Part shown: piece by piece, positions 1-64,000 of the stretch
How the letters are laid out: the number at the start of each line of letters is the position of its first letter
Position numbering within the stretch: the stretch's first letter is position 1
Source: Planctomycetota bacterium
GTDB taxonomy: Bacteria > Planctomycetota > SZUA-567 > H5-PLA8
Assembly: GCA_038227875.1 (NCBI GenBank)
Contig: JBBRPR010000004.1
Coordinates: 76,830 to 140,829 of the forward strand
DNA: 64,000 nt
Direction of reading: 5' to 3'
Made by a program: the position numbers and the translations under genes
Notes under the pieces: generated by a model
Databases searched by the model: none
What the model saw: the letters and a program-made list of their open reading frames with translations, nothing else
What the model was told of the DNA's origin: nothing

Positions 1-1899
1 AATTTCATCAGCGGCACGCCCAACAGCGGCATTCTGGCGGATGCTCTCGTCAGCAGCGCGATCACGGGAAATCGCGTCCTCAACGTTCCGCAGGCCGGCA
101 TCCAGTTAAGCGGCACGTCCAACACCGTGAACGTCGCCTTCAACGAGATCAGCAACGCGAACATCAATCAGAGCACCGCCGACATGGGCGGCATCCGCCT
201 GAACGCGCAGACGTTCACCGGAGCCGTCACCGTGCAGAACAACATCGTCGCCGGTTCGGTCAACGCCGTCGCCATCGCCGACGCGGGTAACAACGTCTCC
301 AACGGTTTCACGACTGTCCGCAACAACAACCTCTCCGCCAATACGCGCGGCGTCTACCGCGCCGCCGGCGGCACTGGCACGCTGAACGCGCAATCCAATT
401 GGTGGGGCAGCCCGCAGGGCCCTGTTGACCCGTCGAATCCCTCCGGCCAGGGCGTTGCCGTCAGCCCCGGCGTCACGTTCAGTCCGTTCCTGATCGACGG
501 CACCGACACCGCGCCGCTGGATCCGACGACCTTCACCAGCCTCCAGAACAGCGTCGGCTTCCAGCCCAACACCGGCCTCAGCGGCTCGGCGCAGCGCCTG
601 GTCTTCACCACGCAGCCTGTTGGCAGCCTCGCCGGTTCGCCGTTGACCACCCAGCCGGTCGTGCAGGTGCAGGACGTCAACGGTAACGTCGCCACCAGCT
701 TTACTGGGTTCATCGCCGTCTTCCTCGCCACAAATCCTTCGGGAGCCACGTTGACCGGCACGACGGTGCTCACCGTTACCTCCGGCACCGCCACATTCAC
801 GAACTTGAATCTCGATCAGCCCGGCACCGGCTACCAGCTGCTGGCGATGTCCAGCGGCAATCTTGCCGCGTCGCTCAGCGCCACGTTTAACGTGCAAGCC
901 GTCTTCAATCCCCTCCCGACCCTCACCAGCCTCTCGCCCAACAGCACCACCGCCGGCAGCCAGCCGCTGGCCCTGACCGTGACCGGCACGAACTTCATGT
1001 CCGCCTCAAAGGTACTCTTCGGAGGCCAGCCGCGCCCCACGATTTATTTGAGCTCCACGCAGCTGATCGCCGTGCTGCCCGACACCGACCTGGCCACCGC
1101 CGGCACGTTCACCATTGCTGTGAATTCCCCTGCACCCGGCGGCGGCACGACTGCGACGCTGGCATTCACTGTGAATCCTGTGACGGTACCCAACGCGCCG
1201 CCGCTGATGATCAGCCCCGCCAGCGCGACGCCCAATCCCGCCGCGCCCGGCCAGCTGGTGACGCTCAGCGCCGCCGCGGTTGATCCGGAAAATCAGTCGA
1301 TGACCTACGCCTGGAATTTCGGCGACGGCGTCGCTGCCGGGGGTTCAACAGTCACCCACACCTTTACGGCGCCCGGCATCTACACCGTGAAAGTGATCGT
1401 CACCGATTCCGCCGGCGGCACGACCAATAGCCTCGTAACCGTAACGGTGGCTGCTGCTGCCACGGCGCCCAACGAGACGATGACGCTGAAGTCCGCGAAG
1501 TTCAAGACCGTCACGCTCGCGCCGGCCAAAGGCACCGCGCAGGTCGCCGGCTCGTTCATCATGCCCACCGGAGTCACCACGCTTGCCGGCTCCGCGACGA
1601 TCCTGATCAACGGCAAAACGCAGACATTCACCGTCGGAGCGACGGGCAAAGCCAAGGTCGGCAAGACGACACTGACGATCAAGGGCAAACTGAAGAAAGG
1701 CGTGTTGAGCTCGTCGAGCGTCACGTTCGCGTTCAAGGATTTCGGCGACTACAGCACAGTGCTGATCAACGGAGGCCGCCCCGCGGGGACCTCCGGTGCG
1801 TCACTGATCGATGTCCAGCTGACCTACGCCGGCAAGACCTACGAAGGCACGCTCCAAGTCACCGTCACCGTGGGTAAAACGGGCAGCGCTGCGAAATAA
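1..1899 (+). CDS. Large secreted surface protein (5' partial) with right-handed beta-helix repeats, an IPT/TIG-like domain, a PKD domain and a Lys-rich C-terminal module
   Basis: The frame is open from base 1, so the N-terminus lies outside the window. NN(I/L)xxN repeats indicate a beta-helix. TLTSLSPNSTTAGSQPLALTVTGTNF is IPT/TIG-like. MTYAWNFGDG...YTVKVIVTDSAGG is a PKD motif. Stop at 1899. Confidence 0.8.
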   Translation, partial: NFISGTPNSGILADALVSSAITGNRVLNVPQAGIQLSGTSNTVNVAFNEISNANINQSTADMGGIRLNAQTFTGAVTVQNNIVAGSVNAVAIADAGNNVSNGFTTVRNNNLSANTRGVYRAAGGTGTLNAQSNWWGSPQGPVDPSNPSGQGVAVSPGVTFSPFLIDGTDTAPLDPTTFTSLQNSVGFQPNTGLSGSAQRLVFTTQPVGSLAGSPLTTQPVVQVQDVNGNVATSFTGFIAVFLATNPSGATLTGTTVLTVTSGTATFTNLNLDQPGTGYQLLAMSSGNLAASLSATFNVQAVFNPLPTLTSLSPNSTTAGSQPLALTVTGTNFMSASKVLFGGQPRPTIYLSSTQLIAVLPDTDLATAGTFTIAVNSPAPGGGTTATLAFTVNPVTVPNAPPLMISPASATPNPAAPGQLVTLSAAAVDPENQSMTYAWNFGDGVAAGGSTVTHTFTAPGIYTVKVIVTDSAGGTTNSLVTVTVAAAATAPNETMTLKSAKFKTVTLAPAKGTAQVAGSFIMPTGVTTLAGSATILINGKTQTFTVGATGKAKVGKTTLTIKGKLKKGVLSSSSVTFAFKDFGDYSTVLINGGRPAGTSGASLIDVQLTYAGKTYEGTLQVTVTVGKTGSAAK

Positions 1900-1900
1900 A

Positions 1901-1953
1901 GACGACGACACACTGTGAATGTTCCACGTGGAACGTTCGCAGTGTGCGTCGTG
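1901..1953. repeat. Palindromic REP-like element with core GTTCCACGTGGAAC, also a candidate bidirectional terminator between convergent genes
   Basis: Near-perfect inverted repeat gacgacGACACACTGTGAATGTTCCACGTGGAACGTTCGCAGTGTGcgtcgtg. A second copy lies at 17431-17476. Confidence 0.6.
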
Positions 1954-2032
1954 GATTCGCAAAACCGTGATGGAAAATTTTCCACCTCTCGAATGTGTAC
2001 CGCTCCGAATGTCGTGGTCAGCACGCTGCTGC

Positions 2033-5800
<3,768 letters not shown>

Positions 5801-5989
5801 GAATGGGCCTCCGTGGAGCGATCTATGCGGATTGAACTGCGATCACCGTTCTGTTCCACACCGGTGCCGAACCTCACGCTGAAAATAGTAAAAAGTTCCA
5901 CACTCCTGTTGTGTAATCGTAAGTACTTGATAATTATGATATTTATGATTTTATTCTTAGAGGTGACGGCATCGTGGCGGGGTGATTGG

Positions 5990-6024
5990 CTAATGAAATC
6001 GCCGCGCCATTCCCTGGCGCGGCG
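5990..6024 (-). terminator. Candidate rho-independent terminator downstream of the anti-sigma gene
   Basis: Stem cgccgcgcc / ggcgcggcg with loop attccct, followed on the minus strand by AUUUCAUUA, 30 nt after the stop. Confidence 0.45.
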
Positions 6025-6054
6025 AGCATAAAGAGTGTCGAAAAGAAGAATGCG

Positions 6055-7113
6055 TTAGCGGGAATTCTTGGCCTTGAAGACGGTCTTGGCAACGAGGTGA
6101 CCATCGACTTCGGCGACCGTCAGGTAGACATTGTCGCCAGCCTTCAGTTCCGGAAGATCTTTGACGTCTTTGACGACGACATCGACTTCTTTGTCGTTGA
6201 GTCCCATCTTCTTGAACGCGATGGATAGCTTGAGCACGATCGAATCGGTGCCGGCTTTCACGACGGAACCGTTCATGGTGCCGCTGTAGCCTTTCAATTC
6301 CGTGGGCAAGGTGGCGGGCGTTGCGGCCACCGCAGGTGCGGCGTCTTTGTCGTCGCCGAACGCCTGGCTCTGCCCCATCGTCAAGACCGAGCGCGAACCG
6401 TTGAAATCCACGCTGACACTGCCGGCCAGCACGCTCACTGCCATGATCATTGCAGCACGCTTCATCGTCGTTTCTCCTTGAGTGTTTTGTCCTTTGGGTT
6501 GAAGTTCAACGGAGAACTGCGTGCCCAGGACAGTGATCAGACCGACTTCCGTACTCACACGAAATGCGTGTTCCGCATCTGGTGCCTTTTGAATCTGAAA
6601 GCTCGCCTTGCCTGATTTCAGTTCCACGCTGCGGGAATGCAGAATGCTGGAACTCGACGATGCCAGATCCATCATCGAGCCGTCGGGAAAGCGGATCGTG
6701 GCCGCGTTGCCGGCGTCGCAGGCCACGACTGAACTGTCGCTGATCGAGCCATCCCGCTTCTCATTCACCAGCGCCGAGCCGGACACCAGCTCAAATCCGC
6801 CGTGCGGTTTCACGGCCATGTTCGCCAGATAGAAGTAGGTCGCGCCGGCGCAGAAAAGCAGCACCGCCGCCGCCGACCAGGCCAGATACCGCCGCGCCGG
6901 CAACGGCGTGACGCGGGGCGGAGCAGAGCGGGGGAGTTCCGGCGCCGCTGCGCTGACTTTCAGCGCTTCGACCAGCGTCGCCGTGCCCACGAACTCGTCG
7001 TAGAGGCGTTCGCGGTTGGCCGGTTCGGCCAGCAGGCGTTCGAGTTCCTTCAACTCGTCGGCGGTGATGGATTCGTCGCGCCAGGCCAGCAGCAGTTCGT
7101 CGAGGGATTTCAT
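6055..7113 (-). CDS. FecR-like anti-sigma factor with one transmembrane helix
   Basis: Start MKSLDELLLAWRDESITADELKELERLL. TM segment YLAWSAAAVLLFCAGATYFYLA, then a FecR-type periplasmic domain. ATGA start/stop overlap with the upstream ECF sigma gene. Confidence 0.75.
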   Translation of the reverse strand: MKSLDELLLAWRDESITADELKELERLLAEPANRERLYDEFVGTATLVEALKVSAAAPELPRSAPPRVTPLPARRYLAWSAAAVLLFCAGATYFYLANMAVKPHGGFELVSGSALVNEKRDGSISDSSVVACDAGNAATIRFPDGSMMDLASSSSSILHSRSVELKSGKASFQIQKAPDAEHAFRVSTEVGLITVLGTQFSVELQPKGQNTQGETTMKRAAMIMAVSVLAGSVSVDFNGSRSVLTMGQSQAFGDDKDAAPAVAATPATLPTELKGYSGTMNGSVVKAGTDSIVLKLSIAFKKMGLNDKEVDVVVKDVKDLPELKAGDNVYLTVAEVDGHLVAKTVFKAKNSR

Positions 7114-7643
7114 ACGGTTCGATTCTCCCCCTGGATCCGGCGGGCCACACACTCGCGCAGGCCTTTGCGCACGCGGCTGAGCAGCATCAGCACGGCTCCG
7201 TACGTCTGGCCCGACTGGCCGGCGATGACCGTCAACTGCACGCCCCGCTCGTAAACTTCCACCAGAAGCTGGCGCGATTTTTCGGGAAGGGCGCGCACGC
7301 ATTCCAGCAGCGCGTTGCGGCGCGCCGTCCAGACGTTGTGCGAACCGGCCTGTTCATCAAACGCCTGCTCAACGAGATCCAGCATGGAACTGTCGGGGAT
7401 CACGCGGCTGGAGCGTTTCTCGCGCCAGTAATGGAGCACGAGATTGCGCGCCGTACCGCGGCACCAGGCGGCGAGGTCCTCGATCGCCACGCCGGTGCGG
7501 GAAGCTTCGGATAGTCGCAGCCAGACTTCCTGGAGAATGTCTTCGGCGGCATCCGGATCGCGGATCAATCCGGAGATGAAGGCCATCAGCACGTGGCGTT
7601 GAGCCAGGAACTGTGCGCCGAGGTTTTCAAGCTTTTCGGTCAT
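7110..7643 (-). CDS. ECF-type RNA polymerase sigma-70 factor
   Basis: 177 aa. Sigma70 region 2 (ILQEVWLRL...) and region 4 (QLLVEVYERGVQLTVIAGQSGQTYGAV). Translationally coupled to the anti-sigma gene. Confidence 0.85.
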   Translation of the reverse strand: MTEKLENLGAQFLAQRHVLMAFISGLIRDPDAAEDILQEVWLRLSEASRTGVAIEDLAAWCRGTARNLVLHYWREKRSSRVIPDSSMLDLVEQAFDEQAGSHNVWTARRNALLECVRALPEKSRQLLVEVYERGVQLTVIAGQSGQTYGAVLMLLSRVRKGLRECVARRIQGENRTV

Positions 7644-7930
7644 TCTCTCATGCTCTCCACCCGTTCTGTTCCGCGTGGGGAACGAACCTAACAGGAATTC
7701 TCAGAATTAATGTCCTCGGCGTGGCACTTGATGCCTTTTTGCACGGATTGAGGTGCACAGATTTTTATGGTCTTTCACACTACACCGTGGCTGGGTTGCG
7801 CCGGTTTAGTTCAATACCCGATGAAGCACACTCGAACAAGATTCCCCGTCCACCTTGCCCAATCGTTTCATCTACTATTGAAATGACGTTTTGCGTATAT
7901 TCTGCAGGCCAGCCACCTCGAAATTGAAGT

Positions 7931-8881
7931 GTGGCTCGGCCGGTCGAACATGTGGGTGACACAGGCGACACATTTATGGCAGGCACACGATTCAACGCTC
8001 CGCGCAATGCAATGCAGATGTACCGCTACACGCCGCATGACCGCGGCGCCTGGACGTTTCTGACCGACCGCGGCCCCGATTTCAAAATGAAAGCGCATTG
8101 TCACGAGGACCACGAGATCAACGTCTGTGTCCGCGGCGCGGGACGTTATGTGTTGGGAACCGGGGAGTCCTGCCCGCTGAGCGCCGGACAAATTCTCTAT
8201 CTGCCCGGCGGTATCGCGCATGAATTGAAAGTCGATGAGCGCATCGTCATCCGCGGGATCTGCATCCATCCCAGCGAATTCGAATCCATTCCCAACGACG
8301 CGGTGGCGCGAGGCCTTGCAAACTCGCCGCAGATCAAGAGGTGGCGCGCGAAGCCGGCATTGCTCCCGGCCCGGCTCGCGATCGATGCGCTGCTTTATGC
8401 AACCTTGTTGGGACTTTACGAACAGCTGCGGACGGAGCAGACCGCCAAGGACGCCTTCTGCTCGCGGAGTATCGCGCATCTTTCGCAGTTGGCGGCCATG
8501 CAGGTGCTCCGTATCTTCGCGAGACCGGAGCCGTCGGCGCAACCGGGGTTGGCCGAGCAGCGCGTGCTCAACACGCGCGCGTGGATGGATCACAACTTCG
8601 CCACGGAGATCACGCTGGACCGGCTGGCGGAGCTCAGCGAACTGTCGCCCTCCCATTTCACATATCTGTTCAAGAAATGCGTGGGCCGTGCGCCCAAGCA
8701 ATATGTCCTTGAACGGCGTCTGGAATATGCGGCTGGATTGCTCGCTCAGACGGGCATGCCGGTGCTGGAGGTTTCGCTGGAGTCGGGATTTTCGCATCTG
8801 GCTCACTTCAATCGCTGCTTCAAGCATTTCACCGGCGCGACGCCCACGGGATATCGTAAGAAACATCAAAGAAATCGTTGA
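7931..8881 (+). CDS. AraC family transcriptional regulator (cupin N-domain plus HTH)
   Basis: The C-terminal HTH_AraC signature runs from LDRLAELSELSPSHFTYLFKKCVGRAPKQY to SGFSHLAHFNRCFKHFTGATPTGYRK. Confidence 0.85.
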   Translation: MARPVEHVGDTGDTFMAGTRFNAPRNAMQMYRYTPHDRGAWTFLTDRGPDFKMKAHCHEDHEINVCVRGAGRYVLGTGESCPLSAGQILYLPGGIAHELKVDERIVIRGICIHPSEFESIPNDAVARGLANSPQIKRWRAKPALLPARLAIDALLYATLLGLYEQLRTEQTAKDAFCSRSIAHLSQLAAMQVLRIFARPEPSAQPGLAEQRVLNTRAWMDHNFATEITLDRLAELSELSPSHFTYLFKKCVGRAPKQYVLERRLEYAAGLLAQTGMPVLEVSLESGFSHLAHFNRCFKHFTGATPTGYRKKHQRNR

Positions 8882-8955
8882 ATCCCGTAGGCTTCAACCG
8901 GGCCTTTCTCGTTATGTTCTGCAGCGTGACCAGAACCCGCTGAGGAATCGCCCAA

Positions 8956-9870
8956 ATGAGCATCGAATTAAAAGACACCCACGGTGTCGCGCATGTGATC
9001 AGCAGTGAGCAGGAAGAATTCTTTCGCCAGCACGGTTACCTGCTGATTGAAAATGTGCTGAGCCGCGCCGAACTGGAGGCGCTTGATGCCGGGGCCAATG
9101 CGCTGATCGCCAAAAGCGCGGAGCAGCCGCCGCCGGCGCATTTCAATTTCAGCAACGGGCATCGGTCTGGCAAGCCGGTGCTGCGGCGCATCGACTATCC
9201 CATCGACATGAGTGAACCGTTCCGCGCGCTGCTGGGCCACCCGTTTATTTTGCGCTCAGTGGAACGCCTGCAGGGGCGATCGTTCATTCCCACGTGGGAT
9301 GCGATGGTGCTCAAGATGCCGTTTGAAGGCATCCAGGTGACGTGGCATCAGGACGCGTGCGTTCACTGCGCCGGCGACGAGCCCATTTTCAATGTCGATT
9401 TTTATCTCGACGACTCCGACCAGGATACCGCCGTGTGGGTGATTCCGGGAAGTCACCGCTGGACGCCAGAGCAATTGAAAGCTGTGCTTGCCAATCCCAC
9501 GCAGTTCCCACAGGCCGGCGCATTTCCAGTTCCGGTCAAAGCTGGCAGCGTTTTATTCCATAACATCAAACTGCTCCACGGCTCACCGGCCAGCACCGGG
9601 CCGAACATGCGTCGCGTGATCTATTACGAATTTCGTCCCGCCTCAGTGGAGTTCGAACGCGGACCGCACGTGCCCGAATACATTCCATTAAAGCAGCGCG
9701 TCTTGCGCGCCTGTCTCGAACGCCGGGCTGCGGCTGCGTACGTGCCAGAGGACGAAGTGCCGTTTGAGTATCGTCCGGCAGTGCCATTCAACGGCGCGGA
9801 TGGGATTCCAAGCGGTCCCATGGAGACATACAAATACGAGCACAAGGACTATCTCCGCAAGAAGAACTAA
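8956..9870 (+). CDS. Phytanoyl-CoA dioxygenase (PhyH) family Fe(II)/2-oxoglutarate oxygenase
   Basis: FFRQHGYLLIENVLS, the TWHQD (HxD) motif, and distal His motifs IPGSH and LLHGS. Confidence 0.85.
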   Translation: MSIELKDTHGVAHVISSEQEEFFRQHGYLLIENVLSRAELEALDAGANALIAKSAEQPPPAHFNFSNGHRSGKPVLRRIDYPIDMSEPFRALLGHPFILRSVERLQGRSFIPTWDAMVLKMPFEGIQVTWHQDACVHCAGDEPIFNVDFYLDDSDQDTAVWVIPGSHRWTPEQLKAVLANPTQFPQAGAFPVPVKAGSVLFHNIKLLHGSPASTGPNMRRVIYYEFRPASVEFERGPHVPEYIPLKQRVLRACLERRAAAAYVPEDEVPFEYRPAVPFNGADGIPSGPMETYKYEHKDYLRKKN

Positions 9871-9950
9871 TCGGCCCGGACCTATTCCTGCAGCCAGCGT
9901 CCGGTTCGTCCGCTGGGCGTGATTCTACTGGCGGTGGTGCTGCATAAACT

Positions 9951-9982
9951 GGGCGGATAACCCGCCTCGCCTTGATTTTCAC
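9951..9982 (+). terminator. Weak candidate terminator after the PhyH gene
   Basis: ggcgg-ataac-ccgcc hairpin followed by the T-rich stretch cttgattttcacttt. Confidence 0.35.
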
Positions 9983-10093
9983 TTTATCACTAATGATAAT
10001 TCAAAATATCGACTCCGTCAGCGTCGCTCCAGCGGGGTAGTCATCAGCACGGATGTAAAAGACGCGTGTTGCGCCCCCTGGTGAGGACTTCCT

Positions 10094-11905
10094 ATGCATC
10101 GGCAGAACAACTGGCTCGCGACGGTCTTGACGCTCATCGTTCCGTTACTTTCGGCGCGAGCTTCCGACGACGGCAACGCTGTCGTCCCCGCCGAATTGCG
10201 CGCGACGCCCACGATTCTCTGCATCGGCCTGTATTGGCCGCTGCATGGCGATGCCAATGGCAACGCCAGCGCCAGCGTCGAATACCAGGAAGCCGGCACC
10301 GACGCGTGGAAACCCGCCTTGCCGCTCTTTCGCGTCTCTCCGCAGACCGTCGATGTTCAGGGCAACACCATCGGCAAGATTCCCGTCTCGTTCCGCAACG
10401 GCATCAAAAACTGGGGCGGGATGAAAGAGTACGCGATCGAGCGGTACGCGCAGAATTACATCGCCGGTTCGATCTTCAATCTCAAACCCGCGACGCATTA
10501 TCTCGTGCGCGTCAAACTCACCGACCCCGACGGCGGCGGCACAACACAAACCGTGGAAACCACCACGCGAGCAGTGCCCGTGATCCCCACGCAAGGCAAC
10601 GTGATCGCCGTCTCCGGCGGCGGCACGGCCCTCAACGATGCCGTCGCCAAGGCGCAGCCCGGCGACATCTTCAAAGTCAGCGCCGGCGTCTACGGCAACG
10701 TGATGGTCACCGCCAGCGGCACGGCCGAAAAGCCGATCGTGATCCAGTCCGCCGGCGACGGCGACGTCGTGATCCAGTGCCCATCGCCGGTGCAGAATTT
10801 TGAAGACGGCTCGGGCAACGGCATCGAACTGACCGGGTCGTATGTCCACATGCACGGACTGACCATCAAGGAATTCCGCGTCGGCATCCGCATGCGCACC
10901 AAAACGGCAACCGGCCTCAGCGTCACGCGCTGTACGTTCGTGAAGAATTGGACGGCGATCGAATACGGCGGAAGCAACGGTTACTTCGCCGACAATTCCA
11001 TCTCCGGCATCAAAGGCCCTGGCGAAGCCGGCGGCGACGTCACCGAAGGCCACGCCTTCGACAACAATCCCGATCGCACCGGCGGCGGAAACGTGATCTG
11101 CTACAACACGATCACGCGCGTCTCCGACGCCCTGCGCCTGCACTGTTCTGACGCCGACGCCTACGGCAACGACGTCCTCTTCGGCTCCGACGACGCCGTA
11201 GAATTCGACGACGGCGGCGCCAACGCGCGGCTCTGGGGCAATCGCTTCACGCACCCCGGCAACAACGGCATCAGTTTTCAGCCCTACATCGGCGGTCCGG
11301 CCTACGTCATCCGCAACCTGGTTTTTGTCGGCACCGAGGACGTGATCAAGGACCGCTACAAATCCTGCGGCGCGATCTTGATCAACAACACGTTCGTGGA
11401 GGCCGGCCCGAAAAACGCCGAATCCGTCACGCCGCCGGAACACACTTTCGCCCGCAACAATCTCTTCATCGGTTACGGCCGCACCTCCATGAAATACCAC
11501 GCCGAAGATTTCCTCCGCACCCCCGCGACGCTGGATCTGGATTTTAACGGCTACAACAAACCCCTCGGAGCCCCCGGGTGGAAGGCCTTCAATCTTCCCA
11601 AGCACGAAATCCGCCCGCTGGCCGAAATCCGCGACGCCACCGGCCTGGAAGCGCACGGCGTACAGCTCGATCCCGCCGCGTGTTTCAAACAGCCCCTGCC
11701 CACGCGGGAGGAAATCGATCAGGCGCTGAAAACCTGGACCGGCGCGCACCCCGACCTGAGCCTCAAGGCCGACTCCCCCGCCATCGACAAAGGCGTCAGC
11801 CTGCCCAACGTCGCCGACGTCTTCGAAGGCGCCGCGCCGGACCTGGGCGCGCTGGAATTCGGCGCGCCCCTGCCGCAGTGGGGCGTTCGTCCCGAAGGAA
11901 AATAA
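10094..11905 (+). CDS. Secreted right-handed parallel beta-helix repeat protein (pectate-lyase/NosD-like fold, probable polysaccharide-active enzyme)
   Basis: Signal peptide MHRQNNWLATVLTLIVPLLSARA. Repeats such as NNTFVEAG, NNLFIGYG and GNRFTHPGNNGI. GAGGAC RBS upstream. Confidence 0.8.
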   Translation: MHRQNNWLATVLTLIVPLLSARASDDGNAVVPAELRATPTILCIGLYWPLHGDANGNASASVEYQEAGTDAWKPALPLFRVSPQTVDVQGNTIGKIPVSFRNGIKNWGGMKEYAIERYAQNYIAGSIFNLKPATHYLVRVKLTDPDGGGTTQTVETTTRAVPVIPTQGNVIAVSGGGTALNDAVAKAQPGDIFKVSAGVYGNVMVTASGTAEKPIVIQSAGDGDVVIQCPSPVQNFEDGSGNGIELTGSYVHMHGLTIKEFRVGIRMRTKTATGLSVTRCTFVKNWTAIEYGGSNGYFADNSISGIKGPGEAGGDVTEGHAFDNNPDRTGGGNVICYNTITRVSDALRLHCSDADAYGNDVLFGSDDAVEFDDGGANARLWGNRFTHPGNNGISFQPYIGGPAYVIRNLVFVGTEDVIKDRYKSCGAILINNTFVEAGPKNAESVTPPEHTFARNNLFIGYGRTSMKYHAEDFLRTPATLDLDFNGYNKPLGAPGWKAFNLPKHEIRPLAEIRDATGLEAHGVQLDPAACFKQPLPTREEIDQALKTWTGAHPDLSLKADSPAIDKGVSLPNVADVFEGAAPDLGALEFGAPLPQWGVRPEGK

Positions 11906-11919
11906 GGTTTGACCACTGC

Positions 11920-12717
11920 ATGAAAAACGACGCCCGCGCCGCAACCTCTCCCACTCCCGCGCTCGACCGCGGGATTGCAATTCTGGAGATGCTGACCGGG
12001 CCGCTGCGCGACGGCGCCACGCGCCACGACATTCAAAAGCGCCTGGCCATCCCGCAAGCCTCCACTTACCGCTTGTTAAAAACGCTGACCGACGCGCGCC
12101 TGATCAGTGAAGACCCGTCGACGGGAAAATTCCGCCTCGGCGCGCGCAGCATGCGCCTGGGTTTCTGGGCGCGCCACGTCTCGCCGGTGGTGAAAGCCGT
12201 GCAACCCCTCCTGCGCGAGTTGTCGCTGCTCACGCACCAGATGAGCACCCTGATCGTCCACGATCACCGCTGGAAATTAATGGTGCTCGAAACCTGGCAG
12301 ACAGAAGGCACGCCGCTGCGCGTGCCCGTTCGTCCCGGCATGTTTTTCGGGCTCGACCAGTCCACCGCGCCGGGCCTCTGCTACCTGACGTTTGAACCGT
12401 CGCTCCGCGCCGAAAAATTCCTCCACCAGATCGCGATCCCCGAACGCCGCGAGCTGATGGACCTGCAGGTCGAGCCGCCGGACAAAAGTATTCTCGACGT
12501 CTGCCAGAATTTCCGCCGACTGGGCTATGCCGTGCAGTCGGTAAATCCAGTAAACTCCGGCCTGGCCGTACCGGTCTACGATCGGCGCGCCAAAGGCGTG
12601 CGCGTGGCCGCCGCGCTGAGCATCGTCTGCGACGCCAAATTCCTCACCCCCCGCCACGTGGAAAAGTGGAGCTCCGCCGCGCGCCGCCTGGCAAAAGAAT
12701 TGGAAGCCGCCATCTGA
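11920..12717 (+). CDS. IclR family transcriptional regulator
   Basis: LDRGIAILEMLTGPLRDGATRHDIQKRLAIPQASTYRLLKTL is an IclR HTH, followed by a C-terminal effector domain. The ATG at 11920 is in frame within the longer track ORF. Confidence 0.85.
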   Translation: MKNDARAATSPTPALDRGIAILEMLTGPLRDGATRHDIQKRLAIPQASTYRLLKTLTDARLISEDPSTGKFRLGARSMRLGFWARHVSPVVKAVQPLLRELSLLTHQMSTLIVHDHRWKLMVLETWQTEGTPLRVPVRPGMFFGLDQSTAPGLCYLTFEPSLRAEKFLHQIAIPERRELMDLQVEPPDKSILDVCQNFRRLGYAVQSVNPVNSGLAVPVYDRRAKGVRVAAALSIVCDAKFLTPRHVEKWSSAARRLAKELEAAI

Positions 12718-12726
12718 CCCTGCCCA

Positions 12727-12760
12727 TCCCTCTCCCCCTGAGGAAGAGTTACTCATAGGT
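12727..12760. repeat. Left copy of a ~35-bp imperfect direct repeat flanking the low-GC island
   Basis: tccctctccccctgagGAAGAGTTactcatagg, compared with ttcctctttccccctgagTGACTATCCctcatgggg at 16035-16068. Confidence 0.5.
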
Positions 12761-12930
12761 AGAGCGGAAAATATTTAGACACTTATAGTGATCCAGCGAA
12801 TTCGGAATGCTGTGATAGATTTTTCCGCTTCGGATTTTCCGTTTTTCATAGGAGGTCGGAACGGAGTATCCAATAGCGGGATTGAACTTCAGTGTCGAGT
12901 TGGTTCCCGAAATAGTTCCTGGAGGAAAGC

Positions 12931-13435
12931 CATGATTAGTAAACCAGGCATTTTTAATTTATTGGATAAATTGAAGATGATTCTACAAAAAAATAATGTT
13001 ACGCATGGCGATTCTTTCAGTATCTGTCCTCGCCCTAATTTGAAAACAGGATGGCGAATACCCGCCATTGAAAAAGGGGTTTACCTTGAACCGTCGCCAA
13101 TGTTAAAATGTCGATTTGAATATGCTGGAACTTGGGTTAATGCCGAGCCCGGCAAGTCCTGGCTTGACCTAGTGGAACTTGAATCGGTATGGGATAATAC
13201 GCGCGTACTTAGGCAATTGGAAATTCGAGAGAAGCATTTTGAAAACTCCATACTTTCAATGGTTCCTAAAACTCATCTTTCGATTTTGGGATTAGATATG
13301 GACGGGAGGGAGGAGTCTTACCTACATTGGAAGTCGGACGCCATTGAACCACGTATAATTCAGTACTATGGCGGTAATGAGAACATATTCGACAACTTTT
13401 ACCAATTTCTTGTCTGGCTCACGACTGAAAAGTAG
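12931..13435 (+). CDS. Hypothetical protein (168 aa) in the low-GC island
   Basis: GGAGG RBS 6 nt upstream of the ATG at 12931. Local GC is ~42% against ~63% for the window. No recognisable domain. Confidence 0.5.
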
Positions 13436-13584
13436 ATCTATTCGATTACGCGCCAACTGAAACCCGAAATCCGCGCGATCCAGGGCCGAAGGCCCGCCGC
13501 TATACCAGCCCAGGGCAACGCCCTGGGAAAAATCCCCCCCATCGCCACAAGGGCTGAAAGCCCGAACTATCAACCCTCTCGAGC

Positions 13585-13780
13585 GCGCCGCCCCGCCGTC
13601 GCTGAAGAAGCGCCCGCCTCAGAGACCTCACGTCGCATGCGTTCCGCCGCCTCGCCCCGCCTCACAACCTCGAAGAGGTTGCGTCTACAAAGCCCAGGGT
13701 TGCGCCGCGAGGCGCTACCCTGGGTTCACGATCATGAATCGAAACCAACCCTGAAAGGGTTGCGGCTTCAAACTGAAGCG
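13585..13780. repeat. ~195-bp GC-rich direct repeat, copy 1, composed of several hairpins
   Basis: Nearly identical to 14008-14197. Contains cccagggttgcgcc-GCGA-ggcgctaccctggg (14-bp stem), caacctc-gaa-gaggttg and aaccct-gaa-agggtt. Confidence 0.75.
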
Positions 13781-14007
13781 CGCCGGGAATAGCGCCACGT
13801 CGTCCCAACCGCCGCCGCACGTTCGCCGCACGCGGCCCGCCGAGTCTCACGCGCGCACCGCCCCGAGTTCCGAACCCGGAGGGTTCACAACCATTAGCCG
13901 GCGGTTGAGCGCAGCGACACCGCCGGACCCGCGCCCCCCAATTGCTCCACATCCCGGAGGGATGCCAGACGAGCCGCACGTCCCACGCCAGAACTCCCTG
14001 CCCCCAG

Positions 14008-14197
14008 CGCGCCGCCCCACCGTCGCTGAAGAAGCGCCCGCCTCAGAGACCTCACGTCGCATGCGTTCCGCCGCCACGCACCGCCTCACAACCTCGAAGA
14101 GGTTGCGCTACAAAGCCCAGGGTTGCGCCGCGAGGCGCTACCCTGGGTTCGCGATCATGAATCGAAACCAACCCTGAAAGGGTTGCGGCTTCGAACT
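14008..14197. repeat. ~195-bp GC-rich direct repeat, copy 2
   Basis: The same element as 13585-13780 with a few substitutions. Confidence 0.75.
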
Positions 14198-14330
14198 AGC
14201 GACTAAGCGCAAGTTCCATCGTTGCTATATCGTCCAAAGAAGCCTTCGTAGGGCTCAGGTCCCTCGAGAAAATTCACAATCAAGCTGTTGTGTTGCGGCG
14301 TGGCGCAAGTATTGGCGAAATTGTTTAGCC

Positions 14331-15671
14331 TTACCGGTCTCGCCTTAGGCTCCGGGTCGCTAACTGTTGTACTCTACTGTCTCCATGCGAGGTCAGCTGC
14401 TGAACTAAAGGCAAAAACTCTGGATGCCAATTCCCCGCTTGTGCTATGTTACTCAATACTAGGAGACTCTCAGGATTCTTAACCTTTCCATAATATTCGA
14501 GAATTCGCTTGAAGATTTCGACTCGATGACGTGCCAATCGATCATAAATTGCCGGCTCCAGAACTATGTTTTGGTATACAACTAAAAATTGGTCGTTGAC
14601 TCGGAAAGCAGATTTCAAAACAGAGTCGAGGCGCTCGGGATCTGTGCAGATATTTGAAAAAATCCAAAGAGCAGTGCTGCTTGTGTTTGGGTCTTTCTCC
14701 ATCGCAATTTTCTCTAAATCGTCAATACGTCTTTGAAGTTCAATCCTGTGCGTACTGCAAAAGTTATTCTCCATGATTATTTCAAGAGCTGAACGCCTGA
14801 CGGGCGTGTCGTGATCATTGAATGCGACTGCAATAATACGCGCGGCATACTTGTCAGGGTCTAACTTTCCCAGAGCTTTCACTGCTCCTACTCGGAGTTC
14901 TAATTTCTCAGAGGTAAGAGCAGATTCCAATAGGCTGTAGCAATTTTCGGCAATTTGCGTTTCTCCCAATGAGTATAAGACCGCCATTTTAACTTCCATT
15001 GATGCTTCATTGAAAGCTCCTTGAAGATCAGCACAAATGTCAGGACCGACATCATGAAAGGCCTGCAGCGAGTATGCGGCAAGTTCTTGATCCTTTAAGG
15101 ACTTTGAACAAAGTTGCCCTCTTAGAAGTGCAAGTTCATTCGATCCGTCACTAAGAGCGTCGGGTAGAAAGCGACACTGCGGGATTGGATTCCCCCAAGC
15201 ATCATCTTCGCCATCTGTTATGTCTAGAAAGCGCTCAACAGGCTGAAAGGGGATATTGAGTTTAGACATTGTTGTCAAGACGTCGCTCAAAGCATCCCGA
15301 AAGGTCTTCTCGTTTCCCTGCGCGTAAAGGTTAGTGCGTGCAAAGTTAGCGATTGACCTAATGGAATTGTACAATTTGTCTGCTTCATTCTTTCTTAGAG
15401 AACTGATTCCTGTCGAGCCGTTTTGCCACTGCATAATTTGTGAAGGGGATTCGGGCAGCCTAGACAACATCAAATCTTCCCATTTGCTGAGATCCCGAAA
15501 ACTCGTGAAGGACCACAGGATAGTTATTGCATGGTCAATTTTTGGAGACACTTGCAATGTCGAGTGTGCATATGCGTCAAGGCATGAAACGAGGTACGCC
15601 ACGCGCGTTCGTTGTAAAACACCGCAAAGATTTTCATACAATTCTTCAAAATTTAAACTCTGTTGGTCCAT
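14331..15671 (-). CDS. Hypothetical HEAT/ARM-repeat protein (446 aa) in the low-GC island
   Basis: HEAT-like repeats (ELRVGAVKALGKLDPDKYAARIIAVAFNDHDTPVRRSALEII). Low GC. No catalytic motif recognised. Confidence 0.6.
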   Translation of the reverse strand: MDQQSLNFEELYENLCGVLQRTRVAYLVSCLDAYAHSTLQVSPKIDHAITILWSFTSFRDLSKWEDLMLSRLPESPSQIMQWQNGSTGISSLRKNEADKLYNSIRSIANFARTNLYAQGNEKTFRDALSDVLTTMSKLNIPFQPVERFLDITDGEDDAWGNPIPQCRFLPDALSDGSNELALLRGQLCSKSLKDQELAAYSLQAFHDVGPDICADLQGAFNEASMEVKMAVLYSLGETQIAENCYSLLESALTSEKLELRVGAVKALGKLDPDKYAARIIAVAFNDHDTPVRRSALEIIMENNFCSTHRIELQRRIDDLEKIAMEKDPNTSSTALWIFSNICTDPERLDSVLKSAFRVNDQFLVVYQNIVLEPAIYDRLARHRVEIFKRILEYYGKVKNPESLLVLSNIAQAGNWHPEFLPLVQQLTSHGDSRVQQLATRSLRRDR

Positions 15672-16034
15672 TTAGTATCCGCCGCGAGGCCAAGTCTTGG
15701 TTTTTCCTGTCGCCGCAATTTGTTCGCCAACTTTCTGCGGTAGGGGCTCTAATCTTTAGGCTACTTGATGAGGTAGTTATAGTACCTGCGATTAAGGAAA
15801 CTCTTGAGAAGAAAGTACGGGCTGAAGGTAAACACGTTTCAAATGTGGTCGCTGAGGCGCTATTGAAATAGGGCTTTAAGGTTTTAAACCTGAATGTGGG
15901 TTAAATGATTTTCTTACCTAAAGGTTTGTCCCTCTAGGCTTGTGCTTATGCGGGATTTTCACTAGAAGTAATGGCTCATAGTTGCAGAGCACTTTTGAGT
16001 ATCCCGATAGAGTATTCCAGAAGTGTTTAAGTTT

Positions 16035-16068
16035 TCCTCTTTCCCCCTGAGTGACTATCCCTCATGGG
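16035..16068. repeat. Right copy of the island-flanking imperfect direct repeat
   Basis: See 12727-12760. Confidence 0.5.
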
Positions 16069-16098
16069 GAGAGGGGACGCGCGCATAGATCGGCCTAA

Positions 16099-16134
16099 CC
16101 CAGGGTAGCGCTGCGGCGCAACCCTGGGCTTTGT
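16099..16134. repeat. Inverted partial copy of the CCCAGGGTTGCGCC...GGCGCTACCCTGGG hairpin element
   Basis: aacccagggtagcgctgcggcgcaaccctgggctttgt is the reverse complement of the hairpin core found in the 195-bp repeats. Confidence 0.6.
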
Positions 16135-16207
16135 CGCCATTAGCCCGTTGGGCTAAGCGAACGGCGAGCGCATCAACCGGTCCTTTCCGGCCGCCCGTCC
16201 GCTCCGC

Positions 16208-16257
16208 GGAAATGAAAAATGACCGATGACCAATGCCCACTGACCAATGACTCCGTT
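16208..16257. repeat. CAATGAC-heptamer tandem element (REP-like), copy 1
   Basis: gaaatgaaaaatgaccgatgaccaatgcccactgaccaatgactccgtt. Related copies form a large inverted repeat at 57186-57327. Confidence 0.65.
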
Positions 16258-16637
16258 AAATGGGCGCGATCCCGTCGCGAATGGGCGTGAACGCACCGGG
16301 ATGAGACCGCGCGTCTTTTTGCAGATGGACACCGCGTCTTCGTCTTTCACGAGAATGATGTTGCAGCCGTGGGAATACTCACGGGAAGTCCTTCGGTCTC
16401 ACGACGGAGCATTTCGGCGTACGGAGCCAGGCCAGGCCGGATTTGAACATGTGCGAGTCGGGCAGTTTGCAAACGCCGCGTTCGCAAGTCCGCGTTTCCG
16501 GACAAAAATGCTTCTCACCCTGCACCGTTTGCCGGAGGCCGAATCGAGTCGCGCGGCGGACGCAAGCGGCGCCCGCGACTCCGGATTTGGCATGACGTTC
16601 GCCATTACTCCTCTCGTCCTGACTGGGGGGCGCAGAC

Positions 16638-17267
16638 ATGAGTCGAATCTCCAATTCATTTCTTACCGCGACGGAAAGCCGCAAGACGCGCCGCGTTGAG
16701 ATCCTGCCCGACGTGGCCGACGTCACACCCACGCCGTCGTCGTTGTGGCGCGCGGTGGATGAGTCGTCGATGAGCCCCGCCAATATTACGTTGCTGTTTA
16801 TCGCCGGGGATTCGATGCACACCAAATTGGTGCGCATGGTTCTGAACTCCGCCGGATTTGTCACGCGGGAGACGGCCGGAACGCTTGACGTCGCTGGAGC
16901 CGCAGTGCCGTCGCTGGTGCTGCTGGATTGGGACGCCGAAGGCGTCGATGGCCACGCCATTCTCAACGCACTCCGCACGGATCCCCAACTGCGCCAGGTT
17001 CCGGTGATCGTGCTGACCAACCGCAGCGTCTCGCAGGGCTGGTGTTGTGAACTGGCGAAGTATTTCGTGAGTTGGGTGCTGGAAAAACCGATCGTCGTGC
17101 TCAGCCTGCCGCAGCTGATCCAGCGCACGATCGCCGCGCGGGGCCACGCGCTCCAAGGCTGCCAGATCGAACGCTCCGCCTTGCTCGTCGAGAACGGCCT
17201 GACCGCCTCCGGAGCGCTCTACAAATCCGTGATCCTCCCGTGTCTGGCGAGCGAGAGAAGTGAGTAG
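16638..17267 (+). CDS. Single-domain response regulator (CheY-like receiver)
   Basis: REC fold LLFIAGDSMHTKLVRMVLNSAGF...SLVLLDWDAEGVDGH...VPVIVLTNRS...KP. No output domain. The start is uncertain; an internal Met lies near 16773. Confidence 0.6.
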   Translation: MSRISNSFLTATESRKTRRVEILPDVADVTPTPSSLWRAVDESSMSPANITLLFIAGDSMHTKLVRMVLNSAGFVTRETAGTLDVAGAAVPSLVLLDWDAEGVDGHAILNALRTDPQLRQVPVIVLTNRSVSQGWCCELAKYFVSWVLEKPIVVLSLPQLIQRTIAARGHALQGCQIERSALLVENGLTASGALYKSVILPCLASERSE

Positions 17268-17400
17268 AGGTCTCACAAGAAACACATCTTTGAAAAGGTG
17301 GCAGGCCCCGGTCCTGTAACATTGGGTAACATTTTGCCACATCGCTCATAGGTGAGCCCGAATTTGACCGAGTCCGCGAATTTATGTCAAAAAACGAATA

Positions 17401-17476
17401 ACCGTGGTTGCAAATTTGCAACCACGAATTCACGCACACTGCGAACGTTCCACGTGGAACATTCACACTGTGGCGT
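17401..17476. repeat. Tandem palindromes: cgtggttgcaaatttgcaaccacg, then a second copy of the GTTCCACGTGGAAC REP-like element
   Basis: cacgcacactgcgaacgttccacgtggaacattcacactgtggcgt, compared with 1901-1953. Lies between convergent genes. Confidence 0.6.
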
Positions 17477-17480
17477 AACC

Positions 17481-19967
17481 TCAAGGACGTGCGGCGAGGA
17501 AGCCCCAGAAATAGACCGCCGTCAGCGTCGTGGTGTCGAGACAGTTCTCGTTCATCATCGGGTAGATCCCGAAGTCGATGTACTGCTCGTTGGCCGGCCA
17601 CGCGAAGAAATCCGGAACCATCTTCGGAGGCTGAAAATTCAGGTACCACTGCTGCACCCAGCCGCTCATGCCCCGCGCCATTTTGCTGGACTCATCGCCC
17701 TGCCCAAACGGGATATAGCCGACAGGCTGGTTCGGAAACTGCCCCGAAATCGCGGAATCCACTTTGAACGGAAAGTGCACGAACTTCTTCCCGATACCCG
17801 GGCAGTACGAAAGATTGTCCGGGTTCGCCCCGAGGCTGTAGTTGCACGCTTGGACGGCCGCGGCCAGATGCGAGCTCTTCTTCGAGAGCACATACGCCCG
17901 GATCAGATTGTACCCCCGCACGCCCGGCGCAGCGAAGTACGTGCACGGCCCGATCACCGGCAAATCCGTGCGCGCGCCGTTGATGATCTCAAACGCGTTC
18001 TTGTGGCTGAAGTCGATGGCGTAGTCGGCGTACGCGGAGAACATCTCGACGGCGCGCTTCTTTAACGCCGCGTCGGCCAGCTCATCAGGCAGCCGCGCAT
18101 AGGTAAAATCGGCATCCGGCTGATCGAGGTACCGCGGCGCTTCCGGCTTGGTGAGCTCCGTGAGCTGCTTGAAGGCCTCGTGGTACGCAGGCTTCTTGGT
18201 GGTGGCGAAGAGTTCCAACGCGGCCCGGCAGCGCGAGCCCTTGATCGAGTTGCCGAAGTTCGGCCACATGTCTTTCTTGGCGATGAGGCGCTTGTAGACG
18301 GGGTCGCTGACGTTGCTGTGGCTCTCGGCCCAGTCGTAGGCTTTGATGGCCGACTCGAGGTACTCGGCGGACTGCTTCTTGTCGAAGGCGCTAAGAATAC
18401 GCGAAGCCTTCGCGGCGCACGCGGTGTAGTCGTAGCTGGTGACCTGATCGGGCGCGTAGACGCCGGCGGCTTTCACCATCGGGCTTGTCTGCGCTTTGCG
18501 GCAGCCCCAGCCTTCGCCGTATCCGCCGCGGACGCCGCCATCGGGCATCTGCAGGCGCTTGAAACAGGGCAGCTGCCACAGGGCTTCGTCGAGAAGATCG
18601 GGAATGGCGTTGGCCTGCTCGTCCTTGGGCAAAGACAGCTTCAGATTCGCGAAGTACTCGGGCGCGAGTTCGTACAGTTCGAGCATGATCGACGTGACGG
18701 CAAGATGGTGGCCGAGCGTATCCCAATCGCCGGCGTCCTGGTAGCCGCCCCAAACTCCCGTGACGCGCTCGAGTTTGCCGGCCTTCGCCAACTCGGCGAG
18801 ATTGGCGCCGCGCTCGCCTTCCTGGCCTTCGTGGACGGACATGGTGAGCTGGTAGAACTCCACGCCATCGTCGGGATGGAACGCCCGCGCGCGTTTGAAG
18901 GCGCACATCGGCGGTCCGAGTTCGATGCCCTGGCGCTGGGTGAGAATGCCGAGCATCACGGTCTTGAACGGCGTCTCCCAGACGTCGCGCTTGAGGCTGA
19001 ATTTTTCGCTGATGCCGATGCCGGGAACGTAGACGACGTAATCCCCGGGCGTGTTGAAGGCGCTGAAATCGAGGCGCTGCACGGCGGTGTTCGTGTAGTC
19101 CTTTTCCTCGTGGACACAGAGGCGCTCAACGGCGTCTTGAGCCTTGGTCAGTTCCGGTTTTCCGGTGAAGACGCTTTTCCCGCTCGTGGCGTCGAGGAGT
19201 TCGAAGCTGTCAACGTGGTGCGTGTAGCCGACGCTTTTTCCAGCCTGCGCGCCGAGCCAGATTGAAAGATACGCACGCTTGAACGGATCGTCAGGACGGT
19301 ACCCGGTCTGGATCGCGTGGATGGCGTCGCTGCGCGTGGTCTTCGGCGCGTGGGTGTAGGTGACGGATTCCTTGTTGGTGTTGACGCCGGGGAAGTGGAG
19401 CGTGTAGGTCGCGCCGTCTTTCAGCGGTGCGGGGAGCTTCAACGAAATCGTGTAAATGAACGGCGCGGGGTGCGCGTTGTTGCCGTCGGGCTTGCCTTTG
19501 CGGTAGACGGTCGTCGGCGCGGTGGGCTGCGCGAAGGCCGTGTCGTCGGCCGATTGAATCGAATACGCGGCGGGTGTGTCGACGGCGGATTCGTCGAGGA
19601 TCTTGCCGGCCATCTTGCTTTCCACGAACAGATGGGCGCCGTCGGGCGAGACGGCGGCGACGCGCGTGCGCTGGCCGTTGACGGAACGGAAGAGCGCCTT
19701 GTCGTGTTCCTCGACCAGCGCACCATTCTTCACGGTGTAGTGCACTTCCTTCACGTTCTCGTCGACGATCTCGTCGCCGGGCTGGGACGTGTACGACGTG
19801 AGCTGATTGGGGACGTACGTGCCGGCTTGCAGGGTGATCGACAGTATGTCCGGCGCGACAGCGCAGACGTGGTCGATGGCGGGGCCGTCGGCCGGATGAT
19901 CCATCGCCAGCGCGAGGGGGCTCACAAAAAGTGCGAGGGTGAAAAGCGCGGTGCGGTGGGTCATCAT
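17481..19967 (-). CDS. Secreted glycoside-hydrolase-like protein (GH9-like DAGD motif, (alpha/alpha)6-type) with N-terminal Ig-like region
   Basis: Signal peptide MMTHRTALFTLALFVSPLALA. GGYQDAGDWDTLGHH is GH9-like. NPDNLSYCPGIG near the C-terminus. GAGG RBS upstream. Confidence 0.6.
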   Translation of the reverse strand: MMTHRTALFTLALFVSPLALAMDHPADGPAIDHVCAVAPDILSITLQAGTYVPNQLTSYTSQPGDEIVDENVKEVHYTVKNGALVEEHDKALFRSVNGQRTRVAAVSPDGAHLFVESKMAGKILDESAVDTPAAYSIQSADDTAFAQPTAPTTVYRKGKPDGNNAHPAPFIYTISLKLPAPLKDGATYTLHFPGVNTNKESVTYTHAPKTTRSDAIHAIQTGYRPDDPFKRAYLSIWLGAQAGKSVGYTHHVDSFELLDATSGKSVFTGKPELTKAQDAVERLCVHEEKDYTNTAVQRLDFSAFNTPGDYVVYVPGIGISEKFSLKRDVWETPFKTVMLGILTQRQGIELGPPMCAFKRARAFHPDDGVEFYQLTMSVHEGQEGERGANLAELAKAGKLERVTGVWGGYQDAGDWDTLGHHLAVTSIMLELYELAPEYFANLKLSLPKDEQANAIPDLLDEALWQLPCFKRLQMPDGGVRGGYGEGWGCRKAQTSPMVKAAGVYAPDQVTSYDYTACAAKASRILSAFDKKQSAEYLESAIKAYDWAESHSNVSDPVYKRLIAKKDMWPNFGNSIKGSRCRAALELFATTKKPAYHEAFKQLTELTKPEAPRYLDQPDADFTYARLPDELADAALKKRAVEMFSAYADYAIDFSHKNAFEIINGARTDLPVIGPCTYFAAPGVRGYNLIRAYVLSKKSSHLAAAVQACNYSLGANPDNLSYCPGIGKKFVHFPFKVDSAISGQFPNQPVGYIPFGQGDESSKMARGMSGWVQQWYLNFQPPKMVPDFFAWPANEQYIDFGIYPMMNENCLDTTTLTAVYFWGFLAARP

Positions 19968-19989
19968 GATTTGCCTCGGATGATAAAGA

Positions 19990-20013
19990 AGCTTAGTGCC
20001 CCGGGGCACTAAG
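19990..20013 (-). terminator. Rho-independent terminator after the Gfo/Idh/MocA gene
   Basis: Perfect 24-bp palindrome gcttagtgccccggggcactaagc, followed on the minus strand by UUCUUUAUC. Confidence 0.55.
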
Positions 20014-20042
20014 CTAAATTTACGATATCTACACTGTGGCGT

Positions 20043-21104
20043 TTACGCGAATTCTTCGCGGCGGATTTCGCGGCCTTGTTCGGCGGAGCGATAGGCCATC
20101 TGCGTCAGCGCGTTGATGGCGAGCGCTTCGCGCGGGGTCGTACCACATCCCGGATCGTTGCCGCGGATGGCCTGATTGAGCGCGGTGTACGCGTGGTCGC
20201 TGCCAGCGGTGCCGTCACGCCACGTGGAGGTGTGGGCCATCTGGCGCCACGGTCCGCCTTTTTCGGCGAAGTACGTGAAGTAGTTTTCGTCGTCCATCAG
20301 GATGCCGCCCTTGGTGCCGAGAATGGTGATCCGGCGCACGGGTTTGTGGTTGGAGATGTTGGCGAAATCGAACGTGTACGTCGTCTTCGCCGAGCGCGCG
20401 AAAATCGTGGCGTGTTCTTCGACGTCGTAAACGGTGCCGGCGGGGACATCGTGTGGGAAGCCCTGGAAGGTCGTCGCCGAGACCGTGGTGATCGGCGGCC
20501 ATCCGGTGAGATTCAAGACCAGGTCCATGAAGTACTGGCCCATGTCCATGAGCATGCCGCCGCCGGCGAGCTTCTTGTTGGCGAACCAGCGCGCGTCTTT
20601 GATGATGTCGACGCCCGGGCGGCCGCGGCTGCGGTAGTGCGTGACATCCACGCGGTAGATGTCGCCGACGTCGCCGTCCTTAATGTACTGGCGCGCAAGC
20701 GCCGCTGAACCCCAGCGCATGCGCGAGCTGAAAAAGATCACGTGCTTGGCGGCCTTGTCGGCGGCGGTGATGATCTGCTTGTTCTCTTCGACGTCGAGCG
20801 TGCTCGGCTTTTCGCAGGCGACGTGCTTGCCGGCCTGGAGCGCGGCGATGGTGATCGGCGCGTGGAAGGCGACGGGCGTGGCGACGGTCACCAGCTCGAT
20901 GTCGCTGCGCTTCAGCAGTTCGTGGTGGTCGGTGAGGACTTCGGTCTTGTCGAGATTGTATTCCTTCTTGCGCTTCTCGGCGCGTTCGCGGCTGATGTCG
21001 CAGAGCGCCACGACGTTCATACCGAGCGTCTGATACGTCTTCAAGTGTTCGCGGCTGATGTCGCCGCAGCCGATCAGTCCAACGTTGACGGGTTTATCGC
21101 TCAT
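20043..21104 (-). CDS. Gfo/Idh/MocA family NAD(P)-dependent oxidoreductase
   Basis: MSDKPVNVGLIGCGDISREH, the EKP motif, and the C-terminal dimerisation domain. The alternative start at 21143 would overlap the upstream gene. Confidence 0.85.
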   Translation of the reverse strand: MSDKPVNVGLIGCGDISREHLKTYQTLGMNVVALCDISRERAEKRKKEYNLDKTEVLTDHHELLKRSDIELVTVATPVAFHAPITIAALQAGKHVACEKPSTLDVEENKQIITAADKAAKHVIFFSSRMRWGSAALARQYIKDGDVGDIYRVDVTHYRSRGRPGVDIIKDARWFANKKLAGGGMLMDMGQYFMDLVLNLTGWPPITTVSATTFQGFPHDVPAGTVYDVEEHATIFARSAKTTYTFDFANISNHKPVRRITILGTKGGILMDDENYFTYFAEKGGPWRQMAHTSTWRDGTAGSDHAYTALNQAIRGNDPGCGTTPREALAINALTQMAYRSAEQGREIRREEFA

Positions 21105-21123
21105 GATTTTTTCAAGCTCCAGG

Positions 21124-21981
21124 TTAGCGGTTGAGGTTGGCAAAGGCGGCTTCGACGACTTCGCGGGCGGACTTTAAAGGGGCGAGGAGGTCGCCCTCGC
21201 CGATCGATTCAAAAGCGATGCCGCCGGTGTAGCCGGCATCGCGGTAGGATTTCAGCAGGCGCGGAAGGTCGTCGCCGAAGCCGGCGAGTTTCCCGCCAAC
21301 TGGCGCACCCTTGATCTTGAGGTGCGATTGCGTGGCCTTCGGCGCGAGCTTGGCGGCACTGACGTAGACTTTTTCTTTGATCTCGCGGGGCGCGTCGGCG
21401 TTCCAGAATTCGCTGGCGGCCCAGTTGCTCGGATCGGGACACGCGGTGAGGCGCTTGCTGCCGAGCGTGTTGATCAAGTTCAAAATGTCGTCGGCTTCGA
21501 CGAAGATCGAGTTGTGATTCTCGATCGCCATGTTGACGCCGGCGCGTTCAGCGTACGGGATACATTCGATGATGCCTTCGCGTGTCAGCTGCTCGAGCTT
21601 TTCGCGCGGGGCCTTGTCGTTGTAGTAGCCGGTGAGCATGCGGATGTTGGGCACGCCGAGAGAGCCTGCGATGCCGAGCCATTCTTTAATGTAAGCGATG
21701 TTGGCCAGGCGCCACTCTTCGTTGGCGACGAAGGCGAAGTCGTTGTACGTGGAGAGCGAGAGCACCTTCACGCCGACCTTGCTGGCGTGGCGCATGACTT
21801 TTTCGAGATGCGCGGGTTGGCTGGAGCCGAGATCGCCGGCGGGATTGCCCGCGGCGCCGGCCATGATTTCGATGCCGGAAAATCCCATCGCGGCGGTGGC
21901 GTCGAGGCAATCGAAGATTGTGAAAGCCGTATCGTTTTTGAAGCGGTCGCGGAAGCTCCAGGAATGCATGGCGGCGAACAT
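21124..21981 (-). CDS. Sugar phosphate isomerase/epimerase (xylose isomerase-like TIM barrel)
   Basis: MFAAMHSWSFRDRF...GFSGIEIM...AIENH. Confidence 0.85.
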   Translation of the reverse strand: MFAAMHSWSFRDRFKNDTAFTIFDCLDATAAMGFSGIEIMAGAAGNPAGDLGSSQPAHLEKVMRHASKVGVKVLSLSTYNDFAFVANEEWRLANIAYIKEWLGIAGSLGVPNIRMLTGYYNDKAPREKLEQLTREGIIECIPYAERAGVNMAIENHNSIFVEADDILNLINTLGSKRLTACPDPSNWAASEFWNADAPREIKEKVYVSAAKLAPKATQSHLKIKGAPVGGKLAGFGDDLPRLLKSYRDAGYTGGIAFESIGEGDLLAPLKSAREVVEAAFANLNR

Positions 21982-22117
21982 GGCGCGGGTGGCTCCTTGC
22001 GGGACTAGGTTTACCAGAATTTAACAGTCGTCAATCAAAGGACACATGAAAGATACTCCGTCCTACAGTGGGATTCTGCGGGAAAAACGTACCTTCTATT
22101 GATATAAGTTACCAAAA

Positions 22118-22186
22118 AGTCGCCTTAGCGCGCGTTGCGCGCTAAGGCGACAGGGGTTAGTTCGCTCGCAAACAGCCGCGAGCGAA
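22118..22186 (+). promoter_or_regulatory. Two consecutive strong hairpins in the divergent promoter region, preceded by an 18-codon sORF
   Basis: gtcgccttagcgcgc-gtt-gcgcgctaaggcgac (15-bp perfect stem) and gttcgctcgc-aaacagcc-gcgagcgaac. An sORF at 22045-22101 reads MKDTPSYSGILREKRTFY. Confidence 0.4.
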
Positions 22187-22281
22187 CCAACGGGGTCAGG
22201 GGCCAAGGGTCAGAATAGAGTGTGCGCAGGGAAGGGGTGGGCGGGGTTTTGCTTTTGGGTGGAGTTAAAAAGAAGTGAAGT

Positions 22282-23181
22282 TTGGCGAGAAGCTTCGCTC
22301 TCGCCTTGAGAATTTTGGGGAGGTACGTGGTGGGCTTCTATGCTTCTCCGTCGGAGCTGGATCGGAAGTGTTTCTCGCTCGATAGCACGGGGCGTTCGCG
22401 GATGGCGCAGGTGCCGGTGCGATTTCGGCGGGATCACGGGTGGCGGTCGTGGCAGTTCATGTACACGCTGCGCGGGGAAGGTGTGGTGGACATTGAAGGC
22501 TCGCCGTTTCACGCGCAGGAGCACACCGTCACGTTGATGCCGCCGGACAAGAGCCACGGGTATCAGCCGGCGAAAGGATGCAAGCTCTGGGAATACCAAT
22601 GGATCGAATTCAGTGGCGCGATGTCGGCCGATTTGCTCAACATGTTCGGACTGCTCGGGCGCTCGCACATCCACGGTTGCCGCGAGGCGTGGCCGGCGGT
22701 GGAGGACGTCGTCACGCGGCTGGAGACCGGCGGCAACGCGGCGCTGCATGAAGCGATGGCGCTTTTTCTGCGCGTGCTGGCGATCGTGGAATGGCGCGTG
22801 CGCCCCGAACGGACCCGCACACCGCTGGTGCAGCAGGTCGACCTGGCGGCCAAACGCTTTATCGCCGATCACCTCGAGGCGGAGATCGATCTCGACGCGG
22901 TCGCGCAGGCGGTGCGGACCAGCCCGCATCACCTCATCCGCGTCTTCAAGCGCAACAATAATCTGACGCCGATGGCATATCTGCGACAACTGCGCGCGGA
23001 GCGGGCGAAAGTGCTACTATCGCGGGGCGACTTGAGCATCAAGCAGGTCGGGCAGCGCGTGGGGTATCCGGTGCTGCAGCATTTTTCGCGCATGTTCCGA
23101 GCGGAGACGGGTAAGTCGCCGCGCGCGTGGCGTGGCGCTGGCGCGCAGGGGTCAGGGGTGGGGGCAGGCACGGTGGAGTAA
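22282..23181 (+). CDS. AraC family transcriptional regulator
   Basis: The C-terminal HTH_AraC signature runs from HHLIRVFKRNNNLTPMAYLRQLRAERAKVLL to GYPVLQHFSRMFRAETGKSPRAWR. The start is uncertain (GTG at ~22330 or the Met at ~22402). Confidence 0.8.
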   Translation: MARSFALALRILGRYVVGFYASPSELDRKCFSLDSTGRSRMAQVPVRFRRDHGWRSWQFMYTLRGEGVVDIEGSPFHAQEHTVTLMPPDKSHGYQPAKGCKLWEYQWIEFSGAMSADLLNMFGLLGRSHIHGCREAWPAVEDVVTRLETGGNAALHEAMALFLRVLAIVEWRVRPERTRTPLVQQVDLAAKRFIADHLEAEIDLDAVAQAVRTSPHHLIRVFKRNNNLTPMAYLRQLRAERAKVLLSRGDLSIKQVGQRVGYPVLQHFSRMFRAETGKSPRAWRGAGAQGSGVGAGTVE

Positions 23182-23252
23182 GCGGATTTTTTGCGCGGGC
23201 GGGCTAGAAGGCAGAAGCAGTCGGCAGGATCGCAGGCGTTGGGAATCGATTC

Positions 23253-23726
23253 ATGGCGGAAGCTGAAAAGTCAGAGCGGCTACAGTTTTCATTGCTGACA
23301 ATGTTTGTCGTCGCTCTTCTTGCCGGCGGCGTTCTGGGAATTTCAGTGGCCATATATAAAGTGATTCAGGATGACGGCAACGCTGCACAAACACGTCATG
23401 CGACCGATAGCGCTTTTCGAGTTGTCGAGCGCTTCATGGAGGCGCATCCAGGCCAGTGGCCTCAATCCTGGCGCGAACTGGAAACCGTAAAGGATCCAAG
23501 CACCGGAAAACCAATGGATTTGTATACTATTCAAAGACGTGTCAAAATTGACTTCACGCTCGGACTTGAAGATCTGGAAAAGCAGTCGGAAAGCACTTTC
23601 ACTGCAATTCAAGCCATTGGTCCCACGTATTCTGATTCGGAGAGCGCCAACCAAGCCAACCAGATCATTGAGTTGGCGAAGAAGTACGTCAAACTTCAGG
23701 CTCATGCGCCAGTATCGCAAAAATAG
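23253..23726 (+). CDS. Hypothetical membrane-anchored protein (157 aa)
   Basis: N-terminal TM segment FSLLTMFVVALLAGGVLGISVAIY. Slightly lower GC. Immediately upstream of the giant gene. Confidence 0.5.
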   Translation: MAEAEKSERLQFSLLTMFVVALLAGGVLGISVAIYKVIQDDGNAAQTRHATDSAFRVVERFMEAHPGQWPQSWRELETVKDPSTGKPMDLYTIQRRVKIDFTLGLEDLEKQSESTFTAIQAIGPTYSDSESANQANQIIELAKKYVKLQAHAPVSQK

Positions 23727-23859
23727 CGTTTGGACGCGCCGGGGTCGTTCCGAAGTCTGGTTTGGGACGCTAATTACCCGAAATGTGTGCAACGAATGCC
23801 GGGGTGCGGGGTCTAAAGTCGCAAATCGTCTGACGGGATTACTAAAAGGGAGCACCATC

Positions 23860-26800
23860 ATGTCAAATTCGCGAATACCTCTGGTTCTGTTCGTGGCGCT
23901 GCTGGCGGGGGCGGCGCGGGGGAACGAAGTCGGGTACGTGGAGGATTTTGCGCTTTCGGCCAACCGCGGGGATACGCTCAAGCAGCTCATTCCCGGATCT
24001 GAAGATTACTACTATTACACCTGCCTGACGTACCAGCAGACCGGCGCGTTCGACAAGGTCGACGAGCTGCTCAAGCTGTGGATTGAACGCCACGGGCGCA
24101 CGGCGCGCGTCGAAGAGATCGTCAACCGCAACGCGCTGCTGGCGTACGAAAAGGACCCGAAGAAGTCGCTCGACTTTCTGCGCTGGCGGCTGGGCTTGAA
24201 CTTCGATCACCGCAAGGAAATCATCGACCAGAAGCCCAACCAACCCACGCGCCTGGATCCCGCCGTGATCGCGAGCGAGACGATGACCCGCGACGCGCTC
24301 AATCATTACGGCAACCTGCAGGGCATCGAAGATTCGGCGCTGGAACTGCTTTCGCAGCAGAAGCTGACCGGCGAACAGCGCCGCGAACTGCTCGGCCGAT
24401 TGCATCGCCCGGACCTGACCAACATGGTCCAGCTGGTGATGGAAGATTTGCGCTACAAGTACAGCTCGGGTTTCGGTTCGATGGAAATCCACAGACAGAT
24501 GACGCTCGCGCAATTGGACGAACTGGTGAAGGCCATGCCGGAGCTGGCCAACCAGGTGAATTTCATCGGCGCCTACCTGACCAAGCTGCAGCCGACGCCG
24601 GACGTCGACGCGCAGTTGAACGCGAAGGAGCGGCTGGCGTGGTTCGACCGCGTCTGGGCGTTTGTGGCGAAGTTGCAGCCGGCGCACAATTCTCTGAAGG
24701 CGCACGTCCTCTTCCACCGCCTGGAATTCGACCGCACGCAGGGCGTGTACGACAAGGACCGCTTCATGGAATACCTGAAGCTTCCGCGCCCCACCGCTTA
24801 CATGCGGCCGGAGTACCTGCAGCGCACGTACCAGATCAATGGCGGCCAGGCGCAGGCGAATTTGAATCAGGATTTCTCGGCGTCGACGCTGATGGTCGTG
24901 GTCAACACCGACGACGAATTGGTCCGCGATTACCTGCTCCACTTCTTTCAGAAGGAAGAGGACTTCGCGCCGTACCTGGTCTACGTTCGCGACGATTATA
25001 TCAAGGATATCTTCGCGGAAGCCAAGATCGTCAACGGCATCGGCGACATGGAGAAGTGGTATTCGCTGCTGAACAACCCCACGCGCTACCAGGCGCTGAA
25101 AGACCGCGTCGACATCGATTTCGCGCCGGAGAACAAGCACTTCTTCACGGCCAACGACGCGGTGAGCCTCGACGCCGACGTCAAGAACGTGAAGACGCTG
25201 ATCGTGAAAGTGTTTGAAATCAACGCGCTCAATTATTACCGCGAGAAGAACCGCGAAGTCGACACGTCCATTAATCTCGACGGACTGGTCGCCAACGACG
25301 AGAAGACCTTTACCTACGACGAAGCGCCGCTCCATCGCGTGCGCCGCCATTTCGATTTTCCGACGCTGAAGAAGCCCGGCGTGTACGTCGTAGAATTCAT
25401 CGGCAACGGCACCAGCAGCCGCGCGCTGATCCACAAGGGGAAGCTGCGATTCATCGAGCACACCGGCACGGCCGGGCACGTCTTCAGCGTGATGGATGAA
25501 GAGAACAAGCCGGTGAAGGACGCCAGCATCTGGATGGCCGGGCGGGATTACACGGCCGACAAGGACGGCGAGATCCACATTCCCTTCAGCACCGCGCCGG
25601 GACAGCAGACGATCGTGCTGCATCAGGGCGAGTTTGCGAGCTTCGACACGTTCGACCACAAGGGCGAAGTCTACACTCTGAACGCCGGGTTCCACGTCGA
25701 CCGCGAAGCGCTGCTCAAGCGGCAGAAAGCCAGCGTGCTGGTGCGGCCGGAGCTGACGCTGACGGGCAATCTCGCCACGGTGGGATTGCTGGAAGAAGTG
25801 ACGTTGCAGATCCAGACGACCGATCGCGATGGCGTGGGGACGACCAAGGAAATTCCCGACTTCAAGCTTTTTGACGACAAGGAATCGGTCTACGAATTCT
25901 CGACGCCCGACAACATCATCCAGATCGGCTTCACACTGCGGGCACGGGTGAAGAGCCTGACGCTGCAGAAGAAGATCGACCTGGCCACGTCGCGTACGTT
26001 CGGCCTCAACCGCATTGACCTGTCGGAGAAGATCGAAGCACTGCATCTCAATCGCACGGCTGACGGGTACTTCCTGCAGCTGCTGGGCAAGACCGGCGAG
26101 ACCAAGGCCGACCGGCCCGTGTCGCTGAACTTCAAGCACGTCGATTTCCGCGAACCAGCGCACGCGGCGCTGCAGACCGATGCCGACGGCAAGATCGTGC
26201 TGGGCCAGCTGCCCGACATTATGCTCGTGAGCGCCACGCTGCAGGACGGGCAGGCGTACTCGTGGATCCTGCCGCGCGACAATCACAATTATCTTTCGAC
26301 CGTGCACGGCAAGCCCGCGCAGGCGATCCATCTGCCGTACATGGGCAGCGAAAAAGCGCCGACGCGCGCGGAGTTCTCGCTGCTGGAGCTGCGCGGTTCG
26401 CAGGCCGACGGCACGGGTACGTTTGTGCGCGATTGCTTCGAGAATCTGGCGATCGCCGACGGCTTCGTGGAGATCAAGGGCCTGACGGCCGGCGACTACT
26501 CGCTGCTGCTGAAGAAAGCCAACGAGCTCGTGTTGATCCGCATCACTGATGGCGAAATCCGCGACGGCTACGCGCTGGGCGACGTCCGCACGCTGGAAAT
26601 CAACAACGCCGAACCGCTCCAGATCACCAGTGTCGACGCCAACGCCGACACGCTCAAGGTTCAGCTCAAGAACGTGACGAAGTACACGCGCGTGCATGTC
26701 GTCGCCGACCGCTTTCTGCCGGCGTATTCGATCTTCACGCAGCTCTCGACGCCCGGCCTGCAGGAACCGGAGAGCGTGGTCTGGACGAAGATGATTTCGC

Positions 26801-29800
26801 ATTACCTGACCGGCCGCAACATTGGCGATGAGTACCGTTACATTCTGGAACGGCGCTACGCGCCGAAGTTCGCCGGCAACATGCTGGCGCGGCCGAACCT
26901 GCTGCTCAATCCGTTCACGCTGCGCACGACCGACACGGCGCAGGACGATCTGAACGGCCAGGGCAATTTCGGTTCGCGTTCCGGCGGCGGACGGCGAGCG
27001 ATGATCACGCGCCACGGTGGAACCCGCGCCGACGAGACCGATTCGGCGCCGTGGGCGAATCTGGATTTCCTGCCCGAGCCGTCGACGCTGCTGGCCAATC
27101 TGGTGCCGGACAAGGACGGCGTGGTGAACATTTCGCGCAAGGACCTCGGCGCGCACCAGAACGTCCGCATCGTGGCCGTCGACACGCAGAACACGGTCGT
27201 GCGCGACGTCGCGCTGCAGGAAGTTGCGCTGAAGCCCAAGGACCTGCGCCTGGCGACGGGCCTGGACCCGGCCAAGCACTTCACCGAGCAGAAGGAAATC
27301 ACGCTGCTCAACGCGGGGCAGTCGCTGGTGATGGACGACATCACCACGTCGAGCCTGGAGTCGTTCGACACGCTGCGCAAGGTCTATGGACTCTACACGA
27401 CGCTCAGCCGTGACCCGCGCCTGAGCGAGTTCGCGTTCATTCTGGAATGGCCGAAGCTGAAAGACGACGAGAAGCGCGCGGCGTATTCCAAGTACGCGTG
27501 CCATGAATTGAATTTCTTCATCTACAAGAAAGATCCGGACTTCTTCAAGGCGGCGCTGCTGCCGTACCTGAAGAACAAGAAAGACAAGACGTTCATGGAC
27601 CACTACCTGATCGGCGACGACATGACGGCATACACGCAGCCGTGGAATTACGATCGCTTGAACACGGTCGAACAGATCCTGCTCGCGCACCGCGTTCAGG
27701 CGGAGCTGAATCCGGCCGTGCGCCACGCGAAGGAAATTTACGATCTGATGCCGCCGGACATCGAGCGCTTCAATTTCCTCTTCAAGACGGCGCTGCAGGG
27801 GAATGCGCTTGAGACGGCTGATGGCGTCGGCTTCCGCGAAGCGACGGGGAAGATTGTCGACAACAACCGCAAGTTGAACGACGCCCGCGATCAATTGAGG
27901 GCGAGTAATGAGGAGGGCAAGGCGGATGCTGCGCCCGCCGCCAACGGATTTGCGCTTGGTGGCGCTGCCGGACAGCCCAGCAACGGGCCTGCGTCGCCAC
28001 CGCCCCCGGCCGTTGCCGCCGCGAGACCCGCCGCACCCGCGAAAACCGAGCAGTTGGCCAAAAAGCTGGCTGACCAACGTTCCGACAAGAATAAGAGCGG
28101 CGAATTTAAAGAGCGTGAAAAGTTGAAGGACGCCGCCAAGAAGCCGATGGCGCAGGCGGCTCAAAGAGCTGCGGAGGCGGACGACGCCAAGGCGGACAAG
28201 CAGCAATTGGAGGGCTTGGCCGTCGATCTCGAAAGCCGCGACCAGGCGCAGCAACAGATGCTCTACCGGAAGCTCGACAAGACCGAGGAGCTTGCTGAGA
28301 ACAATTACTTCAAGCTGCCGATCGAACAGCAGCTCGCGTCACTGGTGACGGTCAACGCGTTCTGGAAGGACTTCGCGGCCAACGCCAACAAGGGACCGTT
28401 CCTTTCGGGGAACCTGGCCGAAGCGTCGCGCAACTTCACGGAAATCATGTTCGCGATGTCGGTGCTGGACCTGCCTTTCGAAGCCGGCAAGCACGCTTCG
28501 GAATTCGCGGCGCAGAAGATGACGCTCAACGCCAAGAGCCCGATCGTGGCGTACCACAAGGAGATCAAGGAAAGTCCCGCGGCGGAGAAGACGCCGGTGC
28601 TGGTCAGCCAGAATTTCTACCGCGCCGACGACCGCTTCCGCTTCGAGAACAACGAACGCTTCGACAAGTACGTCACCGACGAATTCCTGGTGCATGTCGT
28701 CTACGGCTGCCAGGTGGTGCTGACCAATCCGACGTCCTCACCGCAGAAACTGGATCTGCTGCTGCAGATCCCGCGCGGAGCGATGCCGGCGACCAACGGT
28801 TTTTACACCAAGGGGCCGTTCGTGCAGTTGGCGCCGTATTCGACGACGACGTTCGATTACCACTTCTACTTCCCGCTGCCGGGCGAGTTCACGCACTATC
28901 CCGTCCACGTTTCACGCAACGGCAAGATGATCGCGTCGGCCGCGCCGGTGATTTTGAAGGCCGTCGCCAAGCTGACGAAGATCGACACCGAGTCGTGGGA
29001 TTACATCTCGCAGAACGGCACGGACGAGCAGGTGATCACCTACCTGGATGCCAACAACATCCACCGCATCAATCTCGATCGCATCGCCTGGCGCATGGGC
29101 AACGCGGCGATGTTCAAGAAGGTCACCGAGCTGCTGACCCGCCGCCACGATTACAACAATACGCTCTGGTCGTACGCGATCGTGCACAACGACGTCCCGG
29201 CGATCCGTGAATTCCTGGCGCACGCCGATGGCTTCGTGGCGCAGACGGGGCTGTGGCTGGAAAGTCCGCTGCTGGCGATCGATCCGGTGGCGCGCAATTT
29301 CTATCAGCACCTGGAGTACAGCCCGCTGGTCAACGCGCGCGCACACCGGCTGGGCAAAGAGAACAAGATCCTCAACGACCGATTCTACGAGCAGTACGAA
29401 CGGATCCTGCATGTCCTGAAGTACAAGCCGGAACTCAGCGACGCCGACCGGCTCTCGGTCTCCTGCTACATGCTGCTGCAGGACCGCGTCGCCGACGGAC
29501 TGGCGATGTTCGCGAAGGTCAATCCGGAAAAGATCGCGACGAAGATCCAGTACGATTACGTAAAGGCGTTCGGCGACTTCTATTCCGACGAACACAAGAC
29601 GGCGCGCGAAGTGGCGGCGACGTACAAGGACTATCCGATCGACCGCTGGAAGAACCGCTTCGCCGATATCGTCGCGCAGCTGGACGAAGCGGCGGGCAAG
29701 AACGCCGTGGCCATCGACAAGGAAGACCGGACGCAGGCGATGGGCCAGCTGGCGGCCGGCGAGCCGAGCTTTGAGTTCAAGATCGACGGCAAGAAGGTGC

Positions 29801-30336
29801 ACGTGAACTTCCAGAACCTGCAGGGTGCCGAGGTCAATTTCTACCCGATGGACATCGAGCTGCTCTTCTCGAGCAACCCGTTTGTGCATGACGTCAACGA
29901 TCAGTTCTCGTTCGTGAAGCCGGTGAAGACTACGACGCTGAAGTTCCCGGAGAAGACGAAGGAGTTCGAATTCGACGTGCCGCCAGAGTTCCTCAATTCG
30001 AACGTGATGATCGAGCTGAATGCCGCCGGCACGCGGAAGTCGCAGGCGTATTACGCCAACGCGATGACCGTGCAGACGATTGAGAACTACGGGCAGGTCA
30101 AGGTCGTCAACCCAAAGACCGAGGCGCCGATGCCGAAGGTGTACGTGAAGGTTTACAGCAAGATGAAGGACGGCGAGGTGCGCTTCTACAAGGACGGCTA
30201 CACGGACCTGCGCGGCCGCTTCGATTACGCGTCGCTGAGTACCAACGAACTGGACAACGTAGCGCGGTTTGCGGTGCTGGTGATGAGCGACACCGACGGC
30301 GCGATCGTGCGCGAGGCGAATCCGCCGAAGCGGTAA
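23860..30336 (+). CDS. Giant secreted protein (2158 aa) of unknown family
   Basis: RBS AAGGGAG, then the ATG at 23860. Signal peptide MSNSRIPLVLFVALLAGAARG. An alpha-helical N-terminal ~500 aa, then multiple beta-sandwich-like repeats, then a low-complexity Ala/Pro/Lys/Gln-rich central segment. No catalytic motif recognised. Confidence 0.85.
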   Translation: MSNSRIPLVLFVALLAGAARGNEVGYVEDFALSANRGDTLKQLIPGSEDYYYYTCLTYQQTGAFDKVDELLKLWIERHGRTARVEEIVNRNALLAYEKDPKKSLDFLRWRLGLNFDHRKEIIDQKPNQPTRLDPAVIASETMTRDALNHYGNLQGIEDSALELLSQQKLTGEQRRELLGRLHRPDLTNMVQLVMEDLRYKYSSGFGSMEIHRQMTLAQLDELVKAMPELANQVNFIGAYLTKLQPTPDVDAQLNAKERLAWFDRVWAFVAKLQPAHNSLKAHVLFHRLEFDRTQGVYDKDRFMEYLKLPRPTAYMRPEYLQRTYQINGGQAQANLNQDFSASTLMVVVNTDDELVRDYLLHFFQKEEDFAPYLVYVRDDYIKDIFAEAKIVNGIGDMEKWYSLLNNPTRYQALKDRVDIDFAPENKHFFTANDAVSLDADVKNVKTLIVKVFEINALNYYREKNREVDTSINLDGLVANDEKTFTYDEAPLHRVRRHFDFPTLKKPGVYVVEFIGNGTSSRALIHKGKLRFIEHTGTAGHVFSVMDEENKPVKDASIWMAGRDYTADKDGEIHIPFSTAPGQQTIVLHQGEFASFDTFDHKGEVYTLNAGFHVDREALLKRQKASVLVRPELTLTGNLATVGLLEEVTLQIQTTDRDGVGTTKEIPDFKLFDDKESVYEFSTPDNIIQIGFTLRARVKSLTLQKKIDLATSRTFGLNRIDLSEKIEALHLNRTADGYFLQLLGKTGETKADRPVSLNFKHVDFREPAHAALQTDADGKIVLGQLPDIMLVSATLQDGQAYSWILPRDNHNYLSTVHGKPAQAIHLPYMGSEKAPTRAEFSLLELRGSQADGTGTFVRDCFENLAIADGFVEIKGLTAGDYSLLLKKANELVLIRITDGEIRDGYALGDVRTLEINNAEPLQITSVDANADTLKVQLKNVTKYTRVHVVADRFLPAYSIFTQLSTPGLQEPESVVWTKMISHYLTGRNIGDEYRYILERRYAPKFAGNMLARPNLLLNPFTLRTTDTAQDDLNGQGNFGSRSGGGRRAMITRHGGTRADETDSAPWANLDFLPEPSTLLANLVPDKDGVVNISRKDLGAHQNVRIVAVDTQNTVVRDVALQEVALKPKDLRLATGLDPAKHFTEQKEITLLNAGQSLVMDDITTSSLESFDTLRKVYGLYTTLSRDPRLSEFAFILEWPKLKDDEKRAAYSKYACHELNFFIYKKDPDFFKAALLPYLKNKKDKTFMDHYLIGDDMTAYTQPWNYDRLNTVEQILLAHRVQAELNPAVRHAKEIYDLMPPDIERFNFLFKTALQGNALETADGVGFREATGKIVDNNRKLNDARDQLRASNEEGKADAAPAANGFALGGAAGQPSNGPASPPPPAVAAARPAAPAKTEQLAKKLADQRSDKNKSGEFKEREKLKDAAKKPMAQAAQRAAEADDAKADKQQLEGLAVDLESRDQAQQQMLYRKLDKTEELAENNYFKLPIEQQLASLVTVNAFWKDFAANANKGPFLSGNLAEASRNFTEIMFAMSVLDLPFEAGKHASEFAAQKMTLNAKSPIVAYHKEIKESPAAEKTPVLVSQNFYRADDRFRFENNERFDKYVTDEFLVHVVYGCQVVLTNPTSSPQKLDLLLQIPRGAMPATNGFYTKGPFVQLAPYSTTTFDYHFYFPLPGEFTHYPVHVSRNGKMIASAAPVILKAVAKLTKIDTESWDYISQNGTDEQVITYLDANNIHRINLDRIAWRMGNAAMFKKVTELLTRRHDYNNTLWSYAIVHNDVPAIREFLAHADGFVAQTGLWLESPLLAIDPVARNFYQHLEYSPLVNARAHRLGKENKILNDRFYEQYERILHVLKYKPELSDADRLSVSCYMLLQDRVADGLAMFAKVNPEKIATKIQYDYVKAFGDFYSDEHKTAREVAATYKDYPIDRWKNRFADIVAQLDEAAGKNAVAIDKEDRTQAMGQLAAGEPSFEFKIDGKKVHVNFQNLQGAEVNFYPMDIELLFSSNPFVHDVNDQFSFVKPVKTTTLKFPEKTKEFEFDVPPEFLNSNVMIELNAAGTRKSQAYYANAMTVQTIENYGQVKVVNPKTEAPMPKVYVKVYSKMKDGEVRFYKDGYTDLRGRFDYASLSTNELDNVARFAVLVMSDTDGAIVREANPPKR

Positions 30337-30346
30337 GCGACACCTT

Positions 30347-30482
30347 GTGCCACGGATGCGCAGACGCTCGAGCGTAGCGAAAGCGTCTGTTCATCCGTGC
30401 GGGACGCTTTGAAATGGCGGTACGTAACGCACGGATGAACGGCTGCTTTCGCTGCGCTCAAGCATCCGCGCATCCGTGGCAC
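30347..30482. repeat. ~136-bp nested-palindrome element between convergent genes (outer 15-bp arms GTGCCACGGATGCGC / GCGCATCCGTGGCAC)
   Basis: Inner hairpins cagacgct...agcgtctg and gttcatccgtgcg...cgcacggatgaac. A partial copy lies at 40789-40850. Confidence 0.6.
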
Positions 30483-30489
30483 CGGAAAA

Positions 30490-32262
30490 TCACGGGGCGC
30501 TGAGGGCGCCGATATCGAGCACGGATTTTTTGGCGCGGGCGCGGCTATTCATCGGGAAAACCTGCTCGCGGTCGATCACGGCTTTCTGCGACTTGCCCGC
30601 GCCGTCGACGAACGTCAGCGCATCGCCGGTCGCGCCGTTGCCCAGGCAGGGCGACGCGGCCTGCAGGTGGTAATCGTGCGCGGCGGCGTTGACGAAAAGC
30701 GGATCGGCGTTGAGCGTCTTGGCCAGTTCCGGCGCGGCGCCGCTGCGGATGCAATTGTTCGTGCCTTTGATTTTGCCGCTCGCGACATTGAACAGCTTCG
30801 GTGAACCGATGAAGATGTTGTTGCTGGCGAAGAGCGCTTCGTCGGGCTTCTCGACCCACACGAATTGGATGCGCTCGGTCGCGGCGAAGAAGGTGTTGTT
30901 GAAGAGATAGAGGTCGCCTTTGCGCGAGCCTTTTTCAGCGCCGAAATCGAGGTACTTCGACGGATTTCCTTTGCGGTCGGCTTTGCTCTTCACCACGTTG
31001 CCAATCATCACGACATTGGAATTCGGCTTGGCGGTGTCTTCGCTTTCCTGAAAGCCGAGTTCTCCTTCTTCGGAATCGGCGATGAAGTTGTACCAGAGCT
31101 CCGTGTAGTGGCCGCGCGTTTTGAAATTCTGCCCGAAGAGCGAGCTGTGGATGTAGCACTCGCGGATGATCATGGCGTTGGCGTTGAGATAGAAGTTGTG
31201 GCTGTAGCCGTCGAAGTCCTTCGTGCCGTTGAAGGCGATCTCGCAGCGTTCGATCACGCCGGTGTCGAGATCGCCGCCCATGATGCCCATGTCGCAATAC
31301 GTGACCTTGCAGTTGCGCAGGATGCCGAAGTGGCTGTTGATGAAGCGCACGCCCGTGCCGTTGTTGCCGTTGCGCGCGTTCTTGATCTCGAACGAATCGA
31401 CGATGCAGTACGAGCCTTCGATCTGCACCGCCGCTCGCGGGGTCGGACCGGCGCCGCTGACGGACACGCCCGTGCAGTCGATCACCGGTCGTTCGCCCTT
31501 CGGGCCGACCATGCCGCGCAGCGTCACTGGCGCGTTGGGCTGGCCGGCGCACTTCATCTTGAACGCTTCCTTGTAGACGCCGGGATCGACGAGCACCGTG
31601 TCGCCGGCCTTTGCTTTGGCCAATCCAGCGGTGATGGTGGCCAGCGGCCGCGTCGGGCCCACGTTGATCACCGGCCCGCTGATCTGCGTCTGGTTCGGAG
31701 GCGGCGTGTAGACTGTGCCGGTCGCGGAGGAGACGGGCTGAGGTTCGGGCGCCTTGGACTTGGCTGTCGTCGCCGGCGCCGGATCGGCGGGCTTCTGCGT
31801 TTTCTGAGTCTGCAGAATGCGCTGCGAGAGATTGAGAATCTTCTCTTTCAGCTCGTCGCTGGGACTGCTGATTTTCGCGAGGATGTCGCAGGCCTTGTCG
31901 TGAAAGCCGAGCATGTTCGCGACTTCCGCCGCGACGACGAGACGTTCGCCCTTGTCGGAAGCGATCGACTTGGCGATGCCGGCGAGGTCTTCGGCGGAGA
32001 TTTCCTTCCACTTCACCGGAAACGGATTGCCTTGCACGTCGACCGTGAGCAGCGCGTCGGTGCAGCTTAAAATTTTGTACGTCTTACGTTCACCCAAAAC
32101 GGTCAGCCACACCGGCGGCTGCTCGCCGGCTTGCAGGACGGTGTCGAGCTGCTCCGAGAGATACGACGCGGTTTCCAGGCGCGTGGATTCTTCGACCGCA
32201 TGCGCCGTCAGCGGCGCGAGCAGAGTCAGGAAAAGAATCACGCAGCCGAAAAGTCGATGCAC
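30490..32262 (-). CDS. Secreted right-handed parallel beta-helix repeat protein (pectate-lyase-like)
   Basis: Signal peptide MHRLFGCVILFLTLLAPLTAHA. Beta-helix repeats (NNIFIGS, NNTFFAA, GNVVKS). The C-terminus resembles that of the 10094-11905 paralog. Confidence 0.8.
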   Translation of the reverse strand: MHRLFGCVILFLTLLAPLTAHAVEESTRLETASYLSEQLDTVLQAGEQPPVWLTVLGERKTYKILSCTDALLTVDVQGNPFPVKWKEISAEDLAGIAKSIASDKGERLVVAAEVANMLGFHDKACDILAKISSPSDELKEKILNLSQRILQTQKTQKPADPAPATTAKSKAPEPQPVSSATGTVYTPPPNQTQISGPVINVGPTRPLATITAGLAKAKAGDTVLVDPGVYKEAFKMKCAGQPNAPVTLRGMVGPKGERPVIDCTGVSVSGAGPTPRAAVQIEGSYCIVDSFEIKNARNGNNGTGVRFINSHFGILRNCKVTYCDMGIMGGDLDTGVIERCEIAFNGTKDFDGYSHNFYLNANAMIIRECYIHSSLFGQNFKTRGHYTELWYNFIADSEEGELGFQESEDTAKPNSNVVMIGNVVKSKADRKGNPSKYLDFGAEKGSRKGDLYLFNNTFFAATERIQFVWVEKPDEALFASNNIFIGSPKLFNVASGKIKGTNNCIRSGAAPELAKTLNADPLFVNAAAHDYHLQAASPCLGNGATGDALTFVDGAGKSQKAVIDREQVFPMNSRARAKKSVLDIGALSAP

Positions 32263-33087
32263 GGATTAGATCCTGGGAAGTCGCGTCGTCGTTGCTTCCT
32301 TGAATACACCGTTGACGATACCGGGAGGGGCATCTGAGTGCCATTTTGTTGTATTATTTACAACTCGTTAACTCTAACGAAATCAAGTCTATGCAACCGC
32401 AGCTCTAAAGGAACTATGTCAATAGCGCTCCAGCTCCTTAAAATAAATGATCTGGATGTTGCCTTGCCGTGCGCATCTCAAACAGTGCGGTGGGTTAAAA
32501 TCGCGTTGACTGCGCCTCCACAGTCACGCGGTTCTTCTACATCAGCAGCGGATACTTTGAGAGTTTCCATGCGATGCTGCGTGACGATCCTGGTGATGTT
32601 TCGCCCTACGAGACGGAGAAGGCTGCGCGCAGAGTTCTGATCGCCCTTTTCTACAATTGCATAAAGTATAACATTGACTTAAGATGGCTTTAATCCTGAA
32701 TCAAAGGCCCGCCCGAATGCGCTCCCCCACGTGCAGCGCTATGCTTTTCTAATACAAAACCAAGTTGCACATGGGCGCCATTAAGGTTTTACACACCATG
32801 TGGTTGTGGATTTTGTACAGGATGTGCAGTTGATCGGACGCAGATTGAGACATGAATCGCGGAAAAATATGTCGCGATTTACGAAATCTAAACTACAGTT
32901 ATGTCGAATGTTTTAGTAACGGCTACATACGCGCGAACTTCCAAAAGGTGGCAGAGAAAAAGCGAGAAAAATTCGCACAGTGCCCCGTGCAATTTTCGCG
33001 GCGCTGGAAGTTTTGAAATGTGGTCCACGCATTGCATTCTCGGGCGTCGAGTCATTCATTTGAACGTTGCACGTGGGAGTCGCAAAA

Positions 33088-33897
33088 ATGAGATTCAATC
33101 GCTTCGCTCATTTGAATCGGTCGCGCGGCTTCACGCTGATCGAATTGATTCTTGTCATCTTCATCATGGCGCTTCTGACGGCCATGACCACGCCGATGCT
33201 CTTCCAGTTTGTGAAGACGACAAAAGTACAACAGACGGTGAAGGCAATCTCCACGTCGCTCTACCGCGCCCGCACGGAAGCGATGCGGACACGAAAAATG
33301 GTGGGCGTGTATTTCGGTGAAGATCCGACCAGCTGCAAAACCCCACCGCTGCCCGGCGTGCTGCCGAGCAAGGGTCGCATTGAAGTTTGGACCGTGCGGG
33401 ATTCCTACGACAGTGGCGACTTTCAGAACGAAGGCGGCTGCATGGGCAGCACAACGCCCTACAATCTTCCGTTCGATGGAGCCAACTGGTATCCGTACCG
33501 CCACCCCGACCGCTGCCTGACGCCCGAACCCATCTCTTATCCCGATGGCGTGCGCATTCTCGCGGGCAAGTTCAGCAACAACGCGACCGCGCCCAAATAC
33601 GTGTTCGGCTGGCCAAAAGACTACATGGCCACGGCCGAAGGCGAAATCAAACGCCACAACATCACGTTCGCCTCGACCGGCGCGATGGCGATGCCCATCG
33701 ACGGTGTGAACAGTTGGTGGAATCTTTTGATTTTCGATGAACAGACCGGCGAATACACCCTGCTCTCCTGTGGCGAATGGCTCACTTCGGCCCGACCGCG
33801 GGTGCTGAACTTTCAGTTGAGCGGACTGTATGGCCCGTCGGGCACGTACTACCCGCTGACCAACAAGCTGGACATTCCGAAGCTCGTCGAACAGTAA
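33088..33897 (+). CDS. Prepilin-type N-terminal cleavage/methylation domain protein (pseudopilin 1, 269 aa)
   Basis: RSRGFTLIELILVIFIMALL has the G/FTLIE class III signal with Glu at +5. GGGAG RBS. Confidence 0.8.
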   Translation: MRFNRFAHLNRSRGFTLIELILVIFIMALLTAMTTPMLFQFVKTTKVQQTVKAISTSLYRARTEAMRTRKMVGVYFGEDPTSCKTPPLPGVLPSKGRIEVWTVRDSYDSGDFQNEGGCMGSTTPYNLPFDGANWYPYRHPDRCLTPEPISYPDGVRILAGKFSNNATAPKYVFGWPKDYMATAEGEIKRHNITFASTGAMAMPIDGVNSWWNLLIFDEQTGEYTLLSCGEWLTSARPRVLNFQLSGLYGPSGTYYPLTNKLDIPKLVEQ

Positions 33898-33914
33898 ACG
33901 CAAAGAGGAACGCC

Positions 33915-34520
33915 GTGCGCACCACGCTTGAAACACCGATCCTTTCCATCCGCAGCAGAGCGCGCCGGCCGCGCGGTTTGACGTTGCTGGAAGTGATCAT
34001 CGCGATGTTCATCTTCCTGATCGGCATCGTGGGCGTGCTGGCGGCGATGCCGACGGGCATCAATTCCGCGACGTGGGTGATCTTTCAGGATTCGGCGATC
34101 CATCTGGCGCATTCGAAATTCGCGGAATTCCGGCGCGACCGCGTCGATCCGGCCGTGCAGCTGAATCCCACTCCCGGCGGTTACCTGCCGACGACAACAC
34201 CTTATATGGCGGGGAATCAGGAACCGTTCAACAGCGAGGGCGATCCGTGGCGCGATTTCGCGCACAACGCTGGTGATCCGTACCAGTACTTCGAAGACAT
34301 CGACCGCTACGAATGGTGTGTCGATGCGACGCACGCCATCGACAACGGCATTGGCTCCACCGATGTTCCGCTTCCGGCGAATTTCTTTTTTCCCACGAAC
34401 GTCGCCCCGGGCGGCGTCTCGCGGATTCAACTCTACCGCGTCGACATCACCATCCGCATGAAGAGCACCACGCGGCAGATGCGCTTTACGCAATACCTGT
34501 ACTCGTACGGCCAGCTGTAA
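33915..34520 (+). CDS. Prepilin-type N-terminal domain protein (pseudopilin 2, ~201 aa, GTG start)
   Basis: RPRGLTLLEVIIAMFIFLIGIVGV. AAGAGGA RBS, then the GTG at 33915. 17-bp gap from the upstream gene. Confidence 0.7.
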   Translation: MRTTLETPILSIRSRARRPRGLTLLEVIIAMFIFLIGIVGVLAAMPTGINSATWVIFQDSAIHLAHSKFAEFRRDRVDPAVQLNPTPGGYLPTTTPYMAGNQEPFNSEGDPWRDFAHNAGDPYQYFEDIDRYEWCVDATHAIDNGIGSTDVPLPANFFFPTNVAPGGVSRIQLYRVDITIRMKSTTRQMRFTQYLYSYGQL

Positions 34521-34539
34521 AAACGGGGATCGGAAGTTC

Positions 34540-35775
34540 ATGAAGGATACGCATCACAACCCGCTGAGACCGCGCGCCTTCACTCTGGTGGAGATGATGG
34601 TGGTGCTGACCGTCAGCCTGCTGCTGATGACGATGATCGTGCCGGTCTTCCGGCTCTCGACGAAAACCGTGCAGGTGGTCGAACGGAAGCTGGCTGTCTA
34701 CGAATCGGCGCGCAACATCCTCGACCTGGTCGAATCGGAACTGCAGCTGGCCATCACCAATGAAAAGGGCGAACACTTCTCGATCAAGCACGTGTCGTGG
34801 ATGGACACCGATCCGTTCACGCCGCCGTTTACCGGTCCAGTGATTTTGCCTGGAACGATGGACACCGGAAACATCGCGTACAAGCACGACCGGCGCATCA
34901 GTGACGCGGTGAACTACCTGCGACTGGAAGGCCACGGCACCAATTCGAATTACGTGCCGTCCATGCGCCAGTTTCCCGGCGGCAAATTCTTTCCACTCAG
35001 CTATCCGATTCTTGAGGCCACGTTTCCTGAAGCGTGGAAATGCTCGATGCGTTCCACGCTGCTGTACCAGCACGATTTCGAACTCGGCGAAGAAGCGGAC
35101 TCCGACGCCGGCCAGAAACGCTGGAGCCGTTCCGAACAGCTCGGCGACGTGGGCCAGGTGGAACTCGCTTTTATTTTTGAAACGGTTGCCAATCAATGGG
35201 AAGGCATCCAGGCGGCCAAGACCATGTACGACCAGACCGCCAATTACCTGGGACCCGGGCGCGAGATCAAGGTACCGCATCTGGTTGGAGGATCGGGCGG
35301 ACCCGGCCAATTGGAATTCCAGCGCCAGCGCCGCGGAGGCCAGGTCAAGATTATGGACCTTGCTGTTTCCTACTGGGACGACACCCAGAAAAAATACATG
35401 GATTTGCCGGAAAATACGGTGATCTACTTCTTCCCCATGCCCAAGGCCGTGCGCACGACCATCACGGTCTGCGATGTCGACAAGCGCACCACGCTGACGC
35501 TCAGCCGCATCGTCCATCTGCCCTGCGGCTCCGGCGATGGCAACGCGCTGTTGAACCCAGGTGTCGTGGCAGACACGGCCTACTTCACTGACCTGAAGCA
35601 GCCCAACAACACGATGCACGCGGTCTACAACCGGACCAAGTACCTGCCGTCGCTGCCCAACGCGTTCAATGGCGACGGTTCGCGCGGTGACCTCACCACC
35701 ACGTCCGATTTTTCGTCCGCGACCGAAAACAGCATCATCACGCAGGATGGCGTCAAACCGTATCAATGGCCGTAG
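34540..35775 (+). CDS. Prepilin-type N-terminal domain protein (pseudopilin 3, 411 aa)
   Basis: PRAFTLVEMMVVLTVSLLLMTMIV. 19-bp gap from the upstream gene. Confidence 0.75.
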   Translation: MKDTHHNPLRPRAFTLVEMMVVLTVSLLLMTMIVPVFRLSTKTVQVVERKLAVYESARNILDLVESELQLAITNEKGEHFSIKHVSWMDTDPFTPPFTGPVILPGTMDTGNIAYKHDRRISDAVNYLRLEGHGTNSNYVPSMRQFPGGKFFPLSYPILEATFPEAWKCSMRSTLLYQHDFELGEEADSDAGQKRWSRSEQLGDVGQVELAFIFETVANQWEGIQAAKTMYDQTANYLGPGREIKVPHLVGGSGGPGQLEFQRQRRGGQVKIMDLAVSYWDDTQKKYMDLPENTVIYFFPMPKAVRTTITVCDVDKRTTLTLSRIVHLPCGSGDGNALLNPGVVADTAYFTDLKQPNNTMHAVYNRTKYLPSLPNAFNGDGSRGDLTTTSDFSSATENSIITQDGVKPYQWP

Positions 35776-35809
35776 AGCGTTTTGGGAATCGGATTTGGAA
35801 CTGCAGCAC

Positions 35810-38800
35810 ATGAAGCAGCGCACCACACGAAACAATGCTACTGCAACGGGGCCTGGTGCCGTTTCCAGCCGGGGCTTTTTGTTGCTGGTCGTAATCGGCA
35901 TCCTGGCCGTGCTGTTGACCGTCTGCATCGGTTTCCTGTCATACACACGCGGTGAGATCCTGGCCGTCTCCGCGCAGCGCAACAAGAGCGACGTGGTGGA
36001 CGTGATGCACACGGCGCTGGACTACACGCTGGCCAATATCTGCACCGACCAGATGTCCGGCACCGGCAGCATGGACGAGAAGGTACCCTGCGCGTATACG
36101 CTTACTCCCGGTGCGACCGGCCTTACCGGCTCGCCGTGGTGGTTCCGGACGCTTCAAAACGGAACGTGCGACTTTCTGCCCCGGAACGACAGCATCGTGG
36201 GCGGCGGCTGGGGATTTTCATTGAAGCCGGCGACTCAGCCGGGCGTGGAGACCAATTGGATTTATCTTCCCGCCGACTACTTCCCGGGTGGCGCCATCCG
36301 CGGACGCGCGCAAGTCCAGGTGATGGACACCAATTGCTGCATCAATGTCAACGACTGGAACGAAGACGGCATGCCCTCGCAGGCCCAGATGGCGCACATG
36401 ATTGCGGACGGCTACGGACCTCTTTATCTCGAAAGTCTGCGCCGCGGGCGCGATGTCGCCAGCCCCAACGGCGTGCCCTATAATCCGTTGCGCTACCATG
36501 AAGCGTGGCGCGTCGCCAGCCACTCCGCGCGCTACATGGCCTGGCCGGATTGGGACTATCACAGCGACGGTGCTCCGATCAACAACACCGCAAGTTTCTG
36601 CTTTGCAACGAAGAACTCGTCGTGGCTGAGCATGTATGGGCCGCAGTACAGCTGCATCTCGTCGATCATTCAGTCCGATGGCATTCCGCTGGGACAGACT
36701 ACAGCCGCCACGGTTTATCTTGGCTCCCAGCTGTACGCAACGGTGAACCCGTGTCCGGCACCTAAACAGTACGACCGAACTCCGCCGACCAATCCGTCGG
36801 GCTTCACCTGGGGCAATCCGCAGAGCGCGGGGTTCCTGCCATGGGGCATGGCGGGATTTTTCACCACGGGCTACACGGACCCCGACACTGGCCGCAGCCC
36901 GGTCAACGTCAACACCTGTTACAATTCCGGTGAGATTCTCCCTTTCGACTACTGGAGCAATCCTCCCTGCTACACGATGGAAGGCGTCTGGAACGTCGAA
37001 TCGCTGCGGCGCATCATCAAGGTCGGCTGGTTCAACGATCCGTGGTCGACGTACTGCATGATCGGTGGAGTCAAAACGTTGCGTACTGCGGTGCCAGCGG
37101 CGAGTGGCGGGACGACGTGGTCGAATGCGCAGCGCGATTGGTGCGTGCTCGATCCCAGAGCGAAGATACTCGTCGAGACGCTGAAATTGCAGCTCGCCTA
37201 CCAGTACCAGGAAACGCTCTGCCGTTACTTTACTGGAACGTACTCTCATGGCGGAGTGAACCAGAAGTTCAAGCCCTTCAGTGCCACTGCCATCAAGACC
37301 TACCCGTCGACGTACACACCGGCTACTACACCGCTGCCTGCGCCGACGCATCCGTGTCTGGTCACGAATTACAGCGCGCCGCGGTTCCCGGTATCGCTCA
37401 CGGATTTTCGCAATCATGTGCGAGACGACCTCGTCAATTGTCTGAGCAAGAATTTCACCAATCCCGCCTACACGACAGCGGTGGCCGGGCTGCCGCCGGG
37501 AACGCCGCTTCCGCCGCGCCCGGCGGGTCAGCTCGATGCCACGTACACGGATGGCACCGTGAACTTTGTCTTCGTGGGCCCGGGTTTCGTCCCGGAGATC
37601 GCTCCGGGAAAACTGGACGTGCGCACCGCTTGCGCGTGCTATGACAACATGGTCCCCGGCAAGCCGGTTGACATTACTGTGTTCAACGGTTGCACAGCCT
37701 ACGGCGCTGGCGATCCGATTTACGAACTCTACGCGCTACAGGTTGGTCGCCAGGAAGACATGGACGACGCCTATCAGATCGATGCCAGCATCATTCATGA
37801 TTCCGCAATCAATGGCATCAACGGTACGGACGTCCGTCCTTCCCGCAAAAAGCTGGGAGCCACAAACAACGGCAATCCCACGTTCAATCTGGGTACCGTA
37901 CCCAGTCCCGCGGTTTACCCCTTCTCGCTGGTGACGTGGCCGCTTCCCGCGCTGACCGCGGCCACGAAGATCGGCAACATCTCGTCACGCTGGGTGGACA
38001 ATCCTCAACTGAGCGCCACGTCGTACTACTCAAGCTTCAATGGACCCGATCCGGCGTGGGAAGCACATTTGTATGACCATCACACCCGCATGATGACGCT
38101 GCTGCCCAAGGGCAACGACATCTGCTCGCGAAACGCGTTCGATCCCGCGGACGGCCGGAAGTTCAATGGCACGGTTGTCACCGGAAGTCCCGAAATTCCC
38201 ACCGGACCGTGGTTGGATGACATGGTCCTGGGCTCAGGGGGCACGATCGTCAGTACCGGTTACAACCAGATGAATCGTTCAGGATCCAATCAGCATGACG
38301 TTCCGTTCCGCCAGCTGTGTTTCACGCCCGATTCGTTCTCGACAGAATTGACGACGACGTCGACGACCTTTCTGATCATCGTCAACGCGCAGTTGGTCGA
38401 TCAGGCCTCAGTCGTCGCCAATCCGGGCAATCCCGCTCTGCATTTGGATCAGTCGTGGAATCAGTGGGGCTGTGTCGTGCAGATCGCTCCCGATGTCAAG
38501 GTGGAGACGTCTGTGAGCGAACCGGCAACCAAGAACATGCTCAAGACCGTTCCTCCTGATCCGAACATGCAGACGCCCAATGGCCCCGCAGCGCCGGACG
38601 CTCAATTCTGGCAGTGGTACAAAAACGAAATGCCTCGCCGCGTCAAGACCTATCAGGGCACACTGCCGATGACCAGCAATGGCTGGCTGGATGATTCCTA
38701 CTTGGATGACGCCTGCCCCAGTCTGTACGCCCGCAATCGCGGTAACACGGGTGCCTACACCACGCCGTTTGGGCGCACGTCGAATCAGCCCCGCATGCCG

Positions 38801-39082
38801 TGGAAGGGAGTTGGCGGATACAACCCAGCGATGAGCGGCGGTGTGGCGGAATTGGAAAACTCGAACTCCACCCACATCCGCGACTGGAAACGGGCCCTCA
38901 ACCCCGGCGAGATCACCACCGGCTGCGATATCAACCAGGTGCCGCCGGCGGGCGTACCCAGCGGGCGCGGCGCGGACGTCATCTATACGCCAGCCAATCA
39001 GATCAAGAAGCGCATCATCATCCGCTCGATCTGGTGTCTGAATCAGGGCATTGAGCAACAACGGGCCACGCAGGGAGATTGA
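35810..39082 (+). CDS. Giant GspK-like pseudopilin (1090 aa): pilin-like N-terminal helix without Glu+5, followed by a ~1040-aa extension
   Basis: MKQRTT...SRGFLLLVVIGILAVLLTVCIGFLSYTRGEILAVSAQRNKS is a GspK-type N-terminus. 34-bp gap from the upstream gene. Confidence 0.75.
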   Translation: MKQRTTRNNATATGPGAVSSRGFLLLVVIGILAVLLTVCIGFLSYTRGEILAVSAQRNKSDVVDVMHTALDYTLANICTDQMSGTGSMDEKVPCAYTLTPGATGLTGSPWWFRTLQNGTCDFLPRNDSIVGGGWGFSLKPATQPGVETNWIYLPADYFPGGAIRGRAQVQVMDTNCCINVNDWNEDGMPSQAQMAHMIADGYGPLYLESLRRGRDVASPNGVPYNPLRYHEAWRVASHSARYMAWPDWDYHSDGAPINNTASFCFATKNSSWLSMYGPQYSCISSIIQSDGIPLGQTTAATVYLGSQLYATVNPCPAPKQYDRTPPTNPSGFTWGNPQSAGFLPWGMAGFFTTGYTDPDTGRSPVNVNTCYNSGEILPFDYWSNPPCYTMEGVWNVESLRRIIKVGWFNDPWSTYCMIGGVKTLRTAVPAASGGTTWSNAQRDWCVLDPRAKILVETLKLQLAYQYQETLCRYFTGTYSHGGVNQKFKPFSATAIKTYPSTYTPATTPLPAPTHPCLVTNYSAPRFPVSLTDFRNHVRDDLVNCLSKNFTNPAYTTAVAGLPPGTPLPPRPAGQLDATYTDGTVNFVFVGPGFVPEIAPGKLDVRTACACYDNMVPGKPVDITVFNGCTAYGAGDPIYELYALQVGRQEDMDDAYQIDASIIHDSAINGINGTDVRPSRKKLGATNNGNPTFNLGTVPSPAVYPFSLVTWPLPALTAATKIGNISSRWVDNPQLSATSYYSSFNGPDPAWEAHLYDHHTRMMTLLPKGNDICSRNAFDPADGRKFNGTVVTGSPEIPTGPWLDDMVLGSGGTIVSTGYNQMNRSGSNQHDVPFRQLCFTPDSFSTELTTTSTTFLIIVNAQLVDQASVVANPGNPALHLDQSWNQWGCVVQIAPDVKVETSVSEPATKNMLKTVPPDPNMQTPNGPAAPDAQFWQWYKNEMPRRVKTYQGTLPMTSNGWLDDSYLDDACPSLYARNRGNTGAYTTPFGRTSNQPRMPWKGVGGYNPAMSGGVAELENSNSTHIRDWKRALNPGEITTGCDINQVPPAGVPSGRGADVIYTPANQIKKRIIIRSIWCLNQGIEQQRATQGD

Positions 39083-39157
39083 ACGCCAGCATGCAGTTGA
39101 TCGACGATGTAACGACGGGCCGCAGTGCGGAGGATGACGTTCGTGTTGGAGACCACA

Positions 39158-40762
39158 ATGTCGGGTGAAAAGGCGAACGTTCCGTCCGGCGACGCTGCCG
39201 AACCGGAAAAAACCGTTCGCAATCCTCAGCCTCCCCGCACGCCCACGCCGCCGAGCGTCCCGCTGGCCGCTCAGCCTCCGCGTCTTTCCACGGCCAAATA
39301 TGTGCCCATCGGCAGCAGTAGTGGAATTGGACCGTCAGCTGCATCAGGAACCGGAACACGAGCAGGTACCGGACGGTTTATGCCGATCGGCGGCCGCCGC
39401 GCGACGGATCCCAAGCCTTCCAATCCGGCGCGTGGGACTTTCACTCCCGCATCGGGCGGAGCGCCCGGCGGCGTCCGCACGCCCAGTAAGTTTACGCCTG
39501 TCCCCCCCGCGTCCTCACTCAGTGGCGGCTCGGCGGCTGGATTGCGCCCCCAGTCGCGCCCAGGCCAGGCGGGCCAGATGAGCCAGCCGGCGCGCTCAGC
39601 CAACCAGCCCACCTCCAACAGCATCAATCCCTTCGGCAATCTGACCGTCAATGCGCCGGCAAAATCGGGGATCAACAAAGCACCGGGAGCAACCGCCACG
39701 TCCGCCACGTCCGCCACGTCAGCGGGGTCGGGGCATTGGAGCTGTTCGAAGTGCGCCAAAGCGCTGGGACCGCGCAGTGTCAACCAGGGCACGGCGATTT
39801 TCCTTGAAGGCAATCTCATCTGCGTCGAATGCGTGAAAGGCAACCGCCGCAACCAGGCGCAGTTGCCCGTGGCCACGCTCGCGATTTTCGGCGTCGTAAC
39901 CCTCGCGATCCTCGGCGTCGTCGGATTTTTTCTGCCCAGCCAGGCACTGCTGATCGGGCTGTTGCTCGGCGTGTCGCTGCTGCTCGTCGGTACCATTGGA
40001 TTCACGCTGGATGGAAAATCGCGGCTGGGGACGGTGGCCGCCGGACTGCTGGTGATCGCGCTGACCTCCTACGGCCTGATCGTCACCGGTGAACACAAGG
40101 AAGAGAAGGCGGCGTTCAGCGAGATCGCCACGCAGGCCGACGAAGTCAAAACGCTGCTGGCGAAGGATTGCCTGCTGGAAGCCGAAGCCCGCATCAACAC
40201 CGTCGAAACGCAGATGGACAAAAAGTACGGCGGCCAGCCGCCTCCCAATGTCACCACTGCCATCGTCGCGCTGCGCAAGTCGACGCAGGAGTGGAAGGAA
40301 GCGCATTTCGGCAAGCTGCAAACCACCGAACAGAAATTGCTCTCGGAACTCTACCACCGCGTCGGCTCCCTGACGCCGTACACGCAAACGCCGCGCATTC
40401 AGCAGTACAAGATCGAAGAAGGCAAACACCTGCTGGTCACAGTCGCCACCGACGTTAAGCCGCCGGAGGTTCAGAACTCCTCCGACGACGGCACGACGAT
40501 CAACAAAGAGACCGACGACCCGATCGGCGCGGAAGCCTCGCGCGTGGCGATGCTGGCGATCAAGCAGGACCGCGCACTGGAAACGATCACCGTCCGGATC
40601 GTCTCCGGCGGACCCAACAGCTCTGAATTGCTGACCCGCACCTACGACGCCACGCGCGTCGCCGAAATCCGCAACAACCTAAACGCCCCCGCGCGCGCCC
40701 GCACGCGGACCGCGGAATCCAGCACCGCGCCACGGTTTGAACGTCCGCCAGAACACCCGTGA
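39158..40762 (+). CDS. Polytopic membrane protein with a disordered Pro/Gly/Ser-rich N-terminus, a CxxC...CxxC zinc ribbon, three TM helices and a C-terminal soluble domain
   Basis: WSCSKCAKALGPRSVNQGTAIFLEGNLICVECV. TM helices LAIFGVVTLAILGVVGFFL, LLIGLLLGVSLLLVGTIGF and AAGLLVIALTSYGLIV. GGAGA RBS before the ATG at 39158. Confidence 0.65.
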   Translation: MSGEKANVPSGDAAEPEKTVRNPQPPRTPTPPSVPLAAQPPRLSTAKYVPIGSSSGIGPSAASGTGTRAGTGRFMPIGGRRATDPKPSNPARGTFTPASGGAPGGVRTPSKFTPVPPASSLSGGSAAGLRPQSRPGQAGQMSQPARSANQPTSNSINPFGNLTVNAPAKSGINKAPGATATSATSATSAGSGHWSCSKCAKALGPRSVNQGTAIFLEGNLICVECVKGNRRNQAQLPVATLAIFGVVTLAILGVVGFFLPSQALLIGLLLGVSLLLVGTIGFTLDGKSRLGTVAAGLLVIALTSYGLIVTGEHKEEKAAFSEIATQADEVKTLLAKDCLLEAEARINTVETQMDKKYGGQPPPNVTTAIVALRKSTQEWKEAHFGKLQTTEQKLLSELYHRVGSLTPYTQTPRIQQYKIEEGKHLLVTVATDVKPPEVQNSSDDGTTINKETDDPIGAEASRVAMLAIKQDRALETITVRIVSGGPNSSELLTRTYDATRVAEIRNNLNAPARARTRTAESSTAPRFERPPEHP

Positions 40763-40788
40763 AGAATTCAAAACGCATGTGGCCGATG

Positions 40789-40850
40789 GTGCCACGGATG
40801 CGCGAAATTCCTTCGTGAAGCGAAGGAGTTTCGTTCATCCCTGCGTGATG
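40789..40850. repeat. Partial copy of the GTGCCACGGATGCGC-box element with a local hairpin
   Basis: ggtgccacggatgcgcgaaattccttcgtgaagcgaaggagtttcgttcatccctgcg. The box matches 30347-30362 and the GTTCATCC box also matches. Confidence 0.45.
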
Positions 40851-41041
40851 CATTACCGATCTGGGGCGTGATCTTGGGCTTCGCGACTTTGCGTGGAGAG
40901 AAAGAAGGGTCGGCCTCCACCGCAACGTGCAGCACGAAATGATCACATTTCGCAATACTGACGAGCAGACGTCACCCCACTCCTGCAGATAGAGTGCTCC
41001 GGTCAGCTTCCACTCACTCTTTTTGATAGGAACGCTTATCC

Positions 41042-41968
41042 ATGCTCACCCAACAGCAGGTCGATCAGTTTCACCGCGAAGGATTTCTGATTCTGCGTGG
41101 CATGTTCGCCGGCAAAGAGCTCGAATTGCTCCGCGCTGCCGCCACGCGCGTGCAGGAGGAAGGCGTCGCGAATCTGGGCGCCGATCACCTCTACACCAAC
41201 ATACCCGGCAAGGGCAAAGTCTACTTCCGCAGCGAACGAATGTGGGAACGCGACCCGATCTTCCAGGCCGTCACCGTCAAGCCGGAACTGCTGGAATGCA
41301 TCGGCCAATGCGTCGGCCATCCGTTCCTGCCGATCAACGATTCCTTTGTCTGCAAACTTCCTGAAGGCAACGTGCCGATCACGTGGCATCAGGATCCGCC
41401 GTATGGTTCGACCAAACAAGAATACGCGTCGACCTTCGAAGTGCCGAATTTCGACGTCGACATTTACCTCGACGACTCCACGATCGAAAATGGCTGCGTC
41501 TGGGGAATTCCCGGCCATCACCTCGTCGGCCATATCGACCTCAAACGTTTTACCGAAGACGAACTCTTCTCGAAATTTGGCGCGGTGCCGATGCTGATGG
41601 CGCCCGGCGATGTGCTCTTCCACAGCTTGTCGGCGCCGCACGGTTCGCGTGGCAATCTCACCAAGACGATGCGCCGCATTTTCTACGTCCATTACATGGC
41701 GCGCGAAGTCCTGGAATACTGCTACCCCGGCTGGGGCAAGAAGAGCGGCTTTACTGAATCCGGAATGGCGTTCGCCGGAAACATGCTCAACGTTCGCAAG
41801 TCCTTCGGCTTTGAGGGCATCGAGAACAGCAAGGTGATCTTCACGCCGGAAGGCTACGCCTTCACTGGGCAGCCAGGAACTCCGCCGCGCCACTGGGGCG
41901 CGTTGCTGGCGGCGATGAGCGACGAGGAGAAAGCGCGCAAGCGGATGCTGGAGTCGGTGCTGGCCTAG
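41042..41968 (+). CDS. Phytanoyl-CoA dioxygenase (PhyH) family protein, paralog 2
   Basis: QQVDQFHREGFLILRG, ITWHQDPPYG, NFDVDIYLDDST and WGIPGHH. Shares motifs with 8956-9870. Confidence 0.85.
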   Translation: MLTQQQVDQFHREGFLILRGMFAGKELELLRAAATRVQEEGVANLGADHLYTNIPGKGKVYFRSERMWERDPIFQAVTVKPELLECIGQCVGHPFLPINDSFVCKLPEGNVPITWHQDPPYGSTKQEYASTFEVPNFDVDIYLDDSTIENGCVWGIPGHHLVGHIDLKRFTEDELFSKFGAVPMLMAPGDVLFHSLSAPHGSRGNLTKTMRRIFYVHYMAREVLEYCYPGWGKKSGFTESGMAFAGNMLNVRKSFGFEGIENSKVIFTPEGYAFTGQPGTPPRHWGALLAAMSDEEKARKRMLESVLA

Positions 41969-42143
41969 AATTTCATCAGCAACAGCATCAATGTTGAAAA
42001 CGTAACGACTCGGGCCACGTGGCCCGAGTCGTTTTCATGTCAGAATTCGAATGACAAGCGTCAGCGCTGATGTATTAATAATGTTAGCATTTTAAAAGTA
42101 CGTTAGTCATTTTAAAAATGACCATCAATACGGAGATTAACTC

Positions 42144-43160
42144 ATGAAAGTCGGAATCATCGGTGCTGGGGGCATCGCCCACACGCACGCAAAGGCCATC
42201 AAAGCCGCCGGACACGAACTGGTTGCGGTGACCGATGTTGACGCCGCGCGCGCCAACGCCTTCGCCACGACGCATACGACGCTCGCGTTGGGTTCCGTCG
42301 GGCAACTGCTGGAGCAGGACCTGCAGCTCGTAACCATCGCCGCACCCAACCGTTTTCATTTCGAGCTCTCAGCTCAAGCCTTGAAAGCCAAACGCGCGGT
42401 GCTCTGCGAAAAGCCGCTCACGGCCAACGCTGAACAATCGCAGAAGCTGATTGAACTCGCCCGCCACGAGCGCCAGCCGCTCTTCGTGGGCTTCATGAAA
42501 CGCGCTCATCCGGTGATGCAGAAGTTTCACGCGTACGCGCAGCAGATCGGGCCGCTGACCAGCGGGCTGGTCCGCGTGCACATGCATTGCGACGTGAAAG
42601 TCTGGGAGAACATCGCGTCCGCGATGAAAAATCCCAAAGACCCGCGGCACGAAGCGGGCTGCGGCATGCTCGCCATGGTCGACAGCCACATGCTCGATTT
42701 GCTGCTCTGGGCCGCCGGCCCGGTCAAGCGGGTCGTCGGCGCGCGCTTGCAATACCGCGCCGGTTGCGCGCCGATGGACTGCGCCGCGCACGCGTTGCTG
42801 GAGATGGAAAACGGCGCGTCGATCCTGCTCGACAGTTCCTTCTCGCCCCTGACCGGCGTCGGCCGTCGCGAAAACGGGCGCGACGAGTTGATCGAACTGC
42901 GCGGGGACGCGGGACTCGCGCGCATCTTCACACCCGTCGCCGACCGCCCGGAAACCGACGCGCCCGTCGCCGAACACTGGGACGAAGCGAGCAAAGGCTG
43001 GGAAGGTTCGACGATCAATGGCGTCAACTACTACACGCGGGAATTCGAATATATTGCGCTGGCGCTGCGCGGCGAAACGGTGCCCCTCGCGACCGGCGAG
43101 GATGGCGCGCGCGTCGACGCGTTGATCGACGACATCGTCCGCGCTTCCAGCGAGTGCTGA
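42144..43160 (+). CDS. Gfo/Idh/MocA family oxidoreductase
   Basis: MKVGIIGAGGIAHTHAKAIKAAGHELVAV...CEKP. Confidence 0.85.
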   Translation: MKVGIIGAGGIAHTHAKAIKAAGHELVAVTDVDAARANAFATTHTTLALGSVGQLLEQDLQLVTIAAPNRFHFELSAQALKAKRAVLCEKPLTANAEQSQKLIELARHERQPLFVGFMKRAHPVMQKFHAYAQQIGPLTSGLVRVHMHCDVKVWENIASAMKNPKDPRHEAGCGMLAMVDSHMLDLLLWAAGPVKRVVGARLQYRAGCAPMDCAAHALLEMENGASILLDSSFSPLTGVGRRENGRDELIELRGDAGLARIFTPVADRPETDAPVAEHWDEASKGWEGSTINGVNYYTREFEYIALALRGETVPLATGEDGARVDALIDDIVRASSEC

Positions 43161-43198
43161 TCGCAGGCGGAAAGACCCCAAAATGCAGCGTTTTAGCC

Positions 43199-44791
43199 AT
43201 GGGACAAAATTGTCCCAGGGTTAGAATTCAACCCAGAATCGATCGTCGCCTTTCAACGGAACGATCTCTCGGATGTAAAACCATCGTGACGCTGCTGCCG
43301 CTGAATCCGCACCCGACCTGCGCCCTCCGCGCCCTTGTTGCGTGTGCGGCGTTGTCACTTGCGGGTTGTGGGCAGACGCAGAAGCCGGCCGCGACACTCA
43401 CGCTCGTTGCTCCACAGCCTGAACCAATCGTCAAAACCAGCGCCGTCGAATCCGCGCCTCCGGTAAAAGCAGAGCCTCAGCCGGACGTCGCGATTACACC
43501 GAAGAAGGCACCGAGCGATCCGAAGGACTTCGAACCGGCGGTGCAACAGGTTCGCGCCTTGGAACAGAGCGCCGATTTTTCGCGCGCGCTGGAGCTCGTC
43601 AAAAGCATTCAGGTGAACTTCAACGACCATCCGGAGTTTGCCGAAACCGTGTACGACCTCTCGACGCGCGTGGCCGTCGAAAAAAATCAGGCCGACGCGC
43701 TGGGCTTCGCCGCCAGCAGCCTGGCCGACCCCGGCTGCGCGGAACTCGCCTCGCAGGCGTTTCAGGAAGCCGGCGATGCCGGCCGGCTGGTGCTGCGCAA
43801 TTCGTACGCGGGCAGCAGTGATGAAATGAAACTTCTCATCTTGAAAAAACTTCAGGCCATGGGCGACGAGCACGTTCCGGAATTGGTGGCCGAACGCCTC
43901 GCCCACGACATCTCGCCTGAATTGGAACACACGTTCGTTGAGATGCTGCAGCTGTCGCTCAGCCGATTGTATCGGCCGAGCCTTCCGGCGCTCTTCGCGG
44001 TAGCGAAGACCAATCCGGGCAAGCACGTGGAACTGATCGGATTCCTCTATGCCGCCGCGCGCCGGGCCAACGCCGATCAGCCGCCGGATTTTGAAAAGCT
44101 CTTTCAGGACGCCGGCGCGTATGAGTTTTTCAGGGCGCAGAATCTGCTCGGCACGGTTTCGAAGGACGGACTGGCGGTCTGTTTCAATTTCGACGAGGGC
44201 TCCGGCACCAGCGCCACGAATTCCGGCACCCGCGGCGGGAAGGCCGACGTGAAAGCCACGTGGATTCCCGGCAGGAAAGACGGCGCGTTAAAGTTCAACG
44301 GCAACGACGAAATGGTCACCTACAACGACCCGCTGCTGAACGTCGGCCGCGACGACGCCGACTTCACGCTCGCCTTCTGGTTCTACCTCGAAAAAAGCGC
44401 GACCGGCGGCTGGCGGAACATCACGCACCGAGGCACGTCCGATGATCAGCGCACGTTCGCGCTGTGGATGAAGCCGGATTCCGATTCCATCCACTGCCGC
44501 ATTTCCACGCTCGGTAACGGCAACGACGGCGTCGAAGCGACCAACGCCAAAATCGCGCTGAATGCGTGGACGCACGTCGCCTACGTCAAGCGCGGCAAAA
44601 TGCTGAAGATTTTTATCAACGGACAACCGGATTCCGAAGCGCAGCTGGGGGGCCGCGTCATGTCCAATTGCGGTCCGGTCTACATCGGCAAGGACCCGTG
44701 GTACGCCGGCCCCGCCTGCGCCATCGACGAATACCGCATCTATCTACGCGCACTCACCGATGGGGAAGTGCGGCTGCTGTCCAATCCGTAA
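43199..44791 (+). CDS. Lipoprotein with HEAT-like helical region and C-terminal concanavalin-A-like (LamG) domain
   Basis: Lipobox ALSLAGC. C-terminal jelly-roll signature FNGNDEMVTY...DFTLAFWFYL...FALWMKPDSDS...WTHVAYVKRGKMLKIFINGQ. The start is uncertain; a GTG further downstream is possible. Confidence 0.7.
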   Translation: MGQNCPRVRIQPRIDRRLSTERSLGCKTIVTLLPLNPHPTCALRALVACAALSLAGCGQTQKPAATLTLVAPQPEPIVKTSAVESAPPVKAEPQPDVAITPKKAPSDPKDFEPAVQQVRALEQSADFSRALELVKSIQVNFNDHPEFAETVYDLSTRVAVEKNQADALGFAASSLADPGCAELASQAFQEAGDAGRLVLRNSYAGSSDEMKLLILKKLQAMGDEHVPELVAERLAHDISPELEHTFVEMLQLSLSRLYRPSLPALFAVAKTNPGKHVELIGFLYAAARRANADQPPDFEKLFQDAGAYEFFRAQNLLGTVSKDGLAVCFNFDEGSGTSATNSGTRGGKADVKATWIPGRKDGALKFNGNDEMVTYNDPLLNVGRDDADFTLAFWFYLEKSATGGWRNITHRGTSDDQRTFALWMKPDSDSIHCRISTLGNGNDGVEATNAKIALNAWTHVAYVKRGKMLKIFINGQPDSEAQLGGRVMSNCGPVYIGKDPWYAGPACAIDEYRIYLRALTDGEVRLLSNP

Positions 44792-44811
44792 CAGTCGTCG
44801 TTCGACATTCC

Positions 44812-45936
44812 TCACAACGATCCGCGCTTCGCCTGCTCGCGTTCGATCGCTTCGAATAGCGCGCGGAAATTGCCTTCGCCGAAGCCGACGGAATTACCAC
44901 GGCGCTGGATGATTTCGTGGAACAACGTCGGGCGGCCGAAGACCGGATGCGTGAACAACTGCAGCAGATACCCATCCGGCCGGTCGCGGTCGACGAGAAT
45001 CTTCAGGTCCTTCAGGCTCTGCAGTTCTTCGCGAATGTCGCCGACGCGCTTGATGAACTCCGCGTCGTAGTACGTGTCCGGCACGTCCATGAAACTCACG
45101 CCCTGGGCGCGCATTTCGCGGACGGTGGAAATGATGTTGGGAGTCAGCAGCGCGATGTGCTGGACGCCGGGGCCTTTGAATTCGTCGAGGAACTCCTGGA
45201 TTTGCGAGTTCTTGCTCGAGGGTTCGTTGATCGGAAGCTTGATGTAGCCGTCGTCGTCGCCGACGACTTTGCTCATCAGCGCGCTGCGGCCGGTGTTGAT
45301 GTCGAAGTGCGCCGTCTGATCGAAACCGAAGACGCGCGCGTAAAACGCGACCCATTCGTCCATGTTCTCGACGTTGGCGACGATGTGGTCGATCATCGCG
45401 AGCTGAATCTCGCCGTCTTCGATGCCGCCGCCGCAGTCCACGTACCCCGGCGCAAACGCGCCGTGGCGTTTGCGCTGAATAAAGGTGTGAATCGTGTCGC
45501 CGTACGCCGCAATCGAACCGCCGATGAAAATGTCGTGCTCGTCCAGTTTCCGCACAATCTTCGCGCCCTGAGCTTCCGCGTGCTTCAAGGCCACTGCCGT
45601 ATCGCGGACGCGGAAGGCGACGTCGCGCACGCCCGGTCCGTGCTTGGCGACGAAGTCGCGAATGAAATCCGCGTCGCTGCCCTGTCCGGCGGCTTGCGCG
45701 AAGAGAAAGTTGATGCGCCCCTGGCCGACAACAATCGCGCGCCGGCCGTTCAGGCCCGTCGACGGATCGCCATGCGCGCGGCGGTACATGCCGTAACCGT
45801 TGATGTAATAGTTCGCCCATTTGTCGACGTCGTCGACGAAGAATTCGATGTGATCGATCGACTTCACGCCCAGCGGATTGTGGTGCTTGGGATGTTGGAT
45901 GACGGGGGTACCCGCTGCTTCTGAATGCGTGTCCAT
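44812..45936 (-). CDS. hppD: 4-hydroxyphenylpyruvate dioxygenase
   Basis: 374 aa. VKSIDHIEFFVDD. C-terminus FHEIIQRRGNSVGFGEGNFRALFEAIEREQ. AGGAGC RBS. Confidence 0.9.
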   Translation of the reverse strand: MDTHSEAAGTPVIQHPKHHNPLGVKSIDHIEFFVDDVDKWANYYINGYGMYRRAHGDPSTGLNGRRAIVVGQGRINFLFAQAAGQGSDADFIRDFVAKHGPGVRDVAFRVRDTAVALKHAEAQGAKIVRKLDEHDIFIGGSIAAYGDTIHTFIQRKRHGAFAPGYVDCGGGIEDGEIQLAMIDHIVANVENMDEWVAFYARVFGFDQTAHFDINTGRSALMSKVVGDDDGYIKLPINEPSSKNSQIQEFLDEFKGPGVQHIALLTPNIISTVREMRAQGVSFMDVPDTYYDAEFIKRVGDIREELQSLKDLKILVDRDRPDGYLLQLFTHPVFGRPTLFHEIIQRRGNSVGFGEGNFRALFEAIEREQAKRGSL

Positions 45937-45938
45937 GT

Positions 45939-46499
45939 TTAGCTCCTGCCGCTGGTCTTCGTGAGCGAGCGTGTGCCTTCCGTTTTTCCAGACGCGACGG
46001 CGACTTCCGCCGGTGGATTGCCAAAGGGAACATCGAGGGTGTGCTTGCTGGTCGCGAGCACCAGCGTGGTGTGAATCTTGGAGACGCCCGGCAGCGTGCT
46101 GAGCCGATCGACGAGCACCGACCGCAGCGCGCCAACATCGCGCGCGAGCAGTTTGAGCAGAAAATCGAATTCGCCGGCGACGTGGTGGCACTCCAGCACG
46201 TCGGAGAGTTCCGAGACCGCCTTTTCGAAACGCAGCAGTGCCTTCTGATCGTGATCGTGAAGATTGACGGAGACAAAGACGACGACCTGATGCCCCAGCG
46301 CGCGCGGATCGATGCGTGCCGTGTACCCTTCGATCACGCCGCTGCGTTCCAGCCGCCGCACGCGCTCAAGGGTGCTCGACGGCGAAAGTCCGCAGCTTTC
46401 CGCGAGTTCCACGTTGGCCATCCGCCCATCGTTCTGCAGCGCCCTGAGGATCGCGAGATCAATGGCGTCGAGCACGGGTAATTCTGCATCCAGCGGCAT
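45939..46499 (-). CDS. Lrp/AsnC family transcriptional regulator, co-oriented with hppD and ending 2 nt from its start
   Basis: LDAIDLAILRALQNDGRMANVELAESCGLSPSSTLERVRRLERSGVIEGYTARID. TAA stop at 45939-45941. Confidence 0.85.
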   Translation of the reverse strand: MPLDAELPVLDAIDLAILRALQNDGRMANVELAESCGLSPSSTLERVRRLERSGVIEGYTARIDPRALGHQVVVFVSVNLHDHDQKALLRFEKAVSELSDVLECHHVAGEFDFLLKLLARDVGALRSVLVDRLSTLPGVSKIHTTLVLATSKHTLDVPFGNPPAEVAVASGKTEGTRSLTKTSGRS

Positions 46500-46655
46500 T
46501 TTCAGAACCTCGTCCTGAAAATTGTGTATAACACAGAATATTATGCGTTCAATAGTCGGAATGCAGAATATTGCATGGCGGCGGCTTTTTATCTCGCGCA
46601 AAGACGCAAAGACGCAAAGAACGGCGCGGGAAAGGTGGGTCGAAGTGGTGCGGAC

Positions 46656-47381
46656 TCAATAGTCCAGCAACATTGGCAAGTGATGTTCCACTGAAAGTTT
46701 GGATAACTCATAGAACACTGCGAAGGCGAAGCGTGCACCACTCTCCAGCGGACTGCCATGGTCAGGGCAACTTCGTCGCCAGTTAGAAATCGAAGTTGAA
46801 TCCACGTTCCATGTCCGGGAATTGAGTACCTGAAGTTCTTTGTGTAGCGCCACGCTGGAGCCTAAGAAGATTTCCTTTCCACTCAGACAGGGCGCCGCGA
46901 ACGTAAAATCGAAATTGGCGGGTAGCCACCATTCGGCACCCGATAAAAGTTGCTTGTACTTTGTTCCCGAATTTGCACTCGCCCTTTGTAAATAAATTGG
47001 ATCTTCATGCCAATCTTTTACGAACCCTTTAGGACATGGTTTCTCGGTTTGTTCGGAATACGCCGTCCAAAGCAGCAGGTGGCCGTAACAATCCCACGCC
47101 GGTTTATCAGTAAAGTAAGGACGTTCGCCTTGTTCGCTCCAGTCAACATCAGACACTCCGTGCGGTTTTAACGCCGCCGCCAAGTCGTTGCGCCATTGCT
47201 CCGCAGCGCTCCTGATAACCGCCGGATCTGTAATGGCGTCCGCAGGCTCATTCGCGCGTACAACCGTGACCTGAGGAATAGCTCCAGCCTTCGCCGCCTG
47301 CTGTACAACATTGAGCCAATCGTGAAGGTAATACCGAGTCAGAGTGCCGACATACACATCAAGCCCCATGTCGCCTCCCAT
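46656..47381 (-). CDS. Hypothetical protein (241 aa) in a lower-GC patch
   Basis: No recognisable motif. Local GC is reduced between 46560 and 47480. Confidence 0.5.
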   Translation of the reverse strand: MGGDMGLDVYVGTLTRYYLHDWLNVVQQAAKAGAIPQVTVVRANEPADAITDPAVIRSAAEQWRNDLAAALKPHGVSDVDWSEQGERPYFTDKPAWDCYGHLLLWTAYSEQTEKPCPKGFVKDWHEDPIYLQRASANSGTKYKQLLSGAEWWLPANFDFTFAAPCLSGKEIFLGSSVALHKELQVLNSRTWNVDSTSISNWRRSCPDHGSPLESGARFAFAVFYELSKLSVEHHLPMLLDY

Positions 47382-47486
47382 ATTAGAAGTGAATTGGAGA
47401 CTGCACGCTAAAGAGCCACCAAAAATCCGCAGAGACGGATTCGGTCACCTTTACAAGGTAAAAGATTCATCAATCATAGTTCATCG

Positions 47487-48545
47487 TTATTTTTTAAGCA
47501 GCAGCTCGCGCACCGCCGCTACCAGCGCGTCGGGGCTCACCGGCTTGACGAGGTATTTGAGCTTCGGGTGCGTCTGGACGACGAACTCGTTTTCCAACTG
47601 GTCGTAGGCGGAGCAGACGATGACGGGGATGTTGATCTGCTTGTCGACCATCCGCGACAGCACTTCCAGGCCGTGCAGGCCGGGCATCTTCATGTCGAGG
47701 ACCACCAGGTCGATGCCGCCTTCCTGCAGGCGGTTCCACGCTTCCTGGCCGTCGCCGAGTTCGATCACGATGTAACCGGACGCTTCAAGCCGCAGACGGA
47801 ACACGAGACGAATACGCTTGTCGTCGTCGGCCACGAGCACCGTCGGTCGCACCGCGGCGTTGGCGGCCGTGCCGGGCGCGGCGGGGGTCGCCGTCGGCGG
47901 CGTGACGCCCGGCGGAATGATCGAGGGAGAAACCTTGCCAAACGCCAGATCGTGGCGGATCAGACTTTTCTGACCGGCCGGCTGCATCGGTTCGGACGGC
48001 ACAGTCGGCAGGCTCGGGTTGCTTCCCGTGCGCATCGCGGCGGGAGCGGCCGGGACCGTGGGAGGAATAATGGGGCGGGGCACGCTGGCCACCGTGCCCC
48101 GCGGCATCGCCGGCGCGGGAATTGGAGCGGGATGGATCGCCGTGGCGCGCGTCGGAGGATTCGTGCGCGGAATGAAACTGACGTCCGGTGGCGGCGGCGC
48201 CTGAGCGGCGGCGTCCGCAGCAGATTCGAAACCCATCGCAAATGGCGAGCGTAGCCGACGGGTGCTCTGCACCGATGCATCCATGTTGGCCGGTACCGGC
48301 TGCACCCCGCCCGAGGCCAGCAGATCGGTCAGAAACGTGCCGACTTGCTGATCGGCGTAACCGGTGGCGCGAAGATCTTTTTCGACCAGGTCGATGATGC
48401 TCTTGCGTTCTTCGTCGTCACGGATGATGGCGGCGAAGACGGCGCGCATTTGAAACATGGGCATGCGTCGAGCTTCAAATTCGCTGACGATAATCAGCGC
48501 CTTTGTCTCGAGACTCAATGCTTTGAGTGGTGCCCCGTCGCTCAC
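47487..48545 (-). CDS. Response regulator with C-terminal receiver domain, a Pro-rich linker and an uncharacterised N-terminal domain
   Basis: The REC domain runs from VLVADDDKRIRLVFRLRLEASGY through LVVLDMKMPGLHGLEV to KP. The linker is rich in P/A/T. Confidence 0.75.
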   Translation of the reverse strand: MSDGAPLKALSLETKALIIVSEFEARRMPMFQMRAVFAAIIRDDEERKSIIDLVEKDLRATGYADQQVGTFLTDLLASGGVQPVPANMDASVQSTRRLRSPFAMGFESAADAAAQAPPPPDVSFIPRTNPPTRATAIHPAPIPAPAMPRGTVASVPRPIIPPTVPAAPAAMRTGSNPSLPTVPSEPMQPAGQKSLIRHDLAFGKVSPSIIPPGVTPPTATPAAPGTAANAAVRPTVLVADDDKRIRLVFRLRLEASGYIVIELGDGQEAWNRLQEGGIDLVVLDMKMPGLHGLEVLSRMVDKQINIPVIVCSAYDQLENEFVVQTHPKLKYLVKPVSPDALVAAVRELLLKK

Positions 48546-48752
48546 GTGCAGGTCGTCCCCACTAGTCCGCCAATACTCCCGGCTCAGTATAGAGCAATTT
48601 ACGCACCGATACCAATACCGTCAATCGGATTCACACTTGGAGGTACTTATGTGTCTACTAGTAGAGACCTAACAGCAAGGCGTGTCCAGCAGGGATGTCC
48701 GGCCTGAAAGAGTACCGCTAGTAGCCAGCCTGCTTTTCGATATACTTCAGAC

Positions 48753-50282
48753 ATGAAAGTTCTGCTGGTCGACGACGAACGCAGCATCCGCCTGACCCTC
48801 GGCGATGCCCTGGAAGATCAGGGCCACTCCGTCACGCGCTGTGAGAACCTGGCGCTGGGCAAGCAGGCGCTGAAAGACAGCGCTTATGATTGCGTCGTCA
48901 CCGATCTGCAACTTCCTGACGGCTCCGGACTGGATCTGCTCTCCGCGGCGCGCGAACAGAAATCCGACGCGTCGCTGCTGGTGATCACGGCGCATCAGTC
49001 GATCGAGACGGCAATCGAGGCGACGAAATTCGGCGCCGACTATCTGATCAAACCGTTCCTGAACGAAGAAGTCATCGCGCGCCTGCAGAAAATTGACGAA
49101 CTGCGGCTGCTGCGCGCGGAATTGAAAGAGCTGCGCACGCAGGCCACCGGCCGCGAACGCATCGACAAGATCGTCGGCAAAACCAAGACGATGCAGGACC
49201 TCTACAAGACCATCGAAGCCATTGGACCGTCCGACGCGTCGGTGCTGATCACGGGCGAATCCGGGACCGGGAAGGAACTGGCCGCCGAGGCGATTCACCG
49301 CTGCTCGCAGCGCTGCGACAAGCGCATGATTAAACTCTCCTGCGCCGCGCTGCCCGACAACCTGCTCGAAGATGAACTTTTCGGCCACGAAAAAGGCGCC
49401 TTCACCGACGCGCGCGAACGGAAAGCCGGCCGCTTCGAACTGGCCGACGGTGGCTCGATCTTCCTCGACGACATCGACGACATGAGCGTGCAGACGCAGG
49501 TGAAGCTGCTGCGCGTGCTCCAGGAACGCGAGTTCGAACGCATCGGCGGGACGAAGACGATCAAGATCAACGTTCGCGTGATCGCCGCGACGAAAGTCGA
49601 TCTGTCGCTGCTCGTCCGCCAGGGCCGGTTCCGCGACGACTTGTATTTCCGCCTGCGGGTGATCGAACTGCGCCTGCCGCCACTGCGCGAACGCGCCGCG
49701 GATCTGCCGCTGCTGATTCAGCACTTCATCGAACGCCACGGCCGCGGCCGGCCGTACTTTGCCGGCGCCGAAGCGCTGCAGGCGATGTCGGAGTATTCGT
49801 GGCCGGGCAACATCCGCGAGCTGGAAAACGCGGTGATGCGCGCGATCGCAATGTCCGGTGCGTCGGAGCACCTGGACGAACGTTACCTCCTGCAGAAACC
49901 CGCCGGGATGAGCCAGAATGCCGGCGAAATGAGCATCCCGTCGCTGGGCGGAACGCTGCTGTCGCCGCATTCCAACACGACGGCCGCACCGTCGGCATCG
50001 ACGTCCGGCCGGGGCAACGCGGTCGCGACGCCGCCACCGGTCCAGGCGCCTGCAACCACAGCTCCAAGTTCCGCGTTGGCGCCGGCAGTGAATCCGGCCG
50101 ACGCGATGACCGAACAGAATTTCCGCGCGCTGCGCGAGATTGTGGCGGAGACGGAACGCGCGTATATTCTGCGCGCGCTGCAATTGAGCGGCGGGAGCAA
50201 GACGCGCGCCGCCGAACTGCTCGACATTTCGCGCAAGAATCTCTGGGAAAAAATGCGCGACCTGGGCATCAACAACACGTGA
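48753..50282 (+). CDS. Sigma-54-dependent Fis-family transcriptional activator (NtrC-type: REC, AAA+ and HTH domains)
   Basis: MKVLLVDDE. Walker A GESGTGKE. ELFGHEKGAFTDA. C-terminal Fis HTH RALQLSGGSKTRAAELLDISRKNL. Confidence 0.9.
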   Translation: MKVLLVDDERSIRLTLGDALEDQGHSVTRCENLALGKQALKDSAYDCVVTDLQLPDGSGLDLLSAAREQKSDASLLVITAHQSIETAIEATKFGADYLIKPFLNEEVIARLQKIDELRLLRAELKELRTQATGRERIDKIVGKTKTMQDLYKTIEAIGPSDASVLITGESGTGKELAAEAIHRCSQRCDKRMIKLSCAALPDNLLEDELFGHEKGAFTDARERKAGRFELADGGSIFLDDIDDMSVQTQVKLLRVLQEREFERIGGTKTIKINVRVIAATKVDLSLLVRQGRFRDDLYFRLRVIELRLPPLRERAADLPLLIQHFIERHGRGRPYFAGAEALQAMSEYSWPGNIRELENAVMRAIAMSGASEHLDERYLLQKPAGMSQNAGEMSIPSLGGTLLSPHSNTTAAPSASTSGRGNAVATPPPVQAPATTAPSSALAPAVNPADAMTEQNFRALREIVAETERAYILRALQLSGGSKTRAAELLDISRKNLWEKMRDLGINNT

Positions 50283-50296
50283 GACACGAAGCCGTC

Positions 50297-50818
50297 ATGG
50301 AAGCACCTCCCGTCACTCCGCCGAAAAAGCACAAGTACGTCCTGCCGTTCATCATTCTCGTGATTCTCTGCGGGATGGCGTCGCCGCTGGTGCTCTCGGC
50401 GTGGAAGCACCGCGAACTGACCTCCAACGAAACCGCCACGCTCGCGCTGATCCGCGAATACACCAAGGCGCAGGACGAGCGCTTCAAATCGCGCGGCGCC
50501 TATGCGACGAACCTCGATGAACTGGCACTCTCCGCGAAGTTGCCGCCGCTGGATAATCCCAAATCGACGCCGCTGAACGGTTACCGCTTCCGGATCCTCA
50601 CCGATAGCATTGAAGGCTCGTGGCTGGATGCCGACGGCAAGCTGACGAAAAGTTTCGGCCTGCTCGCCGTTCCTTCTGATTACATGGTGACGGGTCGCGA
50701 CACATTTCTGGTGCACGGCCAGGAAATTTTCGTCGTCGACTTCGAAGTCCGCACCGCGCAGCTCACGCGGGAATTGCGCGCGTTCGGTTTGCCGCCGAGT
50801 GCGCAGAAGGTGGAATAA
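50297..50818 (+). CDS. Hypothetical membrane-anchored protein (174 aa)
   Basis: N-terminal TM segment YVLPFIILVILCGMASPLVL. In frame within the longer track ORF. Follows the NtrC-type gene by 15 bp. Confidence 0.6.
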   Translation: MEAPPVTPPKKHKYVLPFIILVILCGMASPLVLSAWKHRELTSNETATLALIREYTKAQDERFKSRGAYATNLDELALSAKLPPLDNPKSTPLNGYRFRILTDSIEGSWLDADGKLTKSFGLLAVPSDYMVTGRDTFLVHGQEIFVVDFEVRTAQLTRELRAFGLPPSAQKVE

Positions 50819-50827
50819 TTCGCCCGT

Positions 50828-51784
50828 CTATATCCCAAGCATATCGTTGACGCCGTCGATGCACTCTTTTGCGCTCTGCGGATCAGCGGGCGATGCCCAA
50901 TCGAAGCCCGACCCCGGCGTCCCGTCGTAACTCAGGTACCGCGTGATCCAGCGCCAGACGAGCAGATGATTGCCAGCCGCTGCGCAGGCGCGATCGACCG
51001 TTGTGAGTTTCGCACCGCGCTGCTCTTCCCAGCCTTCGCGGAAAAGCGCCCAGCTGCCGTCATCCTTTTTCGGGAGAAGGAGTGAAGAGCCCAACTGCAT
51101 TGAAGCGCAACCGATGCGGCAGGATTCCACATCAAAAAAACCCATGAAGCGCCCGGCCTGAACATGAAAATTGCCCACATCCTGGTGGTAGAGCACCGGC
51201 GGTTCGGCCAGCATCGCGCCGAGGCAATTCTCAATAAAGTCGAGGTTCTCATTCCAATAGGAGTGCTGGAAACCGGGATCCAAGGCATGCACCGACCTGC
51301 CCAGACGAAGAATTTTTCGCGCGTAGTCTTCAAACGTTCGCTCCTCGTAGAAGCGCGTTTGAAATTCATTTTGAGCGTTGACGCTCAATGGAACCATTGT
51401 CAACGCAGCGATGGCTTTGCCGGATTCACGGCAGGCGGATCGCCAGGCTTCCTCTCCGTCGACGTCTTTCGCACGATGCAGCCACGTACCGGGAATGTGG
51501 GTCATAAGCACCATGTCCTGATCGCAATCCCCCTGTAATTTTGCGACCAGGTTCGTGTCATGCCAGTGTCGCATGCCGAAACATTCGCGTTCTTTTCGAC
51601 CCACATCGCAGCAGTGTTTAAAAATGACGTTCGTATCGCCCCGCCGCGCGTAGACCACGTGATTGGTCGAACCCTGTCCGAGTTGCGGCACGTCGCGGGA
51701 ATACTCCGGATGCGCCGCAATGAACGCATCGACTTTGGAGAGCGTGTGCTCCATGGAGCAATTCATGGCGATAGTCCGGAACAC
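50828..51784 (-). CDS. Phosphotransferase-family (APH/choline-kinase-like) kinase
   Basis: HQDVGNFH matches the Brenner HxDxxxxN motif, followed by FFDVE (DFE-like). 13 bp downstream of the MBL gene. Confidence 0.7.
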   Translation of the reverse strand: MFRTIAMNCSMEHTLSKVDAFIAAHPEYSRDVPQLGQGSTNHVVYARRGDTNVIFKHCCDVGRKERECFGMRHWHDTNLVAKLQGDCDQDMVLMTHIPGTWLHRAKDVDGEEAWRSACRESGKAIAALTMVPLSVNAQNEFQTRFYEERTFEDYARKILRLGRSVHALDPGFQHSYWNENLDFIENCLGAMLAEPPVLYHQDVGNFHVQAGRFMGFFDVESCRIGCASMQLGSSLLLPKKDDGSWALFREGWEEQRGAKLTTVDRACAAAGNHLLVWRWITRYLSYDGTPGSGFDWASPADPQSAKECIDGVNDMLGI

Positions 51785-51796
51785 TGCCTGTAGATA

Positions 51797-52804
51797 TTAA
51801 TTCGAGGTGCGACACACCACGCGGCGGCGTCCCACCACATGAACCGTCCCGCGCTGATTCTGGCGCGTCGAATACACGCGCGTTTTCGCGCCGGTCATCA
51901 GCAGGATTTCCTGGGCCGCCTGGTAGGCCAGGTCGGCGCGGTTGCAATCTTCGCTCAGATGCATCTGCACTAAAACTTCCGGGCCGCCGTTGGGGCCGGT
52001 TTCGACGATTTTTCGGAAGACGTCCGCGGCCTGGCCGTTTGAGAGATGACCCTCGCCGCCCATGACGCGTTGAATCAAGCGTGGATGGCGGCCGCTGGTG
52101 CGTTCCAGGTGTTCGTCGTGATTGAATTCCAGCGCGAGCAAGTCGACGTCGTGAACAGCCTGCATGACTTCATCGGCGCAGCGGCCGATGTCGACCAGGT
52201 AGCCCAGGCGCACCCATTCTTCCAGATTGGATTCTGCATAGGTCGAAGGTTCTTCCGCGAGCGTGACGGGCACGGTCTCGGCTCCAGACGCGTGGGCGCC
52301 GATCTCCGGGCCACGTGCTTCGATGCGGAAACCGAACGTCGGCGGCGCGTCGTGGGGCACGGGAATGGGGTGAAAACGGAGCACGTCCAACGGGCCGGGT
52401 GCGGCCAGATCTTCGCCGGGTCCAAAGCGCGTGAACTGCGCGCGCCGTCCGCCGGACGCCTGCAACTGAAAGCTCGTGCCGTTGTAGGTCAGCACCAGGT
52501 CCTTCGCCGCGAGTCGCTTGAAGTAACGCCCGCCGGCGAGATGCGCCGCGTGGCGTTCGTGGCAGATAAAGGGGACCTCGTGCTCGAGGCAGTACGTCAG
52601 GCACTTTTTGGAAAGATGGTCGGCGTGCGTGTGGGTGAGAATGATGCCGTGCAGAGTGCGCCAGGAAGCGCCGGTGCCGTGGAGGCGTTCAGCGAGGTCA
52701 TCGGGTTGAAAACCGGCGTCGATGAGGACGTGAAGCTGCGGTGTCATCAACAGCACCGCGTTGCCCTGAGATCCGGAGCCCAGCACACAGAATTTTACGC
52801 TCAT
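51797..52804 (-). CDS. MBL-fold metallo-hydrolase
   Basis: MSVKFCVLGSGSQGNAVLL...ILTHTHADH. The start is uncertain; the track ORF extends to 52903. Confidence 0.8.
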   Translation of the reverse strand: MSVKFCVLGSGSQGNAVLLMTPQLHVLIDAGFQPDDLAERLHGTGASWRTLHGIILTHTHADHLSKKCLTYCLEHEVPFICHERHAAHLAGGRYFKRLAAKDLVLTYNGTSFQLQASGGRRAQFTRFGPGEDLAAPGPLDVLRFHPIPVPHDAPPTFGFRIEARGPEIGAHASGAETVPVTLAEEPSTYAESNLEEWVRLGYLVDIGRCADEVMQAVHDVDLLALEFNHDEHLERTSGRHPRLIQRVMGGEGHLSNGQAADVFRKIVETGPNGGPEVLVQMHLSEDCNRADLAYQAAQEILLMTGAKTRVYSTRQNQRGTVHVVGRRRVVCRTSN

Positions 52805-53086
52805 GGCCCGTAAGAGTAACAAAGCCCGAGCGGATGAGAAGAATTTTTTCAGAGAGAAATTAGGGTAGAAGGCTGTTTTGACGAGGCGTGGGAGGTGTTG
52901 CAAGACGTCGCGAAACCTAACCCCCGGCCCCCTTCCCTGGGAGGGAAGGGGGAGACGGGAGAGCCTATCGCCTACGGCCTTCTGCCTTCTATCCCACCAC
53001 TGCGCAGCAACCGCTCGCCGCTCCAGTACGCGTTCCCATCTCTGACCCCTGGCCCCTGACCCCTGGCCCCTCGCGCGTCAGCGCGC

Positions 53087-55150
53087 TTACGCTTCCGCGG
53101 TCTCAGGCTCTTCCTCTTCATCAGCGGGCGGCGGGGTGAGCGCGACTTCGACGGCTTTGACCAAGTCCTCGCTGCTGAATGGTTTCAGCAGCACGGTGGC
53201 CGGGCCGGGGCAGCCGTCGATCAGCGTTTCAACGCTCGGGCCGCGCACGAAACCGCTGGCGAATAGCACGGGAAGGTCCGGGCGTAACACTTGCATGCGC
53301 AGGTACGTTTCGAGGCCGCCCATCAGCGGCATGTACGCGTCGAGGATCACGAGATTAATCGTGGCCGGCGATTCCTGGAAGCGTTCGAAGGCTTCCTGAC
53401 CGTTGGAGGCCAGGACGACTTCGTACCCTTGCTGGCGCAGCGACCAGCCCATGAAAGTGCGGAAGTTTTCCTCGTCGTCGGCGATCAGCACGCGGCGCAC
53501 GCCGGCTTTCGCGGCGGGCATCTGCATCGGGTCGTTGGGCAGCGGCACGTGTTCGCGCGGACGCGGGCCTTCGCCGGCGGCGCGGGTGAGTCCCTGAAAG
53601 GAACTGTCGCCGCTGGCGCTGGCGACCCCGTTGCTCATGCCTGATCCGCCGTTGGCGCCGGCGTCGAGGGCGGGAAGATCCAGTTCGATCAGCGTGCCCT
53701 TGCCGCTGGTGATGACTTCCAATTGCGCGCGGTGGTAGCGGGCGATGGCGCGGGCCAGCGCGATGCCCGGGGCTTCGGTGCCGTGGCCGGACATCAGCGG
53801 GCGCGAGCCCGGCGCGCTGGGCGTCGCGGAACGCGAGCCGGTGTCTTCGATCGAAAAGGCCGCCTGAATCAGCGAGGGATGCAGTTGCCGCGGGCGGAAG
53901 GTTTTCAGCGTGAGCGTGCCGTTGACCAGGCGTGTCTGCAGGTGTTTGCCCAGCACCAGGATCATCGTGCGCAGCAGCCGGGCGTCGACGCGCACGCGGG
54001 GCAGGTCCAGGCCCAAGTCCACTTTGACGGCAAATCCGTCGGGCACGATATGCCGCAGCAAGTGTCCGGCGTCGGCGATGGCCGCGTTGAGATCGGTCTC
54101 CGGCAGCGCGCCTTCGATGCGGCCCAGCAAATCGGCGGAGCGGCGGAGCAAGCCGACCGCATCCTGTCCGGCGTCAACGATGGCACCGATATTGGGAGCG
54201 GGCAACTGGCCCGGCGGCAGCGCCATGCGCATCGCCGATGCCTGCGCGATAATCACGCTCAGGTAATTGTTCAGTTCGTGATGAATCGACGACGTCAGCA
54301 TCGCCAGCACGGTCTGATCTTCAGCGACGTCCTTGCGTTCGGTTTCCAGGCGCGCGCTGGTGAGGTCGACGGCCTGCACGAGAATGCCGGAGATGTTGTT
54401 CTCGTCGCGCAAGGGCTTGAACGAAACGCCCAGCCAGTTCTGGCGGTGGGCGGCGAGCTCCGCCAGGCGCCCTTCTTCGGCAACGGCGGCCATCGCGCCG
54501 GAGATGTTGCTCCCCGCGGCGACGGCAAATTCGGAGTACCACGCCGGCGGCAGGACCACGGTTTCGCCGGCCCAGGCGCGGTCGAGCGCGCCTTTCATCG
54601 TGGGGCTTAAGATCAGATTCTTCACCCAGCTCAGCGGCCGCGACGGCGCGCTGTCGGGCTGCCGCGGGTAGCGCGTGACGCTGTTGTGCGACGAGACGAA
54701 AAACAGCGCGTGCGGCAGTCCTTGCGCGTTTTCCAGAGCGGCGCTGCGGTGGACGTGGAGTTCGCGGAAGACGCTCTCGCGGTCGCCACATTCGTGAGCG
54801 ACAACAAGGTACGCGGAGTCGACTTTACCGACGTGGGTTTCGAGGTCCGCGTCGCTCCAGGGAATCAGCGAGATGGTCAGGTCGACATTGATGGCGGCAT
54901 TGTCGTGGCCGAGGAACTGGGCTTCGAGGCGCAGGCAGCCTTCCGGCCGCAGCGCCCGGATCAACGGACTGAGCCGCTCCAGGCTGGCGGCGGAGAGAAA
55001 GTCGGAGGTGTTCTTGCCGACAAGCTGGACGCGCGGGACGCCGAGCATCAGCGCGGCGGCGTCGTTGGCTTCCAGAATAACGCCCGACGCATCCTCAACG
55101 AACAGAGGATCCGCGAAGTGGGAGAAAAGATGCCGGTACCGTTCGGGCAC
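53087..55150 (-). CDS. Hybrid sensor histidine kinase/response regulator with PAS domains
   Basis: PAS domain (FADPLFVEDASGVILEANDAA). H-box HELNNYLSVI. HATPase domain. C-terminal REC domain (RVLIADDEENFRTF...LVILDAYMPLMGG). Confidence 0.85.
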   Translation of the reverse strand: MPERYRHLFSHFADPLFVEDASGVILEANDAAALMLGVPRVQLVGKNTSDFLSAASLERLSPLIRALRPEGCLRLEAQFLGHDNAAINVDLTISLIPWSDADLETHVGKVDSAYLVVAHECGDRESVFRELHVHRSAALENAQGLPHALFFVSSHNSVTRYPRQPDSAPSRPLSWVKNLILSPTMKGALDRAWAGETVVLPPAWYSEFAVAAGSNISGAMAAVAEEGRLAELAAHRQNWLGVSFKPLRDENNISGILVQAVDLTSARLETERKDVAEDQTVLAMLTSSIHHELNNYLSVIIAQASAMRMALPPGQLPAPNIGAIVDAGQDAVGLLRRSADLLGRIEGALPETDLNAAIADAGHLLRHIVPDGFAVKVDLGLDLPRVRVDARLLRTMILVLGKHLQTRLVNGTLTLKTFRPRQLHPSLIQAAFSIEDTGSRSATPSAPGSRPLMSGHGTEAPGIALARAIARYHRAQLEVITSGKGTLIELDLPALDAGANGGSGMSNGVASASGDSSFQGLTRAAGEGPRPREHVPLPNDPMQMPAAKAGVRRVLIADDEENFRTFMGWSLRQQGYEVVLASNGQEAFERFQESPATINLVILDAYMPLMGGLETYLRMQVLRPDLPVLFASGFVRGPSVETLIDGCPGPATVLLKPFSSEDLVKAVEVALTPPPADEEEEPETAEA

Positions 55151-55255
55151 AAATTGGGCCCTTTGATCTGACGACGATTAGCAATCTTTCGAGCGACTCA
55201 CCCGCAGTTCGTCCGGAGTGTTGATCTTTAACCAGGTATTAAATTTAATACCAGG

Positions 55256-57097
55256 TTACTCGTCTCCTCCATGACCTCCGTCGTACAACGGCGTTTCCTT
55301 GATGTCGCGAGGCACGAGCACCTTGGCATTGATTTGGGTCTGGAGCGTCGAGCCGATGTATTGCGAGTAGGACTGAGCGATCTGGCTGCGCTTTTCTTCG
55401 CGGTCCCAGGCCGTGTCCTTTTCAAACGTGACCGCGGTGGGCAGCTGCAGTTCCACCGGGAAGCCGACGTAGAAAATTTTGTGCGGCGGCGGATTCTGAT
55501 TCTCCGGCGTCGGTGTTTCCAGCGGGCCACTCGCGACGGGGAGCACTTCGCCGATGCCCCGGGGTGAGGAGAAATACATCTTCGCGATCGGCGACTTGTA
55601 CTGGCCGGCGATGTCGGATTTGATCTCGAGCATCTCGTCGATCTTCGGCAGTTCCTTGCCCTGATCCCAGTCGTCGTGCGCCTTCTGTGCGTCCTTGTTG
55701 GCCATATCGGCGGCATCGAGAATCTTCAGGCGTTCGATGATCGCCGGCTTGGCGTCTTCCAGCGCTTTGAGCTTGGCGTCGGTGTAGGCGGTCTTGCGCG
55801 CCATCACGAAGCCCTTTTCAGGCTTGCCCGGTTCGATCATGTTGGGCTGAGTCCAACCTTCGAACTGCTTCTTGAACCAATCCTTGTACTTTTCGTTGTC
55901 GCCGCGGCCGCCCATTTCCGGGACGTGCGCCCAGAAGAAAATGTCCTTCACCCACTCGGCGTCGGTGGCTTTGATTTCCTTCTTGCCCTTCTTATAGACA
56001 TCCTGGGCCTGTTCGGGAGTGGTCCAGTAGGTCAGGTAGGTCAGGTTCTTTTTGGCGACCCATTCGTCGACCTTGAACGGCTTGCGCTGCGCTTCCGGCT
56101 GCTTGGCCTGTTCGTCCTTCCACGCGGTTTCGGCCTTCTCGAGATCGTTCTTGATCGTGCCCAGTTCGCTGGTGGCCTGGTTCTTCTTCTCGTCGCGCCA
56201 CTTGGTTTCGACATCGGCCTTGACCGTGTCATACGGCTTGAACTTCGGCGGATCGCCCGGCTTGGCCGGCGGGCCGTCCTGGTAAATGATGGGCTTCTGG
56301 CGTTCGTAGAACGCTTTCAGGTCGTCTTCGGTCGGCTTCAATCCAGCGAGGTACTTCTCGGTGTCGAAGCCGATCAGTTCCGCCGCCATCGTCGGCTGTG
56401 TGAAGAGCACGCTCTCCAGATCCTTGAGTTCTTCGGCCTTCACGTCCTTGTTGTTATTGTAGAAGCTCTTGATCTTCTCTTCCGTTGGCTGGGGGACTTT
56501 GGTCAGGTAATCGGTGCTCTTGAATTCCGAGTAGCGGATGCGCACGACCTGCTTTTCGCGGCAGTAGTCGGCGAAGAGTTCGCCGTCGCCGACGTGGAAG
56601 TCCATCGCAAACTGCTGGAACTTGCCGCGCAGCGCGACTTCGTGGGTCGTCTCTTCGAAATCGATGCCCGTCATCTGCATCGCGTTGAGCAGCTTGCCGT
56701 AGATTTCTTCGTCGGCCTTCGGCGGCGCCTTGCCTTCACGCATCTGGATCTGGTTCTTCACGGCGTTGCGCAGGATCTGGCGCATCTCTTCGGTGCCCGT
56801 TTCGAAACCGGCGTGGCGGGCGAGGCTGACTTCCAGCATGTGTTCGCCGACGTCGCTGGAGTTCACCGGACCGCCGCGGCGCAGATACTTGCTGAGCTTC
56901 AAGCGGTAATTGTAAGTCTCACTAGGGCTGAGCGAATATTCGGTCTTGCCCATCGAATAACGCACGGTCGGCCCGGATCCGCCAAAGAGCGTACCGCCTC
57001 TTCCGCCAAACCCGAACGCCGCCATACTGACAATCACGACTGGGAGCAACACCCAATACACGAACATCTTGTGCTGTCGAAACCATTCTAGCTGCAT
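55256..57097 (-). CDS. PpiD-like periplasmic chaperone / SurA N-terminal domain protein
   Basis: N-terminal TM segment MFVYWVLLPVVIVSMAAFGF, then the SurA_N-like stretch EYSLSPSETYNYRLKLSKYL. Similar in length to PpiD. Confidence 0.6.
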   Translation of the reverse strand: MQLEWFRQHKMFVYWVLLPVVIVSMAAFGFGGRGGTLFGGSGPTVRYSMGKTEYSLSPSETYNYRLKLSKYLRRGGPVNSSDVGEHMLEVSLARHAGFETGTEEMRQILRNAVKNQIQMREGKAPPKADEEIYGKLLNAMQMTGIDFEETTHEVALRGKFQQFAMDFHVGDGELFADYCREKQVVRIRYSEFKSTDYLTKVPQPTEEKIKSFYNNNKDVKAEELKDLESVLFTQPTMAAELIGFDTEKYLAGLKPTEDDLKAFYERQKPIIYQDGPPAKPGDPPKFKPYDTVKADVETKWRDEKKNQATSELGTIKNDLEKAETAWKDEQAKQPEAQRKPFKVDEWVAKKNLTYLTYWTTPEQAQDVYKKGKKEIKATDAEWVKDIFFWAHVPEMGGRGDNEKYKDWFKKQFEGWTQPNMIEPGKPEKGFVMARKTAYTDAKLKALEDAKPAIIERLKILDAADMANKDAQKAHDDWDQGKELPKIDEMLEIKSDIAGQYKSPIAKMYFSSPRGIGEVLPVASGPLETPTPENQNPPPHKIFYVGFPVELQLPTAVTFEKDTAWDREEKRSQIAQSYSQYIGSTLQTQINAKVLVPRDIKETPLYDGGHGGDE

Positions 57098-57185
57098 GCT
57101 GACCCCTAATGAAAATTGCCTCTAAAGACGCGTGGACGCTACCTTAATGGAGGGGCGGGGAATTTGCCAATGAGATAACGGACTA

Positions 57186-57327
57186 AACGGAGTCATTGGT
57201 CATTGGGCATCGGTCATTTTTCATTTGTCATCTACGGGAGCGATAGTCAGGCATGTACGACTACCAATACGCTCCTCGGAAATGAAAAATGACAAATGAC
57301 CGATGCCCAATGACCAATGACTCCGTT
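57186..57327. repeat. Large inverted repeat (~34-47-bp arms, ~45-nt spacer) built from CAATGAC-heptamer elements
   Basis: aacggagtcattggtcattgggcatcggtcattt..., then the spacer, then ...aaatgaccgatgcccaatgaccaatgactccgtt. Related to 16208-16257. Confidence 0.7.
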
Positions 57328-57335
57328 CAGTTCCC

Positions 57336-58919
57336 TCACTCCAGCCGCTTCTTCACCACCTCCACCGCGTCTTCGACCTTGATGCGGTCCTGCTTCATGC
57401 TGTCGCGTTCGCGGATGGTGACGGTGCCGTCGGTGGCGGTCTGGCCGTCGACGGTGATGCAGTAGGGCGTACCGCATTCGTCCTGGCGGCGGTAGCGGCG
57501 GCCGATGGCGTCCTTCTCGTCGTACACAGCCTTGATCTGCTGCTTGAAGAACTTCTCGACGACCAGGCGCGCGGCTTCGGGCATGCCGTCCTTTTTCACC
57601 AGCGGGAAGACGGCGACTTTCGTCGGCGCCAGGCGCGGGTGCAGACGCAGCACCGTGCGGCCTTCCGTGGTTCCCGGCGGCGGCGGCTCTTCGACGTAGG
57701 CATCGAGCAAGAACGCCAGCGTCGCGCGATCGGCGCCGGCGGCCGGTTCGATCACGTACGGGTGGTAGTGCGCGTTCTTCTGCGAATCAAAGAAGGTCAG
57801 CTTCTTGCCGCTGGCTTTTTCGTGCGCTTTCAGATCGTAATCGGAGCGGTGGGCGATGCCTTCCAGCTCACCCCAGCCCCACGGGTATTCGTATTCCACG
57901 TCGGCGCAGGCCTTGGCATAGTGCGCCAGCTCGGAACCTTCGTGGTCGCGCAGGCGGAGTTTCTCCTTGCGCAGTCCCAGCGACTGGTACCAGTTCATCC
58001 GTTGTTCGCACCAGTATTTGTACCAGTACATGTCGTCCTTGCCTTCGTCGGCGTACTGCGGCGGCGGCACGAAGAACTCCATTTCCATCTGCTCGAATTC
58101 GCAGCTGCGGAAGGTGAAATGTTCGACCGTGATTTCGTTGCGGAAGCTCTTGCCCTGCTGCGCGATGCCGAAGGGCGGCTTCAACCGCATGCTGTTCTGC
58201 ACGTTCAGGAAGTTCACGAACATCGCCTGCGCGGTTTCCGGTCGCAGGTAGACGGCCGATTCGCCGATCGCATCGGCCAGCGCGGCGCGCAGTTCATCGC
58301 CGCTCAGCGACTTGTTTTCCAGCCGCGCGGCGATGGTCTCGATCGGATCGATGCTGCCCAGTGAGGTCCGGAACATCAGGTTGAACTTGCGGATATCCGA
58401 CATGTTCGGACTGCCGCAATTCGGACAGACGATGCCCAGCTTGCCCACCGGTCCCTTGCGCGTTTCCTTCTTGCCGCTCTGGTGATCGACGATGACTTTG
58501 AATTCGACTTCCGTGCCTTCGGCGACCTGCGGCCACTTGTCGGCGCGGCCGCGTTCCTTGCAGTCTTTGCAGTCGACCATCGGATCGCTGAAGCCGGCGA
58601 GATGTCCCGACGCGCGCCACACATTGGGGTGCATGATGATGCTGGCGTCGATGCCGACGACGTCTTCGCGGCCGTGGACCATCGTGCGCCACCACTCCGC
58701 CTTGACGTTGCGTTTCAGTTCCGCGCCGAGCGGACCGTAGTCGTAGCAGCTCTTCAAGCCGCCGTAGATTTCCGAAGACTGAAAGACGAAGCCGCGCTGT
58801 TTGCACAGCGAGACAATCTTCTCCATGATCTCCGGCTCGGCGCTGGCCTTGGGTTTGTCTTTTTTGGGTTTGTTGCTGTTCTCGGGCCTGGGACTATCGC
58901 TTTTGGGACTGTCGCTCAT
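57336..58919 (-). CDS. glyQS: Glycine--tRNA ligase (alpha2 dimeric type)
   Basis: MEKIVSLCKQRGFVFQSSEIYGGLKSCYDYGPLG. Class II motifs present. The ~30-aa Lys/Pro-rich N-terminal extension is uncertain. Confidence 0.9.
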   Translation of the reverse strand: MSDSPKSDSPRPENSNKPKKDKPKASAEPEIMEKIVSLCKQRGFVFQSSEIYGGLKSCYDYGPLGAELKRNVKAEWWRTMVHGREDVVGIDASIIMHPNVWRASGHLAGFSDPMVDCKDCKERGRADKWPQVAEGTEVEFKVIVDHQSGKKETRKGPVGKLGIVCPNCGSPNMSDIRKFNLMFRTSLGSIDPIETIAARLENKSLSGDELRAALADAIGESAVYLRPETAQAMFVNFLNVQNSMRLKPPFGIAQQGKSFRNEITVEHFTFRSCEFEQMEMEFFVPPPQYADEGKDDMYWYKYWCEQRMNWYQSLGLRKEKLRLRDHEGSELAHYAKACADVEYEYPWGWGELEGIAHRSDYDLKAHEKASGKKLTFFDSQKNAHYHPYVIEPAAGADRATLAFLLDAYVEEPPPPGTTEGRTVLRLHPRLAPTKVAVFPLVKKDGMPEAARLVVEKFFKQQIKAVYDEKDAIGRRYRRQDECGTPYCITVDGQTATDGTVTIRERDSMKQDRIKVEDAVEVVKKRLE

Positions 58920-59261
58920 GGTAACGTTATTCTCCGTTTCACCGGGCGCTGGACGGCGCGCGGGACCGCAAAAGCTACCAGCTTATGCAGTATCAGCAAT
59001 AAAAGGTATGAGGAGTTGGCCGAAGCGGCCGCGCGGTCTCCGGCCGATCAGCCGGGCCGCGCTAAATACCCAACAGCCCGCTGAAAAAGCCTCGTTCCGC
59101 CAAGTTTCTCCGTGAAACGCCTGGCAGTAAAGGCGTTTCTCGGCGCAGTCCAAGGGGTTCACAGCGGGCTGTTAAGCCGGCAAAGGAAGGAAGTGGCGTC
59201 GCGTTCATGGTCTGATCAACATATTCCATGGAGGATGAAAAAGCAATTCATCAGAACCCGT

Positions 59262-59352
59262 GTGCCAATTGGCACACGGGTTGTCGTGTCATTTTGACCT
59301 TAGGAGCAATTGCTCCTAAGGTCAGAACAACCCTGGTACAAATTTGGACCAG
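59262..59352. promoter_or_regulatory. Three consecutive palindromes in the glyQS/ECF-sigma divergent intergenic region
   Basis: cccgtgtgccaattggcacacggg (perfect, 24 bp), gaccttaggagcaattgctcctaaggtc (perfect, 28 bp) and ccctggtacaaatttggaccaggg (near-perfect). Confidence 0.4.
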
Positions 59353-59486
59353 GGTCGGAAACGTGTTGTAGGGGAACCTCCAGGACACGTGGCTTGGGGC
59401 GAGTTCCTTGCGAATAATCTTTGCGATTTCCGAACCTGGCGCGTGCTCCGTCTGTCTAGACTTCAGTAGAACGTGGAGGCGAGCGG

Positions 59487-60431
59487 GTGACCCAGAGGGA
59501 CATCGACCTGGCAAAGGCGGGCGACTTGCCGGCGTTTGAGCGGTTGGTCGAACACTTTCAGCCGATGGTCGAAAGCGTGGCGCTTGGCTTTCTGGCGCGG
59601 CACGAAGATGTGCAGGACTGCGTGCAGGAAACGTTTCTGCGCGCATACACGGCGCTGCCGGCGCTGCGTTCCTCCGTCGCGTTTCCAGTGTGGCTGATGT
59701 CCATCGCGCGAACCACGGCGCTCAACCAGCGTGACAAACGCTCGCGGCGCCGCGAAGTGACCTTGGACGTTCCGGAAGCCGATCGCGCCGGGCCAGAACC
59801 CTCTTCAGCAAACGAACCGCTGGAGGTCGCCCTGCGCGAACTGGAGCCGCGCAAACGCCAGTTGTTACTGCTCCATTATTTTGACGAATTGCCGGTCGCG
59901 CGCATCGCCGAACTGTTGTCCAGTCCGGAGGGCTCGGTTAAACGCCTGCTCCACGAAGCCCGGGCGCAGTTGCGCGAACTGCTCCAGCCCGCCGATGTGA
60001 AAGTCCGTCTGGCCGAACACGCCCCCGAATTGCGGAGACAGATTATGGACGAAGCACCGATCGTGAAATTCACCAACATATTGCTGTTGACCGCGTTCAA
60101 GGAAAATGCCATACGCATCGTGATCGATCCGAGCGAATCCAATCCGCGCGTGAGTCTTGATGTGCTGGGTCAGATCCAGGATATTCCGCCCGCAACACCG
60201 CGTGTCCTGCAAGGCGCCTGCGATCGGCTCTGGCTGTTAAGCGGCGGAAAGAGCGTGTCAATTTACGCCAACGGCGTATCCCGTGCCGTCCAGGCGCGGC
60301 GCGAGCCCGATGGGCGGATGACAGTGGAGATCGGCGAGCCTGACCCCTCAGGCCGGCGTGAACTGCCCGAGCACCCGCGGCCCCTGGGCTCCGGTGGCGC
60401 TGGGGAGATTGCTGGGGCGGCCGAGGGCTGA
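59487..60431 (+). CDS. ECF-type sigma-70 factor with ~120-aa C-terminal extension
   Basis: Region 2 (VQDCVQETFLRAYTAL), region 4 (LLLLHYFDELPVARIAELLSSPEGSVKRLLHEAR), then extra C-terminal sequence. Its 3' end overlaps anmK by 84 bp on the opposite strand. Confidence 0.7.
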   Translation: MTQRDIDLAKAGDLPAFERLVEHFQPMVESVALGFLARHEDVQDCVQETFLRAYTALPALRSSVAFPVWLMSIARTTALNQRDKRSRRREVTLDVPEADRAGPEPSSANEPLEVALRELEPRKRQLLLLHYFDELPVARIAELLSSPEGSVKRLLHEARAQLRELLQPADVKVRLAEHAPELRRQIMDEAPIVKFTNILLLTAFKENAIRIVIDPSESNPRVSLDVLGQIQDIPPATPRVLQGACDRLWLLSGGKSVSIYANGVSRAVQARREPDGRMTVEIGEPDPSGRRELPEHPRPLGSGGAGEIAGAAEG

Positions 60432-61547
60432 TTCGCGGGCGAGAATCGCAAACGCGATGCTCTCCTTGGCCTTCAGCGGCAATCCATACTTGTCGGACGT
60501 TTCGATCTTCAGGTTCGGGAGTTCGCGGCGCAGCAGGTCCATCAAGACGGGGTTGAGCGCGCCGCCGCCCGAGACGATCAGTTCGTCCACTTTGCCGCGG
60601 GGAATCACGAAATGCTTGAGGCTGTCGGCGATGGTCAGCGCGGTGAATTCCGTCGCGGTGGTGATGATGTCCCGGGGCATCGCGCCGATCTTGTTGCCGT
60701 AGTCGAACATCTTCATCGCATAGTCGATGCCGAATTCCTCGCGCCCGGTGCTCTTGGGCGGCTTACATTTCAAATAGTTGTGCATCATCATTTCGGCCAG
60801 CAGCGGGCGGTGGATCGTGCCTGACGCGGCGATGTCGCCGTCGCGGTCGTAGGAGTCGTTGCCTTTGGTCATGTACTGGACCATGGCGTCGATGATCATG
60901 TTGCCCGGCCCGCTGTCGTAAGCGAGCGTGTCTTCGGGCTTTCCGGCCGCGGGGAGATAGGTCAGGTTGGAGATGCCGCCGATGTTCAGCGCGACGCGGT
61001 TGATCGTGTCGTGGGAGAACATCAGGTAGTCGACGAACGGCACCAGCGGCGCGCCTTGCCCGCCGGCCGCGACATCGCGCGCGCGGAAATTGGAGATCAC
61101 GCTGATGCCTGTGCGTTCGGCGATCACCGCTGCTTCGCCCAGTTGCAGCGTCGCGCCGAGCTGGTAGATGCTGCCGCCGGTGCGCGGCGGAATATGGGAG
61201 ATCGTCTGCCCGTGGCTGCCGATCAGGTCCACATCGGCCGCGGCGACGCCGGCGGAATCAAGCAGTTGCTTGGTCGATGCGGCGAAGACTTCAGCCAGGA
61301 GATAACTGAGCTCGCAGATTTCCGCTGACGTGCCGCCCTTTGGATCGGAGGCGCGCAGAACTCTTTCGCGCACGAATTCCGGATACGGTTCGGTGTGTTC
61401 GGCGATCAGGTTGACTTTCAACCCGCCGCGCCCCGCGCCGGAGATTTCACACAGCGCCGCATCGACGCCATCGGCACTGGTGCCGGACATCAAACCGACG
61501 ACGCGATGCGTCGTGCGTTCCTGAAATTTCTGCAGCGGCAGATGCAT
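60348..61547 (-). CDS. anmK: Anhydro-N-acetylmuramic acid kinase
   Basis: VVGLMSGTSADGVDAALCEI and LIGSHGQTISH. Confidence 0.85.
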   Translation of the reverse strand: MHLPLQKFQERTTHRVVGLMSGTSADGVDAALCEISGAGRGGLKVNLIAEHTEPYPEFVRERVLRASDPKGGTSAEICELSYLLAEVFAASTKQLLDSAGVAAADVDLIGSHGQTISHIPPRTGGSIYQLGATLQLGEAAVIAERTGISVISNFRARDVAAGGQGAPLVPFVDYLMFSHDTINRVALNIGGISNLTYLPAAGKPEDTLAYDSGPGNMIIDAMVQYMTKGNDSYDRDGDIAASGTIHRPLLAEMMMHNYLKCKPPKSTGREEFGIDYAMKMFDYGNKIGAMPRDIITTATEFTALTIADSLKHFVIPRGKVDELIVSGGGALNPVLMDLLRRELPNLKIETSDKYGLPLKAKESIAFAILARESALGRPSNLPSATGAQGPRVLGQFTPA

Positions 61548-61629
61548 GGTGGATTCTCCGGGCGGCGAGTCTAGCAGTATGTGCGTTTTGCGGCAATAGA
61601 GTGGCTTCGTGGCTCTTGGGAGAGCCGCC

Positions 61630-62940
61630 CTACACCTTCACGTATCGTTTGCCGGGCAACTGTTTGCAGAGCCGCCGGACTTCCAGCACCAGCAGCGTTG
61701 CCAGCACTTCCTGCGGTTTGAGTTTGCTCGCGACGATCAGCTCGTCGACGGCGCGCGCGGTGCTCTGGTCGAGCAGATCGAAGATCAGGCGTTCGCGCGG
61801 GTTGAGTTTCTGGGCGCGGAGATCGGACGTGGTGGGGCGGGTGGGATCCAGTGGCGGCGGCGCGTTTTCGCGCGATTTTTTCCCGGTCGGCGCTTCGGGT
61901 GTGGATGGGATCTCGACCGCGGCGGCCGAATCGTCGAGCAGCGGCATGGCGATCGCGGAAGTTTTACCGGCGCGCGCCGGCGTGAGGCGCAGGCGCGGAT
62001 CGGGCGGGTTGATCTTCACCAACGGTTCGGCGACTTCGCGAATTTCCTCGAGGATATCGTCGACATCTTCGACCAGTTTCGCGCCGGCCTTGATCAGGCG
62101 ATGCGGGCCGCGCGCGTTGGGGCTCTCCACGCTGCCGGGGACGGCGAAGACTTCGCGGTCCATGTCGACGGCGTAGCGCGCGGTGATCAGCGAGCCGGAA
62201 GTTTCTGAGCCTTCGACGACGACGGTGCCCAGCGTCATCCCCGCGATGATTCGGTTGCGGCCGGGAAAATGCTGCGCGGCCGGAGGCGTGTCGAGCGGGA
62301 GTTCGCTTAAAATCGCGCCGCGCCGCACGCCCTGCGCGGTGATGCGTTCGTACAGACCCTTGTTCTCCGGCGGATAAACCGTGCCGATGCCATTGCCGAG
62401 CACCGCGATGGTGCGGCCCCGGTCGACGGAAAGCGCGCCGGCATGCGCGGCCGTATCGATGCCGCGCGCCAGTCCGCTGACGACCGTGAATCCCGCCGCC
62501 GCCAGACCTGCTGCGAGCTTTTCCGCCTGCGCCCGGCCGTAGTGCGAACAGTGGCGCGAGCCGACGATGGCGATGGAGAGCATGTCTTCCGGCAGCATTT
62601 CGCCGTCGACATAGAGCACGATCGGTGGATCGTATGTTGAAAGCAGCGGCCGCGGATAAAGGGGCGAATCGAGCGTGAGGATCTGCACGCCGCGCTGCGC
62701 GGCCCGCGCGATTTCCTGCTCGGCCCACGGATCGCGTCGCGCGTCGGCGATGCCATCGACGGTGCGGGCTGTGACATCCGGAATTTCGCGCAGCCGCTCG
62801 GCCGGCGCCGCGAGCGCCGCTTCCGCCGAGCCGAAAACGCGGACCAGTTTGCGGTACGTGACCGGTCCCACGAAGCGTGCATGGGCCAGGCGCAGCGTCG
62901 CGGCGATGGCGGCGGGTTCAGGTGCGGCGGTTTCGGGCAT
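61630..62940 (-). CDS. dprA: DNA-processing protein DprA (Smf family) with C-terminal winged helix
   Basis: IAIVGSRHCSHYGRAQAEKLAAGLAAAGFTVVSGLARGIDTAAHAGAL and AVPG. Confidence 0.85.
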   Translation of the reverse strand: MPETAAPEPAAIAATLRLAHARFVGPVTYRKLVRVFGSAEAALAAPAERLREIPDVTARTVDGIADARRDPWAEQEIARAAQRGVQILTLDSPLYPRPLLSTYDPPIVLYVDGEMLPEDMLSIAIVGSRHCSHYGRAQAEKLAAGLAAAGFTVVSGLARGIDTAAHAGALSVDRGRTIAVLGNGIGTVYPPENKGLYERITAQGVRRGAILSELPLDTPPAAQHFPGRNRIIAGMTLGTVVVEGSETSGSLITARYAVDMDREVFAVPGSVESPNARGPHRLIKAGAKLVEDVDDILEEIREVAEPLVKINPPDPRLRLTPARAGKTSAIAMPLLDDSAAAVEIPSTPEAPTGKKSRENAPPPLDPTRPTTSDLRAQKLNPRERLIFDLLDQSTARAVDELIVASKLKPQEVLATLLVLEVRRLCKQLPGKRYVKV

Positions 62941-63096
62941 GAGACCAAATTATCCCGGCAACGCCGCGCGGCGAATGAAAAACGGAGCGGCCCGTGAGTA
63001 CAGACCAGGCGCCTCACACCAAGGTTGCTTTATCCCGCCACGTCCGGCTTTGAAGGCGGGAGACGCACCGAATTTTAAAATTTATGTATTAATGAT

Positions 63097-63125
63097 TTGA
63101 CAATGCCTATTTCACGGTCTATTAT
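63097..63125 (+). promoter_or_regulatory. Consensus-like sigma70 promoter (TTGACA-N17-TATTAT) in an AT-rich intergenic region with no annotated downstream CDS
   Basis: -35 TTGACA at 63097-63102, a 17-bp spacer, and -10 TATTAT at 63120-63125. Followed by a GTTCCAC/GTGGAAC hairpin (63195-63226) and three GTAACATT repeats at 10-bp spacing (63314-63341). Confidence 0.35.
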
Positions 63126-63460
63126 TAAAGCGCGCAGTATTCCGCTCTCTGACAACAGCATAGAGTTTCAAGAGCTGGGATATTCTGGCAGTCGGTTCCA
63201 CATGAAATCGAGCTCCGTGGAACTCAACTGCCGGCGTCCCAAGGGCTTGCGTACGTCGCCAGGAAAGTACCACAGTAGTGTTGTACTGGAAAACACCAAA
63301 CACCTAGAAATGCGTAACATTATGTAACATTTTGTAACATTTGCCTATGAAAGAGTTGTGGTACTCACCCCGTGCAATTCAGGTCAAATGTTACACGACC
63401 CGAACTTCGCAGGACATTGTTCAGCAACGTTTGGGTAGCAAACTTGTCGAACTGCGCCAA

Positions 63461-64000
63461 CTACTGATGCGCGACTTTGTCCAACTCCGCCGCCAGATCC
63501 GCGCGCAGCTGGTACCAGACATTGACGTCGGAGCTCCACGCCGGACCGGCTTTTCCCTTCGGCGCGGCGGTGTTGGCGCGACCGGTCTGTTCAGCTTTCT
63601 GGGATTCGTCCCCGGCATTCACGGTGAGGCCGGAATTTCCCAGCGCTTCGGTCAGCGCGACGGGAATCACCTTCTTGACCAGCGCATCGGCGATGGCTTC
63701 CTTGCCCTGCTGCTTGAGCAGCCAGCCATATTCGTAATCCTGCAGTCCGCGGCGGTACGCTTTCATGCGCAGGCTGGCGAGCGGGCCGTCGATGGCGGGA
63801 AGACCGACGTCCGGCAGGCGCGCGCCGGGATAAAAGAGCACTCCATTGCCCCAGCGCGTGTCGTCGGGCTTGTAGCACGGACGCGTCAGTGGCGTCTTCG
63901 CGTCGCAGAAATCCATCGCCCACCAGAACGAACCGTTGACCTTGTAGCGCCAGCAGATCGTTCCCCATGTCCGCAGTTCGACGCCCGATGCGTTGACGCC
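63461..64000 (-). CDS. Hypothetical protein (3' part; the frame continues beyond the window end)
   Basis: Open frame with no stop up to base 64000. The C-terminal sequence FYPGARLPDVGLPAIDGPLASLRMKAYRRGLQDYEYGWLL was not recognised with confidence. Confidence 0.55.
   Translation of the reverse strand, partial: GVNASGVELRTWGTICWRYKVNGSFWWAMDFCDAKTPLTRPCYKPDDTRWGNGVLFYPGARLPDVGLPAIDGPLASLRMKAYRRGLQDYEYGWLLKQQGKEAIADALVKKVIPVALTEALGNSGLTVNAGDESQKAEQTGRANTAAPKGKAGPAWSSDVNVWYQLRADLAAELDKVAHQ

Follow-up and report, generated by a model that had tools for sequence, protein, structure and literature searches.

A low-GC islet with a candidate orphan immunity gene, bounded by an imperfect inverted repeat, in a Planctomycetota bacterium

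Results

The window analysed here is a stretch of 64,000 nucleotides from contig JBBRPR010000004.1 (positions 76,830 to 140,829, forward strand) of the Planctomycetota bacterium assembly GCA_038227875.1, and all coordinates below are positions in this window. An islet at 12728-16075, with the arms of an inverted repeat as the apparent edges of foreign DNA, carries two convergent genes 900 bp apart, ORF-A (12932-13435, + strand, 167 aa) and ORF-B (14331-15671, - strand, 446 aa). As an earlier note on this DNA had it, GC content falls directly 3' of the stop codon of an IclR gene (TGA, 12715-12717). The drop which that note put at about 42% against about 63% is real with different figures: the interval 12727-16270 averages 50% GC, the low GC is found in two blocks (12770-13445, 41.3%; 14216-16030, 44.7%) parted by a GC-rich block of 770 bp (66%), and the rest of the window is 60-61%. 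Third-position GC (GC3) is 0.42 in ORF-A and 0.43 in ORF-B vs 0.79-0.84 in eight host genes. The tetranucleotide distances of the two low-GC blocks to the host (0.70 and 0.61) lie above the maxima for same-size host pieces (0.53 and 0.41), and the blocks are nearer each other (0.41) than the host. A scan of the island and of 41 ORFs of the window yielded no domain of an integrase, in agreement with the earlier note, nor of a transposase or a recombinase. A promoter scan returned sites no more numerous than in shuffled sequence.

The repeat that bounds the islet is a 55-57-nt imperfect inverted repeat (12728-12784 vs 16075-16021, ~79% identity) located at both GC transitions. The left arm (IR-L, 12728-12784) starts 10 nt after the IclR stop and 147 nt upstream of the ORF-A start, and the right arm (IR-R, 16021-16075) lies 349 nt upstream of the ORF-B start. 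This pair had been described as ~35-bp imperfect direct repeats; the repeats are genuine, but are longer and better read as inverted. The outer part of each arm is an imperfect palindrome (~44 nt in IR-L, whose inner end leads into the low-GC DNA) with an 8-9-nt centre, so the pair also reads as a 39-nt direct repeat (72%), and it is the loop, which is not palindromic, and the tail on the inner side (GGAAAA/TTTTCC), judged by eye from the alignment, that set the orientation as inverted. The match is non-random, equalled by 0 of 2000 shuffles and 0 of 1153 other windows of real sequence, with a gapped local score of 47 (shuffles 17.3 +/- 2.1, maximum 30). As hairpins the arms are weak (z = -1.1 for IR-L, z = -1.7 for IR-R). 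The flanks differ (CTGCCCAT vs GACGCGCG), and the target-site duplication for which the earlier note proposed a check was not found. No further copies were found in the window or in 206 kb of loci, including loci from Verrucomicrobiota and Planctomycetota metagenome-assembled genomes (MAGs), and two exact-pattern matches in JGI metagenomes are unrelated palindromes, not true copies. No other gene was found to be preceded by the 55-nt element. Of the features expected of a mobile insertion cassette, transposon or MITE, the islet has inverted repeats at its ends; no target-site duplication, extra copies or clean empty site were found.

Two relatives bear on presence or absence at the IclR 3' end, the comparison proposed earlier, and they answer it in part. 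A 98.7%-identical strain (metagenome contig L002) carries the left part of the island, with IR-L 98% conserved and ORF-A intact (5 synonymous and 3 non-synonymous changes), and its contig stops at window position 13578, 4 nt short of the first copy of a composite repeat described below. The only more distant relative (L001, 86% nucleotide identity) loses homology exactly at the IclR stop; it is non-syntenic on both sides of the two-gene block and is therefore not a clean empty site, and none was found in these two relatives.

The GC-rich block (13446-14215) separates the 3' ends of the convergent genes and is rich in stable, REP-like hairpins, and by tetranucleotide distance it falls within the variation of the host itself. 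It had been called an ~800-bp block of GC-rich hairpin repeats, which holds for size, composition and hairpins; it is not a true tandem array. A 193-nt composite repeat is present in two copies (13582-13774 and 14006-14197, both + strand, 97-98% identical, 424 nt apart start to start), and the first folds as DNA at -32.2 kcal/mol (z = -5.9). Its 3' ~105 nt (13658-13766 in copy 1) form a triple-hairpin unit that is multi-copy and dispersed in MAGs of Verrucomicrobiota subdivision 3 and Planctomycetota. A two-hairpin element nearby (13482-13527, - strand) matches the Acido-Lenti-1 model (RF01687) over its full length, below the Rfam family threshold (31.2 bits vs a gathering score of 37; E 3e-4 to 5e-5). 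The REP-like elements noted earlier at the right edge were recovered: host-type hairpins span 16090-16160 just outside the island (fold z = -4.7 for 16097-16160), where 16097-16137 is an inverted copy of hairpin 2 from the triple-hairpin unit, and a dispersed repeat of AATGACC-type heptads (16200-16278, + strand), likewise outside the island, recurs at 57270-57348. The response regulator placed at the same edge is a receiver-domain protein (16638-17267; Response_reg 26.5 bits, gathering score 30.2, E 8e-6), and with a host-like GC3 of 0.79 it is a resident gene outside the island.

ORF-A is a reading frame (41% GC) that starts 214 nt after the IclR gene, with GGAGGA 5 nt before its ATG; the protein had been given as 168 aa, one residue too many. 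It is absent from a protein collection that includes NCBI annotations. Its family comprises 165 cluster representatives at E <= 1e-3 (92 at E <= 1e-10), mostly 157-180 aa long, and ORF-A retains the invariant and all near-invariant residues. Some members are fused to LRR-like repeats, as judged by eye. An AlphaFold2 model made with the family alignment is confident (pLDDT 91.7) and has no significant match among solved structures (best E 0.69). ORF-A matches nothing in Pfam, NCBIfam or PADLOC, including, at significant scores, the known immunity families (SUKH/SMI1_KNR4, Imm1-Imm74 in Pfam), and among 66 family members there is a single SUKH_5 match (E 0.041). The family is uncharacterised and without a Pfam model.

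Gene context was available for six relatives of ORF-A; five begin at or near the end of a large upstream ORF, at anything from a 20-nt overlap to a 13-nt gap (RHS, n=2; PT-HINT, n=1; unannotated, n=2). P0010 follows an RHS protein of 1822+ aa, P0011 an RHS/YD protein of 1907 aa, P0012 a PT-HINT protein, P0013 a protein of 629+ aa, and P0008 a protein of 686+ aa within an array of Imm33-like, RHS-WHH, SUKH, RHS-AHH and Imm11 genes; the exception, P0014, is preceded by a macro-like protein. In four of the upstream proteins the C-terminal ~120 aa are one and the same domain, attached to differing N-terminal regions that include RHS and PT-HINT (loci L005, RHS; L006/L007, PT-HINT; L032, RHS/YD; L033/L034), and such a combination is the signature of toxin/immunity pairs (PMC3482391). 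The domain carries a motif, GHxPD..AGG...NSS.G, whose alignment to Tde1 (8fzz_A, E 0.028) falls on the catalytic HxxD region, and the HxxD part (GHxPD) is invariant in all four. Two of the four match Pfam Ntox15 (PF15604) below the Pfam threshold (best E 1.9e-4; for one domain, 12.3 bits vs a cut-off of 22.5). An HxxD active site has been described for the Ntox15 DNase of the Tde/Tdi system (PMC10470768). More distant relatives (27-32% identity) stand alone on Methylobacterium plasmids near partition and anti-restriction-type genes (ParB, toprim, zincin-like of ArdC type). None of the contexts examined has a HEAT-repeat neighbour, and the partner toxin domain is absent from every frame of the 64-kb window.

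ORF-B (45% GC) was correctly described as a HEAT-repeat protein on the opposite strand (Pfam HEAT_2, E 2e-10). HEAT/ARM-type repeats occupy residues ~176-446, with further repeats in the C-terminal half, and residues 1-200 resemble nothing. Searches of 5.8 billion protein clusters returned only the protein itself, and there was no match in plasmids, phages or viral contigs. Among structures in the PDB only designed alphaRep HEAT proteins matched; NCBIfam gave only a weak NblB-like match, and PADLOC a partial match to HEAT-ARM_XIII (E 8e-7, 106 of 1972 profile positions). The DNA upstream of ORF-B holds no toxin remnant. Between the ORF-B start and IR-R is a low-GC leader (15672-16020, - strand) that is non-coding by six-frame reading, all frames being broken by stops or devoid of a start codon; an RHH-like peptide on its + strand, spotted by eye, has no Pfam support.

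Discussion

Because its relatives lie directly after polymorphic toxins, ORF-A is most likely an immunity gene, and because the window holds no toxin domain, it is an orphan here; the cognate toxin could be elsewhere in the genome, beyond the visible 64 kb. The evidence for this role is the gene neighbourhood in six contexts. From the domain shared by the upstream proteins, the target would be a divergent Ntox15-like polymorphic-toxin domain; that domain is weakly linked, at scores below the Pfam thresholds, to the Ntox15/Tde-like HxxD DNases. For ORF-B, with no relatives found, any role is conjecture. That it acts as an immunity protein of HEAT type is plausible by analogy, given that such proteins are a listed class that includes verrucomicrobia and planctomycetes, with Imm-HEAT relatives encoded beside a Tox-REase-7 toxin (PMC3482391), and that ORF-B likewise has HEAT repeats.

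We consider it probable, with moderate confidence, that the islet was acquired horizontally by a GC-rich genome and carries an orphan immunity gene. Taken by themselves, the repeats of the islet suggest a genome of the PVC group, probably of the Verrucomicrobiota. Under this proposal ORF-A would be a cytoplasmic protein of ~19 kDa from a family normally translated right after, and co-varying with, one C-terminal toxin domain borne by RHS or PT-HINT polymorphic toxins. Lacking its own toxin, it would bind and neutralise a DNase injected by a competitor, which would amount to an acquired interbacterial defence. ORF-B would come from a similarly AT-rich source and might bind toxins or serve as a second immunity protein, of a repeat type. 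The 55-nt inverted repeat ahead of each gene would mark the edges of the foreign DNA, and host-type REP-like repeats would have moved in later, both between the two convergent genes and on the right flank.

Clusters of orphan immunity genes that combine low GC with repeated intergenic sequences have been described (10.1101/471110; PMC7400221). Like the Bacteroidales AID and rAID-1 clusters (Ross et al., 10.1101/471110) and the T6SS/CDI immunity islet of Salmonella Typhi (PMC7400221), the islet has an immunity-type gene without a cognate toxin nearby, its GC content is strongly skewed (low relative to the host), a repeated sequence lies upstream of its genes, and protection from competitors' toxins is, by analogy, the presumed benefit. 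It differs from both in having one or two genes and no array, in the convergent rather than co-directional arrangement, in the phylum, and in an immunity family outside Pfam; the scanned ORFs hold no XerD-like recombinase or other mobile-element gene. Judged as an rAID-1 or integron-like array, the islet has neither an adjacent XerD-family recombinase nor a co-directional gene pair. The neighbourhoods of the ORF-A relatives, after RHS or PT-HINT toxins with one variable C-terminal domain, resemble polymorphic toxin systems (Zhang et al. 2012, PMC3482391), and the LRR-like fusions seen by eye recall the polyimmunity proteins described there. Unlike such systems and loci, the window has no toxin, toxin cassette or tandem same-strand immunity array, and ORF-A matches no Pfam Imm family. 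Likeness to Tde/Tdi (PMC10470768) lies in the HxxD motif of the partner domain, which aligns with the Tde1 active-site region, and in orphan immunity genes being commoner than toxins; the differences are that Ntox15 similarity is below the family threshold and that the ORF-A model has no significant match to any solved chain. The islet hairpins are GC-rich, stable, multi-copy and clustered in intergenic DNA, as are REP/BIME and MITE-like repeats, and one element resembles Acido-Lenti-1 (RF01687, PMC2864571), but Rfam holds no family for the ~105-nt triple-hairpin unit, and no RAYT-type transposase was seen.

Three other readings compete with a probable acquired islet. Two single-gene units might have been acquired independently and lie head-out around a pre-existing REP-like cluster, each unit made up of a gene, its AT-rich leader and, ahead of them, the same ~55-nt element, with the repeat as a shared regulatory or junction element. 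Each gene indeed points inward, away from its copy of the repeat, and the copies have the same orientation relative to the genes; the centre is host-like in composition with the same REP family beyond the right edge, and ORF-A relatives were never beside a HEAT protein in the contexts seen. We nevertheless regard this as unlikely: GC3 is near-identical in the two genes and the blocks resemble each other in tetranucleotide use more than they do the host, as one acquisition from one donor would also explain; spacing from repeat to start is unequal (147 nt vs 349 nt); and no other gene was found behind the element. It is quite unlikely, in our judgement, that the whole 3.35 kb moves as a non-autonomous cassette, in the manner of a pdif module, a mobile insertion cassette or an rAID or integron-like cassette, and carries orphan immunity genes about by means of 55-nt sites that a transposase or tyrosine recombinase from another locus would recognise. 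Many recombinase sites are imperfect palindromes, and so are the arms here, with their 8-9-nt centre and a highly non-random match placed exactly at the two GC transitions. Polyimmunity and rAID-1 loci have also been tied to XerC/D-type recombinases and repeated intergenic sequences (PMC3482391; 10.1101/471110). Against such a cassette stand the lack of a target-site duplication, of a recombinase or transposase in the scanned ORFs of the window, of a second repeat copy in the window, the 206 kb of loci and the JGI metagenomes (exact patterns), and of an observed empty site.

The genes might instead be resident, fast-evolving and lineage-specific, with no part in interbacterial conflict, the repeats being ordinary intergenic hairpins and the ORF-A family having, for example, a plasmid-borne anti-defence or accessory role. 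This would accommodate the stand-alone Methylobacterium plasmid relatives near ParB, toprim and zincin-like (ArdC-type) genes, the one context (P0014) not beside a toxin, and the lack of ORF-A in the protein collection with NCBI annotations. We think it very unlikely, since resident genes would hardly sustain a GC3 difference of ~0.4 from all their neighbours, and five of the six closer relatives directly follow large proteins, with one C-terminal domain common to four. An equally slight chance is given to a bolder extension, in which the 55-nt palindromic repeats are the ends of an unseen, recombinase-independent-looking cassette that is mobilised in trans and shuttles orphan immunity genes in PVC bacteria, and ORF-B would be the founding HEAT-type immunity protein or toxin sensor working with ORF-A.

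The earlier note had proposed a decayed or passively mobilised accessory cassette, possibly a two-gene defence or toxin module. Foreign GC3, the bracketing repeat pair and the missing integrase fit accessory DNA that was horizontally acquired and is not self-mobile. Defence, broadly taken, suits ORF-A, whose relatives follow polymorphic toxins; a two-gene module does not agree with the absence of a toxin domain in the window, the convergent genes 900 bp apart and the ORF-A relatives without HEAT neighbours, nor does PADLOC recognise a defence module (no match for ORF-A, and only a weak generic HEAT match for ORF-B). The islet would be a small case of a known kind of acquired interbacterial defence rather than a toxin module.

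Results and Discussion

The GC content of the window is 60%, and it drops directly 3' of the IclR gene (11920-12717, +), running from 41% (12770-13445) to 66% (13446-14215) and 45% (14216-16030) before returning to about 60%. The "island" is therefore two low-GC blocks flanking a GC-rich core; an earlier note on this sequence correctly placed the drop after IclR but took it for one low-GC island, and the whole interval averages 50% GC. Both genes named in that note exist: ORF-A (12932-13435, +) encodes 167 aa and is preceded by a GGAGGA Shine-Dalgarno sequence, and ORF-B (14331-15671, -) encodes 446 aa with a match to Pfam HEAT_2 (E 2e-10). GC3 is 0.42 and 0.43 for ORF-A and ORF-B, respectively, vs 0.79-0.84 in eight surrounding genes. 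The receiver-domain protein (16638-17267), which had been counted as the response regulator at the island edge, has a host-like GC3 of 0.79 and is thus resident and outside the islet. Tetranucleotide usage of both low-GC blocks falls outside the host range and is nearer between the two blocks than to the host, while the GC-rich core is host-like. The region is a horizontally acquired low-GC islet.

The islet is framed by an imperfect inverted repeat of 55-57 nt (12728-12784 vs 16075-16021) with a local alignment score of 47, compared to 17.3 +/- 2.1 for shuffles (maximum 30); this match quality was equalled by 0 of 2000 shuffles and 0 of 1153 other windows of real sequence. The flanking repeats first described as direct are thus real but best read as inverted. 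The outer ~40 nt of each arm are imperfectly palindromic and hence can also be aligned directly over 39 nt, at 72%; the inverted orientation follows from the inner GGAAAA tail and from the loop, which is not palindromic (alignment read by eye). The convergent genes ORF-A and ORF-B each have one arm upstream of them, at 147 nt and 349 nt, respectively, and the two arms are oriented alike with respect to their genes. The arm hairpins are weak (z = -1.1 and -1.7) and, with no T-run and weak stability, were rejected as terminators. The 55-nt inverted repeat framing the islet is unique: no further copy occurs in the window or in 206 kb of fetched loci, and a search of JGI metagenomes with two exact patterns returned no copy (one gave 0 matches, the other two unrelated palindromes).

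A 193-nt composite repeat is present twice in the GC-rich core, its copies being 97-98% identical, and its 3' ~105 nt fold into a triple hairpin (z = -5.9; 13658-13766 and 14082-14189). A 20-mer from this unit, AAAGCCCAGGGTTGCGCCGC, is found in 22 stretches among species-representative genomes, most of them in three MAGs (one of Verrucomicrobia subdivision 3, one of Planctomycetota, one labelled Akkermansia), each contributing several contigs. The whole unit recurs there with 77-97% identity, frequently more than once in a locus (loci L009-L027). Compensatory changes are seen in hairpin 1, hairpins 2 and 3 hardly vary, and an inverted copy of hairpin 2 lies at 16097-16137, just outside the right repeat arm. 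The ~105-nt unit has no Rfam family; a two-hairpin element in the core matches the full Rfam Acido-Lenti-1 model (PMC2864571) sub-threshold, at 31.2 bits vs 37. The strain contig L002 (98.7% identical) ends 4 nt before the first 193-nt copy, and contigs L003 and L004 start at about 16520 and 16230, in or just past the right-flank repeats, which suggests a multi-copy repeat. The core repeats resemble the host in composition, PVC-group MAGs have the ~105-nt unit in dispersed copies, and the repeats either invaded the islet or pre-dated it. Another dispersed intergenic element, a 79-nt repeat with AATGACC-type heptad runs, is present at 16200-16278 and 57270-57348 (81% identity).

The near-identical strain (L002) has the left part of the islet. 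In the more distant metagenome relative, L001, the beta-helix and IclR genes align at 86% nucleotide identity and similarity breaks off precisely at the stop codon of IclR; beyond this two-gene block L001 is unrelated on either side and so offers no clean empty site. A scan of genome contigs with IclR gave no match. Some 6.5 kb from IclR, L001 also carries adjacent ribonuclease (PF00545) and barstar (PF01337) genes (12709-13801), for a secreted RNase and the protein that inhibits it; the window is without this pair. No target-site duplication was found at the islet edges, and the window contains no tRNA or tmRNA as an integration target. In agreement with the earlier note, integrase domains, and likewise transposase and recombinase domains, are absent from the 41 window ORFs that the scan covered.

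A word-indexed protein search with ORF-A returned no match, itself included, so the gene is absent from that collection, and the gene call on the close strain's metagenome contig covers just a 58-aa C-terminal fragment. Exhaustive HMMER searching recovered 165 cluster representatives at E <= 1e-3, of which 92 also pass E <= 1e-10; almost every one is 157-180 aa long. In the alignment one Arg is invariant and nine positions nearly so, and the window copy conserves all ten. The gene is intact in L002, with five synonymous and three non-synonymous differences, beside an IclR gene in which 9/9 differences are synonymous. AlphaFold2 with the family alignment gave a confident alpha+beta model (pLDDT 91.7); folding without the alignment was unusable (pLDDT 33). 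The model has no significant structural match in PDB or BFVD, the family profile returned only noise against PDB, and no Pfam, NCBIfam or PADLOC model covers the family. Two members, P0082 and P0088, were seen by eye to have an extra ~200-aa leucine-rich-repeat-like region, C-terminal and N-terminal, respectively, which recalls polyimmunity fusion proteins.

Gene contexts were obtained for six ORF-A relatives, a small sample. P0008 (38% identity) has a 4-nt overlap with the gene of an upstream protein of 686+ aa, and its locus continues with Imm33-like, RHS-WHH toxin, SUKH, RHS-AHH toxin and Imm11 genes. P0010 overlaps the stop of an RHS protein (1822+ aa) and P0011 overlaps the gene of an RHS/YD-shell protein (1907 aa), while P0012, P0013 and P0014 follow a PT-HINT protein, a protein of 629+ aa and a macro-like protein with gaps of 13, 2 and 52 nt, respectively. 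The proteins upstream of P0010, P0011, P0012 and P0013 have one ~120-aa C-terminal domain in common on differing N-terminal regions, RHS and PT-HINT among them, an arrangement that defines polymorphic toxin/immunity pairs (PMC3482391). An ORF-A-family gene always lies directly downstream of this domain (L005:5093-5467, L006:1225-1599, L032:5568-6017, L033:1513-1887). Its invariant motif, GHxPD..AGG...NSS.G, aligns weakly (8fzz_A, E 0.028) with Tde1, an Ntox15 DNase, in the region of its HxxD active site (PMC10470768), and matches to Ntox15 are sub-threshold (best E 1.9e-4).

No toxin domain of this type occurs in any frame of the 64 kb, so the toxin module proposed earlier is not borne out, and no toxin remnants lie upstream of ORF-A or ORF-B. 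A 41-aa tblastn match inside the GH9 gene (17712-17834) was without profile-search support and was discarded as spurious. The contexts of its relatives, the lack of the toxin domain in the window, and an interval of only 214 nt from the IclR stop to its own start make it most likely that ORF-A is an orphan gene conferring immunity to a divergent Tde-like DNase. A caveat to the immunity reading is that more distant relatives (27-32% identity) occur as stand-alone genes on Methylobacterium plasmids.

For residues 1-200 of ORF-B no match was obtained, and the remainder consists of HEAT/ARM repeats. A search of 5.8 billion clusters returned only ORF-B itself, plasmids, phages and viral contigs gave no match, and PDB only designed alphaRep proteins. 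ORF-B has no significant similarity to the extra domains of the long ORF-A-family members, and no functional link between the two genes was found. Immunity proteins built of HEAT repeats form a recognised class, with verrucomicrobia and planctomycetes among the bacteria that have them (PMC3482391); with the LRR-like fusions in the ORF-A family, this makes a repeat-type immunity role plausible for ORF-B by analogy. A possible RHH-type antitoxin remnant seen by eye (15761-15871, +) has no start codon and no Pfam support and was rejected.

Several other features of the window were recorded. A 38-nt palindrome, CACACTGTGAATGTTCCACGTGGAACGTTCGCAGTGTG, occurs at 1909-1946 and 17435-17472 (87% identity), the second copy just past the GH9 gene stop, between that gene and the one for the response regulator; a role as shared operator or as terminator is conceivable. 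A 241-aa ORF (46656-47381, -) adjoining an AsnC-family regulator has no Pfam match and a GC3 of 0.52 vs 0.8 for the host, and may be another acquired gene. An 804-bp stretch of 47% GC without a convincing ORF (32263-33066) lies upstream of genes with prepilin-type N-terminal methylation motifs, and a 1255-aa PKD/He_PIG surface-protein gene (2033-5800, -) contains a long array of 18-bp (6-aa) tandem repeats (2439-2960). Pfam gave no match at E <= 0.01 for three large ORFs (23539-30336, 35669-39082 and 39125-40762, all +) of 2265, 1137 and 545 aa, respectively.

The locus is a small, fairly ordinary case of horizontally acquired accessory DNA. Its cargo is a HEAT-repeat gene without detectable relatives and a gene of an uncharacterised family, most likely for orphan immunity. 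The islet would work like the orphan-immunity/AID loci of other phyla, but it does not fit the descriptions of rAID-1, integron-like arrays or transposons. The previously unannotated ORF-A is now placed in a sizeable predicted immunity family without a Pfam model, paired with an undescribed Ntox15-like putative DNase domain of RHS and PT-HINT toxins, and this toxin/immunity pair is directly testable by co-expression. Environmental PVC-group bacteria probably also use the orphan-immunity strategy, which has been studied chiefly in enterobacteria and gut Bacteroidales.

Follow-up and report, generated by a model that had tools for sequence, protein, structure and literature searches.

The largest ORF in a 64,000-nt stretch of Planctomycetota DNA (contig JBBRPR010000004.1; hereafter, the window) encodes a 2158-aa protein, and the locus raises the question of which family this protein belongs to and what it could do in the cell. 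An earlier note, made from the letters of the sequence, had described it as a secreted protein of unrecognized family and a candidate giant adhesin or macroglobulin-like defense protein. The results presented here point, with a probability of roughly 85%, to a bacterial member of the CAGE family, that is, to an exported subunit of a large hollow cage.

The gene and its surroundings

The longest open frame around the gene extends from 23539 to 30336 (+ strand). Inside this frame, the ATG at 23860 is preceded at a distance of 7 nt by a Shine–Dalgarno-like GGGAG sequence (23848–23852, +), and the gene starting from it (23860–30336, +) encodes 2158 aa and the stop codon. The ORF is clearly coding: its third-position GC amounts to 0.85 and its codon-usage score is +0.70, compared with about −1 in the other frames. 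Its translation has more than 1600 full-length homologs. It is indeed the largest one of the window; an antisense shadow ORF (1463 aa) and the ORF of a PKD-domain protein (1255 aa) come next in size. Scans for promoters, terminators and Rfam families in the 22900–30700 region gave no signal over chance.

The N-terminus of the protein reads MSNSRIPLVLFVALLAGAARG|NEVGY, where the first 21 residues (23860–23922, +) form a Sec-type signal peptide with no lipobox Cys. A similar hydrophobic N-terminus was found ahead of a conserved EIG[FY].E.F motif in 56 of the 58 related loci, which bears out the signal peptide proposed earlier. Most bacterial CAGE proteins have signal peptides of 21–22 aa (McCafferty et al., bioRxiv 10.1101/2025.09.22.677704), and the 21 aa of the window protein fit this length. 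Judged by its sequence, the 2158-aa protein is exported; the precursor presumably enters the Sec pathway and would be cleaved after Gly21.

Neighborhood clustering indicated that this is a stand-alone gene. None of the flanking families occurred in more than 12 of the 81 loci, no conserved operon partner was detected across them, and the families that recurred in the flanks were generic PVC paralogs (DUF1501, sulfatase, GFO/IDH/MocA). Even the two closest relatives (80% and 70% identical) have neighbors differing from those in the window. At the loci examined, the CAGE gene was mostly single-copy in its assembly. The small upstream ORF that had been reported does exist: it encodes 157 aa with one hydrophobic segment (23253–23726, +) and ends 133 nt 5′ of the ATG at 23860. 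The idea that its product is a membrane partner of the large protein had to be abandoned, as the ORF is absent from the 80% and 70% identical relatives and from 82 loci, its codon usage is atypical, and no homolog was found either by tblastn against all loci or in 5.8 billion protein clusters. This ORF is an orphan, unrelated to the 2158-aa protein.

Assignment to the CAGE family

Curated domain libraries recognize no family in this protein, just as the earlier note had supposed. Pfam, NCBIfam, and PADLOC scans of the 2158-aa and 157-aa ORFs gave no match, and searching the sequences of a PDB copy that lacked entries 11KS and 11KT yielded 0 hits with both the single protein and an 89-sequence profile. 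When 20 diverse members of the family were scanned with Pfam at E ≤ 10, weak matches to CarboxypepD_reg (3/20) and bMG3 (2/20) were obtained. The distribution in related genomes revealed a large, length-conserved family of about 2100-aa proteins. More than 1600 homologs of ~2074–2173 aa show 49–80% identity, the N-terminal half as a query retrieved 3006 clusters at 50% identity, and full-length identity within the family ranges from 40% to 80% across Planctomycetota, Verrucomicrobiota, Kiritimatiellia, Lentisphaerae, and Desulfobacterales. From hits in 326 species, 80 loci were kept, which show 40–61% identity and cover all free-living PVC phyla and Desulfobacterales.

The CAGE complex of Tetrahymena and Dictyostelium is a D2 homotetrameric hollow cage of ~1 MDa (McCafferty et al., bioRxiv 10.1101/2025.09.22.677704). 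The solved cages (PDB 11KS and 11KT) measure ~22 × 16 × 12 nm, enclose a cavity of ~600 nm3, and have slit-like openings; the subunits are CAGE1–3 in Tetrahymena (I7MLD7, I7M9Z0, I7MGF4) and AbpF/DDB_G0291229 in Dictyostelium (XP_635154.1), and the published family includes bacterial homologs from Planctomycetota, Verrucomicrobiota, and Thermodesulfobacteriota (bioRxiv 10.1101/2025.09.22.677704). The link from the window protein to these cages was drawn transitively, through listed bacterial homologs and from them to the Dictyostelium protein. Three such homologs are P0079 (MCO6456975.1; 50% identity to the window protein), P0057 (NLX57883.1; 52%), and P0006 (HEY3325008.1; 61%). According to Table S2 of the same preprint, P0079 matches XP_635154.1 with E = 0, 29.9% identity and 92% coverage, while P0057 and P0006 reach E values of ~1e-163 to 1e-167; identity ranges from 29% to 30% and coverage from 69% to 92% in the three proteins (bioRxiv 10.1101/2025.09.22.677704). 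Homology was defined in the preprint as BLASTP E ≤ 1e-5, and on sequence similarity the window protein would fall within this limit through its listed homologs, a connection that is indirect but strong. Table S2 also holds a Desulfococcaceae HSG8 protein of 2116 aa (bioRxiv 10.1101/2025.09.22.677704), which is the gene length at our locus L007. Further carriers in this table are Desulfonema magnum (WP_207681440.1) and the genera Blastopirellula and Fimbriiglobus. Instead of an unrecognized family, the protein is thus assigned to CAGE, for which bacterial homologs were tabulated in this preprint of 2025/2026. The family is known already and the window protein reveals no new kind of system.

The 2158 aa of the window protein lie within the length range of CAGE subunits (~1900–2400 aa) and also within the ~2100–2400 aa shared with those of Tetrahymena and Dictyostelium, but identity to the Dictyostelium subunit is only ~30%, a value taken from the listed bacterial homologs. 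A further difference is that the eukaryotic proteins have no signal peptide and are cytosolic or ciliary, whereas the bacterial protein is exported. The assembly is known from two eukaryotic proteins, ~30% identical to the bacterial ones, while the bacterial members are known from sequence. Bacteria lack the partners reported for eukaryotic CAGE (actin, Asf1, IFT proteins).

Domain architecture

The structure of the single chain was modeled by AF2 in two halves (aa 1–1060 and 1061–2158), which gave pLDDT values of 82.7 and 71.7, respectively. Alignments and structural work were based on 36 diverse homologs, and column identity was computed over 20 PVC-wide family members. The low confidence at aa 991–1140 is probably explained by the splitting of the models, which cut domains built from distant segments. 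The models contain three helical domains and ~10 β-sandwiches.

The first part of the protein is all-helical at aa 26–415 (23935–25104, +; pLDDT mostly 85–95) and corresponds to CAGE domains 1–2; the helical start claimed earlier was correct, but it covers ~400 aa rather than ~500. Five successive MG/Ig-like β-sandwiches follow at aa 418–940 (25111–26679, +; CAGE domains 3–7), for which Foldseek found similarity to the MG arrays of C3/C5 and A2M. The next segment, aa 941–1025 (26680–26934, +), is highly conserved, with many invariant residues, a mean column identity of 0.64 and the motif GRNIGDEYRYILERRYA..NLLLNP. It leads to a Gly/Ala-rich, disordered loop at aa 1026–1066 (26935–27057, +; pLDDT <40), which is hypervariable (column identity 0.31): its length is kept at 34–47 aa while its sequence is not. 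A β-sandwich region at aa 1067–1171 (27058–27372, +), the sandwich itself occupying ~1100–1171, represents part of CAGE domain 8. Helical domain B, aa 1172–1353 (27373–27918, +; pLDDT ~90), carries the conserved motifs KYSKYACHELNFF and PYL.NKKDKTF and makes up the first part of CAGE domain 11.

This domain is split by the central low-complexity spacer at aa ~1354–1466 (27919–28257, +), whose disorder is indicated by pLDDT values of 30–45. The A/P/K/Q-rich spacer of the earlier note was confirmed here; its composition is rich in Ala, Lys, Asp, Gln, and Pro, and all members have such a spacer, of 65–147 aa, with a column identity of 0.24. Domain 11 is completed by the most conserved segment of the protein, aa 1467–1543 (28258–28488, +; EWAENNYY.LPI.., column identity 0.71, pLDDT 85–94). 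The remaining part consists of two β-sandwiches at aa 1544–1705 (28489–28974, +; CAGE domain 12), helical domain C at aa 1706–1968 (28975–29763, +; CAGE domains 13–14), and a C-terminal pair of β-sandwiches at aa 1969–2158 (29764–30333, +; CAGE domain 15), with the sandwiches reaching aa 2153 and column identity of 0.59–0.69. The C-terminal region ends in DGYTDLRGRFDY and a conserved PPKR terminus.

In Tetrahymena CAGE1, domains 1–2 are helical (aa 1–443), domain 11 is split (1244–1414 and 1519–1559), and the 15 domains are arranged as helical 1–2, sandwiches 3–10, split helical 11, sandwich 12, helical 13–14, and sandwich 15 (bioRxiv 10.1101/2025.09.22.677704). The predicted domain order of the window protein is collinear with these 15 domains, including the disordered insert in helical domain 11, and the domain maps of the half-models agree with the CAGE1 boundaries to ~60 residues. 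CAGE proteins have been reported to have no Pfam or SCOP domain and to contain sandwiches that are Ig-like or alpha-2-macroglobulin-like by Foldseek (bioRxiv 10.1101/2025.09.22.677704). The same signature was seen here, that is, no Pfam domain and sandwiches pointing to complement and A2M.

The many sandwich-like repeats that had been described are present as ~10 sandwiches in the models, but they are repeats of structure and not of sequence: self-BLAST found no repeats inside the protein and hhalign among 15 domain slices gave at most 34% probability. No catalytic motif had been identified earlier, and none is conserved in the family, nor is a nucleotide-binding motif.

Relation to alpha-2-macroglobulins and other alternatives

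The sandwiches also allow another interpretation, according to which the protein is a thioester-less bacterial A2M-type protease trap (MagD/YfaS-like) with a flexible bait loop, whose cleavage would collapse an MG cage around the invading protease. Foldseek searches with the two half-models, run against a PDB copy likewise lacking 11KS and 11KT, showed that the sandwiches are nearest to the MG domains of C3/C5 and A2M. The top hits of the N-terminal half were complement C5/C3, A2ML1, CD109, TEP1, and bacterial A2Ms (E 1e-10 to 1e-7), and the C-terminal half hit the C3b α′ chain (E ~1e-6); over both halves, the top hits comprised C3/C5, A2ML1, CD109, TEP1, ECAM, and Salmonella A2M. The alignments pair the first half of the protein with the C3 β chain and the second with the C3b α′ chain. 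The Gly/Ala loop, hypervariable in sequence but constant in length, lies mid-protein, in the position of A2M bait regions, the protein is exported, and the weak bMG3 matches in two of the 20 members point in the same direction. Moreover, the tetramer of human A2M is also a cage, a parallel drawn by McCafferty et al. (bioRxiv 10.1101/2025.09.22.677704). With the A2M/C3–C5/TEP superfamily (ECAM/YfhM, MagD/YfaS), the window protein shares large size, export, and a flexible variable loop in the middle of the protein, and it appears to share strings of MG-type sandwiches with an inserted helical domain.

However, this likeness stops at the fold. Against A2M and C3 the TM-scores reach just ~0.1, and Foldseek also returned hits to generic Ig arrays (OSM receptor, NCAM, myosin-binding protein) as well as to GH2 enzymes. 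The Pfam check for A2M and MG domains gave no significant match in the window protein or in the 20 members: the former matched none of the A2M-family models (MG2, A2M_BRD, A2M, TED_complement, A2M_recep, bMG), while 0/20 of the latter reached significance with any of them, bMG3 being the only such model to appear (sub-threshold, best E 0.01). Comparison of the family profile with E. coli YfhM by hhalign resulted in a probability of 0.2%. The C.EQ thioester motif, not seen in the earlier reading either, is absent from the window protein and from 108 family members, and the family has no invariant Cys: several members have Ser, Ala, Gly, or Thr in place of Cys1214 and Cys1617. A2Ms without a thioester exist, such as MagD, and therefore the absence of C.EQ in itself leaves room for an A2M-like function. 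Neither pbpC nor mag-operon linkage was found at the 81 loci, while the yfhM-pbpC arrangement was observed at the E. coli comparison locus. The 390-aa N-terminal helical region and the third helical domain are extra compared with the A2M superfamily, three helical domains have no A2M counterpart, and, unlike bacterial A2Ms, the window protein has no lipoprotein anchor. Finally, the eukaryotic homologs are intracellular. Considering these data, the term macroglobulin-like can be kept for the fold of the β-sandwiches but not as family membership, for which there is no sequence signal. The protease trap appears quite improbable, and the proposed macroglobulin-like defense protein found no support in Pfam, hhalign, thioester, or pbpC/mag linkage data.

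A giant surface adhesin, or a structural protein of the cell envelope built of Ig-like domains, is still harder to maintain. The large size, the signal peptide, ~10 Ig/MG-like sandwiches and the low-complexity Ala/Pro-rich spacer would suit such a protein, but giant repetitive adhesins (Bap/LapA/RTX-type, Ig-repeat) consist of tandem repeats and a secretion or anchor module, and both are missing here. Neither self-BLAST nor hhalign detected tandem sequence repeats, and Pfam and NCBIfam detected no anchor, autotransporter, T1SS, T9SS, or PEP-CTERM domain. Fast-evolving adhesins also differ from this family in that its length is tightly kept (~2074–2173 aa), identity between phyla is 40–60%, and each domain is conserved, while the eukaryotic homologs are closed soluble cages. 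The adhesin proposal was consequently dropped as very unlikely.

PVC bacteria are polysaccharide specialists, and the C-terminal model matches GH2 glycosidases (E 5e-5 to 3e-4) in a neighborhood with upstream GH9, GFO/IDH/MocA, xylose-isomerase-like TIM barrel and AraC regulator genes, but a polysaccharide-active enzyme or carbohydrate-binding scaffold (helical toroid plus sandwiches, lyase/GH2-like) tied to the neighboring GH9 and sugar-metabolism genes is scarcely credible, given that no glycosidase or lyase Pfam match was found in the 20 members, the GH2 matches are weaker than the complement ones and are accounted for by the sandwiches being strung together, the neighborhood differs already in relatives 70–80% identical, and, unlike CAZyme families, the gene is mostly single-copy in the assemblies of the loci examined.

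A possible function of the presumed bacterial cage

Returning to the CAGE assignment, the mature chain of ~2137 aa (~235 kDa) would, by analogy with the eukaryotic complexes, assemble in the periplasm as a D2 homotetramer. The tetramer would form a hollow shell of ~0.95 MDa with dimensions like those of the Dictyostelium and Tetrahymena cages. Each cage would hold four copies of both disordered loops (the ~40-aa Gly/Ala-rich loop and the 65–147-aa Ala/charged spacer), which may serve as flexible gates or tethers or as bait-like elements.

The periplasm, which is enlarged in planctomycetes, is a compartment without ATP; as the protein is exported, any mechanism must do without ATP. The most likely role, held with low certainty, is that of a passive, ATP-independent periplasmic container, one that lets macromolecules in or retains them. 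This is suggested by the ATP-free compartment together with the lack of conserved catalytic and nucleotide-binding motifs, by the lack of a conserved operon partner, and by the two disordered loops, which all members have retained, with sequences that drift freely. The evidence for this mechanism is thus of a negative kind. In its full form, the proposal would be a periplasmic, energy-independent cage that uses its hypervariable loops as bait or gate and captures or stores macromolecules in the large PVC periplasm, being functionally convergent with tetrameric A2M but belonging to a separate, older family; in all these details together it is rather unlikely. A function common to bacterial and eukaryotic CAGE is not obvious, because the eukaryotic members are cytosolic or ciliary and the bacterial ones are exported.

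Vault, encapsulin, and GroEL-type chaperonins are, like CAGE, megadalton shells formed around a cavity by one type of subunit (comparison from bioRxiv 10.1101/2025.09.22.677704), and all of them might serve in sequestration or as holdases. CAGE differs from these in its unrelated fold, in having a shell of four subunits only, and in the absence of an ATPase domain, a cargo-loading peptide system, and a linked cargo gene. It is among the few megadalton assemblies found recently, and more than two-thirds of its known members are bacterial, yet cages have been observed only from eukaryotes. For the bacterial proteins, the search for a function is narrowed by export, by the absence of an operon partner at 81 loci and of conserved cysteines and catalytic motifs, and by the two disordered loops, which are conserved in their presence but not in their sequence.

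The window carries a typical intact bacterial CAGE gene, and thousands of ~2100-aa “hypothetical proteins” from Planctomycetota, Verrucomicrobiota, and their relatives can be given a name. As to the origin of the family, the preprint tentatively regards PVC bacteria as the recipient of a eukaryotic CAGE gene (bioRxiv 10.1101/2025.09.22.677704). In the opposite direction, the large and deeply diverged PVC clade could have been the source of the eukaryotic gene.

The large gene and its probable CAGE product

The 2158-aa product of the largest ORF of the window, which the earlier note had placed in no recognised family, is with a probability of about 85% a bacterial member of the published CAGE family, judged from homology through intermediate sequences and from modelled domain order. 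The open frame (23539..30336, + strand) has its first ATG at 23860, preceded by GGGAG (23848–23852). Its GC3 of 0.85 and its codon-usage log-odds (+0.70 in frame vs about −1 out of frame) resemble those of the adjoining genes and confirm that it is coding. An antisense ORF of 1463 aa (23863–28254, − strand), wholly within the CAGE gene, was rejected as a shadow ORF such as high-GC3 coding sequence typically produces. The Sec signal peptide noticed before is of the classical type, measures 21 residues (MSNSRIPLVLFVALLAGAARG|NEVGY at the N-terminus), and has no lipobox cysteine. In 56 of 58 related loci the conserved EIG[FY].E.F motif follows a similarly hydrophobic stretch; export by Sec is predicted from this peptide.

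The HMM search of Pfam suggested by the earlier note gave no significant match for this ORF or the 157-aa ORF upstream, nor did NCBIfam and PADLOC, and neither the single protein nor an 89-sequence profile matched any PDB chain sequence at E ≤ 1 (phmmer). CAGE subunits likewise match nothing in Pfam or SCOP. Four identical copies of Tetrahymena CAGE1 (2216 aa) or of Dictyostelium AbpF/DDB_G0291229 (2364 aa) assemble with D2 symmetry into a hollow ellipsoid, which measures about 22 × 16 × 12 nm and encloses a cavity of about 600 nm3. The subunit has 15 domains, 1, 2, 11, 13, and 14 being helical and the others beta-sandwiches. More than two-thirds of the 3521 homologues are bacterial, chiefly from Planctomycetota, Verrucomicrobiota, and Thermodesulfobacteriota, and most bacterial members carry a signal peptide of 21–22 aa (McCafferty et al., bioRxiv 10.1101/2025.09.22.677704). 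Table S2 of that preprint, a BLASTP search with Dictyostelium XP_635154.1 as query, includes homologues from our protein-cluster search that are 50–61% identical to the window protein: MCO6456975.1 (P0079, 50%; E = 0, 29.9% identity, and 92% coverage in the table), NLX57883.1 (P0057, 52%; E = 1e-163), and HEY3325008.1 (P0006, 61%; E = 4e-167). It also holds MDM8525676.1 of Desulfococcaceae HSG8 (2116 aa; E = 0, 31.2% identity, 92% coverage), which has the same length as the gene at the related locus L007.

Through these intermediates the window protein is homologous to the CAGE subunit, with which it is also collinear. AlphaFold2, run in two halves on an alignment of 36 diverse homologues (aa 1–1060, mean pLDDT 82.7, pTM 0.74; aa 1061–2158, 71.7 and 0.51), predicted helices at aa 26–415, so that the helical N-terminus claimed earlier stands at a length of ~400 rather than ~500 residues. 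Five beta-sandwiches (418–940), a conserved segment, the disordered Gly/Ala loop, and one further sandwich (~1100–1171) follow in this order. Next come a helical domain (1172–1353), the disordered spacer, a short segment that is highly conserved and in part helical (1467–1543), two sandwiches (1544–1705), a helical domain (1706–1968), and two C-terminal sandwiches (1969–2153). This map agrees with the published CAGE1 boundaries to within about 60 residues, and helical domain 11 is split by a disordered insert in both proteins (1244–1414 + 1519–1559 in CAGE1, 1172–1353 + about 1467–1543 here). That CAGE domains 3, 8, 9, 10, and 11 are composed of distant chain segments (McCafferty et al., bioRxiv 10.1101/2025.09.22.677704) probably explains the low confidence of the half-models near the cut at residue 1060.

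The CAGE family, its bacterial distribution, signal peptides, and alpha-2-macroglobulin (A2M)-like sandwiches are already published as a preprint, and the window gene is a typical further member. The present analysis adds modestly to this: the gene neighbourhood is not conserved across 81 loci, neither a cysteine nor a thioester is kept, two hypervariable loops are always present, metagenomic data contain about 3000 clusters (50% identity), and the 157-aa ORF is dismissed as a partner.

Distribution and conservation

More than 1600 homologues were found among 5.8 billion protein clusters. The best 120, all named "hypothetical" and nearly all without a Pfam domain, are 2074–2173 aa long, leaving aside one 1753-aa partial entry, and 49–80% identical over the whole length. 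Exhaustive phmmer with the N-terminal half found 3006 clusters (50% identity level) at E ≤ 1e-3 and 1216 at E ≤ 1e-30. The survey of related genomes that had been proposed revealed 326 stretches coding for a relative in species-representative genomes. Of these, 80 loci with 40–61% identity to the window protein were kept, and they are spread over Pirellulaceae, Gemmataceae, Phycisphaerae, Kuenenia, many Verrucomicrobiota, Kiritimatiellia, Lentisphaerae/Victivallales, and three assemblies of Desulfobacterales. Loci L006, L007, and L039, on Desulfobacterales/Desulfococcaceae contigs, carry full-length CAGE genes (46–47% identical to the planctomycete protein) outside the PVC superphylum, in agreement with Table S2, where Thermodesulfobacteriota, among them the cultured Desulfonema magnum, and Myxococcota also occur (McCafferty et al., bioRxiv 10.1101/2025.09.22.677704). 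Horizontal spread among Gram-negative phyla is suggested. Most genomes are represented among the related loci by one CAGE locus only; one Victivallales MAG (binchicken_co97_160) has two full-length paralogues on different contigs (L008 and L034), comparable to the three of Tetrahymena. Two genes from Verrucomicrobiae/unclassified MAGs are interrupted, L057:6001-12597 by an apparent frameshift in the low-complexity spacer with TGA at codon 1387, within a stretch that looks out of frame, and L052:6001-12087 by an in-frame TAA at codon 1769. Either interruption could reflect an assembly error or mark a pseudogene.

Among 20 PVC-wide members, mean column identity is 0.48–0.71 for each structured region. 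It falls to 0.31 in the Gly/Ala-rich hypervariable loop (aa 1026–1066; 34–47 aa in all members) and to 0.24 in the central Ala-rich charged spacer (aa ~1354–1466; 65–147 aa, always present), which the earlier note had correctly perceived as low-complexity.

Likeness to alpha-2-macroglobulin and possible working

Foldseek against the PDB, carried out on the two half-models, placed the N-terminal half nearest to the complement C5/C3 beta chains, A2ML1, CD109, TEP1, ECAM, and Salmonella A2M (E 1e-10 to 1e-7) and the C-terminal half nearest to the C3b alpha' chain and C5 (E about 1e-6), but TM-scores were low, about 0.1, and matches extended to generic Ig arrays and to GH2 enzymes. At sequence level, 20 diverse members gave only CarboxypepD_reg (3/20) and bMG3 (2/20) in Pfam at E ≤ 10, hhalign of the family profile with YfhM, the alpha-2-macroglobulin of E. 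coli, revealed no similarity (probability 0.2%), and among 108 members there was no invariant cysteine and no C.EQ thioester motif, such as the earlier note had already missed in the window protein. Given these outcomes, the suspected macroglobulin likeness is real for the fold of individual sandwiches, and membership of the A2M family was rejected; CAGE domains 4 and 6 also lead to alpha-2-macroglobulin by Foldseek (McCafferty et al., bioRxiv 10.1101/2025.09.22.677704). A thioester-less protease trap of the A2M type, which the Foldseek matches would favour, is improbable as the way of working. The giant adhesin put forward in the earlier note is very unlikely, being contradicted by the sequence conservation and by the failure to find internal repeats or anchors in the window protein, and a carbohydrate-active enzyme, despite the GH2 matches, is equally so, with no catalytic domains found and no conserved gene context.

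As a CAGE protein, the product would be exported by Sec and cleaved after Gly21, and mature chains, each of about 235 kDa, would then assemble by fours in the periplasm. The resulting hollow shell would have a mass of about 0.95 MDa and resemble the eukaryotic cages whose structures are solved; cage formation by the bacterial protein is rather likely. Any particular function is much less certain than either membership or assembly. The periplasm is without ATP, and the bacterial family has no conserved catalytic, cofactor, or nucleotide motif, no conserved cysteine, and no conserved operon partner; for these reasons a passive container or holdase-type role may be favoured over an enzyme or adhesin. 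The two freely drifting, always-present disordered loops would most plausibly serve as gates, tethers, or bait-like elements, which, like the container role, is speculation.

Gene neighbourhood and other features of the window

Clustering of all flanking ORFs of 81 loci indicated that the bacterial CAGE gene stands alone: the most frequent flanking family adjoins it in at most 12, and the recurring ones (DUF1501, sulfatase, GFO/IDH/MocA) belong to the generic families that are expanded in PVC genomes. In the window, GH9, GFO/IDH/MocA, xylose-isomerase-like TIM barrel, and AraC regulator genes lie upstream, and beta-helix and pilin-like N_methyl protein genes downstream; in the relatives at 80% and 70% identity the adjoining genes are quite unlike these (PIG-L; PhyH and a two-component system). 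Scans of 22900–30700 gave neither an Rfam family nor a promoter or terminator signal above chance.

The 157-aa ORF (23253..23726, + strand), ending 133 nt upstream of the large gene, has one hydrophobic segment as claimed, but not the role of partner. It had no tblastn match in any related locus and neither homologue nor self-match in the 5.8 billion clusters, and no small membrane protein adjoins the gene in the 80% and 70% identical relatives. Its GC3 is 0.50 vs 0.80–0.85 in adjoining genes and its codon score is negative. It looks unrelated to the large gene and is an orphan that may be spurious, either a strain-specific gene or a non-coding region upstream of the CAGE gene; it lies within an AT-richer 680-bp stretch (23182–23859).

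Elsewhere, a low-GC island (14001–16000; GC 0.47 vs about 0.60) contains a gene for a 446-aa HEAT-repeat protein (14331–15671, − strand) and may be recently acquired DNA. Two pilin-like N_methyl proteins (33777–34520 and 34540–35775) are encoded directly upstream of two large ORFs without Pfam match (1137 aa, 35669–39082, and 545 aa, 39125–40762, both + strand), with which they may form a planctomycete pseudopilin-associated cluster. A 1255-aa protein (2033–5800, − strand) combines PKD, He_PIG, and bacterial Ig/cadherin-like domains and is a better candidate for a conventional surface adhesin than the CAGE gene.

Follow-up and report, generated by a model that had tools for sequence, protein, structure and literature searches.

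An orphan GspH-I-J-K-like gene cassette with a giant GspK-type protein and a zinc-ribbon membrane partner in Planctomycetota

What could a row of prepilin-type genes do when no filament machine is encoded beside it? This question is raised by a cassette of five co-directional genes (33088-40762, plus strand) within a 64-kb Planctomycetota window, as we call the whole stretch of DNA that was analysed. A preliminary description made from the sequence had proposed a tip module of the GspH-I-J-K or FimU-PilV-PilW-PilX type with an oversized K protein, relying on a distant machine. This view is supported here: synteny is kept among relatives, which likewise carry no linked machine genes. We consider it probable that the five genes specify a tip or priming module of GspH-I-J-K type, orphan and duplicable, whose cap is giant and whose type IV filament machine acts in trans.

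Layout of the cassette and its upstream region

The genes, here termed g1 to g5, are closely spaced, with gaps of 17, 19 and 34 nt between the first four and of 75 nt between g4 and g5. The last value holds for a g5 start at ATG 39158, a position that agrees with the N-terminus of a homologue (P0141); GTG 39125 would yield a 545-aa form and a gap of 42 nt, while ATG 39380 is the public gene call (460 aa). GC3 lies between 0.72 and 0.78 in all five genes, like in other real genes. Spurious long ORFs are numerous in GC-rich sequence, and mis-called ORFs, or unrelated hydrophobic N-termini lying together by chance, could in principle mimic such an array. This explanation is refuted by the GC3 values, by homologues of all five genes found in the same order on many contigs, and by the confident AlphaFold model of g4.

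Table 1 Features of the cassette and its upstream region (positions in the window)
Feature	Positions	Strand	Description
Long intergenic region	32263-33087		between a divergent beta-helix gene (30490-32262, minus strand) and g1
Candidate sigma-54-type -24/-12 element	33021-33036	+	TGGTCCACGCATTGCA, 52 nt 5' of the g1 ATG
g1	33088-33897	+	269 aa, ...SRG/FTLIE
g2	33915-34520	+	201 aa, GTG start, ...RRPRG / LTLLE
g3	34540-35775	+	411 aa, ...LRPRA / FTLVE
g4	35810-39082	+	1090 aa, leader ...AVSSRG / FLLLVV, no Glu5
g5	39158-40762	+	534 aa, inner-membrane protein
g5 zinc ribbon	39743-39832	+	C207-x2-C210 ... C233-x2-C236, numbering of the 545-aa form
g5 three predicted TM helices	39875-40081	+	helices 52-70, 72-95 and 98 onwards of the trimmed model
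g5 C-terminal domain	40325-40681	+	alpha-beta-beta-alpha-beta-beta (ferredoxin-like), predicted periplasmic

The upstream region of about 800 bp had been described as AT-rich and non-coding. Its GC content is 0.44-0.50 compared with about 0.60 in the rest of the window, none of its ORFs has a coding-like GC3 (their values are around 0.48), no Rfam family was matched, and no remnant was found of the GspG-like gene that relatives carry at the same position. Presumably, the cassette has its promoter or regulatory sequences here. A relaxed TGG-N8-TTGC pattern, such as that of the candidate sigma-54-type element in front of g1, also occurs 66 and 89 nt 5' of the first cassette gene in two related loci (L011 and L022), with 0.04 matches expected per region. 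Because across the whole window two-mismatch matches are no more frequent than chance predicts, we list the element tentatively, as a mere lead.

Four prepilin-type proteins, among them the giant g4

Class-III signals had been noted in four of the genes, the fourth without the glutamate. They are confirmed by Pfam N_methyl, which matches g1, g2 and g3 above its cut-off (29.9 bits for g1); by a six-frame motif scan, in which exactly three signals with Glu5 occur in 64 kb, all of them in g1-g3; and by 57 homologues of g4, throughout which G(-1)/F(+1) is present and Glu5 absent. Among the orthologues of g1-g3 the positions G/A(-1), F/L(+1) and E(+5) are kept, with F+1, T+2 and E+5 invariant in 12 orthologues of g1 (leader MRFNRFAHLNRSRG / FTLIE) and F, T and E in 14 of g3.

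Which pseudopilins do they resemble? At its N-terminus g1 is matched by the NCBIfam models of Verru_Chthon cassette protein D (E 9e-10) and GspH (E 4e-9), both under cut-off, and hhalign aligns 72 columns with E. coli GspH compared with 32 for GspG; judged by these profiles, g1 is GspH-like over its N-terminal ~75 residues. The most conserved member is g2 (45-54% identity to orthologues), whose N-terminus appears GspI/PilV-like: the NCBIfam models of PilV and GspI match equally well, both under cut-off, and the best hhalign match is E. coli GspI. In the position of GspJ, g3 combines a large globular part with an apparent likeness to GspJ in the N-terminus only, where its longest hhalign stretch (61 columns, E. 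coli GspJ) and a match under cut-off to Verru_Chthon cassette protein C are found. All NCBIfam GspH/I/J matches of the three proteins are sub-cut-off and N-terminal; sequence and profile matches end after about 75 residues, and the globular parts match no pilin by sequence or profile.

By its confident AlphaFold model, g4 is a giant GspK-fold minor pseudopilin. T2SS GspK/XcpX are its only significant structural matches, and two φNφN motifs flank an alpha-helical insertion. Since E. coli GspK has 327 aa, g4 is 3.3 times larger, in line with the roughly threefold excess first stated. Conserved blocks (residues 24-54, 156-203, 353-377, 390-406, 459-480, 600-617 and 835-863) are interspersed with variable insertions (414-436, 560-573, 662-717, 781-824, 914-925 and 983-1039). 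The ~800 extra residues have no PDB match, and none of the extra parts matches a known domain signature. The NCBIfam GspK model does not match g4 itself; it does match distant N-terminal relatives, over profile positions 2-132 of 307 at most, and distant relatives also match the N-terminus of Verru_Chthon cassette protein A. One distant giant K-like protein (L036) is encoded by the last gene of a T2SSF-G-G-H-I-J-K operon.

The zinc-ribbon membrane protein g5

The fifth gene encodes a previously undescribed membrane protein, whose homologues come after g4 in nearly all related loci. The N-terminus is disordered and rich in Pro/Ser; behind it come the C4 zinc ribbon, the three TM helices, further helices in the periplasm and a ferredoxin-like domain (AlphaFold2, pLDDT 67). 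The polytopic zinc-ribbon character recognised earlier is upheld in an alignment of 16 homologues, in which the hydrophobic stretches are kept and four cysteines (CxxC-x22-CxxC), modelled by AlphaFold2 as two beta-hairpin knuckles, are invariant together with Arg300, which lies in the loop leading to the third TM helix. No Pfam or NCBIfam family was found for g5.

Two roles can be weighed for this protein. In canonical systems the K-type gene is directly followed by gspL and gspM, and like GspL/GspM and PilN/PilO, g5 has an inner-membrane anchor with periplasmic helices and then an alpha-beta-beta-alpha-beta-beta domain. It differs in having three TM helices instead of one and, in place of the actin-like domain of GspL, a cytoplasmic C4 zinc ribbon with a long disordered Pro-rich tail; neither sequence nor fold connected it with GspL/M or PilN/O, and hhalign gave no signal to GspL or GspM. 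As a cassette-specific inner-membrane protein, with the ribbon in the cytoplasm and the ferredoxin-like domain in the periplasm, g5 may serve to dock or load its own tip complex on a shared machine of ATPase, platform and secretin, and thus take the part of GspL/M or PilN/O.

The same layout of cytoplasmic zinc module, TM helices and periplasmic domain also recalls transmembrane signalling or anti-sigma-like proteins. There might be no filament at all, the class-III signals serving only as cleavable inner-membrane anchors of a complex in the periplasm or membrane that might, with g5, bind substrates or signal. PVC genomes do hold large PulG-like families of unclear roles (PMC13274419), prepilin-signal proteins whose link to a pilus is unproven, and this explanation would suit both a window cassette without a major-subunit gene and the linkage of machine genes in none of 33 related loci. 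We regard it as improbable: genes ordered H-I-J-K, a K-type signal without Glu5 and a GspK fold in g4 are hallmarks of a tip complex and not of generic anchors, most relatives have an adjacent GspG-like gene, and g5 matches no anti-sigma zinc-finger or other signalling family in Pfam or NCBIfam.

Relatives, known systems and a possible tip module

Nine or more independent loci, from Planctomycetota or metagenomes, keep the same five-gene order, and one MAG has five paralogous copies. Synteny had been set beforehand as a point on which the module might fall; its strong conservation means that the arrangement is not due to chance. The reported lack of a nearby ATPase, secretin or platform gene extends to the relatives. 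No domain of a T2SS/T4P ATPase, platform protein, secretin or peptidase was detected among the ~35 ORFs of the window. When E. coli GspC/D/E/F/L/M/O were compared by tblastn with the window and 33 related loci (438 kb), there was no hit, and none of these loci has a GspD/E/F/L/M/O gene less than 10 kb away from the cassette. To call the module 'self-contained', as had been done, is nevertheless too strong, as a GspG-like major-subunit gene precedes the cassette in most relatives but not in the window. Nine related loci have such a gene, with Pfam T2SSG matches, as the immediate 5' neighbour.

These observations fit the T2SS quartet GspH-GspI-GspJ-GspK (XcpU-V-W-X; 3ci0, 5vtm) best. Both comprise four consecutive genes, in the order gspH-I-J-K of E. 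coli, with class-III signals of which the last is without Glu5; g1, g2 and g3 favour H, I and J in their N-terminal profiles, and the φNφN motifs around the helical insertion are shared by g4. We therefore think that g1, g2, g3 and g4 are likely the counterparts of GspH, GspI, GspJ and GspK, in this order. The cassette differs in lying outside any gspC-O operon, in its larger members (269/201/411/1090 aa versus 169/125/195/327 aa in E. coli), in the ~800 extra residues of g4, in missing all NCBIfam equivalog cut-offs, in having g5 where the T2SS has GspL/GspM, and in its several paralogous copies per genome.

The class-III signals would direct insertion of g1-g4 into the inner membrane, and a prepilin peptidase encoded elsewhere would process them. 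By analogy with GspHIJK/XcpUVWX, a trimer of g2, g3 and g4, with the Glu5-less g4 on top, would form the tip, and g1 would connect it to the filament body. Such a complex could prime the polymerisation of a GspG-like major subunit, whose gene lies beside the cassette in most relatives and would lie elsewhere in the source genome. Exposed at the filament tip, the extra residues of g4 with their lineage-variable insertions around the GspK core would most plausibly be a ligand- or substrate-binding cap, and paralogous cassettes might provide alternative tips for one machine.

Could the filament be a surface-extended pilus instead of a periplasmic piston? In type IVa pili, the core minor pilins FimU-PilV-PilW-PilX are combined with the tip adhesin PilY1, and Myxococcus xanthus has multiple alternative sets. 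Like these, the cassette would provide a four-pilin priming complex that presents a tip protein of >100 kDa; it also comes in several alternative sets per genome, and g2 has its weak PilV match. Its presumed tip protein, g4, is however a pilin-type subunit in its own right, of GspK fold, and not a separate non-pilin protein. In such a pilus, g4 would unite the role of PilX with that of a PilY1-like adhesin, in a fibre for adhesion or macromolecule capture. A distant K-like relative does show a weak PilX_N match, and planctomycete fibres emerging from crateriform structures bind dextran (PMC5394234; PMC12673574). Polysaccharide-degrading genes abound near the cassette (GH9, beta-helix proteins, sulfatases, rhamnosidase and GH42 across window and relatives), but this argument from context is weak because CAZyme-rich neighbourhoods are common across the phylum. 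Moreover, only T2SS GspK/XcpX gave significant structural matches, the major-subunit genes of relatives match T2SSG, and Pfam and NCBIfam detect no PilY1 beta-propeller, PilX_N or PilW domain in g1-g5. We hold a true pilus to be possible but rather unlikely. It departs from our preferred explanation in filament type only, with the same tip-module logic. The T2SS-pseudopilus type is favoured, and these data do not separate it from a T4P-type filament.

Modular type IV pilins with grafted binding modules are widespread, and GspK itself has been treated as one with an inserted alpha-domain (PMC8179133). With S. sanguinis PilB/PilC, ETEC CofB and Thermus ComZ, g4 shares a pilin module with bulky, presumably tip-exposed extras; in g4 the extra parts are inserted into the GspK core and also extend it, and do not form a C-terminal graft.

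The orphan arrangement is not unprecedented. The NCBIfam/TIGRFAM models TIGR02596 (D), TIGR02598 (B), TIGR02599 (C) and TIGR02600 (A) define what we take to be a multi-copy, four-gene Verru_Chthon cassette of Verrucomicrobia, with three prepilin-signal proteins, one protein of ~1300 aa and a function not yet known; we found no mention of it in the searched literature. Both cassettes follow the same logic: in each, a bacterium of the PVC superphylum carries several copies of an orphan set in which small prepilin-type proteins accompany a single very large one. D and C are best or near-best NCBIfam matches of g1 and g3. These matches cover the N-terminal ~60 residues only (39 versus a cut-off of 70 bits, and 24 versus 256 bits), and g2 and g4 do not match B or A. 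The cassette described here belongs to Planctomycetota and, compared with the presumed four genes of its verrucomicrobial counterpart, has a fifth conserved gene, g5.

The cassette, its order and its upstream region

The five-gene cluster claimed by the preliminary description at 33088-40762 is present in the sequence, with all its ORFs on one strand. Gaps of 17, 19 and 34 nt separate g1 to g4, and 75 nt lie between g4 and g5 if the latter begins at ATG 39158. GC3 values of 0.72-0.78 in g1-g5 resemble those of the window's other real genes (window GC about 60%). The AT-rich, non-coding character of the upstream region was likewise borne out: 32263-33087 has a GC content of 0.44-0.50 and holds no coding-like ORF. 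No Rfam family matches this region or any other part of the window, and a scan for sigma-70 promoters gave no signal exceeding shuffled sequences, while terminator-like elements were counted 17 times against 8.9 expected. A tentative sigma-54-like -24/-12 element, TGG-N8-TTGC, lies 5' of the cassette at 33021-33036 (+) and recurs 66 nt (L011) and 89 nt (L022) 5' of the first cassette gene in related loci; altogether the window and two or three relatives have it, where 0.04 per region would be expected. The window also encodes a sigma-54 activator at 48753-50282, and the sequence flanking related loci repeatedly contains genes of this kind.

Coordinates of the cassette genes in the window and of GspG-like genes in related loci (L0xx, fetched from genomes and metagenomes for comparison)
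Gene	Position	Strand	Remarks
g1	33088-33897	+	269 aa
g2	33915-34520	+	201 aa, GTG start
g3	34540-35775	+	411 aa
g4	35810-39082	+	1090 aa
g5	end 40762	+	start ATG 39158 favoured; GTG 39125 gives the 545-aa form; public call (P0140) 39380, 460 aa
GspG-like gene	L006:6668-7294		
GspG-like gene	L007:6814-7326		also 6169-6798
GspG-like gene	L008:6875-7441		
GspG-like gene	L011:6950-7630		
GspG-like gene	L016:6665-7237		
GspG-like gene	L017:1651-2178		
GspG-like gene	L020:5223-5756		also 3719-4327, 4581-5210
GspG-like gene	L022:6917-7618		

A collection of 5.8 billion proteins yielded 64 homologues of g4, whose products are unnamed or 'hypothetical' and carry no Pfam domain; those with a taxonomic name all come from Planctomycetota MAGs. 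An exact look-up of g3 gave no match. The family is rare, since a g4 profile returned just 105 matches from 1.84 billion cluster representatives (53 strong, about 50 full-length). By tblastn, the genes follow each other as g1-g2-g3-g4-g5 in one order and on one strand in L003/L004, L006, L007, L008, L011, L016 (where the g5 homologue was identified by eye), L020 and L022, and all shorter contigs are compatible with this order. Identity to the window in these loci is 45-54% for g2, 32-47% for g1 and g3, 29-43% for g4 and 21-30% for g5. As the order is conserved in relatives, the objection that homologues might never be syntenic and lie scattered, which the preliminary description had raised against its own operon, falls away. 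The MAG TGS_PLA7 (GCA_026184295.1) holds five separate copies of the cassette. Two exceptions to the synteny were seen: in L009 the g5 homologue (3269-4393) lies 5' of the cassette with a 972-aa ORF in between, and in L031 a solitary g4 homologue (10001-12949) neighbours pheT and housekeeping genes, neither g1-g3 nor g5 being present.

Directly 5' of the g1 homologue, nine related loci carry a further gene with N_methyl that we term GspG-like; three of ten such proteins examined match Pfam T2SSG, and they share the C-terminal motif YS.G.N..DD.G..DD. Some loci have additional pilin genes beside it. The gene is missing from the window and from L003, its closest long relative, and the fuller module is therefore G-H-I-J-K-g5. 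A decayed copy in the window's 800-bp AT-rich spacer was considered and discarded, as tblastn found no remnant.

Four pseudopilin-like proteins, one of them giant

The attribution of prepilin signals to four genes also stands. A six-frame motif scan of the 64 kb finds exactly three class-III signals with a glutamate at +5 (Glu5), all within the cassette, and Pfam N_methyl scores above its cut-off in g1, g2 and g3. The best NCBIfam matches for the N-terminus of g1 are protein D of the Verru_Chthon cassette, a four-gene cassette with proteins A-D (E 9e-10), and GspH (E 4e-9, spanning 65-72 positions). The N-terminus of g2 matches PilV and GspI, that of g3 Verru_Chthon cassette protein C. All these matches cover the first ~60-75 residues and stay under cut-off, the equivalog scores being 36.8 vs 80 for GspH, 20.1 vs 44.35 for GspI and 16.7 (on g1) vs 64.85 for GspJ. 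When compared with single E. coli Gsp sequences by hhalign, the longest alignments pair g1 with GspH (72 columns), g2 with GspI and g3 with GspJ (61 columns), again confined to the N-terminal helices. In the PDB, both sequence searches and profiles of 12-14 orthologues matched N-terminal helices alone, and pilin matches beyond that helix were not found. g1, g2 and g3 each combine a Glu5-bearing signal with an N-terminal helix nearest to the GspH, GspI/PilV and GspJ family, respectively. Because of these N-terminal matches and the H-I-J-K order of the E. coli operon, it is reasonable to take them as putative counterparts of H, I and J.

The signal of g4 reads …SSRG/FLLLVV, with glycine at -1, phenylalanine at +1 and no Glu5, as in GspK-type signals. 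Across 57 homologues G22, F23 and L25 are near-invariant and position +5 is hydrophobic. In the predicted structure, an alpha-domain interrupts the beta-sheet of a pilin fold, as it does in GspK. At the sequence level, g4 matches neither NCBIfam GspK (NF037980), whose curated cut-off it does not reach, nor any Pfam family at E<=1; the PDB gave no match to its sequence or profile, and hhalign against E. coli GspK returned a non-significant probability of 4%. The sequence link is only transitive, via distant N-terminal relatives: P0114, P0117, P0120 and others, weakly related to the g4 profile at their N-termini, match NCBIfam GspK up to positions 2-132/307 and also the N-terminus of Verru_Chthon_A. 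Two motifs of g4, 'QVMDTNCCINVND' and 'RSPVNVNT', parallel 'QLRDAQHCFNLNAL' and 'ELSINLNML' of E. coli GspK, a pair that appears to flank the alpha-domain there, judging by the sequence and not by a structure.

Conservation mapping divides g4 into seven conserved blocks with variable, poorly occupied insertions between them, in a family that spans 727-1202 aa. A Foldseek comparison of the part outside the GspK core with solved structures gave nothing significant, so some 800 residues are without a solved counterpart. We conclude that g4 belongs to the GspK-fold minor pseudopilins, of which it is a giant form. The GspK scaffold can be expanded more than threefold, in members covered by no Pfam, NCBIfam or solved structure.

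The zinc-ribbon membrane protein

Across 16 homologues of g5, four cysteines in a CxxC-x22-CxxC pattern and one arginine never vary, and three hydrophobic helices are shared. Searches with g5 itself gave 2-3 proteins, presumably as low-complexity and TM words crowded the candidates. An AlphaFold2 model built from a three-sequence alignment (pLDDT 67, pTM 0.41) suggests a pair of zinc-knuckle hairpins and three TM helices, together with long helices and a C-terminal alpha-beta-beta-alpha-beta-beta domain. The paired CxxC motifs had raised the idea of a prepilin peptidase (peptidase A24); this was rejected, as g5 has no Pfam or NCBIfam match and just three TM helices, and E. coli GspO found no tblastn match in the window or 33 related loci. 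A zinc-finger anti-sigma factor was dismissed on the same two counts, the lack of a family match and the three TM helices.

The gene occupies the position of gspL and gspM, and the in/out layout of its product is comparable. On account of this position and topology we infer that g5 may act as a docking or loading adaptor. In GspL, GspM, PilN and PilO, one TM helix is followed by a coiled coil and, in the periplasm, a domain of ferredoxin-like fold; the g5 model has three TM helices and its C-terminal alpha-beta-beta-alpha-beta-beta domain, and hhalign of g5 against single E. coli Gsp sequences gave no match. As a conserved membrane partner of an H-I-J-K set, the zinc-ribbon protein has no known counterpart.

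The deposited g5 is probably 74 residues short, because homologue P0141 (58% identical) aligns from 'MSGEKAN' at ATG 39158. Its disordered cytoplasmic N-terminus holds three to six short repeats, [K/S][FY]x-P-[IV], at 39296-39505 (residues ~58-127 of the 545-aa form), a pattern reached in 0/500 shuffles. They are also present in P0141 and in L003:12895-13440 and are limited to the window's clade, the same clade that has no adjacent GspG-like gene; g5 proteins of other clades seemingly bear Gly/Ser-x-Pro repeats instead. In some homologues (L011:12579-13955, L022:12446-13897, L024:2470-3873) an additional CxxC…CxxC zinc ribbon sits right at the N-terminal end, besides the conserved one adjoining the membrane.

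Machine genes, precedents and a possible role

Minor-pilin tip complexes set the time and place at which a type IV filament starts, and its ligands. Can such a set be encoded apart from its machine? Pfam detects no T2SS/T4P-type ATPase, platform, secretin or prepilin peptidase among the ~35 window ORFs, in agreement with the preliminary description, which had noted no ATPase, secretin or platform genes nearby. E. coli K-12 GspC/D/E/F/L/M/O (locus L034) gave no tblastn match in the window and 33 related loci (438 kb), where GspG matched at pilin N-termini only, and the gspD/E/F/G/L/M operon context expected of GspK was found in none of them. Neither were recurrent machine genes seen among 92 flanking ORFs of related loci, whose Pfam content comprises sulfatases, GH42, oxidoreductases, and AraC and sigma-54 regulators. 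A complete H-I-J-K set can exist as a multi-copy module apart from any machine.

We consider it fairly probable that the cassette supplies the tip or priming proteins of a T2SS-like type IV filament, as an orphan module that can be duplicated. Some distant machine would process and assemble its products in trans, presumably with trimer formation; the giant g4, devoid of Glu5, would cap the filament, where its insertions may be exposed at the tip and bind ligands, and g5 would serve as a module-specific membrane partner. A non-filament membrane complex is unlikely.

A true extended pilus for adhesion or macromolecule capture, which departs from the tip-module reading solely in the type of filament, is the main alternative and the less probable one, prompted by planctomycete fibres that bind dextran (PMC5394234; PMC12673574). 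Fibre-mediated macromolecule uptake has been observed in Planctomycetota, and no genes for it are known (PMC5394234, PMC12673574); a link to the cassette is attractive and unproven. In a bolder reading, which we regard as improbable, each cassette would act as a 'tip cartridge' that can be swapped. Such a G/H/I/J/K set with its own zinc-ribbon loader g5 would reprogram a type IV filament machine that planctomycetal cassettes have in common, possibly that of the crateriform-structure fibres, so that another macromolecule is captured; ligands would be bound by the giant, insertion-variable GspK cap, and g5 would be a new class of adaptor selecting the loaded tip. If true, these genes would for the first time open fibre-mediated macromolecule uptake in the phylum to molecular study. 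If cassettes are alternative filament tips, the genes of planctomycete fibre uptake become testable; if they are not, g4 and g5 still constitute two new type IV filament-associated protein families.

How does the tip module compare with known systems? It would work like GspHIJK but misses every curated sequence cut-off and lies outside a gsp operon. From the T4aP set FimU-PilVWX-PilY1 it differs in that g1-g5 lack Pfam PilY1/PilC, PilX_N and PilW, and PilV (TIGR02523) scores 20.5 vs a cut-off of 52.2. In concept, the closest precedent is the 'Verru_Chthon cassette', uncharacterised and defined for Verrucomicrobia in NCBIfam/TIGRFAM (TIGR02596/02598/02599/02600), which shares the multi-copy state and the combination of three prepilin-signal proteins with one very large protein, but whose cut-offs are missed (protein D 39 vs 70, protein C 23.8 vs 256.5) or whose models do not match at all (B and A); literature searches for 'Verru_Chthon' found no paper. 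The idea of modular pilins (PMC8179133) suits the cassette as well. The novelty lies in a family of giant GspK proteins, a conserved partner with a zinc ribbon and a distribution restricted to Planctomycetota; to a specialist, the size of g4 and its partner g5 would be notable, not revolutionary.

Giant K-type subunits can also be machine-linked, as seen in an operon of L036:1-12092 (JGI 3300035158) that encodes T2SSF, two G-like, two H/D-like, an I/V-like (505 aa), a J/ComGF-like (550 aa) and a terminal, distant K-like protein (P0124, 1363 aa). In this machine-linked system every pseudopilin is enlarged.

The ~35 window ORFs contain PKD/Ig, FecR, AraC, PhyH, beta-helix, GH9, GFO/IDH/MocA and LamG domains as well as two-component and sigma-54 regulators, ProRS-like, AnmK and DprA. 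The divergent beta-helix gene beside the cassette is closely preceded, at 23539-30336 (+), by an ORF of 2157-2265 aa with GC3 0.84 and zero Pfam domains. A low-GC island at 12800-16400 (GC 0.45-0.49 vs 0.60), with a HEAT-repeat ORF at 14331-15671 (minus strand, GC3 0.43) and ORFs without matches, may be foreign DNA. Genes for polysaccharide or sugar utilisation, including GH9, beta-helix, PKD and LamG proteins, lie on both sides of the cassette, and several families come in pairs: PhyH dioxygenases (8956-9870, 41042-41968), GFO/IDH/MocA oxidoreductases (20043-21143, 42144-43160) and AraC regulators (7931-8881, 22282-23181).
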